Positions 1 through 64,000 of a stretch of DNA of 64,000 bases are shown here, in pieces. The position numbers and the translations under genes were made by a program. The stretch comes from Parcubacteria group bacterium. Lineage in GTDB: Bacteria > Patescibacteriota > Minisyncoccia > Moranbacterales > UBA2206. Positions within the stretch are counted from its first letter, which is position 1. Each line of letters begins with the position of its first letter. The notes under the pieces are model-generated. The model was given only the letters and a program-made list of their open reading frames with translations, ran no database searches and was not told where the DNA came from. The DNA lies in assembly GCA_041675165.1 (NCBI GenBank), contig JBAYUI010000002.1:376-64375 (forward strand). The letters are read 5' to 3'.

Positions 1-209
1 CGCGCCTGATTGAGATGCAGATCTATCACGCCATTTTGGAATCCAACGCGTCCAAAGAATCATCCAGAATGCTGGCCATGCGCAACGCCACAGACGCGGC
101 CGGGGAAATGAAAAACAGTCTGACATTTGTGTTCAATCAGATCCGGCAAGGCAAGATTACACAAGAGATTGCGGAAATTTCAGCGGGGAGAGCGGCGCTG
201 GAAAGTTAG
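1..209 (+). CDS. atpG: F1 ATP synthase gamma subunit, C-terminal fragment (gene continues upstream of window)
   Basis: Translation ends ...AMRNATDAAGEMKNSLTFVFNQIRQGKITQEIAEISAGRAAL, matching the conserved gamma C-terminus (AMxNATDNA motif). Confidence 0.8.
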   Translation, partial: RLIEMQIYHAILESNASKESSRMLAMRNATDAAGEMKNSLTFVFNQIRQGKITQEIAEISAGRAALES

Positions 210-305
210 TCAGAACCGCTGATTCGCACATGAGACCACGTGATTGCACTGAATTTTAAATTCACGTGCAATCAGGATGATCATGTGAGAATCAGTGGTT
301 CTGAC
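207..305. repeat. Imperfect ~47-bp inverted repeat (palindromic element, copy 1) with CACGTG cores. Starts at the atpG stop codon
   Basis: Left arm gtcagaaccgctgattcgcacatgagaccacgtgattgcactgaatt. Right arm aattcacgtgcaatcaggatgatcatgtgagaatcagtggttctgac. A second copy is at 27935-28122. Confidence 0.7.
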
Positions 306-404
306 AGTTCTTTGGAAAATTTTGGAAAAAAAATCGTCACGATCTATGTAGATAGAAAGTGACGACTTGGGAGAGGCAAAAGAACGGTAATCCTGAATAG
401 TAGG

Positions 405-632
405 TTATAATATTTTTTCTCTTTGAGCTACTCTTTGAGCCACGACGATAGACAGGATTGTCCCAGTAAAAGCGTTAACTCCTCCTGCTAGCGATGAAAT
501 TGCTAGAACATGAGTGGATATAGAGGCAGGTTCTTTTGAAAGAACGCTTGCTACAACTCCTATCATTAAAATTACGAGCAAGTAGGATAAAATAGCGCCA
601 ATACTTAAAATAAAAGTGGGAACATTTTTCAT
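405..632 (-). CDS. Small hydrophobic membrane protein (hypothetical)
   Basis: 75-aa ORF with two predicted TM helices on the opposite strand, between atpG and atpD. No recognisable family. Confidence 0.35.
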   Translation of the reverse strand: MKNVPTFILSIGAILSYLLVILMIGVVASVLSKEPASISTHVLAISSLAGGVNAFTGTILSIVVAQRVAQREKIL

Positions 633-784
633 GACAAGCTCCTTATTTTGAAAGAAATGGTTTGTTGGATAAAATACCTTGATTTATTACAACCCCGTAT
701 TATACTCCAAAATCACCAAAAAGTCAAGAGTTGAATTGTCATAAGGGAAAAATGACTGAAATAAAGGGAAAAACAGTAAATTTT

Positions 785-915
785 TAATAATCAATATTCA
801 ATAACCAATACTCATTCAATATCCAATAAATTAATATTCAATGTATTTGATTAAATATTGAGATATTATTTATTGAATGGATATTGAACATTGAATATTG
901 AGTATTATTAGTAAG
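785..915. repeat. AT-rich imperfect palindrome built from caatattcaat/attgaatattg units, immediately upstream of atpD
   Basis: The arms taatcaatattcaataaccaatactcattcaatatccaataaat and atttattgaatggatattgaacattgaatattgagtattatt are approximate reverse complements. Confidence 0.6.
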
Positions 916-942
916 TTAATAAATAAGTTTAAATTTATATAA

Positions 943-2340
<1,398 letters not shown>

Positions 2341-2379
2341 CCTAAGATTCTTAAGTAACTTAAGCAACTTAACTTTTAT

Positions 2380-2832
2380 ATGTCTGGTTCATTAATCAAA
2401 TTCAAAATCATTACGCCTGAGAAAACCGTTTTTGAGTCCGAGGTATCTCAGGTGACTTTGCCGGTAACGGAAGGTGAAGTGACAATTCTGGCCAATCACC
2501 GGCCATACATCGCCTCGCTTGAGTCGGGGGAAATTGTTCTGAAGACGAAAAAGCAGGAGGGTGAGGAAGAAACGAGTCTGGTGGTGTCCGGTGGCTTTAT
2601 TGAATTCAATGAAAATGTTCTGACGGTCTTGGCAGACACGGCGGAACGGGCGGAAGAAATTGATCTGAAGCGCGCGGAAGAAGCGCGAGCGCGAGCGGAA
2701 GAATTGAAAAAGAGCGCTATTTCGATGGATGAAAATGAATATGCACAAGTGGCGGCGGCCATCCAGAAAGAATCGGCGCGCATCCGCGTGGCGCAGAAGC
2801 ATTACACTAGGAATGGCATGAAGATAAACTAA
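2380..2832 (+). CDS. atpC: F1 ATP synthase epsilon subunit
   Basis: 150 aa. N-terminal beta-sandwich (ITPEKTVFESEVSQVTLPVTEGEVTILANHRP) and C-terminal helical hairpin. Directly follows atpD. Confidence 0.9.
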   Translation: MSGSLIKFKIITPEKTVFESEVSQVTLPVTEGEVTILANHRPYIASLESGEIVLKTKKQEGEEETSLVVSGGFIEFNENVLTVLADTAERAEEIDLKRAEEARARAEELKKSAISMDENEYAQVAAAIQKESARIRVAQKHYTRNGMKIN

Positions 2833-2865
2833 TACCAATTTAACTTATTCCGTGCAGCAAACATT

Positions 2866-2900
2866 GGAGGCTAAGCCTCCAAAAGGGAGGCTTAGCCTCC
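2866..2900. repeat. Two tandem 15-nt perfect palindromes, ggaggct(a/t)agcctcc. Possible terminator or protein-binding site after atpC
   Basis: ggaggctaagcctcc then aaaag then ggaggcttagcctcc. No strong T-run follows. Confidence 0.4.
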
Positions 2901-3208
2901 TGAAAGCGGAATCAATCTAGTTAATTTGATATAAGACAGGTCTATGAAAAGCAAGACCAATCTTTTAGTCGAACTTAACAAAAAGCACGCGGAAATTTTT
3001 TGCTCTCAAAAAATCGGATATATGAACTCTATGGCAGTGGTGGTCGATCAGAACACGATGAAAATGGAAACGGTGGAATAGGAAAAGTAATCCACAGGTT
3101 GACAAATCCAGCCAGGAGAGTAGGATAGTATTTGTTGAAACTTAATATATCTTTTATTTTAACTTCGGGTAATTCCGTTTTTTTGTTTGTTTTAGGGACG
3201 TTATTGTT

Positions 3209-3751
3209 ATGAAAATTTTTAAATTGCTGGACACTTTATTTTTGGGAAAAAAAGTCACTGAAAAAAGAGGTGATTTTTTTCCGACTGAAAGGGATTTTGA
3301 ATTTGAGGAAGTCGGTCAGGAAGTGAAAGAAATTATAAATAATTTGTACGGTGGCCGGTCATTGCATATCCGAGCGGTGGATGCCGGCTCAAATAATGCG
3401 GAAGAGATCGAACTTACCGCGCTCACCAATGCCTATTATGACATTGACCGCTTCGGCTTGAATTTCGTAGCTTCGCCGCGGCACGCCGATATGCTTTTTG
3501 TCACGGGACCGGTGACACGTAATTTGGAAAGAGCTTTGCTCACGACTTATGAAGCCGCGCCGCATCCAGTGATCGTAGCGGCGGTCGGTGACGGCGCGAT
3601 CGATGGCGGAATTTGGAAGGATTCTTATGCCGTGGTCGGCGGAGTGGACAAAGTCATTCCGGTGCACGTTTGCATTCCCGGCGATCCGCCGACGCCGACA
3701 GAGATCCTGCGCGGAGTGCTGGCGGCTCTCCAAAATCATAAAATCAAATAA
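3209..3751 (+). CDS. NuoB / [NiFe]-hydrogenase small-subunit homolog lacking all four [4Fe-4S] cysteine ligands (Ehr-type small subunit)
   Basis: Aligns with NuoB: ASPRHADMLFVTGPVT, VDKVIPVHVCIPGDPPTP. The CC motif, GSCxxxGG and GCPP are replaced by AG/S, GDGAIDGG and GDPP. Confidence 0.85.
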   Translation: MKIFKLLDTLFLGKKVTEKRGDFFPTERDFEFEEVGQEVKEIINNLYGGRSLHIRAVDAGSNNAEEIELTALTNAYYDIDRFGLNFVASPRHADMLFVTGPVTRNLERALLTTYEAAPHPVIVAAVGDGAIDGGIWKDSYAVVGGVDKVIPVHVCIPGDPPTPTEILRGVLAALQNHKIK

Positions 3752-3754
3752 TCT

Positions 3755-5749
3755 ATGTTGGAAAAATATATCCTAATCGGTATGGGGGTTTATTTTTGCG
3801 GACTGGCTTTGTCCGCCGTTTTGGCGTTCTTCGGCCAGTCATTTAAGAAGGGGGCATATCTTTTTATCTTTTCCAATGTGGTCGGTTTTTTGTCCGCCCT
3901 TGGATATTTTCTGAATAACGCTGGTGATAATTTCAGCTTGGCTCATTTTGATTGGTTTTTCCAATTCGCGCCGAGACTTGATTTTTTGTCGGCTATTTTT
4001 TTCCTAGTCATCAGTGGTGTTTCTGTTTTAGTAGGTGTCTATAGTTTGCGTTATTTGGAATTATATAAGGAAGAATATGATCCGCGGATGGTGCAATTTT
4101 TGATGGCTTTTTTTGTCCTAGGGATGCAAGGCGTTCTGATCGCCAATAACACTTTCGCTTTCTTATTTTTCTGGGAAGTGATGTCAATCACTTCTTTCTT
4201 CTTGGTCTTTTCGGATAGGAAGCATGAATCGATCAAAGCAGCGTTTTTATACTTCATTATGACGCATTTGGGCGCGTCAGCCATTTTGGGAGGTTTTTTG
4301 ATCTTGGGCGGCGGATCATTTTCATATGACCTTAGCCATATCCGCAGTGCCTCGGAAAATCTTTCTCCGGCCATGGCCGCTTTGGCGTTTTTGCTTTTTG
4401 TTTTCGGTTTCGGGTCGAAAGCGGGGCTGGTGCCGTTCCACATATGGCTGCCGGAGGCGCATCCGCAAGCCCCGAGCAACATTTCGGCGATGATGAGCGG
4501 TTTGATGTTGAAAATTGCCGTGTATGGGTTCATTATGGTTAGTCTGGGTATGGCGCGTATTCCCAGCTGGGCGGGATTGGTCGTCCTGTCACTGGGTCTT
4601 CTCTCCGGCGTAGTCGGGGCGTTATATGCCGCGGTGGAAAGGGATATGAAAAAAGCTTTGGCTTATAGTAGTATCGAAAATATGGGAATCATTTTCATCA
4701 TGCTGGGCTTGGCCGTTTATCTTTCGGTTTTCGGAAAATATCAAGCCATCGTTTATGCTCTTTTTGCCTTTGCCATTTTTCACGCTGTGAGTCACGCATT
4801 GTTCAAGACCGCGCTTTTTCTCAGCAGTGGAATAGTTATTAGCAGGGTGCATACTAAAAGTTTGGAGATGATGGGCGGCCTAGCCAAACTGATGCCGATT
4901 TTCAGCTTGGCTTTCCTTCTGGCCATTTTAGGATCCTTGCCTTTGCCATTGTTCGCGACTTTCTATGGCGAGTGGGGGCTCATCCAAAATATCATATTAC
5001 TTCTGGGTGAAAAAAGTCTGGGGGCGGGAACCATAGTGATGCTTCTGGCCATCCTGTCCGCGGTGGCGATGGTGAGCGGGTTGGCGATATTTGCGATGAT
5101 AAAGGTTTTCAGCTTATCTATGCTGGGCTTGCCGCATAACACTCATATGGAAAAAAGGGAAGAGAAGGCGGACGGTCTTTTGATCGCGCCTGTTCTATGC
5201 TTGGGCGCGGGCGTGGTGGCCTTGGGAATTTTTGCCAAATTTTTCATTACTGATATTGCAACGCATATTCAAACGGCGGCAACTGGCGCGGTTCCTGCAG
5301 CTAGCTTGCCACTGATGAACATATCTTCCTTGGCCGTCAGTGGTGCAATCATACTTTTCAGTTTGGCGGTGTATGCTATGCAAAAAATCGTTCTGACTAA
5401 TGACAAGGAAAGATTTTATCATACTTGGGATTGTGGGCAAGCAATCGACGTGACAATGCAATACAGTGCTACGGCTTTTTCTGCGCCTATCAGATTTTTT
5501 TTCCTGACTTTCATCGGCCGCCGGAAAGTGATGCAATCGGAAGCGATTGTAGGGACGAATCCGTGGATCAGAAAATATAATTTCCGCCTGTCTATCCGTC
5601 CGAGTTGGAATGATGTTTTGTATGCTCCGATTGCGAAAAGTTTGCTCAGCGCGGCGAAAAAAATCCGTTGCATCCAAAACGGGCGCATCCAATATTATAT
5701 CTTATTCTTGCTTTTGGCTCTAACTATCACTCTAATTTTTGCTTTATGA
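3755..5749 (+). CDS. Complex-I antiporter-like membrane subunit (NuoL / HyfB / MrpA family)
   Basis: 664 aa polytopic. Conserved WLPEAHPQAPSNISAMMSGLMLKIAVYG motif of NuoL/M/N-MrpA/D. Confidence 0.85.
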   Translation: MLEKYILIGMGVYFCGLALSAVLAFFGQSFKKGAYLFIFSNVVGFLSALGYFLNNAGDNFSLAHFDWFFQFAPRLDFLSAIFFLVISGVSVLVGVYSLRYLELYKEEYDPRMVQFLMAFFVLGMQGVLIANNTFAFLFFWEVMSITSFFLVFSDRKHESIKAAFLYFIMTHLGASAILGGFLILGGGSFSYDLSHIRSASENLSPAMAALAFLLFVFGFGSKAGLVPFHIWLPEAHPQAPSNISAMMSGLMLKIAVYGFIMVSLGMARIPSWAGLVVLSLGLLSGVVGALYAAVERDMKKALAYSSIENMGIIFIMLGLAVYLSVFGKYQAIVYALFAFAIFHAVSHALFKTALFLSSGIVISRVHTKSLEMMGGLAKLMPIFSLAFLLAILGSLPLPLFATFYGEWGLIQNIILLLGEKSLGAGTIVMLLAILSAVAMVSGLAIFAMIKVFSLSMLGLPHNTHMEKREEKADGLLIAPVLCLGAGVVALGIFAKFFITDIATHIQTAATGAVPAASLPLMNISSLAVSGAIILFSLAVYAMQKIVLTNDKERFYHTWDCGQAIDVTMQYSATAFSAPIRFFFLTFIGRRKVMQSEAIVGTNPWIRKYNFRLSIRPSWNDVLYAPIAKSLLSAAKKIRCIQNGRIQYYILFLLLALTITLIFAL

Positions 5750-7341
5750 ATCCGATAATCGCCACTCTGATCCAAATCGTTTTTGTCCTAGCTATCGCGC
5801 CATATGCCACGGGTCTGGTGAAATTTTTAAAGGCGCGTTTGCAAGGCCGAGATGGCGCTTCGCCTTTTTTGTCCTATGTCACTGTGGCGACGCTGCTCAA
5901 AAAAGAAATGGTGATATCTGAAACGGTTTCGTGGATATGGCGCGCGGTGCCGTTCGTTGTTTTCGGCAGTGTGGTTTTTTTGGCGGCTATCGTCCCGCTT
6001 GTTTTTACAGGCGCCGCGTTGGCATCACTCAGTGATTTTTTGGTGGTGGCGGGGGTGTTGGCAGTCGGCTCAATCTTTTTGGTACTAGGCGGATTGGATG
6101 CGGGCAGCGCTTTTGGCGGGATGGGATCCAGCCGGGAAATGACTATTGCGGCGCTCATCGAGCCGGTCGTCATTATGATTTTTGCCACTGTCAGTTTCAT
6201 TACTAAACAATCCACGCTGGATGGTATGTTGGGCGCGCAAGTCGGATTCCAGCCATATCTGATTTTGACTGTTATTGCCCTTGTCTTGGTGGCTTTGGCG
6301 GAAAACGCGCGCTATCCTGTGGATAATCCGGCCACCCATTTGGAGCTGACCATGGTGCATGAAGCGATGATATTGGAATATAGCGGAAAATATTTAGCCC
6401 TTTTGGAATACGCGTATTCCATAAAGCTAGTGGTTTTTTCATTGCTCATCGCTAATTTTATCTTCCCGATGTCACTGGTCGGGGCGCACACAATGGGAAT
6501 GGGGGCGTTGGGAATGGGACTTTTGCTCAGCACCGCAAAGGTCATTTCAGCGATGATGGGTCTGGCTTTTCTCGAATCGGTTATGGCCAAGATGCGGTTC
6601 TATCGGATGTCGGAATATTTCTCTATCGCATATGTCGTGGCATTTTTAGGAATGATCACGGCACTCCTTATGAATTTCGGAGAAATGTCCTTGCAATACA
6701 ACGCGCTCTTTTCTCTTTTGGCGGTGGTGTGCGTAGTGCTCCTCTTTGGGCGAGTGCGTTTGAAAGCGATTTTGCGTTATTATGCATTTTCTTCTTTGGC
6801 CATCGCGGCCTTGGCTCTGAGTCTGCTTCCATTGGTGGCGGAAGAGGAAAGGGCGCATCTGTGGCTGTTTGCTATTTTCACTATCATCACGAAAACAATG
6901 GCTGTGCCGTATGTCATCAATCGATCGAGCCATGCCAAAAGGAGCCTGACAAATCTGCCCTCTTTTCTCCGTCCGGGAAAAAGCTATTTTTTGGCTGTTT
7001 TTCTTATGATCCTGACCTATTTCACTTTGCGGAACATTTCTATTACGGGCTTGGTCAAATGGAACTCACTGCTATATGCTTCGGTGACACTGATAGTTTT
7101 GGGGATTACGATGATGATCATCAAGCGCAATATTTTTTCTCAGATTGTGGGACTGCTCATCATTGAAAACGGCATCGCGGTTTTTGTTCTGGCCACGGTC
7201 GGTTCCCTTCCGATTGTCATCGAATTTGGAATTTTCGCGGTGACGGTGGCGACTGCGTATATTTTAGCGATATTGAGTTCACAGATCAGTCAGCTGTATG
7301 GCAGCACGGACACGGATGATCTGCGCGGACTGACGGAATAA
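5746..7341 (+). CDS. HycD/HyfC (NuoH-like) membrane subunit fused to a HyfE/NuoK-like C-terminal domain
   Basis: N-terminal ~330 aa align with HycD (LDAGSAFGGMGSSREMTIAALIEP, EAMILEYSGKYL). The C-terminal ~200 aa are a separate polytopic domain (LIIENGIAVFVL). The ATGA overlaps the upstream stop. Confidence 0.75.
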   Translation: MNPIIATLIQIVFVLAIAPYATGLVKFLKARLQGRDGASPFLSYVTVATLLKKEMVISETVSWIWRAVPFVVFGSVVFLAAIVPLVFTGAALASLSDFLVVAGVLAVGSIFLVLGGLDAGSAFGGMGSSREMTIAALIEPVVIMIFATVSFITKQSTLDGMLGAQVGFQPYLILTVIALVLVALAENARYPVDNPATHLELTMVHEAMILEYSGKYLALLEYAYSIKLVVFSLLIANFIFPMSLVGAHTMGMGALGMGLLLSTAKVISAMMGLAFLESVMAKMRFYRMSEYFSIAYVVAFLGMITALLMNFGEMSLQYNALFSLLAVVCVVLLFGRVRLKAILRYYAFSSLAIAALALSLLPLVAEEERAHLWLFAIFTIITKTMAVPYVINRSSHAKRSLTNLPSFLRPGKSYFLAVFLMILTYFTLRNISITGLVKWNSLLYASVTLIVLGITMMIIKRNIFSQIVGLLIIENGIAVFVLATVGSLPIVIEFGIFAVTVATAYILAILSSQISQLYGSTDTDDLRGLTE

Positions 7342-7366
7342 TATATTTTTCTTAATCTAATTTTTT

Positions 7367-8866
7367 ATGAATCCGATTTTTCTAGCCATTCCATCCATCT
7401 TAGCGACTGTTTGGACGATGGCGTCAAAGAACGAAAAAACCGCGCGCTTGGGCAACTTGTCCTTTTCCTTGTTCGGTTTTTTGGCGATGATTTTTTATGC
7501 GGTGCCATTCCTTTTCAGTTTTGAAAGAGGCTTTCTGAACGCGTGGCTGCGGATGGATAGTTTTTCAGCGCTTATGACTGTGCTCATCGCGTGTGTCTAT
7601 ATCTTCGCTTCGATCATCAGTGTGCGTTATATCGGGCATGAATATGCGGAGAAAATCATTACATTTTTGCAGTATAAGATGTATTTCGCGCTTTTCCATC
7701 TGTTTACCTTGTGTATGTTGGTAGCGGTTTTGGCCAACAACGTCCTTCTTCTTTGGTTGGCTTTGGAAGGGACGACGCTTTTTTCCACTTTTCTAGTGGG
7801 GCTCTATCGTCGAAAAACCAGCATGGAAGCGGCGTGGAAATATATGATCCTTTGTTCGACGGGTATCAGCTTAGGTCTTTTGGGTATTTTGCTTTTGAGT
7901 TATGGTGCGCATGTGGGTGGAGTGATGGAAGGCAATATTTTTCTTTTGGACAAATTAGCGGAAAATGCCGCGGTCATTCCGGCCAATATCGTTAAACTGG
8001 CGTTCGTTTTCCTGTTTATCGGTTTTGGCACTAAGGTCGGATTGGCGCCGATGCATACTTGGCTGCCGGATGCGCACAGCAAAGCGCCGTCACCCATCTC
8101 GGCCATTTTTTCCGCCGTGCTTTTGAATGTTGCACTCTATGCCATTTTGCGTTTCAAATTCATCACTGACAGCGCTTTTCTGGGATCTTCTTGGACCAAT
8201 CATTTGTTTTTGATTTTTGGATTTTTTTCAGTGGTGCTGAGTGCGCTTATGATGCTTATCCAAGTCAATTATAAAAGAATGCTGGCCTATTCCAGCATTG
8301 AACATATGGGTCTCATGCTTTTTTCGTTAGGCATGCCGCCGCTCGGAGCAGTGGCGGCGGTGATGCATATGATCGCTCACACTTTCACCAAATCAGCTTT
8401 GTTTTTCGGGGCGGGCGAAATTTTGATCCGTTGGAAAACCACTAAGATCTCCAAGATAAAAAATATGTTTGCCGAAGCGAAATATACCAGTATCCTATTT
8501 TTGACCGGTATCGTGGCGATCGTGGCGATCCCGCCGTCAGCAATGTTTGTCAGTGAATACGCGATGTTTTCGCAAGCGATCATCCAACATCCGCTGGTGG
8601 CCATCTTGCTCTTCATTGCTCTGGGTATCATCGCGTATGCGATGCTGTCACTCAGCATGGAAATGATTTTTACGACTGACGAGGAAGGGGCAAAAGAAGT
8701 GACCCGCCTACGCTCTACGAGCTCCGGCGCGGCAAGGGAGCGTTGGAATGTGACACATACGATAATGACGGTCGAATTGGCTACAGTGGTGTTCTTGGCT
8801 TGGTGGTTCACGACGCCTATGGCGATGAAGGTGATCGGCAATATCGTGAAAACTTTTATTTATTAA
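7367..8866 (+). CDS. Complex-I antiporter-like membrane subunit (NuoN/M / HyfF / MrpD family)
   Basis: 499 aa. WLPDAHSKAPSPISAIFSAVLLNVALYAILRF motif. Confidence 0.85.
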   Translation: MNPIFLAIPSILATVWTMASKNEKTARLGNLSFSLFGFLAMIFYAVPFLFSFERGFLNAWLRMDSFSALMTVLIACVYIFASIISVRYIGHEYAEKIITFLQYKMYFALFHLFTLCMLVAVLANNVLLLWLALEGTTLFSTFLVGLYRRKTSMEAAWKYMILCSTGISLGLLGILLLSYGAHVGGVMEGNIFLLDKLAENAAVIPANIVKLAFVFLFIGFGTKVGLAPMHTWLPDAHSKAPSPISAIFSAVLLNVALYAILRFKFITDSAFLGSSWTNHLFLIFGFFSVVLSALMMLIQVNYKRMLAYSSIEHMGLMLFSLGMPPLGAVAAVMHMIAHTFTKSALFFGAGEILIRWKTTKISKIKNMFAEAKYTSILFLTGIVAIVAIPPSAMFVSEYAMFSQAIIQHPLVAILLFIALGIIAYAMLSLSMEMIFTTDEEGAKEVTRLRSTSSGAARERWNVTHTIMTVELATVVFLAWWFTTPMAMKVIGNIVKTFIY

Positions 8867-8885
8867 TTGGTTTTGAAAAGGGCTT

Positions 8886-10448
8886 ATGAATATTCAAGAA
8901 ATTATCAAAAAATTTGGAGAAGAGCTGATACCGAGAGCGGAAAAAAATGATTTGATAGAGGTTCAGGCTTCGCGTGAGGATCTGGCCAAAGTGGCGACAG
9001 TGCTTTTCAAAGAACATGGATTTCCGTTATCGCATATGTTCGGTACGGATGATCGGAGAGAAAGCGACAGCTTTGGAGTGCACGTTGTTTTCAGCATTCC
9101 TGCCGAAAAGAAATGGTTGAAAATTTCAGCCGAAATTCCGGCTTCGGATCCGCAATACCCGTCGCTTACCAGAACTATCATGGCCGCCCATTGGTATGAA
9201 AGATATTTGCGCGATATGTTCGGCGTGACGCCCATGGGTCATCCGGATCTGCGCCGTTTGGTGCATCATGAAAACATACCGGAAGACACTCATCCGTTAT
9301 GCAAGGATTTTTTGTGGAACACGAAACTGAAAAAAGACAGCGTGCCTTATCCGATGCATCACGTAACAGGCGAAGGAATTTTTGAGATTCCCGTCGGACC
9401 GATCCATGCCGGCATCATCGAACCGGGACATTTTCGCTTCAATGTGGCGGGGGAAAGAATCTTGACTTTGGAAGGTAAATTATTCTTCACGCATAAGGGC
9501 GTGGAAAAATTGGTGGAAGGCAAAAATATCTTAGAGACTTTGCCGTTCATCGAAAGGATTTCGGGCGATGCCGCGGCTTCGTATGCTTTGGCCTATTCTC
9601 AGGCGGTGGAAAAAATCTGCGATTGCGCGGTGCCGCGCCGCGCCCTTCAACTGCGCGCTATTTTGACTGAGTGTGAACGGATCACGATGCATATCCATGA
9701 CTTGGCCAATATCGGCGGAATGGGCACGGGCTACAGTTTCATCGTGGCCAATGGATGGCGCATCAAAGAAAGAATGATGCGTCTGTCACAAGACATCTGT
9801 GGCAATCGGTTTTGGCGGGGAATGATCGTGCCTGGTGGAGTCAAATATGATATTGTCGAAACAGATTTGAAAAAAATATTAAGCGTGTCGGAAGCGGCGT
9901 GGAGAGAAATGGAAAAAATCACTATCATCGCGCTCGACAGCGAAGGCTTTTTGGATCGCTTGCAGTATACGGGGGAATTGTCTAAAGAGGCGGCCGAAGC
10001 TTTTGGCGCGGTCGGACCCGCGGCGCGGGCGTCCAAGATCAATCGCGATGTCCGGCGTGATCACCCGTATGCTTCCTACGGAGAATTTCCAATTAAAGTG
10101 ATAACCAAAAAAAGCAAAGATGTTTTCGCGCGTTACCGGATGCGGACCAAGGAGATTGAACAATCAATAGTCCTGATTAAGACTCTGGTAGAAAAAATGG
10201 AGGAAGGGAATATTATTGAGAAATGTGAAACGCGCGATGGTTTTGCTCTCGGTGCCGTGGAATCTTGGCGCGGAGAACTTCTGTGCGCTTTGCAGATCAA
10301 AAATGGCGTGATTGGTCGGTGCGCTCCACGTGATCCATCTTTTTGCAATTGGGCGCTTTTTGGCATCATGGGTCCCGGCAACATCGTGCCGGATTTTCCG
10401 CTCATCAATAAGAGTTTGAATCTGTCTTATTCCGGGACGGATCTGTAA
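8886..10448 (+). CDS. NuoC-NuoD fusion / HycE-like large subunit without [NiFe]-binding cysteines (Ehr-type large subunit)
   Basis: N-terminal NuoC-like 30-kDa domain plus NuoD/large-subunit domain (GPIHAGIIEPGHFRF, HKGVEKL). The L1 motif RxCGxC reads RISGDAAAS. The C-terminal DPCxxC reads SLNLSYSGTDL. Confidence 0.85.
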   Translation: MNIQEIIKKFGEELIPRAEKNDLIEVQASREDLAKVATVLFKEHGFPLSHMFGTDDRRESDSFGVHVVFSIPAEKKWLKISAEIPASDPQYPSLTRTIMAAHWYERYLRDMFGVTPMGHPDLRRLVHHENIPEDTHPLCKDFLWNTKLKKDSVPYPMHHVTGEGIFEIPVGPIHAGIIEPGHFRFNVAGERILTLEGKLFFTHKGVEKLVEGKNILETLPFIERISGDAAASYALAYSQAVEKICDCAVPRRALQLRAILTECERITMHIHDLANIGGMGTGYSFIVANGWRIKERMMRLSQDICGNRFWRGMIVPGGVKYDIVETDLKKILSVSEAAWREMEKITIIALDSEGFLDRLQYTGELSKEAAEAFGAVGPAARASKINRDVRRDHPYASYGEFPIKVITKKSKDVFARYRMRTKEIEQSIVLIKTLVEKMEEGNIIEKCETRDGFALGAVESWRGELLCALQIKNGVIGRCAPRDPSFCNWALFGIMGPGNIVPDFPLINKSLNLSYSGTDL

Positions 10449-10472
10449 AAATATAATAAAGGAATGCTTGGG

Positions 10473-10504
10473 TCGTGAAGCTTTCGAGCTTCGCGATTTT
10501 TTTA
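10473..10504 (+). terminator. Rho-independent terminator after the complex-I-like cluster
   Basis: cgtgaagc-tttcga-gcttcgcg hairpin followed by a T7 run. Confidence 0.6.
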
Positions 10505-10547
10505 TGTACTTACATATCTCCTTACATAGGTACTTACCTCGGTTTAC

Positions 10548-10576
10548 TTGAAAAAGGTGGCTAAGTGGGGTAAAAT
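10548..10576 (+). promoter_or_regulatory. Sigma70-type promoter for leuS
   Basis: TTGAAA, 17-nt spacer, TAAAAT, 29 nt upstream of the leuS ATG. Confidence 0.5.
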
Positions 10577-10604
10577 AGAAAAGTAGACAAACTTAGGGAC
10601 TTTT

Positions 10605-13577
10605 ATGGAAGAAAACGCCAAATATAACCCGAAGGAAATTGAGGCCAAATGGCAGAAGTTTTGGCTTGAAAAAGGCGATTCTAAGATAGATAAAGACGAT
10701 GAAACCAAGAAGAAATTCTATATTTTAGACATGTTTCCCTATCCGTCCGGCAGTGGGCTGCATATGGGACACACGGAGAGTTATACGGCCAGCGATGTGG
10801 TTTATCGCTATAAAAAACTGCAGGGGTTTAATGTGCTTCATCCGCAAGGCTTTGATGCTTTCGGGCTGCCGGCGGAAAATTATGCCATTAAGACCGGCAT
10901 TTCTCCGGTGGAAACGACCAAGGCAAACATGGCCAATTATATCCGGCAGATGCAGTCACTCGGTTTTGCCTATGATTTTTCCGAAGCCGCGGTCACGTGC
11001 GATCCGGAATATTATAAATGGACGCAATGGATCTTCGGGGAATTTTTCAAAAACGGATTAGTATATAAAAAGACAGCCAAGACCAACTGGTGTTCTTCTT
11101 GTCAAACAGTGATTGCCAATGAACAAGTGTTGGATGGCAAATGTGAACGCTGCGGAACGGAAATTGAACAAAGAGCTGTACCGAGCTGGTTTTTCAAGAT
11201 CACGGATTTTGCCGAAGAACTAATTGGGGGATTGGACAAAGTTGATTGGCCGGAATATACCAAAAAGAATCAGAAAAATTGGATCGGAAAAAGTGAAGGA
11301 GTGACCGTTTCATTTGAAATAAAAATTTCAAATGAAAACGGAATTTCCAATTTCCAATTTCCAATTTCCAATAAAATCCAAAATCAAAATGATAAAAACC
11401 AAAAACAATTTATTGAGGTTTTTACCACCAGAATAGACACAATATATGGCGTGACTTATTTAGTTTTGGCACCGGAGCATGGGCTAGTTCAGGAACTGAA
11501 AAACGAGATCAAGAATTTTTCTGAAGTTGAAAAATATATTGAGCAAGCCAAAAACAAGACAGAGCTGAGCCGGATGGAGGCCAAAGAAAAAACAGGCGTG
11601 GAATTGCAAGGCATTAAGGCTATTAATCCATTTAATAATAAAGAAGTGCCGATTTTCATCGCGGACTATGTTTTGGCGCAATATGGCACGGGAGCAGTGA
11701 TGGCCGTGCCGGCTCATGATGAACGAGATTTTGAGTTTGCGAAGAGATATGATTTGGAAATCAAGGCAGTAATCGCCGTTGATGATTCTAATAGTTCTAT
11801 TTCTGTGGCAGTTTTAAGTTTCGCTAAAAAAATCGCGCAATATGCTTCAGAGAAAAAGATACTCGCAGTTTTCGATGGCGGAATTGGTTTGGATATTGCG
11901 TTTGGAAAAATTACCAGAAATCATGACGATATAGATTTACAAGTAGAAAGTGGTGAGCTTGATAAGTGGATAAAATATTTAGAAGAGGAAAATTTTAAAG
12001 TAAAAAAAAATCCTGATAAAAGATTTGATATTTATACGGCTGATAATGGTATTTTCCATATAGACTTCGGATGCTATATCGATCTGGATAAAAATAAAAA
12101 TGATAAGGATTATCTTATAAGAAATGTTATTGATGAGATTGAATTTGCAACTTTTAAACCAGGGGAAATATTAGAGTATAAAATTTCTGAAATAAAAAGA
12201 TTGGGAATCAAGAGACAAAAAGACTCGCATGATTTAGCCTTGCATAGCATGGAGGCTTTTGTGGAAGACGGATTTCTTATAAATTCCAGTGAGTATTCTG
12301 GATTATCTTCCAAAAATGCGCGGGAAAAAATGGCCGAATGGTTGGAAGAAAAAAAGCTTGGTGAAAAAATAACAAATTATCGTTTGCGGGACTGGTCCAT
12401 TTCTAGGCAGAGGTATTGGGGCTGTCCGATCCCGATCGTCTATTCTCCGGACGGGGAGGCGCATCTGGTTCCGGAGGAACATCTGCCGTGGAAATTGCCG
12501 ATGGACGTCGATTTTGTGCCGACCGGCACTTCGCCTTTGGCCAAGTCCGAGGAGCTGAAAAAACGGACGCAAGATTTTTTTGGTGCTGGCTGGACAGCGG
12601 AATATGACACCATGGACACCTTCGTTGATTCTTCGTGGTATTTCTTGCGTTATCCGGATGCGCACAACGACAAAGAATTTTGTTCCAAGGAGCGATTGAA
12701 AAAATGGTTGCCGGTGGACGTCTATATCGGTGGCGCGGAGCACACTTATATGCATCTGCTTTTCGCCAGGTTTTTTGTGAAAGCCATGCATCGGATCGGC
12801 CTTTTGGATTTCGATGAACCGTTTTTGAAGTTGCGCCATCAAGGGATGGTTTTGGACAAGGAAGGCAAGAAAATGTCCAAATCAAAGGGCAATGTCATCA
12901 ATCCGGACGAAATGGTGGAAAAATTCGGCGCTGACTCAGTGCGAGCGTATATGCTTTTCGCAGCGCCCTTGGAAGATGCTGTGATGTGGAATGAGGATAA
13001 TATTATTGGGGTGAGGAGGTTTTTGGAGAAAGTTTGGAAAATACAATATAAAATTACAAATGACAAATTGCAAATTTCAAATAAAGCTCAAAATCCAAAT
13101 GACCAAAATAAAAAACTAAATTCGCTGATACATAAAACCATTAAGAAAGTTGGAGAAGATATTGAAAACTTTAGATTTAATACGGCAGTGAGCCAGCTTA
13201 TGATACTCGTGAACGAGATGGAAAAACAAGAAGAATTAAGCATTACTGATTACGAATTATTGATTATTCTTCTTGCTCCATTTGCTCCACACATTGCCGA
13301 AGAAATTTTCCAAGAAGTTCTGGGTCACAAGGAATCGATATTTTTGCAGAAGTGGCCGGAGTTTTCTGAAACACTGACCAAGGATGAAGAGATCAATTTG
13401 GTGTTGCAAGTGAATGGCAAGGTGCGGGATATGGTGGCAGTGAGCGCAGATATATCAGAAGAAGAAGCGAAAGAAATCGCCTTGGTGAGTGAAAAAATCA
13501 AAAAGCATATTGCTGATAAAGAAATCAAGAAAATTATTTTTGTGAAAGGGAAGTTGGTTAATATCGTTGTAATGTAA
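10605..13577 (+). CDS. leuS: Leucyl-tRNA synthetase with an inserted nucleotidyltransferase domain and low-complexity inserts
   Basis: HMGH, KMSKS, editing-domain motifs TTRIDT and AVPAHDERD. 990 aa. Nucleotides 11760-12300 encode an ANT(2'')-like domain (GGIGLDIAFGKITRNHDDIDL). Confidence 0.95.
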   Translation: MEENAKYNPKEIEAKWQKFWLEKGDSKIDKDDETKKKFYILDMFPYPSGSGLHMGHTESYTASDVVYRYKKLQGFNVLHPQGFDAFGLPAENYAIKTGISPVETTKANMANYIRQMQSLGFAYDFSEAAVTCDPEYYKWTQWIFGEFFKNGLVYKKTAKTNWCSSCQTVIANEQVLDGKCERCGTEIEQRAVPSWFFKITDFAEELIGGLDKVDWPEYTKKNQKNWIGKSEGVTVSFEIKISNENGISNFQFPISNKIQNQNDKNQKQFIEVFTTRIDTIYGVTYLVLAPEHGLVQELKNEIKNFSEVEKYIEQAKNKTELSRMEAKEKTGVELQGIKAINPFNNKEVPIFIADYVLAQYGTGAVMAVPAHDERDFEFAKRYDLEIKAVIAVDDSNSSISVAVLSFAKKIAQYASEKKILAVFDGGIGLDIAFGKITRNHDDIDLQVESGELDKWIKYLEEENFKVKKNPDKRFDIYTADNGIFHIDFGCYIDLDKNKNDKDYLIRNVIDEIEFATFKPGEILEYKISEIKRLGIKRQKDSHDLALHSMEAFVEDGFLINSSEYSGLSSKNAREKMAEWLEEKKLGEKITNYRLRDWSISRQRYWGCPIPIVYSPDGEAHLVPEEHLPWKLPMDVDFVPTGTSPLAKSEELKKRTQDFFGAGWTAEYDTMDTFVDSSWYFLRYPDAHNDKEFCSKERLKKWLPVDVYIGGAEHTYMHLLFARFFVKAMHRIGLLDFDEPFLKLRHQGMVLDKEGKKMSKSKGNVINPDEMVEKFGADSVRAYMLFAAPLEDAVMWNEDNIIGVRRFLEKVWKIQYKITNDKLQISNKAQNPNDQNKKLNSLIHKTIKKVGEDIENFRFNTAVSQLMILVNEMEKQEELSITDYELLIILLAPFAPHIAEEIFQEVLGHKESIFLQKWPEFSETLTKDEEINLVLQVNGKVRDMVAVSADISEEEAKEIALVSEKIKKHIADKEIKKIIFVKGKLVNIVVM

Positions 13578-13579
13578 TA

Positions 13580-13668
13580 CAAATACGCGAATTTTACACA
13601 AATACGCGAATGCGCGAATGAATACCCATTCGCGTCATTCGCATCAATTCGTGTATTTGCATCAAATC
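13580..13668. repeat. Intergenic imperfect palindrome (cgcgaatg / cattcgcg units)
   Basis: caaatacgcgaatgcgcgaatgaatacccattcgcgtcattcgcatcaattcgtgtatttg. Confidence 0.5.
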
Positions 13669-13672
13669 TATT

Positions 13673-14353
13673 ATGCAAGCAGTCATCCTCGCCGCTGGAC
13701 GCGGAAAAAGAATGGGAAAACTGACAGTGGCTACGACGAAACCGATGCTCAAAATCAAGGGCAAGCCGATCCTTGAGCACAAACTCAATGCCTTGCCGAA
13801 AAAGATCAAAGAGATCATTTTCGTAGTGGGCTATCACAGTATGCATATCATTTCGCACTTCAAACATTGTTATGGCGGACGACGCATCATCTATGTCTTT
13901 CAAAGCAGTTTGAACGGGACGGGCGGAGCGTTGCATTTGGCCAAAAGCATCCTCAGGGATAAATTTCTGGTGATGATGGGGGACGATCTGTATCACAAGA
14001 AAGATCTGGAAGAAATGATCAAATATGATCTGGCCATCATGGGGCACGGTGTGTCGGACCCCAGCTCGTTCGGGATGATCAAAGATGACGGCAAAGGCTT
14101 GATGCTGGACGTGGTTGAGAAACCGAAAAATTCCCGCCATAAATTGGCCAATACCGGTGTATACGTTTTAAACAGGGCTTTTTTCGATTATGAATTGGTG
14201 CCGATCGGCAAAGTAGAATTCGGTTTGCCGCAGACCTTGGCCAAGATGGCGGCGAAGCATAAGATCAAGATCCACACAGCCCGTGCTTGGCATCCGATCG
14301 GAAATGCCGAAGATCTGAAGAAGGCGGAAGAGATTATTCAGACTTTTTTGTGA
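13673..14353 (+). CDS. Sugar-phosphate nucleotidyltransferase (NTP_transferase family)
   Basis: N-terminal AVILAAGRGKRMG motif typical of glucose-1-P thymidylyl/uridylyltransferases. 226 aa. Confidence 0.75.
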   Translation: MQAVILAAGRGKRMGKLTVATTKPMLKIKGKPILEHKLNALPKKIKEIIFVVGYHSMHIISHFKHCYGGRRIIYVFQSSLNGTGGALHLAKSILRDKFLVMMGDDLYHKKDLEEMIKYDLAIMGHGVSDPSSFGMIKDDGKGLMLDVVEKPKNSRHKLANTGVYVLNRAFFDYELVPIGKVEFGLPQTLAKMAAKHKIKIHTARAWHPIGNAEDLKKAEEIIQTFL

Positions 14354-14412
14354 GCGCTAAGGCGAGTTGGGGGATGAGAAAACATAATTCGTGATATTAT
14401 ATAGAATAGAAA

Positions 14413-14805
14413 ATGGATATCCGCGCTATTAAAAATGATCGCTTCTATTTTTGGACCAATCACGCCAAATACAAACTTTTGCAATATGGTTTTAGTCCGA
14501 CGGCCATTAAGAATGTCATCCGCCGGCCGGAGAGGACGGAAGAGGGCATTGCGCCCGAAACGATAGCGGTAATGCGGAGGAAGGATGCCAAGAAAACGAA
14601 ACGGGAAATCTGGGTGATGTATCAAAAAGTTAAAAAGGAAAAGTTTCCGCCAAAGGCGGATCAGTCTATGGCTGAAAAAGATAAAAGTGGCGGAAAAATT
14701 AAAATTATCAGCGCCTGGATCTATCCCGGAGTGAGTCCGACGGATAAGGAAATTTTTGTGCCGGAGGACGTGTGGGAGGCGCTCGGAGAATGCGTAAGTC
14801 AATAA
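14413..14805 (+). CDS. Hypothetical protein
   Basis: 130-aa ORF with coding-like composition. No family recognised. Confidence 0.4.
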   Translation: MDIRAIKNDRFYFWTNHAKYKLLQYGFSPTAIKNVIRRPERTEEGIAPETIAVMRRKDAKKTKREIWVMYQKVKKEKFPPKADQSMAEKDKSGGKIKIISAWIYPGVSPTDKEIFVPEDVWEALGECVSQ

Positions 14806-16280
14806 AACAAAAAATGGAAAACAAAAATATCGAAAAAATATCTCAAGAAAAGTTTTTTACCCTCTCTGAATTTCGCCATCGCGTCGGTATTCCTCTAATT
14901 ATGGCGAAAAAGTTGGTGATATGGGGCGAAGTGCGCGCGGTGCGGGCACTGGATGGCACTTGGCTCATCGCGGAAACAGAAGTGGTTAAAATCGCAAGAA
15001 TCATCAAAAATCCTTGGAAGAAGGCGTATTATTTTTTCCGTGCCTTGGGCCCTGGGGTGATTACGGGGGCCTCAGATGATGATCCGAGCGGCATTGGGAC
15101 TTATTCTTCCGTGGGAGCGCAATTCGGACTCGGACTTTTATGGATGGCGGCTTGGATCTTGCCGATGATGATGGCCATCCAGGAGGCGTGCGCGCGGATT
15201 GGGATCGTCACTAATCGGGGCTTGGCCGGAGTCCTGCAGAAGCACTATCATCGCAAAGTGATGGTTGGCATCGTGTCCATTCTTATCCTGGCCAATGTGA
15301 TAAACATCGGAGCGGATATCGGGGCGATGGCCAAATCTTTGCAGATGCTCATCAATATAAATTTTTATCTGGCAGCAATCGCGTTTGCGGCGATGATTAT
15401 CCTGCTGGAAGTTTTTGTTGGTTATCATACATATGTCAAAATTTTGAAGTGGCTGACGATTTCTGTCCTGGCTTATGTGGTGACGGGAATCATCATCAAA
15501 CCCGATTGGAATGCGATTCTGGCGGCGGCCGTTGTTCCTGAAATGCATTTTAATCGGGAATATCTTTTCGCTATCATTGCTGTGTTTGGGACAAGTATCA
15601 CGCCGTATCTGTTTTTTTGGCAGACTTCCGAAGAAGTGGAAGAGAACAAGAAGGATAAAAAACTATTCCGTAGCCTGCATCAGAAAGACGATCGTACGAT
15701 TGTGAATCGGATTGCCAAGATGCGCACAGACGTGGAAACCGGCATGGTTCTGGCCAATGTCGTTTTCTTTTTCATCATTGTGACCACCGCCCAAGTCTTG
15801 TTCAAAAACGGAATTTTCAATATTGATTCGGCAGAGCAAGCGGCGTTGGCGCTCAGGCCGTTGGCCGGTGATTATGCTTATCTGCTTTTCGCTCTCGGCA
15901 TCATCGGAACGGGACTTCTGGCGGTGCCGATCTTGGCCGGTTCAGGAGCTTATGCCTTGTCTGAAATTATGAAATGGCACGAAGGCTTGGAAGAAAAATT
16001 TTCCCGCGCCAAAGGATTCTATCTGGTCATCATAGTTTCCATCTTGGTCGGACTGGCTCTGAACTTTTTCCACATCAATCCGATTGCCGCTTTATACTAT
16101 TCAGCTTTCCTTAATGGCGTGATTTCTTTGCCGCTTCTGGCGGCCATTATGATCGTGAGCGATGACAAAAAGATAATGGGGCGCGAAACCAATCCTCTCT
16201 GGGTCAGGATTTTTGGCTGGTTGGCGGTGGTTTTCATCACGGGGATGATCATTTTGGCGGGCGTACTTTATTTCATCTGA
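14790..16280 (+). CDS. mntH: NRAMP/MntH-family divalent metal transporter with an N-terminal HTH-like extension
   Basis: GPGVITGASDDDPSGIGTYSSVGAQFGLGLLWMAAW signature. ~90-aa N-terminal extension (LSEFRHRVGIPLIMAKKLVIWGEV) resembles an excisionase/MerR-type HTH. Start codon uncertain (14772, 14790 or 14814). Confidence 0.8.
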   Translation: MRKSIKQKMENKNIEKISQEKFFTLSEFRHRVGIPLIMAKKLVIWGEVRAVRALDGTWLIAETEVVKIARIIKNPWKKAYYFFRALGPGVITGASDDDPSGIGTYSSVGAQFGLGLLWMAAWILPMMMAIQEACARIGIVTNRGLAGVLQKHYHRKVMVGIVSILILANVINIGADIGAMAKSLQMLININFYLAAIAFAAMIILLEVFVGYHTYVKILKWLTISVLAYVVTGIIIKPDWNAILAAAVVPEMHFNREYLFAIIAVFGTSITPYLFFWQTSEEVEENKKDKKLFRSLHQKDDRTIVNRIAKMRTDVETGMVLANVVFFFIIVTTAQVLFKNGIFNIDSAEQAALALRPLAGDYAYLLFALGIIGTGLLAVPILAGSGAYALSEIMKWHEGLEEKFSRAKGFYLVIIVSILVGLALNFFHINPIAALYYSAFLNGVISLPLLAAIMIVSDDKKIMGRETNPLWVRIFGWLAVVFITGMIILAGVLYFI

Positions 16281-16351
16281 TAACTTGTTGCCACATAAAA
16301 AATTTTAGCAATCCTTGCAATATCAGCCAGACTGAAGTAAGATTATGACCT

Positions 16352-17428
16352 ATGGATATTGAAAAATTAGAGGTTTTCTTGCAAGAACACAATCAGCCGA
16401 AATTTCGTTTGAAACAGGTCAAAAAAGCCATTTTCCAGGATGGGATTTCGAGCTTTTCAGAAATTACGACACTGAGCAAGGAATTGCGCGAAGAATTGGC
16501 CAAAAAGATGGAAGTATTGTCTTTTTCGGTGGAAAAAGTATTAGTTTCCAAAGATGGAAAATCGGCCAAGGCACTCTTTAAGTTGCAGGACGGGAAATTC
16601 ATCGAAGCAGTCCTGATTTCTCCGCTTGAAAACACTTGGTCAGTGTGTGTTTCGTCGCAAGTCGGCTGTCCGTTGGGATGTGAATTTTGTTCAACGGGGC
16701 AGATGGGTTTCGTGCGGAATCTGACGGCCGAAGAAATCACGGATCAGGTTTTGTTCTGGAAAAACTTCCTCCGTAACCCCTCCGGTTTCACAACCCCTCC
16801 GCCCCGATTACGGGGCACCTCCCCTGAATACAGGAGAGGGGGAGTATTGAGCAATGTCGTCTACATGGGGATGGGGGAGCCGTTCCTCAATTGGAAGGAA
16901 GTGAGCCGAAGCTTGCATGATCTCATCGATCCGGAGTTGTTCGGTTTCGGCGCGCGGAGCATTTCGGTTTCCACGGCCGGCATTCCGGAAGGAATTCTCA
17001 AAATGGCTGAGGAATTTCCACAAGTGAATCTGGCACTGTCACTGCATTTCGGAAGGGATGAAAAAAGAAGTGAGATTATGCCCATCAATCGTCAGTATAA
17101 TCTGGAAGCTGTTCGAGAAGCACTCTGGAAATATTTTGAGCTGTCTAATCGAAAAGTTTTTTTGGAATACGTGATGCTTAGTGGAATAAATGACAGCCAA
17201 AAGGACGCGGAGTCCTTGGCGCGTTTCGTGAAATCCATCGGTAAGCTGCAACTTTTGCACATCAATCTGATCCGCTATAGCGCGACGGGTTCGAAATTCA
17301 AACCCTCAAGCAAAGAGCAGACGTTGAAATTCAAGAATTATTTATTGAGCCAGAATCTGAGCGTGACCATCCGGAAAAGCTTAGGGGAAGAAATACAGGG
17401 GGCGTGCGGACAACTCGCTTCGCACTAA
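16352..17428 (+). CDS. rlmN: 23S rRNA (adenine2503-C2) methyltransferase RlmN (radical SAM). Carries an in-frame palindromic insertion
   Basis: VGCPLGCEFCSTG radical-SAM motif, MGMGEPFLN. A 27-aa Pro/Gly-rich insert is encoded by the 16770-16846 element. Confidence 0.9.
   Translation: MDIEKLEVFLQEHNQPKFRLKQVKKAIFQDGISSFSEITTLSKELREELAKKMEVLSFSVEKVLVSKDGKSAKALFKLQDGKFIEAVLISPLENTWSVCVSSQVGCPLGCEFCSTGQMGFVRNLTAEEITDQVLFWKNFLRNPSGFTTPPPRLRGTSPEYRRGGVLSNVVYMGMGEPFLNWKEVSRSLHDLIDPELFGFGARSISVSTAGIPEGILKMAEEFPQVNLALSLHFGRDEKRSEIMPINRQYNLEAVREALWKYFELSNRKVFLEYVMLSGINDSQKDAESLARFVKSIGKLQLLHINLIRYSATGSKFKPSSKEQTLKFKNYLLSQNLSVTIRKSLGEEIQGACGQLASH
16770..16846. repeat. Compound-hairpin element inserted in-frame in rlmN (RPE-like), copy 1
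   Basis: acaacccctccgccccgattacggggcacctcccctgaatacaggagagggggag contains nested hairpins ccccg-atta-cgggg and cccctg-aata-cagg. Near-identical copy in dxs. Confidence 0.8.
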
Positions 17429-17459
17429 CTTTCGCTGTTTAAATATATGCAATATATTT

Positions 17460-19385
17460 ATGAAAAAAAATAAATCAAAAAAAATATTAGACTCGATCAA
17501 TTTTCCGGCTGACCTGAGAAAATTGCCAAAAGAAAAGTTGTCCGAGCTGTGCAAAGAAGTGCGGCAGTTTTTGATCGATAGTGTGGCGGTGACGGGCGGG
17601 CATTTCGGCTCGAATTTGGGCGTGGTGGAGCTGACCGTGGCTTTGCATTATGTTTTTGAAACGCCGCAAGATAAATTGATCTGGGACGTTGGGCATCAGA
17701 GTTATCCGCATAAGATCCTGACTGGAAGAAAAGACAAAATGACGACGATCCGTAAATTTGGCGGGCTGGCACCTTTTCCCCGAAGGGAAGAAAGCGAATA
17801 TGACACTTTCAATGTGGGGCACTCCAGCACTTCTATCGGGGCGGCCGCCGGTATGGCGCTAGCCGAGCGTGACAAAAAAAATCCGGCGCAAATCGTGGCT
17901 ATCATTGGGGATGGGGCGCTGACTGGCGGGATGGCTTTGGAAGCGCTGAACCACGCGGGCGATGCGGCATCTGATATGCTGGTGATTCTGAATGACAATA
18001 AGATGTCCATTTCGCCGAACGTCGGGGCGATGGGTCAATATCTGACGCGACTCATTTCCTCGCCAGCTTACGTGAATACGCGTGCCAAGGGGCGGGAATT
18101 TTTTGATGCCGCGCCGCGCCTTAAAAGGATCCTGATGCGCGCCGAATCGCACACCAAAGGTATGATAGTGCCCGGCACGCTGTTCGAAGAATTGGGTTTT
18201 GAATATTATGGTCCGATCGATGGACACGATGTTTTGTCTTTGGTGGAAGTGCTTGAGAATTTGAAAAAAATCAAAGGGCCGAAATTTTTGCATATCTTGA
18301 CCAAAAAAGGCAAGGGCTATGCTCCCGCTGAAAATGACCGTTTGTCTTTTCATGCGGTGAAACCGTTTGATCCCATAACAGGCAAAAATATTCCCGGCAA
18401 ACAAAAAAGCAGTAGCTATACAGATATTTTTTCACAGTGGATCTGTGACAAGGCCGCGAAGGAAAAAAATTTGCACGCCATCACACCGGCCATGTGCCAT
18501 GGTTCCGGTCTGGTTGAGTTCAAAGAAAAATTTCCCTCTCGCTATCATGATGTGGGCATCGCTGAACAGCACGCGCTCACTCTGGCCGCGGGACTGGCTG
18601 CGGCGGGGAAAAAACCGGTCGTGGCCATCTATTCATCTTTTTTGCAAAGAGCTTATGACCAACTCATCCATGACATTGCTCTCCAAAATTTGAACGTCCT
18701 TTTGGCGATCGACCGCGCCGGCATTGTCGGGCCGGACGGCGCCACACATGCCGGCAGTTTCGATCTGTCATTTCTGCGGGTCATTCCCAATCTCGTTATT
18801 ATGGCGCCGAGGAATATCAGTGAATGTCGCGCTATGCTGGAAGTTGGTTTTGATCATAAGGGGCCGGTGGCGGTGCGTTATCCGAGAGGCGGGGATGTTG
18901 TTTCTTTGCAACCCCAACTGCAACCACAACCCCTCCGCTCCGACGATTACGTCGGAGCACCTCCCCTGAGTACAGGGGAGGGGGAATCACTCAAAATGGA
19001 AATTGGCAAGGCGCAGGTTTTGCGTGCTGGAAGAAACATTGCCATCTTGGCGTTCGGGGCGATGGTGGAAAGATGCAAAGCAGTGGCTGAAAATTTGGAT
19101 GCTACTTTGATCAATATGCGGTTTGTGAAACCGTTGGATGAAAAATTGCTGGAAGAATTAGCCAAGACGCATAAATATTTCATCACCGTCGAAGACAACG
19201 CCGTTCTCGGCGGCGCCGGCAGTGCGGTGGCCGAGTTTGTGTTGAATAATAAACTTTCTATTTCCATCAAAAACCTTGGTCTGCCCGATGAATTTTTGCC
19301 GCACGGTACGCGGGAAGAAATTTTGGCTCTGGCTGGCCTTTCGGGGGAGGAGATTGAAAAGGCGGTGAGGCGGTTTGTGGGATAG
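17460..19385 (+). CDS. dxs: 1-deoxy-D-xylulose-5-phosphate synthase. Carries the same in-frame palindromic insertion
   Basis: GGHFGSNLGVVELTVALHYVF, DVGHQSYPHKILTGR, thiamine-PP motif GDGALTGG. Extra ~25 aa (QPQLQPQPLRSDDYVGAPPLSTGEGES) from the 18908-18985 element. Confidence 0.95.
   Translation: MKKNKSKKILDSINFPADLRKLPKEKLSELCKEVRQFLIDSVAVTGGHFGSNLGVVELTVALHYVFETPQDKLIWDVGHQSYPHKILTGRKDKMTTIRKFGGLAPFPRREESEYDTFNVGHSSTSIGAAAGMALAERDKKNPAQIVAIIGDGALTGGMALEALNHAGDAASDMLVILNDNKMSISPNVGAMGQYLTRLISSPAYVNTRAKGREFFDAAPRLKRILMRAESHTKGMIVPGTLFEELGFEYYGPIDGHDVLSLVEVLENLKKIKGPKFLHILTKKGKGYAPAENDRLSFHAVKPFDPITGKNIPGKQKSSSYTDIFSQWICDKAAKEKNLHAITPAMCHGSGLVEFKEKFPSRYHDVGIAEQHALTLAAGLAAAGKKPVVAIYSSFLQRAYDQLIHDIALQNLNVLLAIDRAGIVGPDGATHAGSFDLSFLRVIPNLVIMAPRNISECRAMLEVGFDHKGPVAVRYPRGGDVVSLQPQLQPQPLRSDDYVGAPPLSTGEGESLKMEIGKAQVLRAGRNIAILAFGAMVERCKAVAENLDATLINMRFVKPLDEKLLEELAKTHKYFITVEDNAVLGGAGSAVAEFVLNNKLSISIKNLGLPDEFLPHGTREEILALAGLSGEEIEKAVRRFVG
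18908..18985. repeat. Compound-hairpin element inserted in-frame in dxs (RPE-like), copy 2
   Basis: acaacccctccgctccgacgattacgtcggagcacctcccctgagtacaggggagggggaa. Hairpins ctccgacg-atta-cgtcggag and tcccctg-agta-cagggga. Confidence 0.8.
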
Positions 19386-19398
19386 AAAAAATATATTT

Positions 19399-19430
19399 AT
19401 AGAGGCTTCTACGGAGACCTCTATTTTGTT
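19399..19430 (+). terminator. Putative terminator after dxs
   Basis: tagagg...cctcta stem followed by ttttgtt. Confidence 0.4.
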
Positions 19431-19497
19431 ATCAGTAGGACTTGCATCTTTTTCACATAATGATATAATATCATTGAAATCATTTAAAACAAAAAAG

Positions 19498-20301
19498 ATG
19501 AAAAATATTTTTGAAGAGATAAAAAGAATCAATGAATATGGAAGTGAATATTGGTCGGCGCGGGAGCTGTCTAAGGCGCTTGATTATTTTGATTATCGTA
19601 ATTTTATAAAGGCCGTAGATAAGGCCAAAGAAGCTTGCAAAAATAGTGGAGAAGTTATCCACAACCATTTTGTTGATGCCAACGAAATGGTTGCAATTGG
19701 TTCTAGCGCAAAAAGACAGGTAGATACGATTTATTTGTCCCGCTATGCTTGCTATTTGATTATTCAAAATTCTGACCCATCTAAAGAAATTGTTGCTTTG
19801 GGGCAGACATATTTTGCGTTGCAAACTAGACGGCAAGAAAAGACTGATCAGTTGATAGAAGACAGCAAGCGGATCAATTTGCGCCAGGAAATGAAAAAGC
19901 ATAATACTTCTTTGGCAGAAGCGGCGACAAATGCCGGAGTGGAAAATTATGGCAAGTTCCAAAACTATGGCTATAAAGGATTGTATGGCGGGCTGGATGC
20001 CAATGATATCCATGAAAAGAAAAAATTGAAAAAATCACAAAAAATTTTGGATCACATGGGCAGTGAAGAATTGGCCGCAAATTTGTTCCGTGCTACGCAA
20101 GCTGATGCAAAATTACGTCGGGAAAAAATCCAAGGCGAGATGAATGCGAATCTGACGCATTACGCAGTCGGACAAAAAGTTCGGAAAACCATCGAAGAGT
20201 TGGGCGGCGAAATGCCCGAAGATCTGCCCAGCACTGATGGCATCTGCCAAGCCAAGACTCGCGTTAGGAAAATAGACCAGAAGAAGATAGTAGGAGAGTA
20301 A
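19498..20301 (+). CDS. dinD: DNA-damage-inducible protein D homolog
   Basis: Strong similarity to the DinD family: EEIKRINEYGSEYWSARELSKALDY, RYACYLIIQN, GQTYFALQTRRQE, AGVENYGKFQNYGYKGLYGG. Low-GC context. Confidence 0.8.
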   Translation: MKNIFEEIKRINEYGSEYWSARELSKALDYFDYRNFIKAVDKAKEACKNSGEVIHNHFVDANEMVAIGSSAKRQVDTIYLSRYACYLIIQNSDPSKEIVALGQTYFALQTRRQEKTDQLIEDSKRINLRQEMKKHNTSLAEAATNAGVENYGKFQNYGYKGLYGGLDANDIHEKKKLKKSQKILDHMGSEELAANLFRATQADAKLRREKIQGEMNANLTHYAVGQKVRKTIEELGGEMPEDLPSTDGICQAKTRVRKIDQKKIVGE

Positions 20302-20388
20302 AGATTAAAAAATATTACTTTTATTGCATTTTTGCCAATTTTTATTTAGTGGAGTATGCTGGAGGAGTTTAAAGTTGAGGAAAGGGGC

Positions 20389-20417
20389 TTGACGGTGCGG
20401 AGTTATTGATATATAAT
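20389..20417 (+). promoter_or_regulatory. Strong sigma70-type promoter upstream of the 493-aa nuclease-like ORF
   Basis: TTGACG, 17-nt spacer, TATAAT. Confidence 0.5.
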
Positions 20418-20547
20418 TTACGCATAAAAACAGAAACACAAAAGGAAAGAAGAAAAATTTACGATTTTTGTCCGACAGACTGAAAAAGGACCGAATCTTA
20501 AAATCAAATACGGGTGAGTTTGCTTTTAAAAAAGGAAATTAGAAAGT

Positions 20548-22029
20548 ATGCCGCGACAATGCGTAGTATATTTTCTGGTTTCCTTTTTTTGTGGCATTAT
20601 GGCAATTTTATTAAGTGAATATTTAGGAGTAGATGCAAAAACTTTAAAAAATAAAGGCGTGTTCGACATGGTTATAGGGATAGATACGAAACTCTTTATT
20701 GATCCTCTTTTATTCAAAAAATGTGGAATTGCAGAATTTGTAGATTCCCGAAAAAAAATAATATTATATTTTAAAAAAGTTGTATCTCTTATAAAATATT
20801 TTTCAAACGATAGGGCACGTGAAGCTGCCATTCAATTGCTTACCTTTCCGGAACCTAAGGGCGTATCAATTGGTTATGGTTCAGACAATGATGATGGAAA
20901 TGCGATTGGACCAAAACTTGCAAAGCGACTAGCTGAATCTGGTCGAGAGATTTACGAAATGGGGATAGAAGATCCAGAAATATTTGAATTATTAGGATTA
21001 TTTGAAGAAGATTTTGGTCCTGACAGACTAAGTGATATGATAATAAATATAGTGTTATCTGATTTTTTTCGATATACTGAAAGAATTTGCGATGAACTTA
21101 AAATTAAACATACTTATGAATTTTTCCATGAGGATCATGAATTTTATTTGCCTCAACATCCCGATAAGCATGGATATTTGATATTTATTCCTGAGAAATT
21201 TCTTAGAAATTTGCCCGTAGCTTCTTCATGGGAGGAGGTGTGCGAATCCGCTCGATTTAATCAGGAATTGAGGAATCGTTTGAACAAGATGATGGCGGGT
21301 GTATTTAAAGGAAGCCATAGTAAAACAACAAAAAAACAATTAAGAGAGATTATTTTTAATAATAAAAATAATGTAAAGGAGCTTCTGGATGTGTATAAGG
21401 AGCTTGATCCGAGTGCATATGATTTTTTAGCTGATGTCCAGGGACACGGATTGTGGTATCAGAAGGGGAAAGAGATATTCGAAAAATATTATGAGTCTGA
21501 AAAATGCGAGAAACCAAAAAACATATGCGACCTTGATTCGTTTGTAGTGCGCATGATCAATCAATATAAGAGGGCAATTGAGGAAGTGGGCGCGAATAAA
21601 ATTTTATACTCTTTTAAAAAAGACAAATTTCATCCACATCGAGAGGAAATTGCTCAGCTTGTATTCTTGATTGTTGCAGATCTGAATTGCCAAAAGCAAG
21701 GAGTGTTTCTCGCCAGAGAATCAAATTATGGGCATGGCCCAGTAGATTTCTCCTTGGGGATAGGATATGATGAAAAAATTTTGGTGGAAATTAAAAAAAG
21801 TTCTAACCCTAATCTAATAAAGGGTTATATGGCACAACTTCCTGATTATGAAAAAAGTGAACATTCTGCAAAAAGTTATTTCGTAGTTTTGATTGTTGAT
21901 GAAAATAAAGAAAAAATCAAAAGACTTCTATCTAAAAAAACAGAGGCTAATAAAGAAGGGAAGAAATCCCCTGATATTATACTTATAGATGCAACAATTA
22001 AACCGTCTCCTAGTAAGCTAAGAACTTAA
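20548..22029 (+). CDS. Large hypothetical protein with a C-terminal PD-(D/E)xK nuclease-like motif
   Basis: 493 aa, very AT-rich. C-terminal GHGPVDFSLGIGYDEKILVEIKKS fits a D...E-x-K restriction-endonuclease-like core. The N-terminal ~350 aa match no family. Start uncertain. Confidence 0.55.
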   Translation: MPRQCVVYFLVSFFCGIMAILLSEYLGVDAKTLKNKGVFDMVIGIDTKLFIDPLLFKKCGIAEFVDSRKKIILYFKKVVSLIKYFSNDRAREAAIQLLTFPEPKGVSIGYGSDNDDGNAIGPKLAKRLAESGREIYEMGIEDPEIFELLGLFEEDFGPDRLSDMIINIVLSDFFRYTERICDELKIKHTYEFFHEDHEFYLPQHPDKHGYLIFIPEKFLRNLPVASSWEEVCESARFNQELRNRLNKMMAGVFKGSHSKTTKKQLREIIFNNKNNVKELLDVYKELDPSAYDFLADVQGHGLWYQKGKEIFEKYYESEKCEKPKNICDLDSFVVRMINQYKRAIEEVGANKILYSFKKDKFHPHREEIAQLVFLIVADLNCQKQGVFLARESNYGHGPVDFSLGIGYDEKILVEIKKSSNPNLIKGYMAQLPDYEKSEHSAKSYFVVLIVDENKEKIKRLLSKKTEANKEGKKSPDIILIDATIKPSPSKLRT

Positions 22030-22099
22030 AATAAAAACAAGATTCGGCAAATAGGTCGATGCCGATATAATTCGAAATAATAACTAATAAAAAAATAAA

Positions 22100-22273
22100 A
22101 TGAACAGACTTGAAGTTTATCAAGGTAACGATGGAAAATATTACTGCAGGCTTGTGGCAAGCAATAATACTATTGTATGCTGGACAGAGGGATACAATTC
22201 ACACGAGAATGCCCTAAAGGCAGCAATGTGGATAAAAAAGAATGCTGGTTTTGCCATCATCATGGAAAAATAA
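22100..22273 (+). CDS. DUF1508 / YegP-family small protein
   Basis: 57 aa, MNRLEVYQGNDGKYYCRLVASNNTIVCWTEGYNSHENALKAAMWIKKNAG, the canonical YegP repeat. Missed by the >=60-aa ORF track. Confidence 0.7.
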   Translation: MNRLEVYQGNDGKYYCRLVASNNTIVCWTEGYNSHENALKAAMWIKKNAGFAIIMEK

Positions 22274-22657
22274 TTTCACATTTCATTAGAACCTGAGGAA
22301 TGACTTATGCTGTCGTTGGATATAAAACTACGATGATTGCGGATTTTACCCGCGGGACATAAGAACAATGATTCCAATTGTGATTGAAGAAGTTATTTTG
22401 CAAGAACCAGCTCGATTAGGGCTGGTTTTTGTTTCCACTGGAATTCCCCGTTTGTGTTGTCTGGGATTTTTGATAAGCTCAAGGGTGAGAAAGAGCTGAT
22501 TTTTTTGAAGGAGAAAAATATCAAGCATTGCATCGGCTTTGAAAATAGATGAAATTGTTGAAAGAATTAATTCATGAATTAACTCCTGAATTTTAAAAGG
22601 GCAAACTCCGCTTTGAGGAATTTGCCCTTTTGTTTTTTGCGATACAAGCCAACTGGA

Positions 22658-23338
22658 TCAGATTTGTTTTCTGCCCAACTTGATGTCGATAGCCTCGAAG
22701 ATGTATTTGACGTATTCGGTGATTGTCATGCCTTCTGGTCGGGCACTCGGATCGTTTTCTGTGGATTCATCGGCGCGACGCAAGATTTCTTGCACCTGTT
22801 CGTCATCGAAACTGATGAGGCCGAGGAAATGATATTTTCCGAGCTCAAGCGCCAGGTCTTCCCATTCTTTGAGACCGGAGCAGGCGCCGGAACAGAAAAT
22901 TTGGAAGTGATGGCCTCTCTGGGATATGAAATAGAAAAACAGTTCGGCCGAGCCGCCCCATTCGCCGTTTTTCGGATTACGGCTTTCATGGGAACAGATA
23001 TGATTCTTGTGACGCGTCGTACGAGCCACTTTCTCCTGGCAGAAAATCCTGCAATTATTCTCGAAATCTTCACTAGGAAAACTTTTGCCGATTTTTTCTA
23101 CGAACCCGAAATGATGTTGGGCCTGGTAGAAAATACTGGTGCTCCAGACCGCGCGGCGCTCGGGAACCGCAGTCAGGCCATTTTCCAGCATCAGCGTCAG
23201 CACATCTTCGGTTGCGCCGGCAAAGGTTCTCTCTATCCACCGATCATCATTATTGAAAAAGCGCCGGTAGAGTTCAGGATGATCCTTCTCCTTGACTATG
23301 ATTGGAGCAAGGTCTTCGATTCTGTTGATTGATGACAT
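22658..23338 (-). CDS. Hypothetical protein, possibly heme-oxygenase-like/TenA-type all-alpha fold
   Basis: 226 aa from MSSINRIEDLAP..., SD ggagag 5 nt upstream. The family assignment is a weak guess. Confidence 0.45.
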   Translation of the reverse strand: MSSINRIEDLAPIIVKEKDHPELYRRFFNNDDRWIERTFAGATEDVLTLMLENGLTAVPERRAVWSTSIFYQAQHHFGFVEKIGKSFPSEDFENNCRIFCQEKVARTTRHKNHICSHESRNPKNGEWGGSAELFFYFISQRGHHFQIFCSGACSGLKEWEDLALELGKYHFLGLISFDDEQVQEILRRADESTENDPSARPEGMTITEYVKYIFEAIDIKLGRKQI

Positions 23339-23483
23339 GGCATCTCTCCTTCTCGTTTGATTTTTTTGGTTAGGTACAACGTTGATTAAAACAACATTGC
23401 ATAGTACCATCTGTACTATTTTGTGTCAAGCAGCTGAAATTTACCGTTTCAAAACACTAAACTGGAAAAAAAGTGGCCACATC

Positions 23484-23517
23484 GGTCGTGCAGGTTCGAG
23501 TCCCGCTCTGGGCACGA
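23484..23517 (+). other. tRNA-like 3' fragment (T-arm-like GGTTCGAGTCC plus acceptor-like strand) followed by a terminator
   Basis: ggtcgtgcaggttcgagtcccgctctgggcacga has a T-loop consensus but no matching 5' half nearby. Confidence 0.3.
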
Positions 23518-23528
23518 TAAAATATGAA

Positions 23529-23558
23529 AGAGACTTTTTGCTGGTCTCTTTTTTATTG
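23529..23558 (+). terminator. Rho-independent terminator
   Basis: agagac-tttttgctg-gtctct then tttttatt. Confidence 0.55.
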
Positions 23559-23720
23559 CGCTGGAATTTTCCGGCAGGGAACAAATTTTCCATAGCCTAC
23601 AAATGCCTGAAGCAAGCTGTTTTTAGCACTACTATTGACTTTTTGTCAAAAATGTGCTATTATTCTTAGAATTCTGAAAAATGGATTCGATCGGTAAATA
23701 AGTTCTTTTCAGCGCATCTT

Positions 23721-24128
23721 TTGGCTGACAAATTGAAAACCTTTTACGGAGGAACGGAAATGATGGAGAATAAGATGAAAGAAGCTGAAATTGAGGAAGA
23801 AGGTTTTTGGGACTATGCGAGAATGACAATCGCGTCATTGGTAGCAGTTGCCTTTCTTTGTATCTTGGGCGTGCATTTTTTCTTCGGAATAGATGCGCTT
23901 TATCAAGATGGTCATTTCAGCTATGAGCTTGGAAATCATCCTGGCGTGACAGAAATCAGCAGCATTTGCAGGAGGGATTTTTTTCCGGAAATAATTCAAG
24001 AGGAGTCTGCCACATCAAACGCTTTGGGGCCTATTATGCCTAAGGAGAGTGATTTGACGGGGGAATGGTTTTCAGGGAGACTTGTATGGCCTGCTATCTG
24101 GCTAGAAAAATCAGAAAAGGAGAAATGA
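23721..24128 (+). CDS. Hypothetical small membrane protein
   Basis: 135 aa with one TM helix (IASLVAVAFLCILGVHFFFGI). Confidence 0.4.
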   Translation: MADKLKTFYGGTEMMENKMKEAEIEEEGFWDYARMTIASLVAVAFLCILGVHFFFGIDALYQDGHFSYELGNHPGVTEISSICRRDFFPEIIQEESATSNALGPIMPKESDLTGEWFSGRLVWPAIWLEKSEKEK

Positions 24129-24425
24129 CGCATGTACAATAAGGAAGAAGGCGGCAATGTCCCGTCTACAAAAACGGAAACGGGCAAAGGGACTATAAGC
24201 CCATATAGCCAATATTCCCAAAAAGATAGGGAGGAGATTTATCAAGTCCTTGAAGGAGTGAAGAAAGTTCTAGATTCCATGTTTTAGGAGGCGGTAATCC
24301 GCTGGAAAATGGAATAGCCATTCGTCAAAATCTGACGGACGGCTATTTTTTATTCTCGTGGATTGTCAATCGGCTCCGAAATGGTATAATTATAACAGAT
24401 AAAAAAACAAAATTAGAAGCGTGGA

Positions 24426-25733
24426 ATGAATGATCCGATAATCCAGGTCGACCATTTGAAAGTTATTTATAACAAGGGCAAACAGAACGAAGTGCGCTCT
24501 CTTTTTGATGTGAGCGTGAAGATCTATCCGAAGGAATACGTCATCATCTATGGCCCGTCCGGCTGCGGCAAATCCACCTTGCTCTATTCAATGTCGGGGC
24601 TCCAAGCTCCGACCGAAGGACAGGTCATGGTGGAAGGCAAAAATCTATCCAATATATCCAAAAAAGACATGGTGGAATTGCATCAGGTCGGCATCGGAAT
24701 GATCTTCCAGGCTTTTTATCTGATCGCATCCTTGAGTGTTTTGGAAAATGTCTGTCTGCCGAAAGTTTTCCGCGGAGAATCCAAGAAAGAGCGACAGGAA
24801 GAGGGTATAAAATTGTTACATCGTTTCAGCATTGTGGAGCAGGCCAAAAAATTTCCCAGCGAACTTTCCGGCGGACAGCGCCAACGGGTGTCCATTGCTC
24901 GATCATTGGTCAACAATCCGCAGATCATTTTTGCCGATGAACCTGTGGGAAACCTCGACTCGGAATCTTCGGAAAATGTGATGCGGATCTTGAAAGAGCT
25001 CAATGAGGTGGACAAGAAAACTATCATTCTGGTGACCCACAACCCAGATCATCTGCACTATGCCGATCGGATCATCTATATGAAAGATGGCAAGGTGGTC
25101 AAAGAAGAAGTGAACAAGGAAAAGCGTCCGATAGATGCCATCAATATTCCGGAAGTCAATTACGGAGAGCTTTCCAATGAATTGAAATTGCTTATGCGCA
25201 CTTTCAAGAACTTGAGTCTGGCGCAGATTGGATCTTTAATGGTGCCCTTTAAAGCGAATCAGCTGATGTCGCATATCTTGTCAGAACTCAGCCGTGAACA
25301 GGTGCAAACGGCGGAAGGTTATCTGAAAGAATTTTTGTTCAAAAATATCGACGCGGAAACCCTGTTTAAAGATTTGGATATGAAATATGAGGCTGGCGGG
25401 GCGGACTGGAACAGAAGAAGGGCGCAATCGTTCATCGAAAGAGTGACGGCCATCACCGAACTCTCAAGGATAATAACGGAAAAGAACGAGACTGAATCGT
25501 CGGAAGCGATGGCGATCTATTTGACGCGGTTGTTCAAATTGAAATTGGATAAAGAAACTGGGAAGATCCTCGCCTCCTTCTTGCGGTTGCGGATCAGGAA
25601 TAAGATCGACAGGGAAGAGCTGGAAAAAAGATTGGATGCTCCGAAAAGGCTGGGTGGCGCGGGGATGCACAGCGTTACAGCGGATAAGATTTCCCGCGAA
25701 GTGGAAATCATTATGCTTATGAAATATAGTTGA
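24426..25733 (+). CDS. ABC transporter ATP-binding protein (MacB/LolD/FtsE-type) with a ~200-aa C-terminal extension
   Basis: Walker A GPSGCGKST, signature LSGGQRQRVSIARSL, Walker B IFADEP, H-loop. Extra C-terminal domain of unknown function. Confidence 0.9.
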   Translation: MNDPIIQVDHLKVIYNKGKQNEVRSLFDVSVKIYPKEYVIIYGPSGCGKSTLLYSMSGLQAPTEGQVMVEGKNLSNISKKDMVELHQVGIGMIFQAFYLIASLSVLENVCLPKVFRGESKKERQEEGIKLLHRFSIVEQAKKFPSELSGGQRQRVSIARSLVNNPQIIFADEPVGNLDSESSENVMRILKELNEVDKKTIILVTHNPDHLHYADRIIYMKDGKVVKEEVNKEKRPIDAINIPEVNYGELSNELKLLMRTFKNLSLAQIGSLMVPFKANQLMSHILSELSREQVQTAEGYLKEFLFKNIDAETLFKDLDMKYEAGGADWNRRRAQSFIERVTAITELSRIITEKNETESSEAMAIYLTRLFKLKLDKETGKILASFLRLRIRNKIDREELEKRLDAPKRLGGAGMHSVTADKISREVEIIMLMKYS

Positions 25734-25737
25734 TTTT

Positions 25738-26946
25738 ATGAAATTCAAAGACCTATTCCTATTATCCACCCGGATGTTCAAGGCGCGGCCGTCGCGGACT
25801 TTTTTGACGATCCTCGGAATGAGTGTTGGTATTGGGGCGATCCTTTTCTTGGTTTCTTTCGGTTATGGTTTGCAAAGGACGCTTTTGCAAAAAATCACCA
25901 CTTCCGATTCACTTCTGACGCTGGATGTGACCTCGGACCGATCCAAAGGGGTGTCGCTTGATCAAGCGGCAGTGGACAAGATCGGCGCGGTCGGCGGCGT
26001 GGTTAAGGTCAGTCCCGCCTATCAGCTGGATACGCGCGGAAACATCGATAGCCTTTCCGCCGATTTTACGGCGATGGTGGTGGAACCCGATTATATAAAA
26101 CTGGGAGGGCTTAAGGCGTCAGCCGGAATTTTATTGAGCGACAATGACCCGACAGGGATTGCCATCTCCACTTCTACGGCCAAGATCTTCGGCAAGGAAC
26201 CCGTCGAACTTATCGGTAAAAATATCAATCTGTCTTTTTCCACGCCCAAAAATTCCAACGGAAAATCCGATACTAGTAATAATGCGGAAAAAATAACCAT
26301 TCCGGAAAGCCAGTTTAAGATCTTGGGAGTTTTCGATAGTGATGACAGTTTGATATATGCCAACGCCAAGGCTTTCAGCGGTACGCAGGCGACTGTTTTC
26401 AGCCAATTGAAAGTGAAATGCCAAGAGAGCAAGATAATGCCGGGAATACAAGGTGAGATAAAAAACTTAGGATTTTCCGTTTCTTCCATTTCTGACACAG
26501 TCGATCAGGCCAACAAGATATTCGGAATAATAAAAGTGATCCTTATGCTTTTCGGCTGTATCGCGCTTATCGTCAGCGCCATCGGAATGTTCAACACAAT
26601 GACTATCACGCTTTTGGAGCGGACGGAAGAGATTGGAATCATGAAATCCATCGGAGCATCGAATTCGATGATTTCTTGGATGTTCATTATGGAAGCAACC
26701 ATTATGGGATTTTTAGGGGGGCTTATTGGGATCATCATCGGTTGGGTGGAGGGCCAAGCTTTCAATCTGATCATTAATCTAGTGGCGAACCATTTTGGTG
26801 GAGAAAAAGTCAGCCTGTTCTATAGTCCGTTATGGTTTGTCTCGGCTGTTATCGCCTTTTCCGCTTTCGTCGGACTTCTGACGGGGATTGTGCCGGCGCG
26901 GCGTGCGAGTAAGATCGATCCGTTGGAGGCGTTGAGGTATAAATAA
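25738..26946 (+). CDS. ABC transporter permease, FtsX/MacB family
   Basis: N-terminal TM helix, ~230-aa periplasmic domain, three C-terminal TM helices, FtsX-like conserved region. Confidence 0.85.
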   Translation: MKFKDLFLLSTRMFKARPSRTFLTILGMSVGIGAILFLVSFGYGLQRTLLQKITTSDSLLTLDVTSDRSKGVSLDQAAVDKIGAVGGVVKVSPAYQLDTRGNIDSLSADFTAMVVEPDYIKLGGLKASAGILLSDNDPTGIAISTSTAKIFGKEPVELIGKNINLSFSTPKNSNGKSDTSNNAEKITIPESQFKILGVFDSDDSLIYANAKAFSGTQATVFSQLKVKCQESKIMPGIQGEIKNLGFSVSSISDTVDQANKIFGIIKVILMLFGCIALIVSAIGMFNTMTITLLERTEEIGIMKSIGASNSMISWMFIMEATIMGFLGGLIGIIIGWVEGQAFNLIINLVANHFGGEKVSLFYSPLWFVSAVIAFSAFVGLLTGIVPARRASKIDPLEALRYK

Positions 26947-26975
26947 AAAAAGTATTTTTATTTTGTTGAAAAATA

Positions 26976-27003
26976 AAACCAGTCCGAAAAACGACTGGTT
27001 TTG
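26976..27003. terminator. Bidirectional hairpin terminator between the permease (+) and tRNA-Leu (-)
   Basis: accagtc-cgaaaaac-gactggt followed by tttg. Confidence 0.5.
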
Positions 27004-27010
27004 TCCATTG

Positions 27011-27093
27011 TGCCGAAAGAGAGAATCGAACTCTCATGGGATTGCTCCCGCGCGATTTTGAGTCGCGTGCGTCTACCGTTCCGCCATTTCGGC
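27011..27093 (-). tRNA. tRNA-Leu(CAA)
   Basis: Reverse complement folds as gccgaaa / tggcggaacggtagacgca / cgcga-ctCAAaa-tcgcg / long variable arm / agag-ttcgatt-ctct / tttcggc. 83 nt, type II tRNA. Confidence 0.85.
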
Positions 27094-27146
27094 AAATTTT
27101 GTATTTTACTTGTTCTATAGTACAATAAAGACAATACTTAGACATT

Positions 27147-27938
27147 ATGGCAAAAATAATTTCATTAGTCAACCAAAAGGGCGGGGTGGGCAAAACCACT
27201 TCGGCTATCAATCTGGCGACGTATCTGGCGTCCGCGGGGAAGTTCGTGCTGCTATGCGATCTTGATCCGCAGGGCAATGCTTCGTCCGGATTGGGATTGG
27301 ACGTGCGCAGCATCAAAAAGAGCCTCTATCATTCGATGATAATGGGGGAGCATCCTTCCAAAATAATCATCCGGACGGAAACTTTCGGACACGACCTCAT
27401 TCCCGCTTCGCAAGATCTGGCCGGAGCGGGCATCGAGTTGGTGCATATGGAGAATCGAGAATTCCGACTGTATAATGTTTTGCGAGAGATCCGCACCAAT
27501 TATGACTACATCATCATCGATTCTCCGCCGAGCCTTGGCCTCTTGACGATCAACGGCCTCGTGGCCAGTGATGAGATTATTATTCCGGTACAAACTGAAT
27601 ATTTCGCCTTGGAGGGCTTGAGCCAGCTTCTGAATACGATCGATCTGGTGCGCGAAAATTTGCAGCCGAATTTGAAGATTATGGGCGCGCTCCTCACGAT
27701 GTATGATAAGCGCAACCGTTTGGCTCGCCAAGTGGTGCGCGAGATCCAAGATCATTTTCCGGGGCATGTTTTCGATTCTGTCGTGCCGCGTTCGGTCAGA
27801 TTGGCGGAAGCTCCTGGATTTGGAAAATCAATTTTGAGTTTTGATTCTTTGTCCAAGGGGGCGCGAGCGTATAAGAATTTGGCGCGGGAAATCATCGAAA
27901 TGGACAAGAAAGATAGTCGGAAAGGATTTTCGGTCTGA
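27147..27938 (+). CDS. parA: Chromosome partitioning ATPase ParA/Soj
   Basis: KGGVGKTT deviant Walker A, 263 aa, followed by parB. Confidence 0.95.
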   Translation: MAKIISLVNQKGGVGKTTSAINLATYLASAGKFVLLCDLDPQGNASSGLGLDVRSIKKSLYHSMIMGEHPSKIIIRTETFGHDLIPASQDLAGAGIELVHMENREFRLYNVLREIRTNYDYIIIDSPPSLGLLTINGLVASDEIIIPVQTEYFALEGLSQLLNTIDLVRENLQPNLKIMGALLTMYDKRNRLARQVVREIQDHFPGHVFDSVVPRSVRLAEAPGFGKSILSFDSLSKGARAYKNLAREIIEMDKKDSRKGFSV

Positions 27939-28122
27939 ACCACTGATTGTCACATGAGGGCGCATGATTACACTGAATTGAAAAGACTTTTATTGGAAGA
28001 ATTGTTTGAATGCGGCGTTGAATAATCCTAATTTATATTTTATTTATTTAAAAAACATTAACCATTATTGATTTTAATTCACGTGTAATCAGGAAAATCA
28101 CGTGATAATCAGTGGTTCAGAA
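27935..28122. repeat. Second copy of the CACGTG-core palindromic element, split by a ~100-bp AT-rich spacer. Bridges the parA stop and the parB start
   Basis: Left arm tctgaaccactgattgtcacatgagggcgcatgattacactgaatt (27935-27978). Right arm aattcacgtgtaatcaggaaaatcacgtgataatcagtggttcagaa (28076-28122). Confidence 0.7.
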
Positions 28123-28126
28123 TCTT

Positions 28127-29080
28127 ATGGCACAAAACTATGGACTCGGGAGGGGATTATCTTCTCTTATCCCGCAAAAAAGCAAATCCGTTGATGAGGC
28201 GGGAGCAACGATAGACGGACCCAAAGAGGACTTCAACTATTTCGGAAACCGGCCGGCGGCCAAAGCGGTTGCGGAAGATGATATGCCGGTTGAGCAGACG
28301 ATTTCAACAGGCAAGGAATCCGTCCAAGAGATCAATGTTTCCGACATCGTTCCCAATCCTCAACAACCTAGGACAGAATTCAATGTGGAAAAATTGCAGG
28401 AGCTGGCGGATTCGATCAAGACTCATGGAATCATTCAACCTTTGATCGTTACGAAAAAAGACGTGGGGTTTGAGTTGATTGCGGGCGAAAGAAGATTGCA
28501 AGCCGCGAAATTAGCGGGTCTTGCGACCGTGCCTGTCATTTCGCGTGTGGCGGATGAGCAGAATAAACTGGAATTAGCCATTATTGAAAATGTGCAGCGG
28601 CATGATTTGAATGTGATTGAAGAGGCGGCTTCATACAAGAAGCTGGCGGAAGAATTTGGACTCAGCCAAGAAGCGGTGGCCCTCAAGATGGGGAAGAGTC
28701 GGAGCGCAGTGGCGAACAAGATGCGCTTGCTCACTTTGCCGATCGAAATCCAAAAGGCGCTTATCGCGGGAAAGATAACCGAAGGGCATGCCAAATTGCT
28801 TCTGGCCATTCCTAATCCTGAAAAACAGCGGGCTTTTTATGAAATGATTTTGAAAGACAAGCTCACTGTCCGTCAGACGGAGAGCCGGACCAATGAAATT
28901 TCCGTGCGCACGCACAAAAGAAAAGTGTCGATCGATCCTGAAGTGAAAAGCTTGGAAGATAATTTTTCAGCCATTCTCGGCACCAAGGTCAAAATCAAAA
29001 AAGCCGGCGGCGGCGGTCGGATCATCATTGAATATTATTCCCAAGAAGAATTGGATGGGATTTTGGGGAAGATCAAGTAG
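28127..29080 (+). CDS. parB: Chromosome partitioning protein ParB/Spo0J
   Basis: N-terminal GLGRGLSSLIP, ParB box IIQPLIV...LIAGERRLQAAKLAGL, HTH. The ATG at 28127 is preferred over the 28112 start in the ORF track. Confidence 0.93.
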   Translation: MAQNYGLGRGLSSLIPQKSKSVDEAGATIDGPKEDFNYFGNRPAAKAVAEDDMPVEQTISTGKESVQEINVSDIVPNPQQPRTEFNVEKLQELADSIKTHGIIQPLIVTKKDVGFELIAGERRLQAAKLAGLATVPVISRVADEQNKLELAIIENVQRHDLNVIEEAASYKKLAEEFGLSQEAVALKMGKSRSAVANKMRLLTLPIEIQKALIAGKITEGHAKLLLAIPNPEKQRAFYEMILKDKLTVRQTESRTNEISVRTHKRKVSIDPEVKSLEDNFSAILGTKVKIKKAGGGGRIIIEYYSQEELDGILGKIK

Positions 29081-29267
29081 ATTACGAACTACGAAATGAA
29101 CGAAATACGAAAAAGTCTTCATTCTAGGCGGAGTCTCCTTTTTGAGGCCGTAGCCTTGGAAGCAGAAATGCGGTATTAGACACTGGGTGTCTAGCGCTAC
29201 TTAATCCTTCGCCTCGAGACACCCAGTGTCTGAGGGGTGCCGTCTTTCTTATGGATACTCTTGCATT

Positions 29268-29294
29268 AAAATGCCTTAAATCAGGCATTTTTTC
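29268..29294 (+). terminator. Rho-independent terminator ending a structured region downstream of parB
   Basis: aatgcct-taaatc-aggcatt then tttttcg. Confidence 0.6.
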
Positions 29295-29528
29295 GACAAG
29301 TCCTGGACAAAAAGTTGATTTGGGTGTATAATACACAGTTAGTATAAATTGTCCCTTAAAAACCCAATTTCGCGCTTTGCCACAGCAGAAAGAGTTTTTC
29401 TGAGAAGAATTTTTTCTGCTGTGGCGAAACCGTGGTGGTTAGCTTGACAGCGAACATTAAATTGATAAGTCTGTGACTCTGATTATTTAAATTGGAGCGA
29501 GGGACAAATCAGGAATGGAGGCAATATC

Positions 29529-30227
29529 ATGGCAAAGAGCAAAAAGCAGGTAGAAGCTATTTCTTCAGGAATGGGAGTTTTCGTAACAATTATTTCTGGA
29601 CTAGTTGAACTTGTGAAAAGTTTCGGTGGTTCAATAGAAGATTTATATTATCTGGGAACCCCCGAAGGCAGACAAAAGCTGGAAGCTGTCGCACGCGTCA
29701 TTGTTGAGAAGGCGAAGGAGGAAAAGTTGAAACCAAAATCTATCGAACGCTTTCGCATCATCAATGAAACGACTATCATGGTCAACCTTGATGCCCCTCT
29801 CATTTTGCCATTTAATGGAGCAGAGATTGAGTTTCAGATCGGCAGCGGCTGGGTGAAAGTTGAGAAACGGACGGATGGCCTGTATGTGGATGGCTGCAAA
29901 GTTATTCTGCATTTGGTCGAACGCCAAAAAGGCGGAAAAGTCATTAAGGGATATGAGCTTCGAGAAGAACTGTCGGGAAAGCGCGTGCTTCACCCGAACA
30001 TTATGGACGCTCTTTTTGAAAATCAATACATGATTCCCGCTGACTGGAAGAAGGATGAAAGTGGGAATATTCGATTTATCTTTTTCTGGGCAGTAATCTT
30101 TCGCCGCGCCGTTGGTAAGCTCTATGTCCGCTGTTTCTACTTCAGCGATGGTGAGTGGTTTCGGGGCTTCCGCTGGCTCGGCGACGACTGGGGCTCCTTC
30201 AGCCCCGCGGCTTTGCTCGCAAGTTAG
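29529..30227 (+). CDS. Hypothetical protein, immediately upstream of the DGR
   Basis: 232-aa ORF, no family recognised. By position it would be the DGR target, but no VR was found. Confidence 0.5.
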   Translation: MAKSKKQVEAISSGMGVFVTIISGLVELVKSFGGSIEDLYYLGTPEGRQKLEAVARVIVEKAKEEKLKPKSIERFRIINETTIMVNLDAPLILPFNGAEIEFQIGSGWVKVEKRTDGLYVDGCKVILHLVERQKGGKVIKGYELREELSGKRVLHPNIMDALFENQYMIPADWKKDESGNIRFIFFWAVIFRRAVGKLYVRCFYFSDGEWFRGFRWLGDDWGSFSPAALLAS

Positions 30228-30301
30228 AACTCAGTGCTAAGTTACTCGGATCTAGCCCTTGGAAACTTAGTCCTAAAAATTTTGAAAATGAGGTGATGAA
30301 C

Positions 30302-30345
30302 AAAAGCCTTTCGAAAATTATTTCGAAAGGCTTTTAAATTTTTGT
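30302..30345 (+). terminator. Hairpin terminator
   Basis: aaagcctttcgaaa-attatt-tcgaaaggcttt then taaattttt. Confidence 0.5.
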
Positions 30346-30567
30346 GCTACAATAAAGTTGGTAGTAGGGAAGCATGCGGGCGATTACGGTTTCCCGCTTC
30401 CGAATCCAGTATCCATACACTCCGGAATATCCACGATTACGGTTTTGGATAGTGTGAGGTATGCAGAAACTTCAAAAAAATGAAGATACTTGGTGCGAAA
30501 TGCCAGGGCATTTAAGATGTCGAATGAGATACAGCTCGGAGAGTAGTCGATGAGCAGTGGTAAAGAA

Positions 30568-30710
30568 GGTATTCCGTACAATTCCGATGGCGATCCAAAC
30601 CTGCTCAACGCGAATCGTAACGATGATGGTCGACGGCTGAATACGACCTATGACAATCCTGACAACAAGTGGAATCGCGACAATGGGTTTGCGTTCGTCG
30701 CCTCGCAACT
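30568..30710 (+). repeat. Putative DGR template repeat (TR)
   Basis: Non-coding stretch whose + frame reads YNSDGDPNLLNANRNDDGRRLNTTYDNPDNKWNRDNGFAFVAS. Asn (AAY) codon-rich and ends in the ...NGF-x-F-V motif typical of C-type-lectin VR/TR pairs. Followed by a hairpin ctctcccgac...gggagag. Confidence 0.6.
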
Positions 30711-30714
30711 CTTT

Positions 30715-31020
30715 TCATTTCTCTCCCGACATTTGTTTGGGAGAGTTTTTCTTTTGAAGACTGCCGTTCCAGCCGCCCAAATCTTTGCCGATCGAGTTCA
30801 ATTTTTCCGAAAGAGTAATGTACTTTTTATCATCCAATGATTTGGTTTCCCAAAGAATATGCAAAAATATTTTCAGCACGTCTGATTTGCGAATGGCCAA
30901 CCTGACATAGGGAATTTTTTCCTCCGGTTTTAGGAAAGCGGCAATGGCGATTGATTCAATGATTTCCGTAAAATATTTATCCACTTTTTGCCCGAGGGTA
31001 TATCTATGTGTGGTGGGCAA
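30715..31020 (-). CDS. avd: DGR accessory variability determinant (Avd), a four-helix-bundle protein of the 23S rRNA-IVS family
   Basis: 101 aa. C-terminus SIGKDLGGWNGSLQKK resembles the Avd EVGRILGSWI end. Divergent from the adjacent RT. Confidence 0.65.
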   Translation of the reverse strand: MPTTHRYTLGQKVDKYFTEIIESIAIAAFLKPEEKIPYVRLAIRKSDVLKIFLHILWETKSLDDKKYITLSEKLNSIGKDLGGWNGSLQKKNSPKQMSGEK

Positions 31021-31185
31021 AACTCGGTAATACTCATACCACAGAAGATAAAGACTTTTTATTTTCTCAAATACCGCCGGCAGCTGGGGGGGGGGATTTA
31101 AAAGTTGAACTATTATTCACCCCGTTAGAAAACTGTTTGCTGAAAGTATTTTCTTTTTTATAATGCATAAATTTATAATTTACCA

Positions 31186-32229
31186 ATGATATTTAAAGAT
31201 ATGATTTCTAACGGGGTAAAAATTCAATTGAGTCATAGTTTTGAAAAAATAATTAGTGTTGAAAATTTACTCGAAGCTTGGAAAGAATTTGCGAGAGGCA
31301 AAAAAGACAGAAAAGATGTGCAGGCATTTTCCATGCGATTGATGGATAACATTTTTATACTGCATGAAGAACTTTCTAATCATACCTATAAACACGGCGG
31401 GTATCAAGCGTTCAAGATCAATGATCCCAAACCCAGAGATATTCATAAAGCCAGCGTGAGAGACCGATTGGTGCATCACGCCATTTACAGAGCTCTGTAT
31501 CCGTTTTTCGACAAAACTTTTATCGCAGATTCATACTCTTGCCGGAATGATAAAGGTACACACAAAGCCATTGATAAATTCCGCAGCTATTTCCCCAAAG
31601 TCAGCCAGAATAATACCCGGACTTGCTGGATTCTGAAATGTGACATCCGTAAATTTTTTGCCAATATTGATCATCAAATTTTACTCAACATCTTGGCTGA
31701 ATACATTCCGGATAAAAATATCATTAGTCTCTTGGAAAATATCATTGAAAGTTTCCACGCTGGCTTACCCTTAGGCAATCTCACTTCGCAATTGTTCGTG
31801 AATATCTATATGAACAGGTTTGACCAGTTTGTGAAGCACAAACTAAAAGCTAAATATTATATCCGTTATGCGGATGACTTTGTTTTCTTGTCTGAAAGTA
31901 AAAAGTATTTGGAAGAAATTATTTTAGTCACCAGAGAATTTTTAAAAGAAAAATTGAAACTGGAAATGCATCCAGATAAGGTTTCCATTCAAACGCTATC
32001 ATCCGGCGTAGATTTTCTGGGGATGGTTAACTTTTTTGATTATCGAATACTCAGAACAAATACAAAGAGAAGAATACTGAAAAAACTAGCCCTGAAACAG
32101 AAAATGTGTCAGGAGGGATTGGTTTCCAAGGAATCACTTGAGCAAAGCGTGCAATCATATTTAGGAGTGTTGAGGCATTGTGAAGGGTATTGGGTGGCGA
32201 GAGAGATAGAAAGGATGATATGCGGTTGA
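31186..32229 (+). CDS. Diversity-generating retroelement reverse transcriptase
   Basis: RT motifs PRDIHKASVRDRLVHHAI, ILKCDIRKFFANIDH, LPLGNLTSQLFVNIY (the DGR-specific GxxxSQ) and YIRYADDFVF (YxDD). Confidence 0.9.
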   Translation: MIFKDMISNGVKIQLSHSFEKIISVENLLEAWKEFARGKKDRKDVQAFSMRLMDNIFILHEELSNHTYKHGGYQAFKINDPKPRDIHKASVRDRLVHHAIYRALYPFFDKTFIADSYSCRNDKGTHKAIDKFRSYFPKVSQNNTRTCWILKCDIRKFFANIDHQILLNILAEYIPDKNIISLLENIIESFHAGLPLGNLTSQLFVNIYMNRFDQFVKHKLKAKYYIRYADDFVFLSESKKYLEEIILVTREFLKEKLKLEMHPDKVSIQTLSSGVDFLGMVNFFDYRILRTNTKRRILKKLALKQKMCQEGLVSKESLEQSVQSYLGVLRHCEGYWVAREIERMICG

Positions 32230-32359
32230 TATCAATATTGGGAAGACAGCGGAGTCCTCTTTTTTCACTCGCTTTCGCTCGTTCAAAAAGAGAGACTCCG
32301 CCGAGGAGAATGATATTGAAAATTCATTGATTATTGAAAATTGATCATTGAATATTCTC

Positions 32360-33838
32360 TCAGATCATCCCTTCTCTTTTCATGAACTTCCGGATGTGGG
32401 CTTTGGCGTTGGAAGTCTTGACGAAGCGCAGCCAGTCGCGGCTGGGGTTTTTGTGATCTTTGGAAGTGAGGATCTCAATGATTTCTCCGTTTTGAACTTT
32501 GTAATCCAAAGTGACGATGTGGCCGTTGACCTTGGCACCGACCGCGCGGTCACCGATTTCGCTGTGGACGCGGTAGGCAAAATCGATCGGAGTGGCTTCT
32601 TCGGGCAGATCGATGATGTCGCCCATCGGAGTGAAGGCAAAGATATGATTTTTGAAAAAATCGATCTTCAGGCTCTCCATAAATTCGTGGTCGTCTTTGC
32701 CCAATTCATTCTGCCATTCCCGAAGCTGTTTCACCCAGATCAATTCCTGATCGGGCACTTTGGTCTTCCTGCCGAAAAGGAGATCTTTGAGACTGCGCTT
32801 ATTTTCCGAATAGATCCAGTGCGCGGCAATTCCGAATTCCGCTTCGTCATCCATTTTTTTGGTGCGGATCTGGACTTCGAGGAATTTTCCTTCCGGTCCG
32901 AAAATCGTGGTGTGGATAGATTGATAACCATTGGGCTTGGGGAGCGAGATATAATCTTTGATGCGGCCGACCAGCGGGCGGTATTTTTTGTGAACGATGC
33001 CGAGGGTTTCATAACAGTTGACGATTTCCGGCACGATTATCCTCACTCCGACCAGATCATAAATCTTGGCGATATCCATATCGTGCCGTTTCAATTTTTG
33101 GAAAAGGCGATAGATGTGTTTGGATCGTCCGAAAATGTCCACGAACCGGATGCCCTCTCGGCCCAGTTCTTTTTTCAGTTCAGCCACGACTTTTTTGATG
33201 TATTTCTTCCTTTTTTCCTGTTGCGCCGCCGACAGATTGGCCACGTAAGTATAATTTTCCGGATCAAGATAGCGGAAAGCCAAATCTTCCAAGCGCGCCT
33301 TAATATCTCCGATGCCGAGGCGGTTCGCGATGGGCGCATAAATTTCCAAAGTTTCACGGGCGATGCGTTCTTGCTTTTCCGGCGGCAGGCTTTCTAAAGT
33401 TTCCATATTATGCAAACGGTCGGCCAATTTGATGAGCACTACTCGGATATCGGCGGCCATCGCCAAAAACATCTTCCTAAGATTCTCCAGATAGTTTTCC
33501 TCTTTAGTGCCGCGCAGCTTTATCTTTCCCAACTTGGTAACGCCGTCCACCAATGTGGCGATCTCTTTGCCGAATTTTTTTTCGATCTCTTCCAAAGTGA
33601 CGGCTGTGTCTTCGGGCACATCATGCAGCAGTCCGGCCGTAATCGTTCTGGCACCGAGCCCGATCCTCGCCAAATTCAAGGCCGTATGCAACGGATGTTG
33701 GATATAGTCTTCGCCAGATTTCCTTTTCTGGGCGGTGTGCGCGCCCAAAGCCAATTCATAAGCGCTTCTGATCATTGCTTCATTCTTGGCGCTCATCTTC
33801 AGTTTTATATTTTTGATTACTTCTTCAATAGTGACCAT
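32360..33838 (-). CDS. rel: Bifunctional (p)ppGpp synthetase/hydrolase, RelA/SpoT family (short form)
   Basis: HD domain (LLHDVPEDT), synthetase domain (YISLPKPNGYQSIHTT), TGS domain. 492 aa. Confidence 0.9.
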   Translation of the reverse strand: MVTIEEVIKNIKLKMSAKNEAMIRSAYELALGAHTAQKRKSGEDYIQHPLHTALNLARIGLGARTITAGLLHDVPEDTAVTLEEIEKKFGKEIATLVDGVTKLGKIKLRGTKEENYLENLRKMFLAMAADIRVVLIKLADRLHNMETLESLPPEKQERIARETLEIYAPIANRLGIGDIKARLEDLAFRYLDPENYTYVANLSAAQQEKRKKYIKKVVAELKKELGREGIRFVDIFGRSKHIYRLFQKLKRHDMDIAKIYDLVGVRIIVPEIVNCYETLGIVHKKYRPLVGRIKDYISLPKPNGYQSIHTTIFGPEGKFLEVQIRTKKMDDEAEFGIAAHWIYSENKRSLKDLLFGRKTKVPDQELIWVKQLREWQNELGKDDHEFMESLKIDFFKNHIFAFTPMGDIIDLPEEATPIDFAYRVHSEIGDRAVGAKVNGHIVTLDYKVQNGEIIEILTSKDHKNPSRDWLRFVKTSNAKAHIRKFMKREGMI

Positions 33839-33884
33839 TAGTGGGAAATTTAGAAGAGACGGAATTACTATTAGCTAGTACACA

Positions 33885-36131
33885 TCAAGCTGGATTTTCT
33901 TTTTCAAATTTGCATTCCTTGGAGGAGCAGCGGACCTTGTTTTTGGCGGCAAAAACAAGGAGGCTCTGGCACAAAGGGCATTTTTCACCAGTGGGCTTGT
34001 TCCAGAGGGCGAAATCGCATTTCGGATAAGAATTGCATCCGAAAAAAATCCGTCCCCGCTTGGATTTTCGCTCAACGATGTCTCCCGCGTCGCAGCGGGG
34101 ACACTTGATGCCGGTCTTATTCTCGATCTTCTTAATACCTTTGCATTCCGGATAATTCGAGCAACCGAGGAAGGCGCCGAAACGTCCCCTCTTGACCACC
34201 ATCGGTGCTCCGCAAATCTCGCAAATTTCATGGCTGTTTTCCGCGTCGATCTTTTTCTCCGTTTCTGTCTTTTCGGTATATTTGCATTCGGGATAGTTCG
34301 TGCAGGCGATGAATTTTCCGAAGCGGCCGAATTTCATGATCAGATCACCGCCGCAGTCGGGACAATTCCGGCCAAGTTTTTCTTGGAAATCTTCCTTACT
34401 GACTTTTTTGGTCTTAGCAAGCAGATTTTTATGGAAGGGTTCGTAAAAATTGCGGATGATCGGCACCCATTCGCTTCGGCCGTCGGCAATCTTGTCGAAT
34501 TCTTCTTCGATGTTGGCGGTGAATTTTATGTCTACGATATCCGTGAAGTGAGCAACGAGCAGGTCGCTGACCAGCGTGCCGATTTCCAGCGGGAAAAGCC
34601 GGCGTTCTTCGTTCTTTTCCACATATTTCCGTTCAATGATGGTCGTAATCGTGGGCGCGTATGTCGATGGCCTGCCGATGCCGTTCTCTTCCATCACTTT
34701 GATCAAGGTCGCTTCGCTGTAGCGGGGCGGTTGAGTGGTTGATTTCGCCGTGGCCGTGGCACTGATCAGGTCGAGCGGGTCATTTTTTTCCAAAGCCGGC
34801 AGAATATTTTCTGTGATTGCCTGGTCGCTGTAGACTTTCAGATAACCTTCGAAAAGCAAGGTCGATCCATTGGCCCGTAGGAGATAGATATTTTTCTCCG
34901 CTTTAGCTTCGATGTCCATTTTGACGGAATCGAATTTGGCCGGTTGCATCTGGCTGGCGATCATCCGGTTCCAGATGAGGCGGTATATCTTGTATTGGCT
35001 CGGTTCGAGCGAGCTTTCGAGCTCGGCGGGCGTTTTTTCCGGATAAGCCGGCCGGATAGCTTCGTGCGCTTCTTGGGCGTTCTTCGATTTTGTCTTATAG
35101 AAACGCGGAGTTGGCAAAGCATATTCTTTTCCGAAAAGTTTGGTGATGGTCTTTTGTGCCGAGAGCATCGATTCCATCGAAAGATTGGTGGAGTCGGTCC
35201 TCATATAGGTGATGAGGCCTTGCTCATAAAGTTTCTGCGCGGCCATCATCGTCTGCTTGGAAGAAAAACCCAAACTGTTGATGGCGCCTTGTTGCAAGGT
35301 CGAAGTGGTGAATGGGGCCGGCGGCGTGCGGAGCGTTTCTTTTTTGACGATATCTACGATCTGACAAACGGATGATTGCAGTTCGGCCACGATCGTATCA
35401 GCCATTTTTTGGGTGGTGATGTTGGTTTTTTTCGTTTTGTAATCCCCAGCAAAAAGTTTGAGCGTGATGGACTCGTCGATTTTTTCGCCATTTTTTTGCA
35501 ATAAACTGGCATTAAAAGAAGCCCTACTCCCTCCGTTCTTGGCCTGAAATTTTCCATCGATCACCCAAAATTTTTCCGCTTTGAACTTTTCAATCTCTTT
35601 TTCACGTTCAACAATCAGCCGCAAGGCGACTGATTGGACGCGGCCGGCTGAGAGCCCCCGCCTGATTTTTTTCCACAGGAAAGGCGAGAGTTCGAAACCG
35701 ACCAATCTATCCAAGATTCTGCGGGCTTGTTGCGCGTCAACCAGATTCAGATCGATGGCGCGCGGATTGTCCAGGGCTTTTTCGATGGCACTCTTGGTGA
35801 TCTCGTGGAATACGATCCGCTTGGTCGTTTTCGGATCGAGATTGAGCGCGCTCGAAAGATGCCAAGCGATGGCCTCTCCTTCGCGGTCTTCGTCGGAGGC
35901 GAGGATGATTTCGTCGGCTTTTTCGGCCAATGTTTTCAAGTTATCCACGCGTTCGATGGCTTTGGTCGGGATGACATAATCCGGCTGGAAATCATTTTCG
36001 ATATCGATACCCATCTTTTTTTCCGGCAAATCGCGGATATGGCCGTAGGAAGATTTGACGGTATATTTCTTGCCGAGGAATTTGGCAATAGTCTTGGCTT
36101 TAGTGGGAGACTCTACTATAACGAGCTTCAT
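33885..36131 (-). CDS. topA: DNA topoisomerase I
   Basis: Toprim N-terminus MKLVIVESPTKAKTIAKFLG...GHIRDLP, the active-site Tyr region, multiple C-terminal Cys4 zinc ribbons. 748 aa. Confidence 0.95.
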   Translation of the reverse strand: MKLVIVESPTKAKTIAKFLGKKYTVKSSYGHIRDLPEKKMGIDIENDFQPDYVIPTKAIERVDNLKTLAEKADEIILASDEDREGEAIAWHLSSALNLDPKTTKRIVFHEITKSAIEKALDNPRAIDLNLVDAQQARRILDRLVGFELSPFLWKKIRRGLSAGRVQSVALRLIVEREKEIEKFKAEKFWVIDGKFQAKNGGSRASFNASLLQKNGEKIDESITLKLFAGDYKTKKTNITTQKMADTIVAELQSSVCQIVDIVKKETLRTPPAPFTTSTLQQGAINSLGFSSKQTMMAAQKLYEQGLITYMRTDSTNLSMESMLSAQKTITKLFGKEYALPTPRFYKTKSKNAQEAHEAIRPAYPEKTPAELESSLEPSQYKIYRLIWNRMIASQMQPAKFDSVKMDIEAKAEKNIYLLRANGSTLLFEGYLKVYSDQAITENILPALEKNDPLDLISATATAKSTTQPPRYSEATLIKVMEENGIGRPSTYAPTITTIIERKYVEKNEERRLFPLEIGTLVSDLLVAHFTDIVDIKFTANIEEEFDKIADGRSEWVPIIRNFYEPFHKNLLAKTKKVSKEDFQEKLGRNCPDCGGDLIMKFGRFGKFIACTNYPECKYTEKTETEKKIDAENSHEICEICGAPMVVKRGRFGAFLGCSNYPECKGIKKIENKTGIKCPRCDAGDIVERKSKRGRIFFGCNSYPKCDFALWNKPTGEKCPLCQSLLVFAAKNKVRCSSKECKFEKENPA

Positions 36132-36169
36132 AAGGTTGTGTGGAAGTTAAGAGAGAATGAATTAATATT

Positions 36170-36310
36170 ATTTTTTATCAATCAAATTTAGATAATAAAT
36201 CCAAAATCCAAATATCAAATGTCAAATAAAATCCCAAGCTCTAAATTCAAAATTTTGACATTTGAACTTTGAAATTTATTGGAAATTTGGATTTTGACAT
36301 TTGGATTTTA
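36170..36310. repeat. Long intergenic hairpin made of simple repeats (aaatccaaaat... / ...atttggatttt)
   Basis: aaatccaaaatccaaatatcaaatgtcaaa...tttgacatttgaactttgaaatttattggaaatttggattttgacatttggatttta. Confidence 0.6.
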
Positions 36311-37426
36311 CAATAGTATATAGTTCTGTCCGCCGATATTTTTCACCCAGCCTTTCAGTTCCATCATGGAGAGCGTAGCGGCGACAGAGGCAGTTTGAAG
36401 TTTAGCGAGTTTCGAAATATTGTCAATGTGGAGCGGTTCGGAAGAAAGGATCCTGAGAAGAATTTCTTCCTCTTTACCGGTCGGCACTTTCGGTGCGGAA
36501 ATCTTTTGACGACCATTCTTTTCTAGGCCTAATTCTTCAAGGATATCCTTGACTCCCGTGACGACTTTGGCGCCGCTGCGGATGAGACTATTGGTGCCGA
36601 TAGAACTCTCTGAAAAGATGGAACCCGGCACGGCAAAAACTTCCCGATTGGATTCCAAAGCCATTTGCGCCGTGATGAGGGCACCACTTTTTTCACCGGC
36701 TTCAATCACGACCGTTCCGAGGGTAAGGCCGGCCACGATGCGGTTACGTGCCGGAAAAGTCAGTGGGCCGGCGGCAGTTTCAGTCGGATATTCGCCAAAG
36801 AGCGCTCCTGATCCCATAATTTCATGCGCGAGATTAATATTGTGTCGGGGATAGATATTTTTTTCATCTAGACTATTGCCCAGAACAGCTATTGTTTTTC
36901 CGTTTCCATCCAGCGCTCCGCGGTGCGCCCAGCTATCAATGCCCAAAGCCATTCCGCTGATTACCGTCACGCCTGCCGCGGCCAAGTCTTTGGACAGATT
37001 TTGCGCGGCCATCGCGCCATAGGGCGTGTTTTTTCTGGCACCAACAATGGCGATCGCCGGAGAGCCGACCAATTCCAGAAAAGCAACTTCGTCAAAAGGT
37101 AGGGAAGTTTTTATATATAATATATATGGAGGATGGAGCGCTTCTTTGAGAAGGGCCGGATAGAGCGGATCGCTCCACTCGATGAGCCGGATGTTTTCTT
37201 TCTCCATAATCTCCATTTCCTGATCCGGATCGGTGTTTTTCCTTTCGTCAAATATCCGTCCCGCCAGATTCTCTCCGATGCCGCTCCTTATGAGCAGTTC
37301 CAAATCGGCGCCCCAAGCGGTTTCAGCGCTGCCGAAGAAGCTGACGAGCTTCCTTAATCTTTGCGCGCCCACCCCAGAAATTTTATTGAGGGCGTTCAGA
37401 TATTTGAGGTCTTTGGAGTTTGCCAT
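36308..37426 (-). CDS. dprA: DNA processing protein DprA/Smf
   Basis: Rossmann-like DprA core (GMALGIDSWAHRGAL, VIEAGEKSGALITA). 372 aa. Confidence 0.88.
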   Translation of the reverse strand: MANSKDLKYLNALNKISGVGAQRLRKLVSFFGSAETAWGADLELLIRSGIGENLAGRIFDERKNTDPDQEMEIMEKENIRLIEWSDPLYPALLKEALHPPYILYIKTSLPFDEVAFLELVGSPAIAIVGARKNTPYGAMAAQNLSKDLAAAGVTVISGMALGIDSWAHRGALDGNGKTIAVLGNSLDEKNIYPRHNINLAHEIMGSGALFGEYPTETAAGPLTFPARNRIVAGLTLGTVVIEAGEKSGALITAQMALESNREVFAVPGSIFSESSIGTNSLIRSGAKVVTGVKDILEELGLEKNGRQKISAPKVPTGKEEEILLRILSSEPLHIDNISKLAKLQTASVAATLSMMELKGWVKNIGGQNYILL

Positions 37427-37520
37427 ATTTTTTTAAATGTAGCATAATATGTGACCTCTTGACAAATTTTTGATATATGCTAGAATAGTGTGAAATTTAA
37501 AAGTTATTAAATAAACATAT

Positions 37521-38597
37521 ATGAGCAACGAGCACAAGAGCAAAAATAACAAGGAAACGGGCAGAGCTAAGGCTTCTACGGAAGGTTTCAGCTTTTTGCT
37601 TTTGGCTGAAAAATTATTGGCCGATCTGACGCCGCGTTCCAGAGAAATAATCCGCCGCCGCTTCGGGCTAGTGGGCGATCAGAGTGAAACCTTGGAAAAA
37701 ATCGGTCAACGATATGAGATAACCAGAGAAAGAGTGCGGCAGATCATTACCGAGGCGGTGAAAAATATCTCGCAACGATCCGGTCATGAAGATTTTTTGA
37801 GTGCTGAAGAGAAAATTGTTTTTACAATAATCCAAAACGGAGGTATAATTAGGGAAGTTGATGCTATTGAAAAAATAGAACTCAGTTCTGATCAAGAAGC
37901 CAACGCGGTCAAGTTTTTTGTCAGTTGTTCCAAGAATATTTTTGAAGTTGAAGAGAAAGGACTCTTGGAAAAAGCGTGGGTCGTTTCTTTGGACATCATT
38001 GAGGGGATCAAACGATTGATTGTCGAAGCGGAGAAAAACGCCCTGAAGGACAAGGAACTGTTGGCCGATGAAGAGATGCTCGGCAAATTGGCCGCTTTGA
38101 TACCGGACATTCCAAAAGAGCAGATAATGAATTTTTTGTCAGTGTCCGAGCGCGTAAAGAAGAATAAGTTCGGCAAATGGGGCATCATCGATTGGATGGA
38201 AGTTTCTCCCAAAGGTACGCGGGAAAAGGTCTACCTGATCCTTAAAGAGCACAAAAAGCCGTTACACTTCACCGAGATTGCCGGTTTGATCGATAAATAT
38301 GAATTGAGCAAGCGCGGAGCCCATCCTCAAACGGTGCATAATGAATTGATCAAGGACGAACGTTTCGTTTTGGTCGGCCGAGGGATCTATGCCCTCTCGG
38401 AATGGGGATATTTTTCTGGCACGATCAGGGATATCATTGAAGTGATCCTGAAAGCTTCTGGTCGCGCGATGAAGAAAGAAGAAGTCATCGCTGAAGTGTT
38501 GAAAATGAGAAAAGTGAAGAAGACGACCATCATGATTAACCTGAACAATCGCAAATTTTTCAAAAAAGAAGGAGAATTTTATAAGCTGAAAAAATAA
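37521..38597 (+). CDS. Protein with an N-terminal sigma-70 region-4-type HTH. The remaining ~290 aa are unassigned
   Basis: LTPRSREIIRRRFGLVGDQSETLEKIGQRYEITRERVRQIITEAVKNI matches sigma region 4 (LxxRExxVLxxRFGL...TLEEIG...TRERIRQIE). Confidence 0.6.
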   Translation: MSNEHKSKNNKETGRAKASTEGFSFLLLAEKLLADLTPRSREIIRRRFGLVGDQSETLEKIGQRYEITRERVRQIITEAVKNISQRSGHEDFLSAEEKIVFTIIQNGGIIREVDAIEKIELSSDQEANAVKFFVSCSKNIFEVEEKGLLEKAWVVSLDIIEGIKRLIVEAEKNALKDKELLADEEMLGKLAALIPDIPKEQIMNFLSVSERVKKNKFGKWGIIDWMEVSPKGTREKVYLILKEHKKPLHFTEIAGLIDKYELSKRGAHPQTVHNELIKDERFVLVGRGIYALSEWGYFSGTIRDIIEVILKASGRAMKKEEVIAEVLKMRKVKKTTIMINLNNRKFFKKEGEFYKLKK

Positions 38598-38629
38598 AAA
38601 TTTAAGAAAACGCAAAAACTATAAATGTT

Positions 38630-39898
38630 ATGAACAACGTTTCAGACATTGGTTCTGCTTTGGGAGTCGTAGGACAAACTTTCGGAATATTCTGGTGGGC
38701 TCTTCTGCCGCCGCTTTTTTATACGGTTTTCAAATTTCTTTGGATCGACTTCGTGGCTTTTTACGCGCCCAATTCTTGGCATGCCGGCCAGCAGTGGACA
38801 TATTTGGAAATTTTTCCGCCGCGCGAAATCGAACGTGGACCCAAAACTATGGAAAGTATCTTTACGGCTATGACAGGGGTTCTCACGACTTTTAATACTT
38901 TCAATGAATATTTAGAAGGGGCTTTTTGGCATGACCGTTTTAGCGTGGAGCTGGTCGGAAAAGAGGGTCAGATGCATTTCTATATCCGGACTCAGAAAAA
39001 ATATCGTACCTTGATCGAATCGCATATCTACGCGCAATATCCGGATGCCAAAGTTTTGGAAGTGGCGGATTATACGGAAAATTTTCCCAAGATCGTGCCG
39101 AATAAGTTTTGGGATCTGTGGGGGACGGACTTTGAATTTGTCGCGAAAAATGCCATCCCGATCAAGACTTATGAAAAATTCGAAGAAAGCGTGACGGGCG
39201 AGATGATTGATCCGATTTCAGCTTTGGCGGAAGTGATGGGGTCATTGGGTCCCAATCAACACATTTGGCTGCAATATGTCTTGCAACCCTTGCCGGAACC
39301 GGAAAGGAACAGTGATGAACATAAGAATGTGATTAAAAAGTTGAAAGGCGAGCCGGTAGTGGAACCGATGAGTTTTTTCGGCCATCTGATGGATGTCATT
39401 GCCAACATTCCCGCTGCGTTTTCCGGCCCAGTAGCATTCGGGGCGGCGGATAAAAAAGATTTGGCACCTTTGGAATTCCGCCTTTCTCCTGTTGAGAAAG
39501 ACCTCTTGAAAGCGACGGAGGAGAACTTGGGCAAGAATCTTTTCAAGACAAAGATGCGGATGTTGTATATCGGACGCAAAGAAAATTATGATAAATCTAA
39601 TATCTCCTCTTTCATTGGAGCAATCAAACAATTCAATGATATCAATTTCAATCAAGTGAAGCCGGAAGATATCAGTAAGACGTATGGTACTTTCTTTTGG
39701 GCGAAGCAACGTTTGGAATTCAGGAAAAGAAAGATTTATAACCGTTACAAAAAAAGGAATATGGACGGGAACAATATGATTTTTTCCGTCAAAGAATTGG
39801 CTACTGTTTTTCATTTTCCGGATATGGGCGTGAAAGCGCCGTCCATCACGCGTACGGAATCGAAATTGGGCAGTGCTCCATCTAATTTGCCTATATAA
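38630..39898 (+). CDS. Membrane-anchored hypothetical protein (partner of the downstream ATPase)
   Basis: 422 aa, N-terminal TM segment(s), no family recognised. 10-nt gap to the next gene. Confidence 0.5.
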   Translation: MNNVSDIGSALGVVGQTFGIFWWALLPPLFYTVFKFLWIDFVAFYAPNSWHAGQQWTYLEIFPPREIERGPKTMESIFTAMTGVLTTFNTFNEYLEGAFWHDRFSVELVGKEGQMHFYIRTQKKYRTLIESHIYAQYPDAKVLEVADYTENFPKIVPNKFWDLWGTDFEFVAKNAIPIKTYEKFEESVTGEMIDPISALAEVMGSLGPNQHIWLQYVLQPLPEPERNSDEHKNVIKKLKGEPVVEPMSFFGHLMDVIANIPAAFSGPVAFGAADKKDLAPLEFRLSPVEKDLLKATEENLGKNLFKTKMRMLYIGRKENYDKSNISSFIGAIKQFNDINFNQVKPEDISKTYGTFFWAKQRLEFRKRKIYNRYKKRNMDGNNMIFSVKELATVFHFPDMGVKAPSITRTESKLGSAPSNLPI

Positions 39899-39907
39899 AA
39901 TAAAAAA

Positions 39908-41881
39908 ATGTCCGAAATCAATTTTTTTGCTAAAACTAATTTCAGAAATAAAGAAGTGGCTTTTGGCATCAAGGAAGATGACCGGCGCCGGCATATGTAT
40001 GTCATCGGGAAGACGGGTATGGGGAAATCCAATATGCTGGAAAATATGGCTATCCAAGACATTCGCGATGGCCATGGCGTATGCTATGTCGATCCGCACG
40101 GCGAAGGAGCGGAAAAGATGCTCCGAGCCGTACCGGCCAATCGTATCAATGATGTGGTCTATTTCAATCCATCCGACAAGGAATTTCCCATCGCTTTCAA
40201 TATCTTGGAATCGGTGGATGAAGATAAGAAAAACTTGGTGGCCAGCGGTATGATGGGAGTTTTCAAGAAGATCTGGCCGGACGTGTGGAGTCCGCGGATG
40301 GAATATATCCTCAATAACACCATTCTGGCGCTTTTGGACTATCCCGGCTCGACGATGCTCGGCGTGAACCGGATGATGAGTGACAAGGATTTCAGGAAGC
40401 GGGTCTATCCGAAGATCAAAGATCCGGTCGTGAAATCTTTCTGGATCAATGAGTTCGACCAATGGGATGACAAGTTCAGAAAAGAAGCGGTGGCGGCCAT
40501 CCAGAACAAAGTCGGACAATTTTTGTCATCTTTCGTCATCCGGCATATCGTGGGCCAGCCCAAATCGACCATCGATATGCGCGAGATTATGGATAATCAA
40601 AAAATTCTGATTGTCAATCTTTCCAAGGGTAAGATCGGTGAAGACGCAATGCGGCTTCTCGGCGGAATGATCGTGACCAAGATCCAGTTGGCCGCGATGG
40701 GACGGGTAGAGATTTCGGAAGCGGAGCGCAAAGACTTTTTTCTGTATGTGGATGAATTCCAGAATTTCGCGACTGAATCATTCGCCAATATATTATCCGA
40801 AGCGAGAAAATATCGTTTGTGCCTCATCTTGGCCCATCAATATATCAACCAGTTGATTTTCGACGGTAATGCCACGGTGCGTGATGCCATCTTCGGCAAT
40901 GTCGGCACGCTCGTATCTTTTCGCGTGGGAGCGGAAGACGCGGAGCATCTGGAAAAAGAATTCGAGCCGGTCTTTATGCAAAACGATATTGTGAACTTGG
41001 CCAAATATCAGATGTATCTCAAACTGATGATCGATGGTATTGCGGGGGATGCTTTTTCGGCCACTTCTTTGCCGCCCGTAGACCTGTCCGATACGCTAGG
41101 CAATGAGGAAAAGGTGATCAAGATTTCTCGCGAACGATATGGCAAATCTCGGGCGGAAGTTGAAGAACGGATCGCGCGTTGGAGCGGGATGTTTGATTTT
41201 TCTGAATTTGAAAAAGAAACACCGCTCAAAAAAAATTATTCGGACGCGGCTAGGCTCACGGTCAGACCGGGGGCGGGCATCATCAGGGAAAATGCTGCCG
41301 GTGCGGCGAATGCCAAGGGAAGAACGAACGGGAACAATCTTTCCAACAATAGATACGATCCGGCTAGAGCGGTGAAGGAAAATCTGTCTCAGGGTGAATA
41401 TGTTGCTAAAGTTCCGACTCCGAGCGATAAAAAGTCTGTCCCTGTTGCACCGGCTCCCATTGCGCCTGTTTCCACCTCGTCGTCTTCTCCGGCACCTGTC
41501 GCTGAGCGAAAGATGTTTGAAGCGGTTTGCAGCAGTTGTGAAGAACATATCCAAGTGCCGTTCGCCCCTGATCCGAAACGCCCGACATTTTGCAGAGAAT
41601 GTTTGAAGGAATATCAAAGGGCAAGAGCGCGGTCGCAATATGATAGGGCGGATCAGAACCAACTAGCCGTTAAAGAAAGACCGGACTATGATGGTAAAAG
41701 TAATAAAGAGGATGAACCCAGAGATGGCTCTCTGCCGGTCGCAATAGTGGCTAATGAAAAACCGATGCGACTCACTCAGATGGTGAATATGGCACCGAAA
41801 AAATTCCAAAGTGCGCGCCGAAGGCCGGAAGTGGATGTGGCCGGCGTGCGTGATCTCATCAATAAAACAAAAAATAATTGA
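39908..41881 (+). CDS. TraD/VirD4/FtsK-HerA-superfamily P-loop ATPase (T4CP-like) with a C-terminal zinc ribbon
   Basis: Walker A GKTGMGKSN, VDPHGE, Walker B FLYVDEFQNF, AHQYINQL. C-terminal CSSCEEHIQVPFAPDPKRPTFCRECL. Confidence 0.7.
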   Translation: MSEINFFAKTNFRNKEVAFGIKEDDRRRHMYVIGKTGMGKSNMLENMAIQDIRDGHGVCYVDPHGEGAEKMLRAVPANRINDVVYFNPSDKEFPIAFNILESVDEDKKNLVASGMMGVFKKIWPDVWSPRMEYILNNTILALLDYPGSTMLGVNRMMSDKDFRKRVYPKIKDPVVKSFWINEFDQWDDKFRKEAVAAIQNKVGQFLSSFVIRHIVGQPKSTIDMREIMDNQKILIVNLSKGKIGEDAMRLLGGMIVTKIQLAAMGRVEISEAERKDFFLYVDEFQNFATESFANILSEARKYRLCLILAHQYINQLIFDGNATVRDAIFGNVGTLVSFRVGAEDAEHLEKEFEPVFMQNDIVNLAKYQMYLKLMIDGIAGDAFSATSLPPVDLSDTLGNEEKVIKISRERYGKSRAEVEERIARWSGMFDFSEFEKETPLKKNYSDAARLTVRPGAGIIRENAAGAANAKGRTNGNNLSNNRYDPARAVKENLSQGEYVAKVPTPSDKKSVPVAPAPIAPVSTSSSSPAPVAERKMFEAVCSSCEEHIQVPFAPDPKRPTFCRECLKEYQRARARSQYDRADQNQLAVKERPDYDGKSNKEDEPRDGSLPVAIVANEKPMRLTQMVNMAPKKFQSARRRPEVDVAGVRDLINKTKNN

Positions 41882-41885
41882 AACA

Positions 41886-42074
41886 ATGATAAAATTCGAA
41901 CCTAATCGCAGGACGCTTAATTACTTGGCCTTGTTTATGTTGATATTTTTTAATGGCGTGCTGTTCGGTGTTTTGGCGTATGTCGGACGGAACGTGGTCA
42001 ATAATACGAAAGAGTCGCAAGTTCTGGAAGTTTCTCAGGATGTTCGCAACGAAATGGCGGGGCAAAAAAGGTAG
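41886..42074 (+). CDS. Small hydrophobic protein (hypothetical)
   Basis: 62-aa ORF with one TM helix. Weak. Confidence 0.25.
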   Translation: MIKFEPNRRTLNYLALFMLIFFNGVLFGVLAYVGRNVVNNTKESQVLEVSQDVRNEMAGQKR

Positions 42075-42152
42075 GTTGATAAGCGGGCTTGAAAATATTG
42101 TTTAAGCCTTTTTTATTTGCCTATTGTATCAAACTTTGATACCTTTTTACTT

Positions 42153-43265
42153 ATGAAACAGGAAAAGCTAAAAATTTTAGTCGGGATGAGCGGCGGGGTG
42201 GATTCGAGTGTGGCGGCGGCCTTGCTTAAATATCAGGGCTATGATGTCACGGGTCTTTTTATGCGGATGCATAAAGGAGAAGGGGTGGAAAAAGATCTGG
42301 CGGACGTGATAAATGTGTGTGAAAAATTGGGCATCCCGTTGCAGACAGTTGACGTGCGGCGCAAATTCCAAAAAGAAGTGGTGAAATATTTTCTCTCCGA
42401 ATATGCCGCCGCGCGGACGCCCAATCCGTGCGTTTTTTGCAATAAGAATTTCAAGTTTAAGATTTTGCTGGAAGAAGCTAAAAAGATTAAGGCAGATTAT
42501 GTTGCTACAGGTCATTATGCGAGAATAACCAAGATACAAGAAACAATAACCAAGCAAAATCCAAAATCCAAAATTCCAAATTACAAATTAAAAACCGCTA
42601 AAGACAAAAGCAAAGACCAATCATATTTTCTATATCGCCTAGGACAAGAAGAATTGGCTATGATTATTTTTCCACTGGGGGAATATGAGAAAACTGAAGT
42701 GAAGAAGCTGGCGAAAAAGTTGGGGCTCGAGGTGAGTGAGAAAAAGGAATCGCAGGATGTGTGCTTTATGGCCGGGCTGACGAAGGAAGCATTCCTCAAG
42801 AGGAATCTGAAACTTGAGAAAGGCAAGATAGTTGACGTGCAGGGTGAAATTATTGGGGAGCATAGCGGCTTGCCGTTGTATACGCTCGGGCAGAGAAAAG
42901 GCATCCATATCGGCGGCACAGGACCATATTATGTGGTGGATAAAGATTTTAAGCAGAACCGACTGGTGGTGACGAATGATAAAAAAGCGGCCGCATTATT
43001 TTCTACAACGATAAATCTGGAAGATGTTAATTGGACCTTTGGCGCAGCGCCTAAGTTGCCCGTGCGGGTTCTGATGCGCAGCCGGTACCGAAATCCTTTG
43101 GTTTATGCTACAATTAAGTCACAAATCAGTACGAATAAAAAATCCGCGAATAGTTACGAGTATAGCGTTAAATTTGAAAAGCCGGAGAAGGCAGCGGCTA
43201 GCGGCCAGTCAGTAGTGTTTTATACCAAAGCCGGCGAAGTGATCGGCGGAGGGATAATAAAATAA
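42153..43265 (+). CDS. mnmA: tRNA-specific 2-thiouridylase MnmA, with an in-frame low-complexity insert
   Basis: PP-loop ILVGMSGGVDSSVAA, DQSYFLY. Insert TKIQETITKQNPKSKIPNYKLKT is encoded by caaaatccaaaatccaaaattccaaattacaaat. Confidence 0.9.
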   Translation: MKQEKLKILVGMSGGVDSSVAAALLKYQGYDVTGLFMRMHKGEGVEKDLADVINVCEKLGIPLQTVDVRRKFQKEVVKYFLSEYAAARTPNPCVFCNKNFKFKILLEEAKKIKADYVATGHYARITKIQETITKQNPKSKIPNYKLKTAKDKSKDQSYFLYRLGQEELAMIIFPLGEYEKTEVKKLAKKLGLEVSEKKESQDVCFMAGLTKEAFLKRNLKLEKGKIVDVQGEIIGEHSGLPLYTLGQRKGIHIGGTGPYYVVDKDFKQNRLVVTNDKKAAALFSTTINLEDVNWTFGAAPKLPVRVLMRSRYRNPLVYATIKSQISTNKKSANSYEYSVKFEKPEKAAASGQSVVFYTKAGEVIGGGIIK

Positions 43266-43380
43266 AAATTTCAAAATCCAAAATCCAAATGATAAATAAA
43301 ATCCAAATGACAAAAATTTGAAATTTGTCATTGGAAATTGATTTGACATTAGGACTTTGAAATTTGGATTTACAACTTAT
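43262..43380. repeat. Long intergenic simple-repeat hairpin (aaaatccaaat units)
   Basis: aaaatttcaaaatccaaaatccaaatgataaataaaatccaaatgacaaaaatttgaaatttgtcattggaaattgatttgacattaggactttgaaatttggattt. Confidence 0.6.
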
Positions 43381-43657
43381 GTATACCGACGATGATTTGA
43401 AAAATTTAAGCGGAGAAGATAAAAAGCGGCAATCGCGCAATTTTCAGATGCAGATTATCGTGCTCGATTCTGACAATCGCAAGGTGGAAAATCGGAAGAA
43501 CATGTTGGACGCGGAAATCAGGAAGTTGAGGGTCGATCAGGAGCGGATGCGGATCAAGATGGATGAGAAAAAAAAGGAATATGATGAGGCTGTCCGTCAA
43601 ATTTTGAAAAATGAAGAAGATATGAAAAGGCTGAAGAAAAAAATGAATCTATTGTAA
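43379..43657 (+). CDS. Hypothetical coiled-coil protein
   Basis: Charged, heptad-rich 90-97 aa ORF. Start 43364 or 43379. Confidence 0.35.
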   Translation: MYTDDDLKNLSGEDKKRQSRNFQMQIIVLDSDNRKVENRKNMLDAEIRKLRVDQERMRIKMDEKKKEYDEAVRQILKNEEDMKRLKKKMNLL

Positions 43658-43675
43658 TTAGTAAACTTAAAATAT

Positions 43676-43909
43676 ATGATATCAAAATTTTATAACATTG
43701 CAATCGCACAGATCGGCAGTCGCGGTGCCGAGATGAATAAAAATGTTTATAACTATCAAAATATCATAAAAGATATAGAAAAAGAGCTTGACCGCAAAAT
43801 AATCAATGTCGATGAAGCGATGAAAAGATTACATGGCCGTTTTTCTTATCATCTGACAGGCGATGATTATCAAAAGATCGAAAAAGAAGTGCGGTATAAC
43901 GTCAAATGA
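43676..43909 (+). CDS. Hypothetical small protein
   Basis: 77-aa ORF. No family. Confidence 0.3.
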   Translation: MISKFYNIAIAQIGSRGAEMNKNVYNYQNIIKDIEKELDRKIINVDEAMKRLHGRFSYHLTGDDYQKIEKEVRYNVK

Positions 43910-43962
43910 ATATCCAATATATACCTGCAATAGCCACAACTCTTAAACAGCTATAATACATA

Positions 43963-45804
43963 ATGCCTATGACTGCCAATGAACTCCGTCAACAATATTT
44001 GGAATTTTTCAAAAGCAAGGGACACGCCATCATCCCCAGCGCGCCGGTGGTGCCGGAAAATGATCCGACCACGCTTTTCATCACGGCCGGGATGCATCCT
44101 TTGGTGCCATACTTAATGGGGGAAAATCATCCGCAAGGTATGCGCTTGGCCAATGCGCAAAAATCCATCCGTACGATCGACATTGACGAAGTGGGCGACC
44201 GCACTCACCACACTTTTTTCGAGATGCTGGGCAATTGGTCTCTCGGCGACTATTTCAAAAAAGAAGCCCTAACGTGGAGCTGGGAATTTCTGACTTCGCC
44301 GGACTGGCTCGGGCTGGACAAAAATCGTTTGGCTTGTTCGGTGTTCGAGGGGGACACGGATGCGCCGTTCGATGAGGAAGCTTTCAATATTTGGAAAAAT
44401 TTGGGTATGCCGGTTGCGCGCATCGCCAAGTTGCCGAAGAAGAATAATTGGTGGGGACCGGCCGGGACGACCGGGCCGTGCGGACCGGACAGTGAAATGT
44501 TCTATTGGATCGGCGACCCCAAAAAAGTGCCGGACAGCTTCAATGATGATAATGACAATTGGGTGGAGATCTGGAATGATGTTTTCATGCAATACAACAA
44601 AAAAGCGGATGGTACGTTTGAAAAATTGGCGCAACAGAATGTCGACACGGGGATGGGACTGATGCGGGTGCTCACCGCCATAAACGGTCTCGATGACAAT
44701 TATCGCACGGAACTTTTCTGGCCGCTCATCCAAAAAATTGAAGAATTGTCGGGAAAGAAATATGATGAAGTAGGGGTTATGAGGCCGATGCGTATTATTG
44801 CTGACCATATCAAGGCAGCTGTGTTCATTATGGCTGATGGCGTGAAGCCAGGAAATTCTGAGAGAAGTTATATTCTCAGGCGCCTTATTCGTCGAGCGGT
44901 GCGTCAAGGACATATCTTGGGCATCAAAGAAAATTTCACGGTTTCAATTGCTAAAGTGGTGCAAGAAATTTATGGAGCAGTTTACGGGGAAATTTTAGAT
45001 GATAATATTATGAATATTTTAGAAAATGAGGAGGATAAGTTTAAAAAGACTGTTGTAAAAGGCCTGGGAGAATTGTTTAAACTAGTCGGGATTGAAAATC
45101 AATTTGCTCAAGGGAAAATTGAAGACATGAAAATCAATATAGAAGATATCAATGGTAGGGAATTATTTAATCTATATCAGACATACGGACTCCCTATAGA
45201 GCTAAGTATTGAAGAAATAAATCACCAAATGTTGTCTGAATCAAGAAAGATTGACGAAGAAACGGAAAAAAAGTGGTTAGCTGGTTTTAAAAATGAATTG
45301 CAAAAACACCAAGAACTTTCTCGTACCGCTTCAGCCGGAATGTTCAAGGGCGGCTTGGCTGATACGAAGGAAGAAACGACGGCCTTGCACACGGCGGCGC
45401 ATCTGATGTTGGCGGGACTGCGGAAAGTTTTGGGCAGCCATGTGCATCAGAAAGGTTCGAACATCAACGGCGAAAGGTTGCGTTTTGATTTTTCCCATGC
45501 GGAAAAAATGACGGATGAACAGAAAAAATTGGTGGAAGATTATGTCAATGAAGCTATCACGGCCAAAATGCCGGTGGAAATGACTGAAATGACACTGGAC
45601 GAAGCGCGCGCCGCGGGAGCGGAAGGTGCGTTCGAGAATAAATATGGCGAGGTGGTGAAGGTCTATAAGATCGAAGGTTTCTCTTCGGAAATCTGCGGCG
45701 GTCCACACGTGGCCAACACCGGCGATATCCATGGCACGTTCAAGATTAAAAAAGAAGAAAGTTCTTCAGCTGGCGTAAGAAGGATTAAGGCAGTGATTGC
45801 ATAA
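43963..45804 (+). CDS. alaS: Alanyl-tRNA synthetase, short form (catalytic and editing domains, no C-Ala domain)
   Basis: N-terminal FFKSKGH...PSAP, HHTFFEMLGNWSLGDYFK. Editing-domain HxxxH (HTAAHLMLAGLRKVLGSH). 613 aa. Confidence 0.9.
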   Translation: MPMTANELRQQYLEFFKSKGHAIIPSAPVVPENDPTTLFITAGMHPLVPYLMGENHPQGMRLANAQKSIRTIDIDEVGDRTHHTFFEMLGNWSLGDYFKKEALTWSWEFLTSPDWLGLDKNRLACSVFEGDTDAPFDEEAFNIWKNLGMPVARIAKLPKKNNWWGPAGTTGPCGPDSEMFYWIGDPKKVPDSFNDDNDNWVEIWNDVFMQYNKKADGTFEKLAQQNVDTGMGLMRVLTAINGLDDNYRTELFWPLIQKIEELSGKKYDEVGVMRPMRIIADHIKAAVFIMADGVKPGNSERSYILRRLIRRAVRQGHILGIKENFTVSIAKVVQEIYGAVYGEILDDNIMNILENEEDKFKKTVVKGLGELFKLVGIENQFAQGKIEDMKINIEDINGRELFNLYQTYGLPIELSIEEINHQMLSESRKIDEETEKKWLAGFKNELQKHQELSRTASAGMFKGGLADTKEETTALHTAAHLMLAGLRKVLGSHVHQKGSNINGERLRFDFSHAEKMTDEQKKLVEDYVNEAITAKMPVEMTEMTLDEARAAGAEGAFENKYGEVVKVYKIEGFSSEICGGPHVANTGDIHGTFKIKKEESSSAGVRRIKAVIA

Positions 45805-45808
45805 AATT

Positions 45809-47401
45809 ATGAATCTTGAACCAAAACTTGAAAACATTGCTATTGCAAACAAAAAAGAGAGTGGGAATGAACAATCCATAGGGAATTCCAATAGGGAAGA
45901 CAATCAAACCGAAGAACTGCATTCAGAAGAATTACAGCAGGAAAATTTGCAAAGAGATCATGATGTGCTTAAGAGAGAGCTTTTTCAAAAATACGGACAA
46001 GCTTTTTGGGATCTTGGTGACAAGAAAAAATTCCCTCTTGAAATAAATGAGAAAGTGAGAAGCGTGATCACTGATCCGAAAGATTGGGCAACTTATTTTA
46101 GATTTGCCCAAGCCGCTTATGTAACAAGAAGTGGTGCAAAATATGAAAAACCGCAAGGTCATCCTAATATCATGCATCCGTCAGAAAAGACTATTGAAAA
46201 AATAGAAGTGAATATTGCTGATTCGTCCACGCGCGAAAAATATATAGAAAATTGGCCGTATAAAGATTTTTCCCTTGATGAATGGGAAGAAAATGGTTTT
46301 TTGATTACCAAGGAAGGATTGCCTTCGAAACTTGAACGTGAATATTATGAACTGGTTAGAACAGGAGATTTCAAAAAATGGTTTGGCGATTGGGAAGATC
46401 ATTCAGATGATCAAGAAGTGAGTAAAATGATTGATCCTGATACCAAAGAACCTAAAGTTTTTTATCGCGGAGATAAATCTCGTTTCAAGCCAGGTTTTAT
46501 AGTTTTGGATGACGACGGTCGAACACCTGATATTGATAAATTAAAATTAGATGAAGAGGGTAATCCCGTCCTTGGCGAGGGCAATCCTATTCTTGGTATA
46601 GAAAGAGAAAAAGCTCTTTCAAGAAGACAAGGGGTGTTTTTTACTAATAACAAAAAAGTAGCATTGGATTATGGGGTTGATATCGACGCCAATACATTAG
46701 GGAAGACCGGTCTTGAATCAGAAAGAGATCATCCGGAAACATTTCCAAAAATGAAAGATTGGCTCGAATCTTTTGCTAACTCTTCTCCAAATTTTTGGAA
46801 AAATATTACACAGTACATATTAGACTACAGTCCTGAAATAGAAGCGGATGATTATAGGCATCGTTTTCATGTTATGTGTTACGACATGCGCATAATGGGA
46901 AAGAACGAAGATGATTTATGGGATGAAGTTACTAATCAGAGGAGACATGAAAAACCCAGCTACTATATAGATATATTTATCAAATCAGGAAATTTTGAGC
47001 GATTGATAGATGGATTTAATTCATATGTAAAGGATGAATCTGATAATTCATTTAAAAAAAGTTTAAAATCTAACGAGTGGCATAAGCCGGAATGGATGTT
47101 GCAGTTTAGGAAATTGCGATTGGATTATTTGACGGAACCATTAGTTCTTTCAACTGTTTTTATCCGATCTAAAAATCCTAGAATAGAAAGAAGAATTGAT
47201 GTGACTGAAAATTCAGATGTGCATTGGGCGCGAAAAGATGGACATGATTCATTTATTAACAAAGAAGGAGTCGGAGGAATAAAGGAGGCAGATGAAATAG
47301 TAATGTTTGATTTGAAAAATATTTGGGTTGCAAAAAAAGAACATCTGGATTACTCGGATGTGGAAAGAGTTGATAAGGTGAATGGAATTACAAGACTTTA
47401 A
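45809..47401 (+). CDS. Large hypothetical protein (AT-rich, unassigned)
   Basis: ~530 aa. An alternative ATG at 45797 overlaps the alaS stop. No family recognised. Composition differs from the flanking tRNA synthetase genes. Confidence 0.5.
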   Translation: MNLEPKLENIAIANKKESGNEQSIGNSNREDNQTEELHSEELQQENLQRDHDVLKRELFQKYGQAFWDLGDKKKFPLEINEKVRSVITDPKDWATYFRFAQAAYVTRSGAKYEKPQGHPNIMHPSEKTIEKIEVNIADSSTREKYIENWPYKDFSLDEWEENGFLITKEGLPSKLEREYYELVRTGDFKKWFGDWEDHSDDQEVSKMIDPDTKEPKVFYRGDKSRFKPGFIVLDDDGRTPDIDKLKLDEEGNPVLGEGNPILGIEREKALSRRQGVFFTNNKKVALDYGVDIDANTLGKTGLESERDHPETFPKMKDWLESFANSSPNFWKNITQYILDYSPEIEADDYRHRFHVMCYDMRIMGKNEDDLWDEVTNQRRHEKPSYYIDIFIKSGNFERLIDGFNSYVKDESDNSFKKSLKSNEWHKPEWMLQFRKLRLDYLTEPLVLSTVFIRSKNPRIERRIDVTENSDVHWARKDGHDSFINKEGVGGIKEADEIVMFDLKNIWVAKKEHLDYSDVERVDKVNGITRL

Positions 47402-47437
47402 TTTTTTATTATTATTGAATGTTAATTTAACAAAAAT

Positions 47438-48652
47438 ATGTCAAAAATTATTACAGATGAAAAAAGGATTGATGAGATTTTGGAGCGGGGAGTGCTGGTT
47501 GATTTTTTGCCGACCAAAAAAGAATTCAAGGAAGCGCTGATGAATGCCGAAAAACCCTTGCGTTTCTATATGGGCGCCGATCCGACGGCCAAAGCCTTGC
47601 ATCTGGGGCATGCGCAAAATCTGATGGTGCTGGAAGATTTTCGAAAATTGGGTCATGAAGTGATTTTTCTCATCGGGGATTTCACTGGGATGATTGGTGA
47701 TCCGAGCGACAAAAGTTCGGCGCGAGTGAAGCAGACACGCGAAGAAGTGGCGGAAAATTTCAGCCATTGGAAAGAGCAAGTGAAAAATATTTTGGATTTC
47801 GATGATGCGGCTAATCCTGTTTTGATCAAATATAATTCTGAATGGTTGAGCAAGCTCAATTATGGTGAAGTCTTGGAATTGGCCAGTAATTTCACGGTTC
47901 AGCAGATGTTGGAGCGAGATATGTTTGAAAAACGACTGAAAGAAGCGCGGCCGATCTATCTGCACGAGTTTCTCTATCCTTTGATGCAAGGCTATGACAG
48001 CGTGGCGATGGATGTGGACGTGGAGTTGTGCGGGACGGATCAGATTTTCAACGCTTTGGCCGGCCGGACTTTGATGCAAAAACTCAAAAATAAGAATAAG
48101 TTTGTCATTGCCACGAAACTCATTGCAGATGAAAAAACCAAAATGCTGATGTCCAAATCAAATGGCACGGGAGTATTTTTGGACTTGGAGTCCAATGATC
48201 TTTTCGGCGCCATTATGTCGCAACCCGACGGAATGCTCCGGCCGCTTCTTGTCGGATGCACGCGAATCACTCCGGCCGAAATCGAAGATTTGATGAATTT
48301 GGAAAATCCGCGCGACGCGAAAGTCCGATTAGCTGGTGAAATTGTGAAAATTTATCATGGCGAGGAAGCTGCTTCGGCCGCTCAAGAAAATTTTGAGAAA
48401 GTTTTTTCCCAAAAAGGCACGCCGGACAAGGTGACGGAAATAGAAATTTCCACAGAAGCTTCTATAGTGGAAGTGATGGTGGGTGCAAATCTGGCAGACT
48501 CCAACGCGGACGCTAAAAGAAAAATCAAACAAAGCGGCGTGAAAATAAACGACGAAGTCATCGATAGCGTCGAAACGGTCATTGCGCCGGAAATGGATGG
48601 ACAGATTTTAAAAGTGGGGAAAAGAGAGTTTCGGAAGATTAAATTGAAATAA
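47438..48652 (+). CDS. tyrS: Tyrosyl-tRNA synthetase
   Basis: HLGH (HIGH-like) motif, KMSKS-like LMSKSNG, C-terminal S4 domain. 404 aa. Confidence 0.92.
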   Translation: MSKIITDEKRIDEILERGVLVDFLPTKKEFKEALMNAEKPLRFYMGADPTAKALHLGHAQNLMVLEDFRKLGHEVIFLIGDFTGMIGDPSDKSSARVKQTREEVAENFSHWKEQVKNILDFDDAANPVLIKYNSEWLSKLNYGEVLELASNFTVQQMLERDMFEKRLKEARPIYLHEFLYPLMQGYDSVAMDVDVELCGTDQIFNALAGRTLMQKLKNKNKFVIATKLIADEKTKMLMSKSNGTGVFLDLESNDLFGAIMSQPDGMLRPLLVGCTRITPAEIEDLMNLENPRDAKVRLAGEIVKIYHGEEAASAAQENFEKVFSQKGTPDKVTEIEISTEASIVEVMVGANLADSNADAKRKIKQSGVKINDEVIDSVETVIAPEMDGQILKVGKREFRKIKLK

Positions 48653-48699
48653 TTTCTCGAGAGAGTTGTTTTATTTACCACCTTTGATAGAATGAGAAT

Positions 48700-49116
48700 A
48701 TGACAAATATAAATTCGCTGACAAGCGAGCAAAAGTTGAGAGTTGCTAAGATTGCCAAAAAATTTAGCCTGAGATTGGTTTTAGTTTTTGGCTCTTTTGC
48801 CGCGGGAAAAAACAGAAAGGACAGTGATTTGGATATTGCTGTTTTGGGTTCAGGCGGCATTTCTTTTCGAGAACAAGTAAGTCTTATTAATGAACTCTCA
48901 CATATTTTCGGCAAGGATGTTGATTTGTCAGTTTTAAATAGAGCTAACCCACTCTTGCTTTTTGAGGTTAGCAAAAACTCATTGCTGTTATATGGAGAAA
49001 AAGAAGAGTTTTTCAATTTTAAGTTGCGTGCTTTTCATGCTTACAATGACTACGCTCCTTATTTTGAAATGGAAAAAGAGTTGAATAAAAAAAACATAAA
49101 CGCTTATGCCAATTGA
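48700..49116 (+). CDS. Minimal nucleotidyltransferase (MNT) antitoxin of a HEPN/MNT pair
   Basis: LVLVFGSFAAGKNRKDSDLDIAVLG, i.e. GSx(n)DxD. Confidence 0.75.
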   Translation: MTNINSLTSEQKLRVAKIAKKFSLRLVLVFGSFAAGKNRKDSDLDIAVLGSGGISFREQVSLINELSHIFGKDVDLSVLNRANPLLLFEVSKNSLLLYGEKEEFFNFKLRAFHAYNDYAPYFEMEKELNKKNINAYAN

Positions 49117-49528
49117 TGAAAGGCTTATTAGCCGAAAAATAACTTTTATAAACAACGATCTGAAAAGTCTGAAATCGCTAAGCAAGCTTTCTCTTAAAAC
49201 TTATTTAAGCAAGTCTGATTACGAGGCTTTAGCGGAAAGATATTTGGAAAGAATAATTGGTAGGATGATTGATATTAACTATCATATTTTGTCAGAAAAA
49301 GAGAATGAGATCCCAACGGATTTTTACAGTTCGTTCATTATGCTCGGCAGAAAAAAATATTTGCCGTTAAAGCTAGCCGAAGCGATGGCGTCTTCCGCCG
49401 GACTTCGAAACAGATTGGCGCATGAATATGATGAGGTTGATGCCAAGAAAATTTTTGATGCGATTGGGACATGCCTAAAAGATGTGCCTAGATATTTGAA
49501 AAATATTGTTAACGCGCTGGAGTTGTGA
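49106..49528 (+). CDS. HEPN-domain (HepT/DUF86-like) toxin of a HEPN/MNT pair
   Basis: Rx4-6H motif RNRLAHEY. Overlaps the MNT gene by 11 nt. Confidence 0.7.
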   Translation: MPIDERLISRKITFINNDLKSLKSLSKLSLKTYLSKSDYEALAERYLERIIGRMIDINYHILSEKENEIPTDFYSSFIMLGRKKYLPLKLAEAMASSAGLRNRLAHEYDEVDAKKIFDAIGTCLKDVPRYLKNIVNALEL

Positions 49529-49714
49529 AAAAGGTTCGTGAATAGACACGAAGAAAAACGTCCAATATGTCACTGGCCGGTTTTTGCAGTTGACTTTTTG
49601 GCCGGTTTGTGCTATCATTCTGGGTCAAATAGGTCGTTGTAAATTAAATAAAAAAGCTGGATAAAATCGTAAGAAGACAAAGAAGGCATAACCTAAAATC
49701 AACGGAGGTGTGTT

Positions 49715-50092
49715 ATGAGAAAGGGAACATTTTTTGCAGTAATTCTGGCAGTTTTTATGTCTATTGTAAATTGTAATGCCAGTGATGGCAATTGCATTAA
49801 AGGCCTTGGCACGGCCATTGGCAACGGCGAAATTAATACGGTGCCGGTGTATGTCGTGACAAAAGGGGAATTCAATGCTCCACTTAAAGGAGAAGGCATG
49901 GAGGTTCCCTTAGGCCAGTACATCGTTGGAAAAGATGGAAAGCTGGTTAATGTGACTGGAAAATCTATGCGAGGAATATTTGAGGCCGGACTAGCTTCCT
50001 ATGGGATAAAAGAGTCTGGTAGCATACTCAATGTAAACAGATGTCTAGAAGGTAGTAACCTTATCATCTACGTATTTGATTACAGAAAATAA
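49715..50092 (+). CDS. Small secreted hypothetical protein
   Basis: Signal peptide MRKGTFFAVILAVFMSIVNCNA. 125 aa. Confidence 0.45.
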   Translation: MRKGTFFAVILAVFMSIVNCNASDGNCIKGLGTAIGNGEINTVPVYVVTKGEFNAPLKGEGMEVPLGQYIVGKDGKLVNVTGKSMRGIFEAGLASYGIKESGSILNVNRCLEGSNLIIYVFDYRK

Positions 50093-50206
50093 TCGAGTTA
50101 CGAAACAGAAGAGTTCTTGAAGAACGCATTTCCTCAAGGGCTCTTTTTTTATTTGTCACATTCCCTAATTTATTCTATAATTAACTTGCAGAGGAAGAAG
50201 TAAACC

Positions 50207-50268
50207 AGCCTCCGCTAAAGCTATGGCGTGGCGAAGCCTGCCTTCGCTGAAGCTACGGCGTGGCAAAG
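50207..50268 (+). repeat. Two tandem ~24-bp imperfect direct repeats upstream of ftsA
   Basis: cgctaaagctatggcgtggcgaag / cgctgaagctacggcgtggcaaag. Confidence 0.5.
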
Positions 50269-50297
50269 GAAAAACAAAATAAAAAAAGATTTTATAT

Positions 50298-51566
50298 ATG
50301 GGAATGTTTTCCAAAATTTTAGGCTTTAAGAAAAGTTCTTCGGAGAATTTTCTGTCTTTGGATATCGGAACGGAAGTGGTGAAAGCCTTGGTTTTCAGGA
50401 TCGATGAAAATTCCGGCGCGGGCGTGGTTCGTGGCGTGGGACGGGCGCGCCAAGGCTTGCGCGATATGCATTCCGGCGCGGTCTCGGACATCTCCGGCGT
50501 GATCGCGAACTGTCGAGAGGCGATCAATGCGGCCAAGACGATGGCAGGTGTCAAGAAAGTGGAGAAAGCTATTGTGGGGATTGCTGGAGAGTTGGTGAAA
50601 GGTACGACCACGACGGTACATTATGAAAGGATCAATCCGGAAATCCGGATCGATATTCCGGAATTGAAAAACATCATCCAAAAAGTGCAATGGAAAGCGT
50701 TTGATCGTATCCGGCAGCAATTGGCGTGGGAAACCGGCCACAGCGAGATCGAAGTGAAACTCATCAACGCGGTGATTGTAGACGTGCGCATCGACGGATA
50801 CAAGGTGACCAATCCCGTCGGTTTTCAGGGGCGCGATGTTTCCATCTCCGTTTTCAATGCCTACGCGCCGATGATCCATCTCGGAGCTTTGCAAAAAATC
50901 GCGGACGAATTGAAATTGGAACTTTTGAATATTGCGGCGGAACCATATGCGGTGGCACGTTCGATGGGCATTGAAGATTCGACGGAATTCAGCGCGGTCT
51001 TCATCGACATCGGCGGCGGTACGACCGACATTGCCGTGGTGAGGAACGGAGGACTGGAAGGGACCAAAATGTTTGGATTGGGCGGCCGTGCTTTCACCAA
51101 AAGGCTTTCACAAGAGTTGGGCATCGGCATCGAAGAAGCGGAAGTTTTGAAGATTAAGTACGCGGAAGGGAAGTTGGGTAAAGACGTGAGTATGAAGATC
51201 GAAAAGATTCTGGCGGATGATTGCGATGTGTGGCTGCGCGGTATCGAGCTGACTTTGTCTGAATTTTCCGAATCGGATCTTCTGCCGCACCGTTTTTTCT
51301 TGTGCGGCGGCGGTTCGGGTCTACCGGGAGTGAAGAAAGCCTTGCTCGGAAAAGGCTGGTGCAAGAATCTACCTTTTGCCAAACCCGTGGAAGTGAGTTT
51401 TCTCCAACCGAAAGACGTGGTGAATATCTCGGATGAGACTGGCAAGCTGAAAGACCCGCAAGATATTACGCCGATGGGCTTGGCGAATCTTGCGTTGGAC
51501 CTGGTCGGTGAAGAGAAAATGATGGCAGGCATCTTACGAAGAGCGGTGAGGATGATACAGAAATAG
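50298..51566 (+). CDS. ftsA: Actin-like ATPase, FtsA-type cell-division protein
   Basis: LDIGTEVVKALV N-terminus, FIDIGGGTTDIAV phosphate-2 motif, FLCGGGSGLPGV. 422 aa. No ftsZ follows. Confidence 0.7.
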   Translation: MGMFSKILGFKKSSSENFLSLDIGTEVVKALVFRIDENSGAGVVRGVGRARQGLRDMHSGAVSDISGVIANCREAINAAKTMAGVKKVEKAIVGIAGELVKGTTTTVHYERINPEIRIDIPELKNIIQKVQWKAFDRIRQQLAWETGHSEIEVKLINAVIVDVRIDGYKVTNPVGFQGRDVSISVFNAYAPMIHLGALQKIADELKLELLNIAAEPYAVARSMGIEDSTEFSAVFIDIGGGTTDIAVVRNGGLEGTKMFGLGGRAFTKRLSQELGIGIEEAEVLKIKYAEGKLGKDVSMKIEKILADDCDVWLRGIELTLSEFSESDLLPHRFFLCGGGSGLPGVKKALLGKGWCKNLPFAKPVEVSFLQPKDVVNISDETGKLKDPQDITPMGLANLALDLVGEEKMMAGILRRAVRMIQK

Positions 51567-51746
51567 GTAATAGGTAAAAGGTTTCTCCGGTTGTCCCGCA
51601 GAAAATTCCAATATGGAGTTGAGGTCGGGTGAAGATTTGTGTTCGTAGACGCCTAACGGCTTAGTTTGGAAATAGTCTAAAGTTTTAATAGCGAATTTTC
51701 GCGGGATGCTCATTTTTTTAGCTTCTCGCTTCGCTCGAAGAAAAAA

Positions 51747-53684
51747 ATGGCACATCAAACATTTTACATCGACATCGACGAAGAAATCACTTCCATTGTG
51801 GAACGGTTGCGCCGCGCGCGGGCCAGTGAAATAATCTTGGTGGTGCCCAAGCGCGCGCTTCTGATCCAGAGCATCGTCAATCTGCGCATTTTGAAACGAG
51901 AAGCGGATGAGGCTCGGCTGCAGCTTATGATGGTGACACAGGATAAACTGGGCAAGATTCTGATTGAAAAAGCTGGTATTTTTGTGCAGCAAAAGATGGA
52001 CAATATTTCAGACGAAGAGATCGAGCTGAAGGAAGAATCTCCGTCTTTGGAGAAATATGAAACAGGAACTGAAGTGGAAAAAGAAAGCATCATCAGTGGC
52101 AAGAACCGTTTGGACAAGATCGGATCGGACAGCTATTTCGATGAGAAACAGATAGAAGATCTGAAGCGGAATGAATCGATCAATCTGGAAAAGGAAAAAT
52201 TCTTATTAACGAAGAAAAAGACCGAGAAAGAAGAATTGATAAATAAAGAATTGGTTCTCCGGACCAAAAAAAATCCGGAAATGAAATTGTTGGCCACGCC
52301 ATCTTTTGATCTGAAGCCGGCCACGCCCGCCGTGAAGGCGCCGCCGATCGTTAAGGCGGAAGTGCCTATGCCGGCACCGGCGAGCAGAAGCTTTGTCGGC
52401 CGAGAGGGCGGGGATAATTTCCAAGACAAGAAGATAGAAAATTTCTTCTATCAACCGAATGCCATCGAAAGACAATCGCAAAAAGTTCCAAGCAAGAATT
52501 ATGATACTTATAGCCTTCCCGTGAAAGTGCACAAGTGGTTTTGGGTCTTTGGCGTGGTCACGGTCCTTCTGGCGGCCGGAATCGCAACCTATCTGCTTGT
52601 GCCTAAGGCGGTAGTAGTTGTTTCGGTCAGATTGGATTCACAATCTGTCGATTCTCAGATGACCGGTAAAGTCGGACTGGCGGTTCTGGATGTCGCCAAC
52701 GGAACCGTTCCGGCCAAAGAAGTCTCTTCCGCGCAAGAAGTTAGCGGAAGCTATGACGCGACGGGCAGTGAACTCGTTTCGAATCAGAAAGCGCATGGTA
52801 AAGTTACGATCTATAACGAATTCAGTTCCAGCCCGCAGCCATTGGTGGCCACTACCCGTTTTTTGACGGCGGATGGAAAATTATTCCGCTTGGCGAGCGG
52901 CGTGACGGTCCCCGGGACGGCCGTTGTCGATGGTCAGACGAAGAGCGGAGAAGTGGAAGCTGAGATAGTAGCGGATTCTTCTGGCGATAGCTATAATATC
53001 GGTCCATCCACTTTCAATATCCCCGGTTTCAAAAGCAGCGGGACCAAATATGACAAGATTTATGCCAAATCCGCCACTGCTTTTACCAGTGGCGGAAATG
53101 GGGCGGCGGAATCGAAGGTCATCACTGATAATGACATAGCTTCCGCCAAGAATAAGATATTGACAATGCTCAATAGCCAATTGGAAGAAGCGATGAAAAA
53201 ATCCGGCGGAGAAGATACTGTCATCTTGGACGGAGCTATGAATGAGTCTGATGTGACTTACAAGATTTCCAACTCAACCGGTGACGTGGCGGATTCTTTC
53301 CAGATAACCGCCAGTGCGAATGCCAAAGCGATCGTGATCAGCCAAAAAGATATGAATAGTGTCTTGGCTGATGCATTGGGGAAGAAAGCCGGAGCGAAAA
53401 AAATAGACATCAGTTCCATAAAGACGGATTTCTCCCGATCGGATGTCGATTTTGCCAATGGAACGATCAGTATCAGATTCCATACCACGGGCAAAATCAT
53501 ACCTGATTTCACGACGGACACCATTAAAAAAGCCATTCTGGGAAAAAATGAAGAGCAGATAAAGGCTTATCTCAGCGATTTATCCAATATTGAAAAAGTG
53601 GAAGTGAATTATTGGCCGTCTTTCATAAACGGTCGAGTTCCGGTCTTGTCGGGCCGAGTGAATGTATCTCTTGACCCGATTTAG
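51747..53684 (+). CDS. Large hypothetical membrane-anchored protein
   Basis: 645 aa. Single TM helix near residue 270 (WFWVFGVVTVLLAAGIATYLLV). Ser/Thr/Gly-rich extracytoplasmic region. Confidence 0.5.
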   Translation: MAHQTFYIDIDEEITSIVERLRRARASEIILVVPKRALLIQSIVNLRILKREADEARLQLMMVTQDKLGKILIEKAGIFVQQKMDNISDEEIELKEESPSLEKYETGTEVEKESIISGKNRLDKIGSDSYFDEKQIEDLKRNESINLEKEKFLLTKKKTEKEELINKELVLRTKKNPEMKLLATPSFDLKPATPAVKAPPIVKAEVPMPAPASRSFVGREGGDNFQDKKIENFFYQPNAIERQSQKVPSKNYDTYSLPVKVHKWFWVFGVVTVLLAAGIATYLLVPKAVVVVSVRLDSQSVDSQMTGKVGLAVLDVANGTVPAKEVSSAQEVSGSYDATGSELVSNQKAHGKVTIYNEFSSSPQPLVATTRFLTADGKLFRLASGVTVPGTAVVDGQTKSGEVEAEIVADSSGDSYNIGPSTFNIPGFKSSGTKYDKIYAKSATAFTSGGNGAAESKVITDNDIASAKNKILTMLNSQLEEAMKKSGGEDTVILDGAMNESDVTYKISNSTGDVADSFQITASANAKAIVISQKDMNSVLADALGKKAGAKKIDISSIKTDFSRSDVDFANGTISIRFHTTGKIIPDFTTDTIKKAILGKNEEQIKAYLSDLSNIEKVEVNYWPSFINGRVPVLSGRVNVSLDPI

Positions 53685-53757
53685 AAAGTTTGCTAAGCTG
53701 ATGTAGTTGGAATTTGCCGGTAAAAAGACGCTGAAAAATGTTTGTGGACCGATGGGG

Positions 53758-53786
53758 TTGACAAATAAAAAAAATGGCGTTAGTAT
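53758..53786 (+). promoter_or_regulatory. Sigma70-type promoter for the infA-rpmJ-rpsM-rpsK-rpsD-rpoA-rplQ operon
   Basis: TTGACA, 17-nt spacer, TAGTAT. The ~170-nt leader contains a hairpin plus T-run (ctcaag...cttgag...ctatttttt). Confidence 0.5.
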
Positions 53787-53955
53787 GATAAAGACATTAA
53801 AAATATTGTGAAGTTATAGAGGGAATTTTCCGCTGTGCAAGAATTTGGTCCGGTTTCCGTCCTCAAGCATAAAACAATGATGATCCATAGTTTTGTCTTG
53901 AGAAAGTTCCGTCTATTTTTTGTTTTCCGGGCAATATTTAAAGATAAAATTTTTT

Positions 53956-54177
53956 ATGGCAATCGATAAAGAGCTGGTCAAATTGGAAGGAGAAGTTCTG
54001 GAAAACCTCCCCAATGCCACTTTTAAAATAAAATTGGATAACGGCCACGAAGTGTTGGCCCATATTTCCGGTCGGATGAGGGTGAACTATATCCGGATGA
54101 TTCCTGGGGACAGAGTGATCGTGGAAATGAGCCCGTATGACCTAACTAAGGGAAGGATAGTCCAAAGATTAAAATAA
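53956..54177 (+). CDS. infA: Translation initiation factor IF-1
   Basis: [70 protein letters not shown]1-like IF-1. Confidence 0.95.
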
Positions 54178-54178
54178 T

Positions 54179-54292
54179 ATGAAGGTTCGAGCATCGGTGA
54201 AAAAAATTTGCGACAAATGCAAAACGATAAAGCGTAAGGGAAAACTTTACGTGATTTGTTCTAATCCGAAACATAAACAACGCCAAGGCTAA
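54179..54292 (+). CDS. rpmJ: Ribosomal protein L36
   Basis: [37 protein letters not shown], 37 aa. Below the ORF-track cutoff. Confidence 0.9.
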
Positions 54293-54301
54293 TATACAAT
54301 T

Positions 54302-54688
54302 ATGCTACGAATTTCCGGGGTCAATATCCCAGACGAAAAAAGAATAATAATTTCACTGACTTACATCTATGGCATCGGACCGGCCATTTCCGCGCGTATT
54401 TTGGGAGAACTTAAAATTTCTCCTGACAAACGGACAAGAGACCTTTCGGAAGACGAACAGAACGAAATCCGATCCTACGTGGAGAAAAAGATCAAAACGG
54501 AAGGAGATTTGAAATATGAAGTGCGCAACAATGTGAAGCGTTTGAAAGAAGTGGGCTGCTATCGCGGTACGCGCCATCAGAAAGGCTTGCCATCTCGTGG
54601 ACAAAGGACTAAGACGAACAATCGGACCGTAAGAGGCAACGTTAGACATACGATGGGAAGCGGAAGAGTCAAAACGGAAAAGACTTAG
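54302..54688 (+). CDS. rpsM: Ribosomal protein S13
   Basis: MLRISGVNIPDEKRIIISLTYIYGIGPAISARIL. Confidence 0.95.
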   Translation: MLRISGVNIPDEKRIIISLTYIYGIGPAISARILGELKISPDKRTRDLSEDEQNEIRSYVEKKIKTEGDLKYEVRNNVKRLKEVGCYRGTRHQKGLPSRGQRTKTNNRTVRGNVRHTMGSGRVKTEKT

Positions 54689-54776
54689 GATACTGTTGCC
54701 ATATTGTTATATTGCTAAATTGTTATTTATTTAAAACGGGCAATGTAACAAGTTAACTATTTAGTAATGCAATTCA

Positions 54777-55241
54777 ATGACTGAAGAAATCAATAAAAAA
54801 GAAGAAAGCGCAGTAGCGCCGCTGGGAACTCAAGATTTGGATGTGGAGGCAGTGGAAACGCCGGCTGTTAAAAAAGCCAAAAAAAGCAAACGTCAGATTA
54901 CGCGCGGACGAGCAGTCGTCAAATGCTCCTACAACAATACCGCGGTGAATATCGCGGATGCTCAAGGGAATATCTTGGGCTGGGCGACTTCCGGTCTGAT
55001 GGGATTCAAGGGTGCGAAAAAAGCAACCCCGTATGCCGCGACTCAAGTGGTGGCTAACGTGACTGAAAAGGTCAGAAAATATGGCATCAAAGAATTGGAA
55101 GTTTATGTGAAGGGAGTCGGCAGCGGACGAGAATCCTCGATCCGAGCCTTGGCTAATAATGGTTTCGATTTAATTTTAATCAAAGATATAACGCCCATTC
55201 CGCACAATGGTTGTCGGGCGAAAAAACCTAGAAGAGTATAA
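54777..55241 (+). CDS. rpsK: Ribosomal protein S11
   Basis: AVVKCSYNNTAVNIADAQGNILGWATSG...TPIPHNGCRAKKPRRV. Has an N-terminal extension. Confidence 0.93.
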   Translation: MTEEINKKEESAVAPLGTQDLDVEAVETPAVKKAKKSKRQITRGRAVVKCSYNNTAVNIADAQGNILGWATSGLMGFKGAKKATPYAATQVVANVTEKVRKYGIKELEVYVKGVGSGRESSIRALANNGFDLILIKDITPIPHNGCRAKKPRRV

Positions 55242-55243
55242 AT

Positions 55244-55876
55244 ATGGCACGAGATACGCAAGCTAAATGCAGGAAATGTCGGAGAGCCGGCGAAAAACTT
55301 TTTTTGAAAGGTGACCGTTGTGGTACGCCAAAATGCGCTATGACCCGCCGCGCTTATGCGCCGGGAGTCCATGGGAAAAAACCGGGCAGAGGTCTTAGTG
55401 AATATGGATTACAGTTGGCCGCCAAGCAGAAGCTGAAAAGAGTTTATGGAATCTTGGAAAAACAATTCCGCAAACATTTTGACGATATCAAGCACAAAAA
55501 GGGGATTACGGGAGACTTGCTCTTGGCCCGCTTGGAAATGCGTTTGGACAATGTGATATATCGCACAGGCCTCGCTGCTTCTAGGTCGCAAGCCAGACAA
55601 TTGGTGAATCATGGCCTGATTGTGGTGGATGGTAAAAAAGTGACCATTCCTTCTTATGAGATCAAGATCGGTCAGACTGCGGGAATCAATCCGAACAAGG
55701 CCGGCAAAAATTATTTCAAGAACTTAGAGCAGATACTCAAAAATAAGAATGATTTTCCTTCTTGGCTCACCTATGACGTTGCAAGCGGCCAAGCCAAGAT
55801 AACCGCTGTTCCGAACAAGGATGAGATCGGAGTGAACGTGGACGCGCAAATCATCGTTGAATATTATTCCAGATAA
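55244..55876 (+). CDS. rpsD: Ribosomal protein S4
   Basis: MARDTQAKCRKCRRAGEKLFLKGDRCGTPKC zinc-ribbon N-terminus. S4 domain. Confidence 0.95.
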   Translation: MARDTQAKCRKCRRAGEKLFLKGDRCGTPKCAMTRRAYAPGVHGKKPGRGLSEYGLQLAAKQKLKRVYGILEKQFRKHFDDIKHKKGITGDLLLARLEMRLDNVIYRTGLAASRSQARQLVNHGLIVVDGKKVTIPSYEIKIGQTAGINPNKAGKNYFKNLEQILKNKNDFPSWLTYDVASGQAKITAVPNKDEIGVNVDAQIIVEYYSR

Positions 55877-55898
55877 ATTAAATAATTTAATCAAAATT

Positions 55899-56885
55899 AT
55901 GCAATCAATATCTCTTCCTCAAAAACCCAAATACACCGTCATCGATGAAAAAACGGGGTTATTTGAAATTGAAGGATGCTATCCGGGGTATGGCACGACA
56001 CTAGGCAATGCCATCCGTCGAGTGCTTCTGTCTTCTATGCCGGGCGCGGCCATCACATCGGTCAAGGTCAAGAATGCCAAGCATGAATTCTCAACCCTGC
56101 CGAATGTTATGGAGGATATCATCCAGATCATCCTCAATCTGAAACAAGTTAGATTCAGATTGTTCGACGAGGGACCGGTCAAAGTCAATTTGAATGTCAA
56201 AGGGGAGAAAGTCATCACTGCGGGGATGATAGAGTGCCCGTCCAACTTGGAAGTGGTCAACAAAGATGCCCACATTGCGACCATTACGGGAGCCAAAGGA
56301 GAATTGGAGATGGAACTGGAAGTTTCTTCCGGCATCGGCTATGTGCCTGTTGAACAGCAAGAGCGTAGGGAAAAAGAAGTGGGTGTCATCGCTTTGGACG
56401 CGATCTACACTCCCGTACGGAGAGTGAATTACACTATTTCCAATATGCGCGTAGGCAAGAAGACCGATTTCGAAAAGATCAGCTTGGAAGTGATGACCGA
56501 CGGAAGCGTCACTCCGCTCGTAGCCTTTTCCCAAGCGGTAGATATTTTGGTGAAGCAATTTTCCGAATTGGTCGAAATGGAAGCGGAAATGAAGGTAGAG
56601 GCGGTGGTGGAAAAAGTTGCTAAGCAGGAAGACGCAGTAGTCGAAGAAAAAGAAGTCTCTTCCGCGACAGCGACCGATCCGGAAAAAATCGAAGTGACCG
56701 AGCTCAAAAATCTGTCTACCCGCACCTTGAACGTTCTGGAGAAAGGCAAGATCCATCGCGTGGGAGATATCATAAAGTTGGATGAAGCCCGTCTTATGGA
56801 GTTGGAAGGTATGGGAGCCAAAGGAGTGAAAGAGATCAAAAAAGCTATTGGAGATTTCGGATTGAATCTGAAAAAATCCGAATAG
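55899..56885 (+). CDS. rpoA: DNA-directed RNA polymerase alpha subunit
   Basis: N-terminal domain GYGTTLGNAIRRVLLSSMPGAAITSVKV. C-terminal alpha-CTD (LSTRTLNVLEKGKIHRVGDI). Confidence 0.93.
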   Translation: MQSISLPQKPKYTVIDEKTGLFEIEGCYPGYGTTLGNAIRRVLLSSMPGAAITSVKVKNAKHEFSTLPNVMEDIIQIILNLKQVRFRLFDEGPVKVNLNVKGEKVITAGMIECPSNLEVVNKDAHIATITGAKGELEMELEVSSGIGYVPVEQQERREKEVGVIALDAIYTPVRRVNYTISNMRVGKKTDFEKISLEVMTDGSVTPLVAFSQAVDILVKQFSELVEMEAEMKVEAVVEKVAKQEDAVVEEKEVSSATATDPEKIEVTELKNLSTRTLNVLEKGKIHRVGDIIKLDEARLMELEGMGAKGVKEIKKAIGDFGLNLKKSE

Positions 56886-56911
56886 GAAAAAGATAATTTT
56901 AAGCTAAAGTT

Positions 56912-57277
56912 ATGCAACACAAGAATAAAACTAAAGAATTCGGAAGGACTGCCAGCCAGAGGAAGGCGCTTTGGCGCACGATGTTGGGAAGCCTGATCAT
57001 CAGTGAAAAGATCGAGACGACTGAAGCAAAAGCCAAGGAATTGAAGGGTAGGATCGATAAAATCATCAATAAGGCCAAGAAATATCCGAAAGAAGGAGAG
57101 CAGAGACTGGCCGCAAGAAGAAATCTGAAAAAAGACATCCCGCTTATGGCTGTAGAAAAAATGATGGGAGAATTTTTGAAAAAATTTGAAAATAGACGAA
57201 GCGGCTATACGCGAGTGATTAAGCTGGCTCCGCGCAAAAGTGATAACGCCAGATTAGCGATAATCGAATTCGTGTAG
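56912..57277 (+). CDS. rplQ: Ribosomal protein L17
   Basis: RKALWRTMLGSLIISEKIETTEAKAKELKG...YTRVIKLAPRKSDNA. Confidence 0.92.
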   Translation: MQHKNKTKEFGRTASQRKALWRTMLGSLIISEKIETTEAKAKELKGRIDKIINKAKKYPKEGEQRLAARRNLKKDIPLMAVEKMMGEFLKKFENRRSGYTRVIKLAPRKSDNARLAIIEFV

Positions 57278-57372
57278 GTTACGAAATACGAAATAAATAC
57301 GAAATACGAAAAAATTAAAATACGGAGAATGTCAATATGGTAACGTTTCGTATTTAGTAAATTTCGTAGTTC
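57278..57372. repeat. Intergenic simple-repeat hairpin (acgaaatacgaaa / tttcgtatttcgt units)
   Basis: ttacgaaatacgaaataaatacgaaatacgaaaaaat...aacgtttcgtatttagtaaatttcgtagttcgtaaat. A related acgaactacgaaatgaacgaaatacgaaa sits after parB (29083-29112). Confidence 0.6.
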
Positions 57373-57386
57373 GTAAATAGAAATTT

Positions 57387-57782
57387 ATGAAAAACATTAC
57401 CAGAAAATATCATCTGTTTGACGCCAAAAGCAAACCTCTTGGCCGTTTAGCGACGGAAATAGCGACTATTTTGCGCGGGAAGAACAAAGCTGATTTCACT
57501 CCGCACATCGATGGCGGCGATATCGCTGTGGTGATAAATTCCGACAGTCTTTGCGTGAGCGGCAAGAAGATGGAAGATAAGATCTATCATTATTTCAGCG
57601 GATATCCCGGCGGAGTGAGAGACGTGAAACTCAAGGATAAGATTGAAGCTGATTCCAGAAAAGTGGTTTCCGAGGCGGTCTATGGAATGTTGCCGAAGAA
57701 TAAATTGCGCAACAAGATGATGCTGCGGCTCAAGATCTATAAAGATGATAAGCACGAACATAAGATAGAAGTAACACACTAG
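57387..57782 (+). CDS. rplM: Ribosomal protein L13
   Basis: KPLGRLATEIATILRGKNKADFTPHIDGGDIAVVINSD. Confidence 0.93.
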   Translation: MKNITRKYHLFDAKSKPLGRLATEIATILRGKNKADFTPHIDGGDIAVVINSDSLCVSGKKMEDKIYHYFSGYPGGVRDVKLKDKIEADSRKVVSEAVYGMLPKNKLRNKMMLRLKIYKDDKHEHKIEVTH

Positions 57783-57795
57783 TCAAGTCAACATT

Positions 57796-58248
57796 ATGGC
57801 AATCAAAAAAGCAGTCGAAAAAGAAAATACCAAGAAAGAAGAGGTTTCCAAGGAAGAACGCTATTTTTATGCGGTCGGAAGACGAAAGACTTCTGTGGCT
57901 AAAATAAAACTTTTCCCTTCCAAAGAAGAACAGAGCTCGATCGAGATCAATGAAAAGAAATTAGAAGCTTATTTCCCCACAGAACATCTTTGGGAGATCG
58001 CCAAGGCCCCGTTGGAGCTGATGGGTGATAGCAAGTTTCGAGTGTCAGTCAAGGCGTCCGGTGGCGGCTGTAGCGCCCAGGCGGATGCGGTGAGACTGGG
58101 AATCGCCCGAGCTTTGGTCGTGCTTGATGAAACATTGAAAAAGACTTTCAAAGATAAAGGTTATCTGACCCGTGATCCACGTGAAGTGGAACGCAAAAAA
58201 CCAGGACTCAAAAAAGCCCGGCGCGCGCCGCAGTGGGCGAAGCGCTAG
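57796..58248 (+). CDS. rpsI: Ribosomal protein S9
   Basis: C-terminus KKPGLKKARRAPQWAKR. GRRKTSVAKI. Confidence 0.93.
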   Translation: MAIKKAVEKENTKKEEVSKEERYFYAVGRRKTSVAKIKLFPSKEEQSSIEINEKKLEAYFPTEHLWEIAKAPLELMGDSKFRVSVKASGGGCSAQADAVRLGIARALVVLDETLKKTFKDKGYLTRDPREVERKKPGLKKARRAPQWAKR

Positions 58249-58325
58249 GATCGGAATCATATATCTTGTTTGCAAAGACTCTTCTATCCGGAAGGGTTTT
58301 TTGATGGACAATGTTTTTTAATCGG

Positions 58326-58353
58326 AAAAAAGACACCCTAGCGGGTGTCTTTT
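58326..58353. terminator. Bidirectional terminator between rpsI (+) and rpmE (-)
   Basis: aaaaaagacaccc-tagc-gggtgtctttt. Confidence 0.6.
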
Positions 58354-58382
58354 GCGTTTTTCGTGAAACTTTTCCGAGAAAA

Positions 58383-58673
58383 TTATTTCTTTTTCTTTTT
58401 CGATACGACTTTTTTGGTTTCAGCCTTAGCTTTTCTGACACGTTCTTTCTTGACCGGTGCCGTTTTTTTCTGGGCGGCTTTTTCGGCCAGTTTCTTGAAG
58501 CGGTCAACGCGGCCAGCAGTGCTCATGACCTTCTTTTTACCGGTATAGAGCGGATGACAAGCGCTGCAAATCTCCACTTTCATCTCCTTTATGGTTGAAC
58601 CGACTTCAATCACATTACCGCAAGCACAGATTATCTTAGCGTCGTGATATGTCGGGTGGATGTTCTTTTTCAT
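58383..58673 (-). CDS. rpmE: Ribosomal protein L31 with a Lys-rich C-terminal tail
   Basis: [48 protein letters not shown]. Confidence 0.9.
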
Positions 58674-58916
58674 GGTTTATATACGAATTAGGCTGCTTAC
58701 ATTTACTAGAGTAATCTAGCATACAAAAATATAATTGACAAGAGGGCGTGGGGCTGGTATATTGGGTAGGTAACAAAAACTCATATTTTTTGGGCTTTCT
58801 CCTGCCCCGACGTAGCGTCGAGGTTAAAAAGCTGGAATGTGACGAAGGTCACAACCCAACAAGAAATAGCGGACGCTGGCCGATAATGGTCGGAGTATAA
58901 TAATTAAGGAAAAAAT

Positions 58917-59732
58917 ATGCAAAATGAAGAAGTCGAGCCGGCGGCAAAATCCGACTCAAAAAAGGCAGAATCCAATCCCGCTGTGGATTATTTTGCCGGT
59001 GTTAATTTTTCGAAACTGGAAGTCAGGATCGAGGATATGTTCAAGAGCGGAGTGCACTTCGGACATCACAAATCCAGAAGGAATCCCAAGATGAGCGAAT
59101 ATATTTTCGCTACGAAAAACGATATCAATATTTTCGATCTGGAAAAGACCAAGGCCAAGCTGGATGAAGCGATGCGATTTTTGACGGGAGTGGCAGCTGC
59201 GGGAGAAGAGATCCTTTTTGTGGGCACGAGAAAACAAGCCAAGAAAATCGTAGAGGTTGCCGCACTTAAGTGTGAAATGCCATTCGTGACTGAGAGATGG
59301 TTGGGTGGAACATTCACTAACTTTTCGGTTATTTCCATTCGCACCAAATATTTGCGCGATGGTTTGGAAAATATGGAAAAAGGCGAATATGCCAAATACA
59401 CGAAGTTTGAACGGATGAAAAAAGCCGAGGAATTGGAAAGGATGGAGAGAAGGATGGGCGGTATCAAAAATATGCGTAAACTTCCGGGGGCGATTTTTGT
59501 TTCTTCCATAATCGAAGATAATCTGGCGATCAAAGAAGCGCAAAGTCTGCATATCCCGATCGTCGCCCTAGCTGATTCCAACACTAATCCGACAGGCATC
59601 GATTATCTGATCCCGTCCAATGAAGACGCGGTGTCGGCACTGCGCTTAATGATGGCCTATATGACCAAAGCGATCCTAGAAGGCAAGGCGAAAAAAGTGG
59701 CGCCACAACCCGCAGAAGAAAAAAAGAACTAA
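58917..59732 (+). CDS. rpsB: Ribosomal protein S2
   Basis: GVHFGHHKSRRNPKMSEYIFATKNDINIFDLEKT. 271 aa. Confidence 0.95.
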   Translation: MQNEEVEPAAKSDSKKAESNPAVDYFAGVNFSKLEVRIEDMFKSGVHFGHHKSRRNPKMSEYIFATKNDINIFDLEKTKAKLDEAMRFLTGVAAAGEEILFVGTRKQAKKIVEVAALKCEMPFVTERWLGGTFTNFSVISIRTKYLRDGLENMEKGEYAKYTKFERMKKAEELERMERRMGGIKNMRKLPGAIFVSSIIEDNLAIKEAQSLHIPIVALADSNTNPTGIDYLIPSNEDAVSALRLMMAYMTKAILEGKAKKVAPQPAEEKKN

Positions 59733-59752
59733 TAAGTCATAAGTGTGAAAAT

Positions 59753-60331
59753 ATGTTGGAAAAAATAAAAAAATTAAGAGAACAAACTGGCGCCGGAATG
59801 GTGGAGATCAAAAAAGCTCTGACTGAGGCCGAAGGCGACGAAGCCAAGGCCATTGAAATTTTGAGAGAAAAGGGTTTGGAGAAAGCTTCCAAGAAAGCGA
59901 CCAGAGAGACACAAGAAGGCGTTGTGGCCAGCTATATCCATTCCAATGGACGAGTGGGCGCGATGGTCAAGCTGCTCTGCGAAACTGATTTCGTGGCACG
60001 CAATGATGAATTCAAAACTTTGGCTGTTGATATCGCAATGCACATCACGGCTATGAAACCGCAAGCCATAAGACCGGAAGAAGTGAGCGCAGAAGCGGTA
60101 GCTAATGAGAAAGCGATCTGGCTGGAACAGTTGAAAGAAGAAAAAAAACCTGAGCAGATGATCCCTGGAATTCTGGACGACCAAGAAAAGAAATTTCGCG
60201 AAGAGATTTCGCTAATGACGCAAGCTTTCGTGAAGGACCCCGATCGGACGGTGGGGGATGTCATAAATGAAAAGATCGCCAAGATCGGAGAGAATATTCA
60301 GATAGGAGAATTTAGTCGTTTAGAATTATAA
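59753..60331 (+). CDS. tsf: Elongation factor Ts (short form)
   Basis: MLEKIKKLREQTGAGMVEIKKALTEAEGDEAKAIEILREKG, UBA-like N-terminus plus dimerisation core. 192 aa. Confidence 0.93.
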   Translation: MLEKIKKLREQTGAGMVEIKKALTEAEGDEAKAIEILREKGLEKASKKATRETQEGVVASYIHSNGRVGAMVKLLCETDFVARNDEFKTLAVDIAMHITAMKPQAIRPEEVSAEAVANEKAIWLEQLKEEKKPEQMIPGILDDQEKKFREEISLMTQAFVKDPDRTVGDVINEKIAKIGENIQIGEFSRLEL

Positions 60332-60419
60332 ATGCGAACAGCTGCGAATCAAAAATGAATGATTACGGATTAAATTTGGAAATATTCATAACTGCATTCG
60401 CGATGATTCGCTAATCCTT

Positions 60420-61193
60420 ATGGCAAATGTTTTAGTTTCCATATACTCTTGGGAGGCTCATCGGATTTGTGACGCAGGTTCTTTTGATATAAAAAAAGGT
60501 TCGAAGGTCATCGTTTCACTGGAGAATGGGAATGAACTAGGCATTATTATGGATATGCATGCCGCGCCCGGCGAAAGGTCCGACAAGATTATCCGGCTGG
60601 CGACCGTTCATGATACTGAGATCTATGAAAAATATGAAAAGGAGAAGGAAGCTTTTTTGAAGTTCTGCCATCGAGAAGTGAAAAAGCAGGATCTTCCGAT
60701 GAAGATAATCGACGCGCGCATCAGTCTGGACGGGAAGCAATTGACTTTTGTCTTTACGGCGGACACGCGGGTGGATTTTCGAGAGCTGGTGAAGAATATC
60801 TCCAAAGAATCCAAACGGGGCGTGCGGATGCAGCAGATCGGGAGTCGGGATGAAGCGAGGAAGCTGGGAGGATTTGGGATCTGCGGCCGAGAATTGTGTT
60901 GCGTGAAATTTCCCGGCAGCATCCCGAGCATTACGACCGATATGGCCAAGGTCCAGCAGATCGCTCATCGAGGATCAGAAAGAATCTCGGGCTTATGTGG
61001 AAGGTTGATGTGCTGCTTGGCCTATGAAGCGGAACAATACAGGAGTCTTTTGGCGGGTATGCCGGAACTCTACAGCGTAGTGAATACCAAGGAAGGCCGA
61101 GGAACCGTGATCGAGATAAACGCCGGTACGCAAGAAATCAAGGTTAAGATAGAAAATGGCAAATATGTGATTTTGAAAAAAGAAGATTTGTAG
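60420..61193 (+). CDS. PSP1 C-terminal-domain protein (RicT/YaaT-like)
   Basis: Conserved GICGRELCC and GLCGRLMCCLAYE motifs typical of YaaT/RicT. Confidence 0.8.
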   Translation: MANVLVSIYSWEAHRICDAGSFDIKKGSKVIVSLENGNELGIIMDMHAAPGERSDKIIRLATVHDTEIYEKYEKEKEAFLKFCHREVKKQDLPMKIIDARISLDGKQLTFVFTADTRVDFRELVKNISKESKRGVRMQQIGSRDEARKLGGFGICGRELCCVKFPGSIPSITTDMAKVQQIAHRGSERISGLCGRLMCCLAYEAEQYRSLLAGMPELYSVVNTKEGRGTVIEINAGTQEIKVKIENGKYVILKKEDL

Positions 61194-61240
61194 GAAAGCG
61201 AAAGAGCTGCGGAAAAGTTAAAAACAAACCAATAAATCAG

Positions 61241-61957
61241 ATGTTGTATTCCATCATTCCTCCGGCATTAGTCGTATTGAGTCTTGTCGGAATCATAATA
61301 ATTCTCATGAAAAAAGCGCCGCAAATGGCGCGTTTGGAAGACAACAAGAACCTGTTTTCTGAAGAGGAGCGCAAAGAGCGGGAGCTTTCCGCCAGATATG
61401 CCGCCCTGAAAAGAGAAAATAGGAAATCTTTCAAAGAATTTTTTTTGGCGACCATCACGGGGATTGTGGGAGCGTTGAAGGGGCTGGGCCTGTTTTTCAT
61501 CCGCTTCTTCGGTTCCGGCAAGGCGGCTTTGCGCAAGATTAATGATGATGCCAAGGCGAAGATCGAAGCGCGCGGCGCGGCCAAGAAGCACCCCCGACAG
61601 GAAGAGGCGCAGAATGATTTTTTCCGCCGCCGAGCTGACCGGCAGATCCGGATAGCCGATGAGGAAAGATATGCGCCAGAAGAGCTGCAGGAGGAACTGG
61701 AGAGAGCGGCGAGTGCTTCGCAGAAGGAAGAGAAAAAAGCCGAGAAAAAAGATCTTTTCGAAAAGATCCTAATTGATCGGATCGCGAGCAATCCGAAAGA
61801 CATTGAAGCGTATGAACGGTTGGGAGAATATTATCTGGAGATCGAGAATTGGGAATATGGCAAAGAATGTTTCAAGCAGGTGATCAAGCTCAATCCGAGG
61901 AACATCAACGCGCGGAGCAGAATGCGGAAGTTGGAAAAGATTTTGAGCAAGCGATGA
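61241..61957 (+). CDS. Hypothetical membrane-anchored protein with a C-terminal TPR-like repeat
   Basis: N-terminal TM (IIPPALVVLSLVGIIIILM), charged coiled region, TPR-like ECFKQVIKLNPRNINARSRM. Confidence 0.5.
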   Translation: MLYSIIPPALVVLSLVGIIIILMKKAPQMARLEDNKNLFSEEERKERELSARYAALKRENRKSFKEFFLATITGIVGALKGLGLFFIRFFGSGKAALRKINDDAKAKIEARGAAKKHPRQEEAQNDFFRRRADRQIRIADEERYAPEELQEELERAASASQKEEKKAEKKDLFEKILIDRIASNPKDIEAYERLGEYYLEIENWEYGKECFKQVIKLNPRNINARSRMRKLEKILSKR

Positions 61958-61971
61958 TTGTCATAAAAAAT

Positions 61972-62047
61972 GCCTGAGTAGCTCAGCTGGTTAGAGCAAC
62001 TGTTTTGTAAACAGTAGGTCGTCGGTCCGAATCCGACCTCAGGCTCA
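61972..62047 (+). tRNA. tRNA-Thr(UGU)
   Basis: gcctgag/ta/gctc-agctggttag-gagc/a/actgt-ttTGTaa-acagt/aggtc/gtcgg-tccgaat-ccgac/ctcaggc/t. 76 nt cloverleaf. Confidence 0.85.
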
Positions 62048-62131
62048 GAAGGCATATTAGCAGTTTATCATTTTAGCAAAACTCTTTTTTATGCTAATAT
62101 GTTAAAATGTTAATATGATGAAATGAATATT

Positions 62132-62214
62132 GGGTCGGTGGCAGAGTGGTCAATTGCACCTGACTGTAAATCAGGCGACGTAAGTCTACGGCGGTTCAAA
62201 TCCGTCCCGGCCCA
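62132..62214 (+). tRNA. tRNA-Tyr(GUA), type II with long variable arm
   Basis: gggtcgg...cctga-ctGTAaa-tcagg...ggcgg-ttcaaat-ccgtc-ccggccc-a. 83 nt. Confidence 0.85.
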
Positions 62215-62240
62215 CACAATTTGATGTTAGTGAATAGTTT

Positions 62241-62517
62241 GCCGTTGTAGCTCAGTTGGTAGAGCATTTCCATGGTAAAAATTTGCCCACCGTTTGGAAA
62301 ACTAAACAGTGCATACCCGAATAACGGTTAAAGACCTAGTATCAGGTTCAGACCGTGGCATCTTGTTGTGGCAAGAGGCCCGAACGACTGACAAGGGGGG
62401 CTAAATCCCACGTAAATGGGACATGTCCGATATACAGTCTAATCCTTTAATAGATATTTTATAAAATAAAGGTTCAAATGAAGGAAAAGGTCTCCGGTCC
62501 GATTCCGGACAACGGCT
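62241..62517 (+). tRNA. tRNA-Thr(GGU) interrupted by a 204-nt intervening sequence after anticodon-loop position 36
   Basis: 5' half 62241-62276 gccgttg/ta/gctc-agttggta-gagc/a/tttcc-atGGT. 3' half 62481-62517 aa-ggaaa/aggtc/tccgg-tccgatt-ccgga/caacggc/t. The halves give a perfect 73-nt cloverleaf that parallels tRNA-Thr(UGU). Confidence 0.75.
62277..62480 (+). ncRNA. Putative self-splicing (group I-like) intron inside tRNA-Thr(GGU)
   Basis: 204 nt. The 5' exon ends in U and the intervening sequence ends in G (ggttcaaatG), as at group I splice sites. Internal hairpins (cccacgtaaatggg, ggacatgtcc). gactg...cagtc could form a P7-like pairing. No ORF. Confidence 0.45.
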
Positions 62518-62549
62518 CAGTAAGTTGTAATTATGTAATATCTAATAAT

Positions 62550-62705
62550 ATGGCACGAGAAAACCTAGTGAAGATGAAATGCAGCGTGTGCAATTCCATC
62601 AATCATTTCACGAAAAGGAATAAGAAGAAGATCAAGGAGAAATTGGAGCTGAAGAAGTTCTGCAAGAAATGCCGAACAAATACGGTGCATAAGGAGATGA
62701 AATAA
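62550..62705 (+). CDS. rpmG: Ribosomal protein L33 (zinc-ribbon form)
   Basis: MARENLVKMKCSVCNSINHFTKRNKKKIKEKLELKKFCKKCRTNTVHKEMK, 51 aa. The 62478 start in the ORF track overlaps the tRNA exon and is not real. Confidence 0.85.
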   Translation: MARENLVKMKCSVCNSINHFTKRNKKKIKEKLELKKFCKKCRTNTVHKEMK

Positions 62706-62832
62706 GACCCGGCTGCGGCGGAATTTTCAATTCACAAATTTTCAATTTTCAATGAATTTTCAATTCTTTAATTTTTAAATTTTAAAATTGGGATTTGTTT
62801 GAAAATTGAAAATTGGAGTTTGAAAATTCCAT
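62706..62832. repeat. Intergenic simple-repeat hairpin (ttttcaatt / aattgaaaa units)
   Basis: ttcaattcacaaattttcaattttcaatgaattttcaattc...ttgaaaattgaaaattggagtttgaaaattcc. Confidence 0.55.
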
Positions 62833-62845
62833 GCGAAGCATGGCT

Positions 62846-62918
62846 GCGGGCGTCGTATAGTGGCTATTACATCGGTCTCCAAAACCGATTACGGGGGTTC
62901 AATTCCCTCCGCCCGTGC
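62846..62918 (+). tRNA. tRNA-Trp(CCA)
   Basis: gcgggcg/tc/gtat...tcggt-ctCCAaa-accga/ttacg/ggggg-ttcaatt-ccctc/cgcccgt/g. G1-U72 wobble at the top of the acceptor stem. Confidence 0.75.
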
Positions 62919-63138
62919 ATTTAAAAAGAATTACGTAATTAATTACGTAATTCTTTTTGTTTTTGCCAAAAATCTAGCTGAGGCGTAGAATGGATTTATA
63001 TAAGCTATTATTGATGAGTTGAGGACCGTCCTCGACTGGGTTTAATCCTCGACTGGGTTTAGTATTGATTGCTTTGGCGGCGAAGGGTTAGTTTTCTGAT
63101 ATTATTTTATTGCGCTTTAGGAATATTAAAAAATTATT

Positions 63139-63969
63139 ATGGAAAAGATATATTATGTGTGTTTGAATTTAGACAACCCAATTGTTGCTTGGGAGGTTTG
63201 CAGAGGTCGCATAATAAGCTGTGATAAAATAGAAGATAAGAGTTTTAACCCTCTGAGTTTCTGGTATGTAGAATATTTGCGTCGTATACTTTCAAACACG
63301 AACACGTCAAAAAATGAAACTAAGCTGGAGATCTTCCGACAGCAATATTTTCCCAAAGAAGTGTCTCGATTGAAGGGCTTGTACCTGTTTGAATCATTAG
63401 AAACTGCCAAACAAGCAAAGGTTGATTGGGACATGCAGGGGGTTATAGCCGAAGTTATACTTAAAAACAACGAACATATAACAAAAGTTGACGCTAAATG
63501 GATTACGGAGAATTTGCCTAGCTTAGAAGAGAGTGATTGGATGATGAAATATTGGTCTGGCCAACAATATAACGAGTTTCCCCATTGGGAATTGATTGTT
63601 TCTGGCGAACTTGAAATAGTTGATAAGAAACTTATCCATGAAGCATATGAAAATGTAGCTATTAAATGGCCAGCATCAATACCACTCTTGAAATTATCAA
63701 TAATAGCTTCAGTCCTTGAATCTGAATTAGGGCATATAGTTCCTATAATTTTAGAAGAACAGATTGGAATTTGTGAAGTAACTTACATAATAAATATGGG
63801 AGATATGAACAGATCTTCATTTCTACAAAAGCTTGATAAATATCTGGCTGATAATGAAATTGCTAAATTTTATGAGAGCAGTGCTGATTTTATTACACCT
63901 GGCTTACGAGAATATGTTTTTAAATTCGAATTTGAAGATAAAGAAAGTACAAGTTTAATAAAAATATAA
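63139..63969 (+). CDS. Hypothetical protein (AT-rich)
   Basis: 276-aa ORF. No family recognised. Confidence 0.45.
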   Translation: MEKIYYVCLNLDNPIVAWEVCRGRIISCDKIEDKSFNPLSFWYVEYLRRILSNTNTSKNETKLEIFRQQYFPKEVSRLKGLYLFESLETAKQAKVDWDMQGVIAEVILKNNEHITKVDAKWITENLPSLEESDWMMKYWSGQQYNEFPHWELIVSGELEIVDKKLIHEAYENVAIKWPASIPLLKLSIIASVLESELGHIVPIILEEQIGICEVTYIINMGDMNRSSFLQKLDKYLADNEIAKFYESSADFITPGLREYVFKFEFEDKESTSLIKI

Positions 63970-64000
63970 TACAAGTAATAAATTTTTTAGGACTGCAGCG

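Follow-up and report, generated by a model that had tools for sequence, protein, structure and literature searches.

The question raised by this locus is which gene, if any, is diversified by a diversity-generating retroelement (DGR) whose template repeat (TR) does not match the variable region (VR) lying beside it. In the window, i.e. the whole stretch of 64,000 nt that was analysed, the locus comprises a target gene at 29529-30227 (+), a TR at approximately 30580-30708 (+), an accessory variability determinant gene (avd) on the minus strand, and a DGR-type reverse transcriptase (RT) gene at 31186-32229 (+). As judged from its sequence, the element is a DGR of the type common in the tiny bacteria of the Candidate Phyla Radiation (CPR; Patescibacteria), with its core intact. 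DGRs of this group are reportedly treated in work by Paul and colleagues from 2017. The cassette had been regarded in an earlier note on this DNA as possibly inverted; the order target (with VR), spacer, TR, minus-strand avd and RT is, however, the standard architecture of the CPR clade, and the layout is an ordinary one. A cognate TR/VR pair, defined by at least 75% of mismatches falling at TR adenines, was detected in 66 of 80 related loci from CPR genomes and in all three close relatives (3/3), the true pairs of relatives having 0-6 non-A mismatches over 111-147 nt. Their VR lies at the 3’ end of the adjoining gene and begins 384-588 nt before the TR; it adjoins the TR in each of the 66 detected pairs (66/66), and an extra repeat within 10 kb is found in only approximately three loci. 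The window follows this layout, with 353 nt between the end of the target open reading frame (ORF) and the TR, and a VR that starts approximately 495 nt upstream of the TR start. No tRNA was found near the locus, and an Rfam scan of 28900-32400 returned two chance miRNA matches only.

The RT (31186-32229, plus strand) is a full-length protein of 347 aa, identified by its match to Pfam RVT_1 (2.6e-25), its motifs and its relatives. It carries LGNLTSQ (aa 196-202, encoded by 31771-31791), where [I/L]GxxxSQ stands in place of QGxxxSP, and YADD (aa 228-231). The best match among solved structures is 8ub7_A, a reverse transcriptase of 328 aa (5.9e-42), which we take to be the DGR RT (bRT) of Bordetella phage BPP-1, with group II intron RTs following at 2.7e-20. 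The assignment to DGRs made in the earlier note is thus borne out by the motifs and by the structural match. The protein is 60-84% identical to thousands of RTs from Parcubacteria and Moranbacteria, some of which adjoin verified TR/VR pairs, and aligns without gaps at 84% amino acid identity with the RT of a sister DGR (locus L082). A retron RT was rejected, given a score of 59 bits against a cut-off of 235 for the NCBIfam retron model and relatives that carry TR/VR pairs; Rfam yielded no retron RNA family at E <= 1. A group II intron RT was likewise rejected (TIGR04416, 151.6 bits against a cut-off of 300; a protein of only 347 aa), and the Rfam scan of 28900-32400 contained no group II intron RNA.

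On the opposite strand, the first canonical start codon of avd is a TTG at 31020, which delimits an ORF of 101 aa (30715-31020) whose match to Pfam bAvd (3e-7) does not reach the gathering score. The reading frame is open as far as 31113, and its upstream-extended version aligns with positions 2-102 of the 104 in the NCBIfam profile DivGenRetAVD (8.8e-14), short of the curated cut-off. A leucine codon conserved among relatives, being CTG at 31083-31081 in the window and TTG in L028, L002 and L021, is the likely, non-canonical start, in which case avd would occupy 30715-31083 on the minus strand and specify approximately 122 aa. Its position is collinear with that of avd in relatives, the homologue in L082 carrying PF22296, and these observations together with the two sub-cut-off profile matches uphold the earlier recognition of an Avd-like ORF.

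The TR (30580-30708, plus strand) belongs to the class with the motif ..GFAFVASQ, here called type B, and is recognized from the TRs of relatives and from its end at the clade-wide boundary, which falls between CGCAA and CTC. Its in-frame reading is ..NSDGDPNLLNANRNDDGRRLNTTYDNPDNKWNRDNGFAFVASQ, with 10 AAY codons among 45, and replacement of every A by N over 30580-30708 yields a skeleton such as ..CCTGNCNNCNNGTGGNNTCGCGNCNNTGGGTTTGCGTTCGTCGCCTCGC. The asparagine-rich TR previously noticed is therefore present and in frame, whereas its start has to be moved from 30568 to approximately 30580, where homology to the TR/VR pairs of relatives begins; 30568-30579 is the 3’ strand of a conserved leader helix. 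The TR is 83-85% identical to those of L027, L019, L030, L045 and L036, all five of which are paired with a cognate VR, and its peptide groups with the TRs of L045, L036, L019, L071, L030 and L027. These class labels rest on motifs and alignments rather than on a formal phylogeny; BLAST single-linkage clustering of the TRs was too coarse for use. In all TR and VR classes of the clade the 3’ boundary has the same form, the VR ending in ..CGCAAGT and the TR in ..CG(A/C)AACTC.

The TR is flanked by conserved RNA elements. An extended -10-like box (TGCTACAAT) at 30345-30353 on the plus strand (conserved columns 23-31 of alignment A3) forms the 5’ edge of a conserved leader and probably marks the start of the TR RNA transcription unit. 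A structured leader RNA follows at 30376-30579 on the same strand, with helices P1 (30376-30384/30389-30397), P2 (30415-30438/30441-30462) and P3 (30493-30504/30568-30579), the last enclosing two hairpins. RNAalifold predicted 48 leader pairs over 63 loci, 41 of them with compensatory changes; 95.5% of the leader cells are paired, as against 71.0% in shuffled alignments (0/500) and 40-52% in slid registers. In the window 46 of the 48 pairs are intact, and the leader RNA has no Rfam match. Downstream of the TR, a hairpin with a 9-bp stem (30721-30745, plus strand) is followed by a T run; over 68 loci it is 87.7% paired, against 77.2% when shuffled and 37-72% in slid registers, and it has 63 double-sided cells against 22 ± 7.6 in shuffled alignments (0/500). 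Its position and stem length agree with those of an Avd-binding stem-loop class reported downstream of the TRs of 207 of 278 DGRs, CPR ones included (Handa et al., bioRxiv 10.1101/2023.10.23.563531).

A VR cognate to this TR was sought by ungapped A-tolerant scans in both orientations, and none was found in the window or in the remaining 8 kb of the 72-kb contig, the best 45-nt candidate being mismatched at no fewer than 10 of 27 non-A sites. No other target paralogue or VR occurs in the contig, its remaining 8 kb (L085) containing neither, and the TR likewise has no partner in the examined parts of L082 and L083. The search thus covered approximately 72 kb of the window contig and 11.6 kb of one other contig, from a genome of at least 770 genes. 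The earlier observation that the ORF upstream does not contain the TR skeleton is confirmed: at its 3’ end 21 of 97 non-A sites match the TR (22%), which is the random level, and a gapped A-tolerant alignment of the two gives a score of 68, which lies inside the null range (43 ± 10, maximum 79). A protein search with the TR-derived type-B C-terminal peptide returned 47 matches, almost all of which are spurious ORFs over TRs, among them the window’s own spurious ORF of 96 aa; the few VR fragments retrieved are all incompatible with the window TR (..GRRL..TTY..KW..). An exact 22-mer scan of JGI metagenomes retrieved a single related but non-cognate VR (L088), mismatched at 14 of 93 non-A sites.

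The statement that no variable repeat lies nearby nevertheless requires correction, as a VR does adjoin the TR, although it is of another class. By position and by alignment, the ORF at 29529-30227 (plus strand, 232 aa, a family of 80 homologues) appears to be the target gene of the locus: it sits where relatives keep theirs and carries, at its 3’ end (30085-30224, plus strand), a genuine VR of type A, which is not templated by the local TR. The position is canonical and the sequence is that of a different TR class. Type A is defined by the motif WLxxxW..PAALLAS; where the family consensus has an x, the TR has an Asn codon, and the C-terminus encoded by the window ORF groups with the type-A targets of L037, L004, L005, L039 and L058. 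Compared with the TR of L037, the window VR has 24 mismatches and 12 matches at A sites, and 28 mismatches and 77 matches at non-A sites (Fisher p = 4e-5). The target is itself mosaic, its first 60-65 residues or so resembling type-D targets and its remainder being a type-A C-terminal domain (alignment A1), and P0244-P0246 share only its N-terminal part. The C-type-lectin signature ascribed to the TR in the earlier note found no confirmation: a confident structure model of the type-A window target gave no significant fold match, be it to a C-type lectin or to an Ig fold, and the type-B targets have no sequence match in Pfam or the PDB. On the plus strand the gene is preceded by a promoter-like site at 29304-29332 (TGGACA-17-TATAAT, 11/12), at the start of a block common to other DGR loci (29302-29706, with 86% identity to L023 and 85-87% to L083 and L082). 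A conserved 5’ UTR hairpin with 26-nt arms lies at 29376-29428 (+), which L082 and L083 match also in inverted orientation and across which L004 and L039 align. The gene is followed by an intrinsic-terminator-like hairpin at 30302-30335 (+) with a 15-bp stem and a T run.

The mosaic structure extends to the whole locus. Nearest neighbours are L023 for 29302-29706 (86%), L037 for 29707-30227 (76% and 74%), L019 and L074 for the spacer (79-85%), L027 and L019 for the TR (84%), L074 for the avd DNA (87%), and L082 (84%) and L084 (82%) for the RT. By class, the 5’ end of the target and the RT are closest to type C/D loci, the C-terminal domain of the target with its VR to type A, and the spacer, TR and avd to type B. 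The closest relatives of each segment are only 74-87% identical, a distance too great for the parents of the recombination or its age to be identified. Module swaps are common in the clade: only 13 of 35 classified loci have the same TR motif class as their nearest neighbour by RT.

That the mismatch arose by the assembler joining a type-A target to the TR-avd-RT of another locus or strain through the conserved spacer is very improbable. The sample does contain at least three related DGR loci with segments that are 75-88% identical, but this is too divergent for joins at k = 141. Moreover, in the Logan assembly of SRR6484325, for which another assembler and presumably a much shorter k-mer were used, there is an unbranched contig of 1688 nt that is 100% identical to 29415-31102 and spans the target, spacer, TR and avd. 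Because this independent assembly reproduces the junction, the latter is not an assembly chimera. A separate NCBI/JGI contig of 72,439 nt encodes an identical target and RT.

The same MAG (NCBI locus-tag prefix WC022) has a second DGR, on L082. When the ENA assembly is compared with the NCBI/JGI one, 10 residues of its target vary, and every one of them falls in the VR (L082 3624-3747). The TR of this second DGR contains an adenine at each of the 10 variant codons, namely nine Asn codons and one Ile codon, and this sister DGR is apparently active. Beside it, the window target is represented by one identical sequence in NCBI, JGI, Logan and ENA and forms a 90% cluster of one member; no adenine-specific variation of its VR was seen across two or three consensus assemblies, which possibly share reads.

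The reading that we consider highly probable is that recombination paired a type-B TR with the adjoining type-A target, leaving a core that is intact but uncoupled from that target. The locus is a mosaic member of the Patescibacteria DGR clade, with a core made up of the TR between a structured, promoter-proximal leader and a downstream hairpin, together with the minus-strand avd and the RT. By homology with relatives, in which this evidently happens, the core should produce adenine-mutagenised cDNA from the TR, and it is probably still enzymatically active. Recombination among related DGR cassettes, presumably in the conserved segments between modules, would have joined the type-B TR module to the type-A target, with the junction at or just 3’ of the VR end, near 30216. 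Since mutagenic homing needs homology between TR and VR, and non-A identity here is random, the adjacent VR could not be rewritten by the window TR and would be frozen at its last diversified sequence. Descent of the VR from the local TR, followed by drift in an old and decayed DGR, would account for its correct position and for short peptides that look like A-to-N changes (EWFRGF against KWNRDN, read directly from the sequence). This is scarcely credible, however, given the null-level gapped alignment, the 22% non-A identity, the membership of the VR and the whole C-terminal domain in another family, which is well populated and has a TR class of its own, and the lack of decay in RT, avd and TR. 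Equally little weight can be given to entry of type-B cDNA into a type-A VR through the 3’ boundary motif (..CTCGCAA). All TR and VR classes of the clade end in this same short motif, and the window TR and VR share CTCGCAA, but these 7 nt are all that is common, with no upstream homology by which the 5’ end might be resolved; the type-A block reaches back approximately 460 nt from the junction, well beyond the length of a TR, and the VR is unchanged across assemblies.

A possible but doubtful extension of the recombination reading, rather than an opponent of it, is that the DGR works in trans, its TR diversifying a remote type-B target while the type-A gene is a bystander or is served by another TR. 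The preservation of every core part (46 of 48 leader pairs, the hairpin, 10 in-frame AAY codons, full-length RT and avd) is in keeping with this, and fits continued use as well as a recent event; type-B targets form a large family, and the genome contains at least one more DGR that is apparently active. DGRs of Legionella, Treponema and cyanobacteria have remote targets, whose VRs match their TR. Adjacency-based surveys miss remote targets (Roux 2021, PMC8144416). Against a trans function stand the lack of a cognate VR in 72 kb and in the examined parts of L082 and L083, the adjacency of the VR in all detected pairs of the clade, the few loci with an extra repeat, and metagenome and peptide searches that yielded only non-cognate or incompatible VRs. 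Of the two possibilities raised in the earlier note, a remote target and an orphan cassette, both are still live, no cognate VR lying within 72 kb. It is rather improbable that two DGR loci of this genome exchanged parts reciprocally, by a crossover in the conserved VR-TR spacer, and that the mismatch represents one side of that event. If they had, the cell would possess two cross-wired cassettes, each templating the target of the other in trans; recombination would then re-assign targets within a network of DGRs that stay functional, and the mismatch would mark a chromosomal rearrangement.

The locus resembles several known systems in part. With the CPR/Patescibacteria DGRs (clade 2 of Roux et al. 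2021, PMC8144416; the ‘CPR set’ of Wu et al. 2018, PMC5758913) it shares RT relatives and gene order, as well as the leader RNA, the post-TR hairpin and the motif at the 3’ boundary of the TR. It differs from them in that TR and adjacent VR classes match in the 66 loci and the three closest relatives, and in that its RT, avd, TR and two target halves each have different nearest relatives. The prototype DGR of Bordetella phage BPP-1 (mtd-avd-TR-brt) has the [I/L]GxxxSQ motif, an Avd homologue and an approximately 9-bp stem-loop just downstream of its TR, as in the window, where by contrast the avd gene follows the TR on the other strand, the TR is preceded by a structured leader of approximately 200 nt, and no cognate VR was found. 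The Rfam RT motifs, which include RT-10, the BPP-1 spacer motif (Weinberg 2017, PMC5737381), have no match in 28900-32400. The likeness to DGRs with remote or multiple targets (Legionella, Treponema, cyanobacteria) would hold if a type-B VR lay elsewhere and the TR acted in trans; in contrast to these, the sole target-like gene in 72 kb occupies the canonical cis position and carries a VR of a different class. Two degenerate relatives have each lost a module: L075 retains a TR and has an upstream gene without a VR domain, and L088 retains a type-B target and spacer, with TR-avd-RT replaced by other genes. Both indicate that cassettes of the clade break between modules, in or beside the conserved VR-TR spacer, whereas the window locus kept all modules in a non-matching combination.

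The locus may accordingly be viewed as a natural snapshot of the evolution and death of CPR DGR cassettes, in which modules (target N-terminus, VR domain, leader-TR-avd, RT) would be exchanged at conserved junctions, an exchange that separates TR from VR uncoupling the system. No new mechanism is involved, and the relevance is mainly to specialists in DGRs and the CPR. Surveys that call a DGR locus complete only with a TR/VR pair near the RT would log this one as an RT without a target, hiding a target in cis with a VR of another class. The presence of an apparently active and a putatively uncoupled DGR in one MAG offers an internal control for DGR activity in metagenomic reads, and the leader RNA, with its strong covariation, opens a separate line of enquiry into how the RT-Avd-RNA complex is assembled in these very abundant elements.

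The ORF at 29529-30227, the C-terminus of which reads ..GNIRFIFFWAVIFRRAVGKLYVRCFYFSDGEWFRGFRWLGDDWGSFSPAALLAS, ends 353 nt before the template repeat (TR, 30580-30708), this being the target position in its clade of diversity-generating retroelements (DGRs). Using TR/VR classes (types A to D) labelled from motifs and alignments rather than from a formal phylogeny, the window target aligns with the targets of the related DGR loci L037, L004, L005, L039 and L058, the TRs of which encode ..YVRYFYWNDSQWNRNYNWLDNDWNDNNPAALLAT (type A), and the window TR aligns with the TRs of L045, L036, L019, L071, L030 and L027 (type B), the targets of which end ..LWWIVAMHEPIKDSDGxPxLLxAxRxxxGxxLxxxxxxPDxxWxRxxGFAFVASQ. 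When the variable region (VR) of the window (30085-30224) was compared with the type-A TR of L037, 24 of 36 A sites and 28 of 105 non-A sites were found to differ (Fisher p = 4e-5). Searching the database with the window target as query retrieved 80 homologues, and their alignment displays an invariant framework in which the hypervariable positions correspond to Asn codons of type-A TRs. This alignment pattern and the A-biased mismatches therefore identify the upstream ORF as a genuine DGR variable protein, and its sequence indicates diversification from a type-A template other than the neighbouring TR. The earlier note was correct in stating that this ORF lacks the skeleton of the window TR, since only 21 of 97 non-A sites match, which is the random level; its statement that no VR is located nearby holds for a cognate VR in the searched sequence, yet a VR of another class occupies the target position.

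The AlphaFold model of the window target has a pLDDT of 90.3 (about 97 for residues 80-230), and a fold search with this model against PDB and BFVD gave no significant match, C-type lectins being retrieved only at E ~3 in two libraries. The modelled type-A variable protein may represent either a VR-presenting fold that has not been described so far or a strongly diverged C-type lectin. The target gene has, in its 5' UTR, a near-perfect hairpin (29376-29428) with 26-nt arms, which is preceded by a strong promoter-like site (29304-29332) and is conserved upstream of the targets in L082, L083, L004 and L039; this element may have a role in regulating DGR targets.

No cognate VR for the window TR was found in the window or in the remaining 8 kb of its contig, where the best 45-nt stretch contains mismatches at no fewer than 10 of 27 non-A sites and the best 90-nt stretch at 29 of 61. 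Type-B target proteins gave no match on the contig except for the TR itself, and the fetched parts of two other DGR contigs of the sample contained no cognate VR. A protein search with the TR-derived peptide mostly retrieved spurious ORFs over type-B TRs of many genomes, including a 96-aa ORF of the window (30550-30840, plus strand), and no VR fragment compatible with the window TR. The latter ORF has been deposited as a predicted protein (P0121), and dozens of comparable Asn-rich pseudo-proteins of other CPR genomes have likewise entered the public protein databases; all of these are artefacts of gene calling over TRs. When JGI metagenomes were scanned for exact copies of an A-free 22-mer from the TR 3' end, the only hit was L088 (JGI Ga0210057_1073995), the VR of which was rejected as cognate and is only related, the 3' half fitting the window TR (11 A and 2 non-A mismatches) and the 5' half failing with 12 non-A mismatches.

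The window covers most of a metagenomic contig (ENA ERZ27247358, k141_1793999, 72,391 nt), the same sequence being contained in an NCBI Parcubacteria-group MAG contig of 72,439 nt, and the cassette is flanked by chromosomal housekeeping genes, namely parA and parB upstream, and relA/spoT, topA and dprA downstream. Homology places the RT-Avd-TR module in the DGR clade of Patescibacteria, which corresponds to clade 2 of Roux 2021 (PMC8144416), a CPR set of DGRs having been described by Wu 2018 (PMC5758913). TR/VR pairs were sought with a BLAST-based finder that retained a repeat only if A of one copy accounted for 75% or more of the mismatches. Of 80 related genome loci, 66 yielded such a pair adjoining the RT, as did each of the three closest relatives. 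Among the other 14 loci, most are cut by a contig end, and L073 and L078 display a pair on visual inspection. The order is fixed, with the target carrying the VR at its 3' end, followed by the spacer, the TR, avd on the opposite strand and the RT, and the start of the VR precedes the TR by 384-588 nt, the two copies having 0-6 non-A mismatches over 111-147 nt. Because the same layout is present in related loci, the inverted avd is not peculiar to the window, and the suggestion of an inverted cassette had to be abandoned, an opposite-strand avd between TR and RT being the usual architecture.

The DGR-type RT that had been proposed was confirmed for the ORF at 31186-32229 (Pfam RVT_1, 2.6e-25), with LGNLTSQ at aa 196-202 and YADD at aa 228-231. 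Its top solved-structure match is 8ub7_A, a 328-aa reverse transcriptase which we take to be the Bordetella phage DGR RT (5.9e-42, as compared to 2.7e-20 for group II intron RTs); a retron or group II intron RT was rejected, the NCBIfam models for both scoring far under their cut-offs. Thousands of homologues at 60-84% identity are nearly all from Parcubacteria, Moranbacteria and other Patescibacteria MAGs. The divergent Avd-like ORF likewise proved correct (30715-31020, minus strand; Pfam bAvd, 3e-7). Its frame is open to 31113, and the extended protein matches positions 2-102 of 104 of NCBIfam DivGenRetAVD (8.8e-14, under the cut-off). No canonical start codon precedes helix 1 in the clade, relatives with working TR/VR pairs also being without ATG, and a conserved Pro-Pro-Pro stretch is followed by a conserved Leu codon, which is TTG in some relatives and CTG in the window (31083-31081). 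Judging from sequence, this codon is the likely avd start, giving approximately 122 aa in the window, and because it is non-canonical, gene callers truncate or miss avd. The open frame also contains a poly-G run at approximately 31086-31095 (plus strand).

The in-frame reading of the TR (..NSDGDPNLLNANRNDDGRRLNTTYDNPDNKWNRDNGFAFVASQ, with 10 AAY codons) agrees with the earlier description, although its start had been placed 12 nt too early at 30568, since 30568-30579 represents the 3' strand of the 12-bp closing helix of a leader RNA and abuts the TR. The TR terminates with a clade-wide boundary motif, in which CG(A/C)AA is followed by CTCTYTTYATTTCTC in the TR and CGCAA by GT in the VR. A hairpin with a 9-bp stem and a subsequent T run (30721-30745) follows, and is contained in the 3'-terminal part of avd, which is encoded antisense to it. 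The hairpin covaries over 68 loci, with 87.7% of cells paired versus 77.2% when shuffled (37-72% in slid registers) and 63 double-sided changes versus 22 +/- 7.6. For 207 of 278 DGRs, CPR included, Avd-binding stem-loops have been reported directly after the TR (Handa et al., bioRxiv 10.1101/2023.10.23.563531), and the window hairpin agrees with this class in position and stem length. It may serve as Avd-binding stem-loop and TR RNA terminator at once.

Upstream of the TR, the 230 nt from the terminator of the target (30302-30335) onwards are conserved across TR classes, the leader region being opened by a conserved, -10-like TGnTAnAAT box (30345-30353). For the leader RNA of approximately 200 nt, 41 of 48 predicted pairs exhibit compensatory changes among the window and 62 related loci, pairing being maintained in 95.5% of cells versus 71.0 +/- 0.5% when shuffled (0 of 500) and 40-52% in slid registers, with a covariation score of 0.776 versus 0.292; in the window, 46 of the 48 pairs are intact. 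An Rfam search gave no match at E <= 1. This is a previously undescribed, strongly supported structure, and may be the clade's counterpart of the RNA scaffold around the BPP-1 TR.

When nearest relatives were assigned segment by segment, the locus was found to be a mosaic. The promoter, 5' UTR hairpin and first 59 codons (29302-29706) are nearest to the type-D locus L023 (86%) and to L083 and L082 (85-87%); the C-domain and VR (29707-30227) to type-A locus L037 (76% and 74%); the spacer (30228-30567) to L019 (79%) and L074 (84.5%); the TR segment (30568-30710) to type-B loci L027, L019, L030 and L045 (83-85%); avd (30711-31056) to L074 (87%) and L019 (83%); and the RT (31186-32229) to type-C/D loci, namely L082 (84%), L084 (82%), and L083 and L023 (77%). 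Since type-B locus L019 aligns unbroken over 30216-31152, starting 11 nt before the target stop codon, the type-A/type-B junction is placed at the downstream edge of the VR. Modularity is also evident within the target, because the homologous proteins P0244-P0246 share with it only the N-terminal leader (approximately the first 60-65 residues) and then continue as type-D targets; this N-terminal module, helical in the model, thus occurs in targets of another class. Of 35 classifiable loci, only 13 have the same TR motif class as their nearest-RT neighbour, and module exchange across the clade looks frequent. An exchange separating TR from VR would be a plausible accident of such shuffling.

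An assembly chimera, joining the target and TR of different loci in a sample that contains at least three related DGR loci, is highly improbable, given that an unbranched 1688-nt contig of an independent Logan assembly (run SRR6484325) is 100% identical to 29415-31102 and covers target, spacer, TR and avd, that target and RT recur unchanged on a separate NCBI/JGI contig, and that segments common to the related loci are only 75-88% identical. That the window TR serves a remote type-B VR is possible, if rather doubtful; alternatively, the uncoupling is recent and the cassette is heading for loss, the later stages of which would resemble two other loci. L075 (8702-9701) is another uncoupled cassette, with an intact TR and an upstream gene that stops before any VR domain. 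L088 presents the opposite case to the window, an orphaned target: its type-B target with a diversified VR and its conserved spacer (257-955, 1005-1200) are followed by toxin-antitoxin-like genes, as assigned from translated ORFs, where TR-avd-RT is expected.

A second DGR of the same MAG (L082, contig k141_305012) served as control, NCBI locus tags placing its target (WC022_03850) and the window target (WC022_00520) in one MAG. Its TR and VR (VR region 3624-3747) form a cognate type-C pair, in which A sites account for 11 of the 12 mismatches. Between the ENA and NCBI/JGI assemblies its target differs by 10 residues, all in the VR and all at TR adenine-containing codons (nine Asn, one Ile), which, within the scope of consensus assemblies, is direct evidence of ongoing diversification. 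The window target does not vary between NCBI, JGI, Logan and ENA, and is alone in its 90% cluster; at this consensus level, the data fit a sister DGR that is active and a window VR that is frozen.

The core looks free of visible decay at the sequence level, with RT, avd, TR, boundary motif and hairpin intact: the full-length RT gives a gapless alignment with that of L082 (84% identity), avd is collinear with avd of relatives, and the TR keeps its reading frame and Asn codons. The anatomy, the TR/VR mismatch and the mosaic structure are direct observations, and the mechanism is extrapolated from the BPP-1 model and from homologous loci in which the TR/VR pairs are A-biased: an RNA comprising leader, TR and hairpin would be transcribed from the -10-like box, RT-Avd would bind this RNA and copy it into adenine-mutagenised cDNA, and homing would require TR/VR homology. 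Because the window VR and TR share only the 7-nt CTCGCAA, the adjacent VR could not receive this cDNA, and the locus would be a working engine cut off from its cis target. As TR and VR do not correspond within the available sequence, the locus is treated as a mismatched variant and not as a plain DGR member; it constitutes a clear natural example of DGR uncoupling via module shuffling, involving no new mechanism, and its added value is the undescribed leader RNA.

Two further inverted repeats were observed. The RT start codon (31186) is bracketed by a 16-nt repeat (31116-31131 and 31205-31220, 94% complementary), folding of which could occlude RT translation initiation. Both cassette ends are closely flanked on the outside by a copy of the 11-mer GGCGGAGTCTC (29127-29137, plus strand; 32292-32302, minus strand). 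These two inverted copies, the only ones in the 64 kb of the window, lie in 20-nt arms that are 85% complementary, with a roughly estimated chance occurrence of ~0.01. The pair could represent terminator halves or a trace of cassette mobility, and the same motif is present directly after the RT in L083 and L029.

Follow-up and report, generated by a model that had tools for sequence, protein, structure and literature searches.

The locus examined here raises the question whether dprA and three genes transcribed away from it together form a module for DNA uptake, as a preliminary description had proposed, or whether the three genes constitute a unit with a role of its own. The window, i.e., the whole stretch of DNA that was analyzed, comprises 64,000 nt (one strand) of a Parcubacteria group bacterium (GCA_041675165.1 JBAYUI010000002.1:376-64375). 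All four open reading frames (ORFs) reported previously were present at the positions and with the domains claimed.

A conserved three-gene unit beside dprA

The region contains the following features:

32360-33838, minus strand: relA/spoT-like gene, groups with dprA and topA
33885-36131, minus strand: topA, groups with dprA
36308-37426, minus strand: dprA, 372 aa, a neighbor outside the module
37459-37486, plus strand: promoter-like site (TTGACA, 16-nt spacer, TAGAAT with TG extension; consensus match)
37521-38597, plus strand: gene 1, sigma-region-4/HARE-HTH protein, 358 aa
38630-39898, plus strand: gene 2, DUF8128 (PF26449) protein, 422 aa, probably a membrane protein
39908-41881, plus strand: gene 3, T4CP-type P-loop ATPase, 657 aa
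41886-42074, plus strand: small ORF, 62 aa, starting 4 nt past the ATPase stop
42085-42117, plus strand: terminator-like hairpin (consensus match) between the 62-aa ORF and mnmA

The gaps within the trio of plus-strand genes are 32 and 9 nt (the latter had been given as 10 nt), with a median over loci of about 56 nt; 94 nt separate dprA from gene 1. The candidate promoter, 35 nt 5' of the first gene, matches the consensus at 11 of 12 positions, and no other site scanned scores as well. The candidate terminator consists of a 9-bp stem followed by a T run, TTTTTATTTG; terminator-like sites show no enrichment across the region. Short gaps, a strong promoter-like site upstream and a terminator-like hairpin downstream suggest that the genes at 37521-41881 form one operon, perhaps reaching 42074, and its being chromosomal and vertically inherited in Parcubacteria (Moranbacteria and relatives) is part of the explanation that we favor on balance. 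The 62-aa ORF, which codes for a single strong hydrophobic segment (aa 10-35), is possibly a fourth gene, an assignment we make tentatively; it is clearly conserved in two related loci, L001 and L002 (66-77% identity), and several other loci have weak matches at the same position.

Among 80 GTDB species representatives, gene 1, the DUF8128 gene and the ATPase gene occur in this order and on the same strand in 77; the remaining three loci are broken off at a contig end. The trio, with gene 1 directly 5' of the DUF8128 gene, is also intact on all four of four more distant Parcubacteria contigs, where the partner proteins are just 32-36% identical. Flanking genes differ, both upstream (dprA-topA, dnaB-recR, mltG, pheST, dnaX, secDF) and downstream (mnmA, rpiB and others), so that an arrangement found in 77 of 80 relatives amid such variable surroundings is conserved far beyond chance. 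The ATPase motor domain (aa 1-430) has a median identity of 85% over the 80 representatives, exceeding that of TopA, RelA and AlaRS of the same loci. In the 13 loci containing all eight genes compared, the whole ATPase is 69.5% identical, versus 67% for TopA, 77% for RelA, 53% for AlaRS and 55% for MnmA. The trio is under very strong purifying selection.

The identity of dprA is clear (TIGR00732, 229 bits with a cut-off of 191; Pfam DNA_processg_A, 1.7e-67, and DprA_WH). However, among the 59 loci with at least 3 kb of upstream sequence it occurs in just 21 (divergently adjacent to the trio in 19) and is missing in 38, and none of the four distant contigs carries it. In 21 of 21 dprA-bearing loci it lies beside topA on the strand opposite to the trio, in L017 and L024 with an inserted ORF or two between them, and relA follows topA wherever the sequence reaches that far. 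As dprA is absent from most loci and, where present, travels with topA on the other strand, it stands outside the module. The preliminary description had counted dprA as a member and had made its reading depend on synteny with dprA in relatives; this synteny is lacking in most of them, and the conserved unit is three co-oriented genes rather than a quartet.

Predicted products and their counterparts on plasmids

Gene 1 codes for the predicted N-terminal sigma-70 region-4 helix-turn-helix (Sigma70_r4, aa 32-83, nt 37614-37769; Pfam 5e-14) and, in addition, for a HARE-HTH domain that had gone unmentioned (aa 238-295, nt 38232-38405; Pfam 3.6e-9). Its nearest PDB sequences are region 4 of RpoS/RpoD (E 1e-10). 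The protein was rejected as a sigma-70 family factor, matching region 4 only, without a Sigma70_r2 or r3 match and with every sigma-factor equivalog score far below its cut-off. Likewise, an assignment to the delta subunit of RNA polymerase (RpoE of Firmicutes) was dismissed (TIGR04567, 33 bits versus a cut-off of 42): delta has an N-terminal HARE-HTH and an acidic C-terminal tail, whereas gene 1 has its HARE-HTH close to the C-terminus and lacks such a tail. The product combines two HTH modules of nucleic-acid/RNA-polymerase type, without a catalytic domain. As modules of these kinds also bind RNA polymerase, in sigma factors and in delta, it may be just a transcription factor.

The gene 2 product matches nothing in the Pfam and NCBIfam copies that were searched; PF26449 is missing from the former, and the DUF8128 assignment comes from precomputed annotation, where it is attached to the identical protein (P0121) and to 120 of the 120 homologues listed. 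A single aromatic-rich hydrophobic helix is located at the N-terminus, at about aa 7-46 (nt 38648-38767), and at aa 4-45 in the AF2 model. Its Kyte-Doolittle value is up to 2.25 in orthologues. The protein had been described as membrane-anchored; the helix is seen, its hydrophobicity here is modest, and anchoring is accordingly rated as probable. We note that the product of this locus has one helix only, with a Kyte-Doolittle value of 1.45. The helix is followed by an alpha/beta domain whose best fold match is the N-terminal domain of VirB4, and the C-terminus carries the conserved motif ELATxFHFP...APxNLP. To our knowledge, no solved T4CP contains a DUF8128-type N-domain, so the match to VirB4 may simply mirror the available structures.

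The TraD/VirD4-like P-loop ATPase with a C-terminal CxxC-x17-CxxC ribbon is borne out by profiles and motifs. Pfam matches above the cut-offs are TrwB_AAD_bind (2.9e-10, aa 23-346), TraG-D_C (5e-6) and T4SS-DNA_transf (3.2e-5); DUF87 is matched as well, and the NCBIfam hits SXT_TraD (6e-12) and CD1115 (5.6e-9) both lie far below their family cut-offs. Bit scores are 31-45 for T4CP families versus 14-15 for VirB4 families. Walker A spans G34-S41 (nt 40007-40030) and Walker B Y280-E283 (nt 40745-40756), with G34-K40 and D282-E283 invariant across 45 orthologues. A disordered linker (aa 430-533) leads to the zf_Tbcl_2/TIGR04272 zinc ribbon (aa 534-568, nt 41507-41611; C541, C544, C562 and C565), and the protein ends in a conserved basic tail (aa 619-657). 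The FtsK-HerA superfamily includes T4CP-like ATPases such as this one. The ATPase contains no hydrophobic segment (maximum Kyte-Doolittle value 1.15); an anchor is thus not part of this polypeptide and would be supplied by the separate DUF8128 protein encoded upstream.

The two proteins align collinearly with a single protein of 885 aa from a Bacillus subtilis plasmid (WP_345805471.1, "DUF87 domain-containing protein"; NZ_CP154917.1): in hhalign comparisons, DUF8128 corresponds to aa 48-327 (E 1.3e-11), the ATPase to aa 337-732 (probability 99.8%, E 2e-27). Its gene has neighbors for conjugal transfer proteins and a replication-relaxation protein, and where VirB4 is usually encoded there is another large gene, annotated "ATP-binding protein". 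A T4CP of 812 aa from an Embleya plasmid (WP_331738717.1, NZ_CP108778.1) shares 32.5% identity with the ATPase (tblastn, E 3e-59); in its N-terminal part, the alignment is confined to the EL(A)xxxH(L/F)P junction motif (E 4.5e-4, probability 33%), with SVPELAALAHLP corresponding to the DUF8128 C-terminus. It is encoded within a full T4SS cluster comprising TrbL/VirB6, PrgI/VirB3, VirB4, a relaxase-like protein and NlpC/P60. Judged by these alignments, DUF8128 and the ATPase together correspond to a T4CP that is one chain in Bacillus conjugative plasmids and is here encoded by two genes, whereas the actinomycete plasmid T4CP corresponds in its ATPase half and the junction motif. The proposal that an anchor and a soluble ATPase represent a split coupling architecture is strengthened by this collinearity.

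Proposed role and alternative explanations

Most likely, the trio specifies a hexameric translocase or coupling motor that is tethered to the membrane and takes its guidance from a DNA-binding partner; this explanation, taken as a whole, is in our view reasonably probable. The DUF8128 protein would dock the ATPase hexamer at the cytoplasmic side of the membrane; the anchoring of VirB4 by its N-domain and VirB3 can serve as a model. The gene 1 product would bind DNA and either hand it to the motor or control the operon, and the zinc ribbon and basic tail of the ATPase may provide the contact for it. Powered by ATP hydrolysis, the motor would move nucleic acid or nucleoprotein toward or away from an envelope conduit whose genes lie elsewhere, most plausibly the chromosomal monoderm-type T4SS of most Patescibacteria, which has no coupling protein in its own cluster. 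Transport could run either way, as export or as Ced-like import, and the substrate may be DNA or protein.

VirB4, VirB6/TrbL, PrgI/VirB3, TrsD and relaxase genes were found neither in the window nor in 83 related loci by tblastn, the sensitivity of which to remote homologues is limited (1.46 Mb searched). As no T4SS, relaxase or channel gene occurs within 10 kb of the trio in any of the 83 loci, the partner conduit is conjecture; the conserved neighbors likewise include no relaxase/T4SS cluster, so that the genetic context of a T4CP is missing. In S. epibionticum, the T4SS cluster is without a recognizable coupling protein (PMC10633639). Passages of Quinonero-Coronel et al. 2025 (PMC12102498) report that in that organism the T4SS is essential but the T4CP homologue is not, which, if this homologue is an orthologue of the ATPase, fits poorly with strict coupling. 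T4CP homologues are also more widespread in the phylum than VirB4. Moreover, the conservation of the motor is unusually high for a coupling protein and may point to another, housekeeping role.

An autonomous membrane DNA motor for segregation, dimer resolution or anchoring, FtsK/SftA-like and independent of secretion, with gene 1 as its DNA-site or RNA-polymerase adaptor, nevertheless appears unlikely. A motor domain whose conservation exceeds that of the housekeeping genes around it, the apparently single-copy chromosomal operon with its housekeeping flanks, among them often replication and recombination genes, the placement of the ATPase in the FtsK-HerA superfamily, and the occurrence of T4CP homologues in 96% of Patescibacteria genomes versus 80% for VirB4 (passages of PMC12102498) would all suit such a role. 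However, the ATPase matches neither FtsK_SpoIIIE nor FtsK-gamma, TM7x, a member of the phylum, already has an annotated ftsK (PMC10768705), the closest relatives whose genetic surroundings are known are coupling proteins of conjugation clusters, and the non-essentiality reported from S. epibionticum would be at odds with a housekeeping function.

A role of the trio in DNA import is possible. In the specific form put forward in the preliminary description, i.e., a split translocase that imports DNA and hands single strands to DprA, we consider it quite unlikely, given the distribution of dprA described above and its association with topA (and relA) on the opposite strand. S. epibionticum, which alone in the phylum is open to genetic work, requires ComEC for transformation, and ComEC, ComF and DprA are the recognized uptake set (PMC10633639). 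Apart from dprA, a scan covering larger ORFs of the window, with some but not all of the mid-sized ones, detected no com or pilus gene, nor do comEC, comF or pilus genes belong to the conserved neighbors of the trio. What speaks for the proposal is the divergent dprA, here and in 19 related genomes, the DNA-metabolism genes (dnaB-recR, dnaX block) often found upstream in other loci, and two precedents: Sulfolobales need CedD, a VirD4-like ATPase whose chromosomal gene lies apart from those of its partners, to import DNA (PMC11823120), and T4SS loci of class ABY1 hold comF, recG and radA, as stated in passages of PMC12102498.

It is very unlikely that the pair represents a secretion assembly ATPase, i.e., a VirB4 divided like TrsD/TrsE of pGO1. 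Although the DUF8128 fold is nearest to that of the VirB4 N-domain (TrwK of R388), trsD of pGO1 directly precedes a gene that takes the place of TrsE (VirB4) and is annotated just as DUF87, and passages of PMC12102498 credit TrsD with remote homology to the VirB4 N-terminal region, DUF8128 shows no sequence similarity to TrsD. A VirB4-type motor was rejected on the basis of its scores of 14-15 bits, exceeded by those of T4CP families, of an hhalign alignment with TrsE limited to the Walker A region, and of PDB sequence matches that include no VirB4 chain, though TrwK is in the PDB. The Embleya cluster, besides, has a separate VirB4-type ATPase beside its T4CP, as may the Bacillus cluster, if the annotation of its second ATP-binding protein is taken as a guide.

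An anti-phage or conflict system pairing a T4CP/HerA-like ATPase with a sigma-like DNA sensor is most improbable. In its favor, PADLOC mad8 is the profile on which the ATPase scores highest (66.7 bits), the sigma region of gene 1 matches MzaA, relatives of gene 1 from outside the candidate phyla radiation (CPR), to which Parcubacteria belong, occur beside Dnd phosphorothioation-restriction genes or with an Eco57I-type methylase, a relative of the ATPase in Bradyrhizobium lies among CHAT and TPR proteins, and Foldseek matches include the DndH C-domain. However, the trio sits amid housekeeping genes in every locus examined, with no nuclease, methylase or effector gene linked to it, and its fixed order and purifying selection are the opposite of patchy, fast-evolving defense islands. 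Since mad profiles derive from HHpred-versus-PDB alignments, mad8 is a generic superfamily profile. Membership in MADS (mad1-mad8), a multi-gene operon that includes genes for a methyltransferase, a specificity subunit and a kinase, was rejected, with one of eight components matched, no linked methylase or other mad gene, and no PADLOC match of DUF8128; the mad8 hit does not meaningfully place the ATPase in an unrelated defense family, the kind of assignment against which the initial reading had been set.

Comparison with known systems

Among proteins of solved structure, those nearest to the ATPase by sequence profile and Foldseek are DotL/IcmO of Legionella, TrwB of R388 and Cag-beta of H. 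pylori (E 2e-5), with DotL and TrwB the only PDB sequence matches. Walker A and B are common to them and the ATPase, and their all-alpha insert between the two motifs may be as well: in the AF2 model of the ATPase only helices occur between aa 108 and 215; the overall pLDDT of 54 gives such structural matches little weight. At 13-15% identity these proteins are remote, and classical T4CPs have two N-terminal transmembrane helices of their own and no VirB4-like N-domain. The alignment with TrsK of pGO1, a CD1115-type VirD4, is weak (E 0.0037, probability 9%).

In plasmid F, TraM presents oriT DNA to the tail of TraD. This accessory DNA-binding protein, recognized by the C-terminal tail of a coupling ATPase, offers a model for gene 1, which has no homology to TraM; that the gene 1 product touches the tail of the ATPase is suggested purely by this analogy.

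CedD/TedD of Crenarchaeota (PMC11823120; bioRxiv 10.1101/2024.09.27.615246) resemble the ATPase of the trio as chromosomal VirD4-like ATPases encoded apart from their machinery, with VirB4-N-domain-like parts and a transmembrane segment missing in some orthologues. The likeness is one of function, not of family, as the CedD profile of NCBIfam scores 29 bits with a cut-off of 600, in the Walker A region only.

Near-universal orphan T4CP homologues of unknown function in Patescibacteria have already been published; passages of PMC12102498 report VirD4-type homologues in 2,918 of 3,035 genomes (96%), just 148 of 5,713 of them near virB4, and relaxases in just 103 genomes. Phylum, kind of ATPase, rare proximity to virB4 and scarcity of relaxases are common to these homologues and the ATPase described here, and the same passages contain nothing on a split architecture, DUF8128, a sigma-r4/HARE-HTH partner, a zinc ribbon or extreme conservation.

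The Bacillus plasmid T4CP has two homologous modules in identical order, a DUF8128-like N-domain followed by an ATPase of the same subfamily. In Bacillus and Embleya, the T4CP is one polypeptide, plasmid-borne and encoded beside a relaxase-like gene and T4SS genes, whereas the Parcubacteria version is divided into two genes, chromosomal, vertically inherited and remote from any detected relaxase or T4SS gene, with an added zinc ribbon and conserved tail and a sigma-r4/HARE-HTH gene always 5' of it.

The locus and its genomic surroundings

All four open reading frames named in the preliminary description, dprA and three co-oriented genes divergent from it, were recovered with unchanged coordinates. 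The first gene of the trio (gene 1) carries, in addition to the sigma-70 region 4 motif, a HARE-HTH domain that had been missed. The second (gene 2) belongs to DUF8128, an assignment taken from precomputed annotation; local copies of Pfam and NCBIfam gave no match. The third (gene 3) encodes an ATPase of the type IV coupling protein (T4CP) type. The dprA product is identified by its profile matches as a bona fide DprA.

Features of the locus (window coordinates)
36308–37426, − strand: dprA; TIGR00732, 229 bits (cut-off 191); Pfam DNA_processg_A and DprA_WH
37459–37486: near-consensus extended −10 promoter-like site (consensus match only)
37521–38597, + strand: gene 1, 358 aa; sigma-70 region 4 (aa 32–83) and HARE-HTH (aa 238–295), both Pfam
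38630–39898, + strand: gene 2, 422 aa; PF26449 (DUF8128)
39908–41881, + strand: gene 3, 657 aa; TrwB_AAD_bind, DUF87, TraG-D_C, T4SS-DNA_transf
41886–42074, + strand: 62-aa ORF with one strong hydrophobic segment (single TM), between the ATPase gene and the hairpin
42085–42109: terminator-like hairpin (consensus match only)

Genes 2 and 3 are near-abutting, as had been noted, with a gap of 9 rather than 10 nt; genes 1 and 2 are 32 nt apart, and the median gap across the loci compared is about 56 nt. The short gaps, the promoter-like site and the hairpin fit a single predicted transcription unit. The 62-aa ORF starts 4 nt past the ATPase stop codon and ends 11 nt ahead of the hairpin. Clear conservation is limited to the two closest relatives, other loci giving weak positional matches, and the ORF may code for a fourth, membrane-embedded component.

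The window is part of a Parcubacteria/Moranbacteria chromosome, and its gene 3 product is 100% identical to a protein from a "Parcubacteria group bacterium" MAG. It is rich in housekeeping genes, coding for ATP synthase, LeuRS, DXS, ParB, RelA/SpoT-like, TopA, MnmA, AlaRS, TyrRS, FtsA and RpoA (TopA, MnmA, AlaRS and the RelA/SpoT-like protein were named from their translations rather than by profile scan). An Rfam search of the window returned tRNAs only. A cluster at 3755–10448 (+), downstream of a gene for an ATP synthase alpha/beta-family subunit, encodes Mrp/Nuo-like membrane subunits (two Proton_antipo_M proteins, NADHdh and Oxidored_q2) and a fused NuoC/NuoD protein with a weak match to the [NiFe]-hydrogenase large subunit; by these domains it is a putative group-4-hydrogenase-like or complex-I-like membrane module. 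Parcubacteria are usually described as a phylum devoid of a respiratory chain. The leucyl-tRNA synthetase (10605–13577, +, 990 aa) contains an insert (aa 410–490) matching the aminoglycoside-2''-adenylyltransferase family PF10706 (1.1e-7). A gene for a Bro-N protein with a very strong PADLOC PDC-S13 score (361 bits) is followed by one for a 493-aa protein with a weak PDC-M36A match (19375–22029, +); the pair lies in the stretch of lowest GC content (0.348) and probably forms a small defence-related or mobile islet. A 347-aa reverse transcriptase (31186–32229, +; RVT_1 2.6e-25, PADLOC RT 182 bits) is encoded between parAB and the relA/spoT-like gene, where GC falls to 0.40; it was not found at the same position in related genomes, no group II intron or retron RNA reached the Rfam gathering score there, and it may represent a defence-type or orphan RT insertion. 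The alaS and tyrS genes flank a 534-aa ORF (45797–47401, +) that has no Pfam or PADLOC match and whose start overlaps alaS at its end; relatives have different genes or none at this position.

Conservation of the three-gene unit

One genome per GTDB species was searched with the ATPase alignment, and the best 80 loci (51–87% identity) were compared. In 77 of them, tblastn with the window proteins placed genes 1, 2 and 3 in this order on one strand; in the other three the contig ends just upstream. Every gene family besides the trio occurs in at most 44 of the 80 loci. The upstream neighbour differs by clade (dprA-topA in 20 loci, dnaB-recR in 10, mltG in 9, and pheST, a dnaX block or others elsewhere), and downstream mnmA is found in 38 loci, with variable genes in the rest. 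The trio recurs in four Parcubacteria contigs of greater distance, where its flanks are again new, either secDF plus rpiB-rpe or a PBP plus a Mur ligase gene; there the ATPase motor domain is 62–65% identical to that of the window, and the products of genes 1 and 2 only 32–36%.

Upstream of gene 1, 59 loci include 3 kb or more of sequence; dprA occurs in 21 of these and is divergently adjacent to the trio in 19, and none of the four distant contigs contains it. All 21 dprA-bearing loci have the gene on the opposite strand beside topA (in L017 and L024 an ORF or two is inserted between them), and relA follows beyond topA where the locus extends that far. Because the order of the trio is kept while the flanks and dprA vary, the trio is the unit under selection, and dprA a lineage-local neighbour. 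The proposed connection between dprA and the three genes is thus not supported by synteny in relatives, which removes a misleading tie to dprA and competence.

The motor domain (aa 1–430) is conserved with a median identity of 85% and a minimum of 67% in the 80 species representatives. In the 13 loci containing all eight genes compared, the whole ATPase is 69.5% identical, as compared to 77% for RelA, 67% for TopA, 63% for DprA, 55% for MnmA and 53% for AlaRS; the motor domain exceeds the neighbouring housekeeping genes in conservation. Searches using plasmid VirB4, VirB6, PrgI, TrsD, TrsK and relaxase proteins detected none of these, either in the window or across 1.46 Mb of related loci; the sole match was to the ATPase's own Walker A region. 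Taken together, the genomic data have the profile of a core, vertically inherited function, unlike that of a mobile element or defence island.

Relationship of the encoded proteins to plasmid coupling proteins

The ATPase family scored 31–45 bits with T4CP models and 14–15 bits with VirB4 models, and its profile matched only DotL/IcmO and TrwB among PDB sequences; by these scores, the predicted protein ranks with the coupling proteins. Walker A (G34–S41) and Walker B (Y280–E283) are invariant in 45 orthologues. A zinc ribbon, CxxC-x17-CxxC (aa 534–568; zf_Tbcl_2/TIGR04272), is followed by a conserved basic tail (aa 619–657); a CxxC-x17-CxxC domain binds zinc in small proteins of Methanosarcina (PMC12704099). 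An AF2 model built from 45 close orthologues was poor (pLDDT 54, pTM 0.38), and the Foldseek ranking obtained with it, T4CPs first at TM <0.3, is weak corroboration only. The ATPase matched pGO1 TrsE in Walker A only, and pGO1 TrsK weakly.

Of 558 plasmid records matched by the ATPase (tblastn), two were looked at closely. In an 812-aa T4CP of an Embleya plasmid, the ATPase half is 32.5% identical to gene 3 (E 3e-59); the surrounding cluster specifies complete monoderm-type conjugation (TrbL/VirB6, PrgI/VirB3, VirB4, T4CP, replication-relaxation protein, NlpC/P60). On Bacillus subtilis plasmids, an 885-aa "DUF87" protein is weakly matched by DUF8128 in its N-terminal part. The gene for the 885-aa protein lies beside those for conjugal transfer proteins, a replication-relaxation protein and another large "ATP-binding protein", the last in the usual VirB4 position (judged by position, not by domain scan). 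Profile comparison aligned DUF8128 with aa 48–327 of the 885-aa protein (probability 97.4%, E 1.3e-11) and the ATPase with aa 337–732 (probability 99.8%, E 2e-27). At the junction in the Embleya protein, the motif SVPELAALAHLP pairs in the alignment with SVKELATVFHFP, which is conserved at the DUF8128 C-terminus (E 4.5e-4, probability 33%). Because both Parcubacteria proteins align collinearly with one Bacillus protein, DUF8128 and the ATPase very probably represent the two separated halves of a plasmid coupling protein that is otherwise made as one chain; the earlier reading as a split coupling translocase is thereby supported and sharpened. The split is stable: the best 150 of 2586 DUF8128 representatives are without exception stand-alone, with lengths of 243–588 aa.

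Members of the ATPase subfamily also occur outside the phylum, in very different surroundings. They include a solitary 395-aa copy beside transposases on the roseobacter plasmid NZ_CP081110.1 of Sulfitobacter (L081, 7935–9122; 41.6% identical to the Parcubacteria motor), and a 708-aa copy among CHAT and TPR proteins on a Bradyrhizobium plasmid (L083), the N-terminal part of which is not DUF8128-like. Bacillus jumbo and SPO1-like phages also carry copies (phage G gp156, 28% identity, E 8e-38).

In the AF2 model of DUF8128 (pLDDT 76), a long helix at the N-terminus precedes an alpha/beta domain, and 14 TrwK/VirB4 chains ranked top in Foldseek. Since DUF8128 lacks a P-loop, the modelled fold would have to correspond to the N-terminal domain of VirB4. 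Identity with pGO1 TrsD, the other known stand-alone VirB4-N-like protein, was rejected because the two sequences show no similarity. Aromatic residues are frequent in the N-terminal helix, which is moderately hydrophobic (Kyte-Doolittle value 1.45 in the window, up to 2.25 in orthologues), for which reason a membrane anchor is only probable. The DUF8128 profile had no match among PDB sequences, and no relatives were found in IMG/VR viral contigs; the taxonomy of distant members is given as "Candidatus Parcubacteria" (cluster look-up).

Region 4 of gene 1 is closest to RpoS/RpoD region 4.2 (E ~1e-10). The protein cannot be a sigma factor, because regions 2 and 3 are absent (scores were sub-threshold), and the RNAP-delta model, scoring below its cut-off, likewise excluded an RNAP delta subunit. 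Distant relatives outside the phylum (23–24% identity) occur in restriction-modification or Dnd phosphorothioation contexts, which suggests a portable DNA-binding module; we infer a role as DNA adaptor or operon regulator. Two such relatives lie within larger proteins, on Pontibrevibacter plasmid NZ_CP049815.1 (L085, 5549–8602) and an Abditibacteriota plasmid (L086, 26–1732); the neighbour of one is a restriction module dependent on Dnd phosphorothioation, and the other lies beside an Eco57I-type methylase together with DUF4007.

Proposed function and comparison with known systems

The comparisons show that the coupling protein encoded by the predicted operon is of plasmid type and split, its catalytic motifs being intact, and that the HTH protein is always co-encoded with the DUF8128/ATPase pair. 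DUF8128 would hold the motor hexamer at the membrane, and the HTH protein would bind DNA and be recognised by the motor through its ribbon and tail, or alternatively regulate the operon. The motor would deliver nucleic acid or nucleoprotein to a conduit specified by genes at another locus, or receive it from there; the most plausible candidate is the chromosomal monoderm-type type IV secretion system (T4SS) of the phylum. As a whole, this reading, a split T4CP with an HTH partner and a membrane-anchored motor feeding a remote conduit, appears reasonably probable.

Patescibacteria rely on other cells. The survey by Quinonero-Coronel et al. (PMC12102498) reports VirD4-type T4CP homologues in 2,918 of 3,035 patescibacterial genomes, only 148 of 5,713 homologues being near virB4; VirB4 was found in 2,417 genomes, but no more than 103 had relaxases. 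Its authors consider exaptation possible, and the S. epibionticum homologue is non-essential. The T4SS cluster essential in the one species tested has no recognisable coupling protein, and transformation requires ComEC (Wang et al., PMC10633639).

An autonomous housekeeping DNA motor would agree with the conservation of the motor domain and with T4CP homologues being more widespread than VirB4, but is unlikely, as the closest relatives point away from it and ftsK is annotated in TM7x (PMC10768705), which also weakens the idea of an FtsK replacement. A DprA-linked DNA-uptake module, the import system suggested in the preliminary description, has slightly poorer prospects, given that synteny with dprA fails in relatives; the DNA-import claim is not supported. 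A split VirB4 is improbable because the motor is T4CP-type. Defence is the least credible reading: the PADLOC mad8 profile is generic, no other MADS gene is present, so that assignment to MADS was rejected, and the genomic behaviour is wrong.

A bolder version of the preferred reading, in which the trio is the missing relaxase-independent coupling/translocation motor of the patescibacterial envelope machinery, with the HTH protein as DNA receptor and the split T4CP working as a Ced/ComB-like import or donor "push" system that pumps DNA or nucleoprotein between the ultrasmall cell and host, must be regarded as doubtful. If true, it would account for a near-universal, ultra-conserved motor of conjugative origin in a phylum where relaxases are very rare.

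Patescibacteria were already known to have orphan T4CP homologues, and these are abundant; one of them can now be described as a putative plasmid-type coupling protein divided between two genes, which share a fixed operon with the gene for a predicted sigma-region-4/HARE-HTH DNA-binding protein. The literature searched yielded no description of this operon and no mention of DUF8128, and neither the split architecture, the DUF8128 assignment, the obligatory HTH partner nor the extreme conservation was found there. DUF8128 gains a structural and evolutionary assignment, and the trio offers three defined proteins on which genetics, localisation and pull-downs can be focused. In Sulfolobales, the VirD4-like ATPase CedD is encoded away from cedAB and is essential for DNA import (PMC11823120). 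The Bacillus and Embleya T4CPs are single chains, plasmid-borne and encoded in conjugation clusters, whereas the Parcubacteria version consists of two chromosomal genes.

Follow-up and report, generated by a model that had tools for sequence, protein, structure and literature searches.

When a gene for an essential RNA is found in two pieces, it has to be asked whether the intervening sequence is removed from the transcript or whether the gene has been lost. This question is raised by a tRNA-Thr(GGU) gene that is broken in its anticodon loop by 204 nucleotides. The window, i.e. the whole 64-kb stretch of DNA that was analysed, is part of a contig from an ENA metagenome assembly of which the proteins are labelled 'Parcubacteria group bacterium'; a neighbouring protein has homologues from Moranbacteria, the nearest named relatives. 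The answer we arrive at, with high confidence, is that the insert is a compact ORF-less group I intron of the Patescibacteria tRNA-Thr(GGU) 36/37 lineage that has been described before.

The split tRNA-Thr(GGU) gene

Joining of nucleotides 62241-62276 and 62481-62517 gives a canonical 73-nt tRNA-Thr(GGU), which is split between nt 36 and 37. The locus has the following parts (R1 is a covariance model that is introduced below):

62241..62276, + strand: 5' exon of tRNA-Thr(GGU), nt 1-36, from ARAGORN -i; identical to intact orthologues
62277..62480, + strand: insert of 204 nt, in all likelihood a group I intron; R1 gives 193 bits over 62271-62486, and a P1-P9 fold is backed by covariation
62481..62517, + strand: 3' exon of tRNA-Thr(GGU), nt 37-73, first nucleotide A37, from ARAGORN -i and intact orthologues

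The 5' exon (GCCGUUGUAGCUCAGUUGGUAGAGCAUUUCCAUGGU) terminates in ...CCAUGGU, with the anticodon GGU at its end and U36 as the -1 nucleotide, the 37-nt 3' exon reads AAGGAAAAGGUCUCCGGUCCGAUUCCGGACAACGGCU, and the 3' terminus of the insert is ...AAAUG. A preliminary description of this DNA had proposed that two halves make up a canonical 73-nt tRNA with the break after position 36, and its coordinates proved to be exact, ARAGORN and the intact orthologues being in agreement. With intron search, ARAGORN places an intron of 204 nt at 36/37 of a tRNA-Thr(GGU) in the native locus, and on the joined halves it gives a clean 73-nt tRNA. The split gene is missed by default ARAGORN and by Rfam at the gathering threshold, both of which report only the four neighbouring uninterrupted tRNAs. 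No second tRNA-Thr(GGU) was detected in the 64-kb window by ARAGORN with intron search, and we infer that the split gene is the sole such gene in the cell. Inside 62277-62480, ORFs with a length of at least 40 aa are absent.

In the window copy, a dinucleotide AA leaves three possible boundaries, 36/37, 37/38 or 38/39. Since family members with an intron that starts with G lift this ambiguity, the site is 36/37. The gene is part of a cluster with the order Thr(UGU)-Tyr-Thr(GGU)-rpmG-Trp, upstream of which rpoA, rplQ, rplM, rpsI, rpsB, tsf and a PSP1 gene are found.

The uninterrupted gene in related genomes

Relatives were represented by contigs encoding a homologue of the 238-aa TPR protein next to the locus, with identities of 82%, 74%, 71% and 67%. 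On those contigs that reach beyond the TPR gene, the gene order is kept and tRNA-Thr(GGU) is uninterrupted. The joined halves are identical at 73/73 positions to the intact orthologue in four syntenic relatives (L002/L003, L005, L007/L008; Thr-Tyr-Thr-rpmG-Trp cluster), and one intron-less relative derives from the same sample as the window. Because of this identity to an orthologous intact gene, the insertion cannot be attributed to chance.

The preliminary description also pointed to the neighbouring tRNA-Thr(UGU), which indeed has the same AGGUC variable loop and the same unusual GGUCCGAWUCC T-arm. The T-loop UCCGAWU of both Thr tRNAs (62026-62032 and 62498-62504) has C at position 55. A uridine at this position (U55, pseudouridine) is near-universal in tRNA T-loops, and the normal UUC is seen in tRNA-Tyr, tRNA-Trp and tRNA-Leu of the window. 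Of the roughly 50 tRNA-Thr(GGU) genes with an intron, only the window copy has C in place of U55, while the intact tRNA-Thr(GGU) genes of L003, L005 and L007 are identical to the window exons and hence have the same unusual T-loop. In tRNA-Thr(UGU) it occurs, among these three relatives, only in L005.

A free-standing 131-aa ORF of the PD-(D/E)XK type (PF11645) is present in both intron-less relatives L007 (3256-3651) and L008 (773-1168), between tRNA-Thr(UGU) and tRNA-Tyr; the intact tRNA-Thr(GGU) lies about 125 nt downstream of it. PF11645 is a family of homing endonucleases that are found inside cyanobacterial tRNA-fMet introns (Nakagawa et al. 2026, mSystems, PMC13011429).

A family of introns at one site

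Inspection by hand showed that a group I fold is possible for the insert and that two of its elements, AACGACUGACAA and GAUAUACAGUCU, resemble the classical R and S elements. A search pattern spanning these two was run on IMG/VR and on GTDB species representatives. Five related elements were found in IMG/VR and 39 loci in the GTDB species representatives. Short core spacing was seen in 23 of these 39 loci, i.e. 22 tRNA-Thr(GGU) introns, mostly of Patescibacteria, and one chance match; the other 16 are from Clostridia, have a fixed spacing of 57-58 nt, lie outside tRNA genes and form one class with the five viral elements. Scanning of metagenome contigs yielded 28 further copies, every one at tRNA-Thr(GGU) 36/37. 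This brings the total to 51 occurrences (the window, 22 GTDB genomes and 28 metagenome contigs), 42 of which are distinct.

The introns of this family are 188-217 nt long, carry no ORF and occupy tRNA-Thr(GGU) 36/37 in 51/51 cases. It had been noted for the window copy that the 5' exon ends with U and the insert with G, which is borne out by the whole family: the final nucleotide is the omega G in 51/51 members, and U at -1 together with the guide G was read in 50 of the 51 copies, the remaining one being masked by N there. R1 finds one copy in the window and one per intron-bearing family locus, and no second copy in about 630 kb of fetched sequence. The identity of the window intron to the nearest of the recovered members does not exceed 74.5%. 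Across genomes, the two exon halves covary in the acceptor and anticodon stems that they form (e.g. gccgttg/caacggc, gccgaga/tctcggc, gccatca/tgatggc), and therefore the spliced tRNA is under selection.

These data bear on the possibility that the window holds a pseudogene, i.e. that this tRNA-Thr(GGU) has lost its function through decay of an intron or through some other insertion, while another copy does the decoding. The closest relatives, including the one from the same sample, do carry an intact allele, and with 64 kb of the genome in view a second copy could lie beyond. However, the exons are identical at 73/73 positions to functional orthologues, purifying and compensatory selection on the intron core and on both exon halves is evident in 42 distinct sequences, and the window itself has no second tRNA-Thr(GGU). 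Moreover, it is rare for a genome to have both an intron-bearing and an intron-less copy with the same anticodon (PMC13011429). Inactivation of the gene is thus very improbable, and a family of introns under selection is the preferred reading.

Some of the matches call for comment. ARAGORN assigns His(GUG), Arg(GCG/ACG) or Leu(GAG/AAG) to certain members, but these calls are boundary shifts, as the exon reads ...CCAUGGU and, with the boundary set after U36, the gene is Thr(GGU). The matches in L036 (Betaproteobacteria) and in the viral L010, L012 and L014 were discarded as chance occurrences of the pattern in coding sequence. Loci L020 (labelled Bdellovibrionales) and L043 (labelled Gammaproteobacteria) are MAG contigs with a tRNA-Thr intron of the Patescibacteria type; L020 has a CPR-like rpmG after the intron-bearing tRNA, and L043 and L033 have nearly identical introns. 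These two contigs may be mis-binned rather than represent the intron outside Patescibacteria.

Downstream of the tRNA, other features were encountered. On the reverse strand of locus L029, the intron-bearing tRNA-Thr(GGU) is followed by a second, partial tRNA 3' end (...GGUCAACGGCUCA) that is broken by a GC-rich palindrome, CCUGCCUGCCGGCAGGCAGG; it resembles a scar left behind where an element had integrated into the tRNA 3' end. In L019, L037, L039, L041, L042 and L043, an ORF starts some 50-65 nt past tRNA-Thr(GGU), after a terminator-like hairpin, and its N-terminus is conserved in the six loci (M-[ED]-I-x-x-[LV]-x(2,3)-[FR]-F-C-[DE]-[HY]); a weaker and more distal candidate in L046 is probably the same. 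This ORF may encode a tyrosine recombinase at a tRNA integration site, or simply reflect conserved synteny.

Structure of the intron

A MAFFT alignment of 21 sequences was submitted to RNAalifold, and a model-based alignment of all 51 sequences served as a second test. RNAalifold unaided gave P1, P2, P4, P5, P6, P7, P8 and P9, with 22 of 44 pairs changing on both sides. The full model consists of these helices, of P3, which forms a pseudoknot with P7, and of an outer P7 pair across a one-nucleotide bulge. In the MAFFT alignment of 21 sequences, 97.1% of the cells are paired, as compared to 83.2% in shuffles and 25-47% with 3' partners slid, and 26 of 48 pairs show both-sided change. In the 51-sequence alignment the corresponding values are 97.0% paired, 83.9% in shuffles and 24-44% when slid, with both-sided (compensatory) change in 28/48 pairs. 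The elements are, in 5' to 3' order:

62274..62287, + strand: P1, exon G34, G35 and U36 with guide G9, C10 and C11, plus A1A2/U7U8
62288..62311, + strand: P2 hairpin; 7/7 pairs change on both sides
62316..62318, + strand: P3 5' strand, CCC; 100% paired, C-G becoming U-A with column 163 in two sequences
62319-62323, + strand: J3/4, GAAUA, directly after the P3 5' strand
62324..62356, + strand: P4 (ACGGUU/GACCGU), J4/5 AAA, P5 hairpin and J5/4 CA; P5 covaries, and R1 aligns this block to P4-P5 of td
62357..62380, + strand: P6 hairpin; 4/5 pairs change on both sides; followed by J6/7, CGA, at 62381-62383
62384..62390, + strand: P7 5' strand, with A108, bulged C109 and G110-G114; followed by J7/3, ACAA, at 62391-62394
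62395..62397, + strand: P3 3' strand, GGG, closing the P3/P7 pseudoknot
62398..62428, + strand: P8 hairpin with internal loop; 7/7 counted pairs vary, 6 of them on both sides
62429..62440, + strand: J8/7 GAUAUA and P7 3' strand CAGUCU (the classical 'S' element)
62444..62472, + strand: P9 hairpin with an AU-rich loop; 5/6 pairs change on both sides
62480..62480, + strand: omega-G, final intron nucleotide; G in 51/51

The GC, GC and UG pairs of P1 are present in 21/21 aligned and in 41/41 distinct sequences, the two extension pairs covary, and a U36.G9 wobble is located at the 5' splice site. Read from the window sequence alone, U6-U8 could form a P10 with AAG of the 3' exon. P4 is invariant even though it lies outside the search pattern, and the same holds for the A-rich junctions J3/4 (GAAU), J4/5 (AA) and J6/7 (CGA), none of which was in the pattern. 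As the search pattern prescribed the inner five pairs of P7 and the first part of P3', their invariance is no evidence. The outer P7 pair (A108-U164) changes from A-U to G-C across the bulge in four distinct sequences. P7 thus has A108-U164, a bulged C109 and G110-C163, and by analogy with the Tetrahymena and td architecture the last of these is the putative guanosine-binding pair. P3 is only 3 bp long with a single covarying pair; RNAalifold would instead pair CC (alignment columns 58-59) with GG of the 3' exon, but these columns are invariant and P3 was preferred for its one covarying pair.

The loop of P2 is GAAA in 36 of the 42 members and AAAA in the window copy. The internal loop of P8 is CUAAG/UAUG, which is like the 11-nt tetraloop receptor, in 17/42, whereas the window copy has CUAAA/CAUG; in two sequences with GUAA in L2, P8 is a plain helix. 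This pattern suggests a tertiary contact between L2 and P8 in the family. An L2-P8 contact exists in the Azoarcus intron, which the family's GAAA on P2 and receptor-like P8 loop recall.

The precise insertion with AA on both flanks, and the varying presence among close relatives, would also suit a non-autonomous transposable element (a MITE or IS remnant) or an archaeal-type bulge-helix-bulge intron that is cut by a protein endonuclease. The transposon reading is rejected because the insert lacks terminal inverted repeats and, apart from the 2-nt AA ambiguity, shows no duplication of its target; furthermore, family members with a G-initial intron lack even the AA repeat, and a single site is used in 51 occurrences, with none elsewhere in the roughly 630 kb of fetched sequence. 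For the bulge-helix-bulge type, in which the splice sites are in two 3-nt bulges on either side of a 4-bp helix, the fold is wrong, being that of group I, and so is the gene context, which is bacterial (rpmG, rpsB, tsf); the site is 36/37 instead of the usual 37/38, and the 5' splice site is inside a continuous P1 with the 3' site after an unpaired tail. Either type of element can be regarded as practically excluded in favour of a group I intron.

Relation to other group I introns

RF00028, the Rfam model of group I introns, gave no match at the gathering threshold in the whole window, nor at E<=10 in 62200-62560 (361 nt). As a positive control, it does find the T4 td intron with 40.3 bits and an E value of 2.7e-8. 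The miss is treated as a limit of the model and not as evidence against group I membership; according to a statement in Williams (2020, bioRxiv 10.1101/2020.01.27.920355), the RF00028 seed is without bacterial sequence. Since RF00028 is blind to this lineage, 'no covariance match' must not be taken as 'no intron'. The preliminary description would have taken the lack of a covariance match, together with RNA-seq without ligated exons, as a sign of a pseudogene; with RF00028 silent here, the first half of this rule taken literally would have rejected a real intron.

The covariance model R1 was built from 21 tRNA-Thr introns alone. With filters off, it matches nucleotides 749-903 of T4 td with 19.4 bits and E ~5e-6 (shortened calibration), a match that covers the 5' half of td only and in which the guide GCC, P2, P4 (ACGGGG/UCCCGU), J4/5 and P5 of td are correctly aligned. 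The td intron, a classic self-splicing intron of subgroup IA2, has like the Thr intron a U.G wobble with a GCC guide and a P2 hairpin; its P4 is ACGGGG/UCCCGU versus ACGGUU/GACCGU in the Thr intron. Both also have AACGACU in P7 and GAUAUAGUCU in J8/7-P7', the J8/7-P7' of the Thr intron (62429-62440) being aligned with td AGAUAUAGUCU according to the RF00028 alignment of td. In contrast, td splits a protein-coding gene, measures about 1 kb and has an ORF for the homing endonuclease I-TevI, whereas the window intron is in a tRNA, has a length of 204 nt and lacks an ORF. The core sequences and the cross-match of R1 point to the IA (td) type and not to IC3. Group I membership as originally proposed is well supported by a GGU/GCC P1 with U.G, a terminal G, compact size, the lack of an ORF and a covarying P1-P9 fold.

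A second conserved RNA in Clostridia and viral contigs

The elements with wider spacing represent another conserved RNA, some 350 nt in length, with the same P7-J7/3-P3'-P8-J8/7-P7' core (AGACUGACAAGGUUUG...GUGAUAUACAGUC) and a GAAA-capped hairpin at its end. It was found in IMG/VR (L009, L011, L013, L015, L016), in a metagenome (L084) and in GTDB Clostridia/Lachnospiraceae (L017, L021, L023-L027, L034, L038, L044, L045, L047, L048, L051, L053, L055). Its spacing is fixed at 57-58 nt (60 nt in L084), it does not occur in a tRNA gene, and two copies are present within 8 kb in L027 and in L038. Rfam gave no match with the viral and Clostridia-type elements, nor did blastn of L013:430-810 against an annotated phage collection. 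Clostridia prophages thus probably carry a further lineage of group I introns that is undescribed or for which no model exists. The match of R1 to this Clostridia/phage class extends over 54 pattern-selected model positions only and is therefore no independent evidence of wider homology.

Comparison with published tRNA introns

The number of bacterial tRNA types known to bear introns had already been increased from 4 to 21 by Williams (2020, bioRxiv 10.1101/2020.01.27.920355). That tRNA-Thr(GGU) would be a new location, as the preliminary description suggested, turned out to be mistaken: introns at tRNA-Thr(GGU) 36/37 of Patescibacteria are already listed in Table 1 of PMC13011429. Nakagawa et al. 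report them from three complete Patescibacteria genomes (GCA_001029635.1, GCA_016700375.1 and GCA_030583745.1; Table 1, Fig. 6c). These introns escape RF00028 and are detected by gpI_bact_tRNA.cm of tFind, and ARAGORN miscalls two of them as Arg(GCG) 34/35 (PMC13011429). The same authors credit Castelle et al. (2018, Nat Rev Microbiol) with the term 'divergent group I introns'. The window intron shares with the published Thr introns the phylum, tRNA, anticodon, site, size class, absence of an ORF and failure of RF00028, and ARAGORN miscalls such as Arg(GCG) 34/35 are reproduced on the recovered family members; there is no difference in kind.

In the tree of PMC13011429, the Thr introns are on long branches within the IA clade, grouped with other Patescibacteria tRNA introns, and no Patescibacteria tRNA intron is classified as IC. 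The Asn and Asp introns of Patescibacteria resemble the Thr introns in phylum, compactness, mostly lacking an ORF, location in the anticodon loop and order of the core elements. They differ in the tRNA and in the site, which is 35/36 instead of 36/37, as well as in having canonical P, Q, R and S elements (GAAUUGCGGG, AAUCCGCAGC, UCAGAGACUA, GAGAUAGUCC) that are found by RF00028, whereas the counterparts in the Thr family (ACGGUU, GACCGU and the two elements of the search pattern) are missed. The IC3 introns of Azoarcus tRNA-Ile, Agrobacterium tRNA-Arg, cyanobacterial tRNA-Leu(UAA) and tRNA-fMet also are in the anticodon loop, are about 200-250 nt long and mostly have no ORF, and those of Azoarcus tRNA-Ile and Agrobacterium tRNA-Arg are at 36/37 as in the Thr family. 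They differ in that the Thr core sequences are closer to the IA (td) type.

Splicing and possible mobility

Besides the exact split, the family, the covarying fold, the splice-site nucleotides and the selection on both exon halves, all of which are observed, we infer catalysis by the window intron. The pre-tRNA would be transcribed with the intron included, and the intron would fold into a P1-P9 core with the P3/P7 pseudoknot. Pairing of the exon's anticodon GGU with the guide GCC would cause U36.G9 to mark the 5' splice site, after which a free guanosine bound in P7 (at G110-C163, beside the bulged C109) could attack after U36. The terminal G204 would next occupy the same pocket in P7, so that the 3'-OH of U36 can attack after G204 and U36 is joined to A37, giving a normal 73-nt tRNA-Thr(GGU).

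It could be objected that this is a group I-derived RNA that has lost self-splicing, and that its divergent, minimal core needs a host protein for folding or catalysis, or that splicing depends on conditions and thereby gates how much tRNA-Thr(GGU) is supplied. The divergence of the sequence is too great for RF00028, P3 is very short, L2 of the window copy is AAAA instead of GAAA, and its P8 loop departs from the receptor-like motif of 17/42 members. However, every canonical core element and junction is present and conserved, and among the genes linked to the locus there is no candidate for a cofactor. Compact ORF-less introns of about 200 nt, such as that of Azoarcus, are efficient self-splicers. 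Nakagawa et al. (PMC13011429) speculated on a regulatory role, which would fit conditional splicing, and the long branch in their tree also fits a loss; on the other hand, related Patescibacteria introns, i.e. those of Asn and Asp, to which their splicing assays were limited, do self-splice in vitro. Loss of self-splicing is thus quite unlikely, and an active intron is the better explanation.

A somewhat less remote prospect, though still an unlikely one, is that such an active intron is also mobile to this day without an endonuclease of its own, or that it is kept for coupling the maturation of tRNA-Thr(GGU) to GTP/Mg2+ status. The lack of an ORF, the use of one site in 51/51 cases and the patchy presence among close relatives, which include two populations from the same sample, leave room for mobility of this kind. 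The intron could move by reverse splicing into tRNA-Thr(GGU) or through the action in trans of a free-standing homing endonuclease like the PF11645 ORF of L007/L008. Coupling to GTP/Mg2+ would possibly operate in genomes that have few regulators.

Implications

The split gene has consequences for annotation. On the source contig, a gene was called at 62478-62705 for a 75-aa 'L33' of which the ATG overlaps the final intron bases and the tRNA 3' exon, while L33 (rpmG) is 51 aa in relatives, matching an ATG at 62550. This upstream extension of rpmG is an annotation error that arose because the split tRNA was not recognised. As default ARAGORN and Rfam skip the split gene, the genome moreover appears to be without tRNA-Thr(GGU).

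Since the type of intron, the host tRNA, the position and the phylum are already known from the literature, the intron has little weight as a discovery. Its value lies in the family: the three copies published so far can be expanded to about 50 sequences at one site, with a structure that is backed by covariation, and this set should be useful as the seed of a better covariance model.
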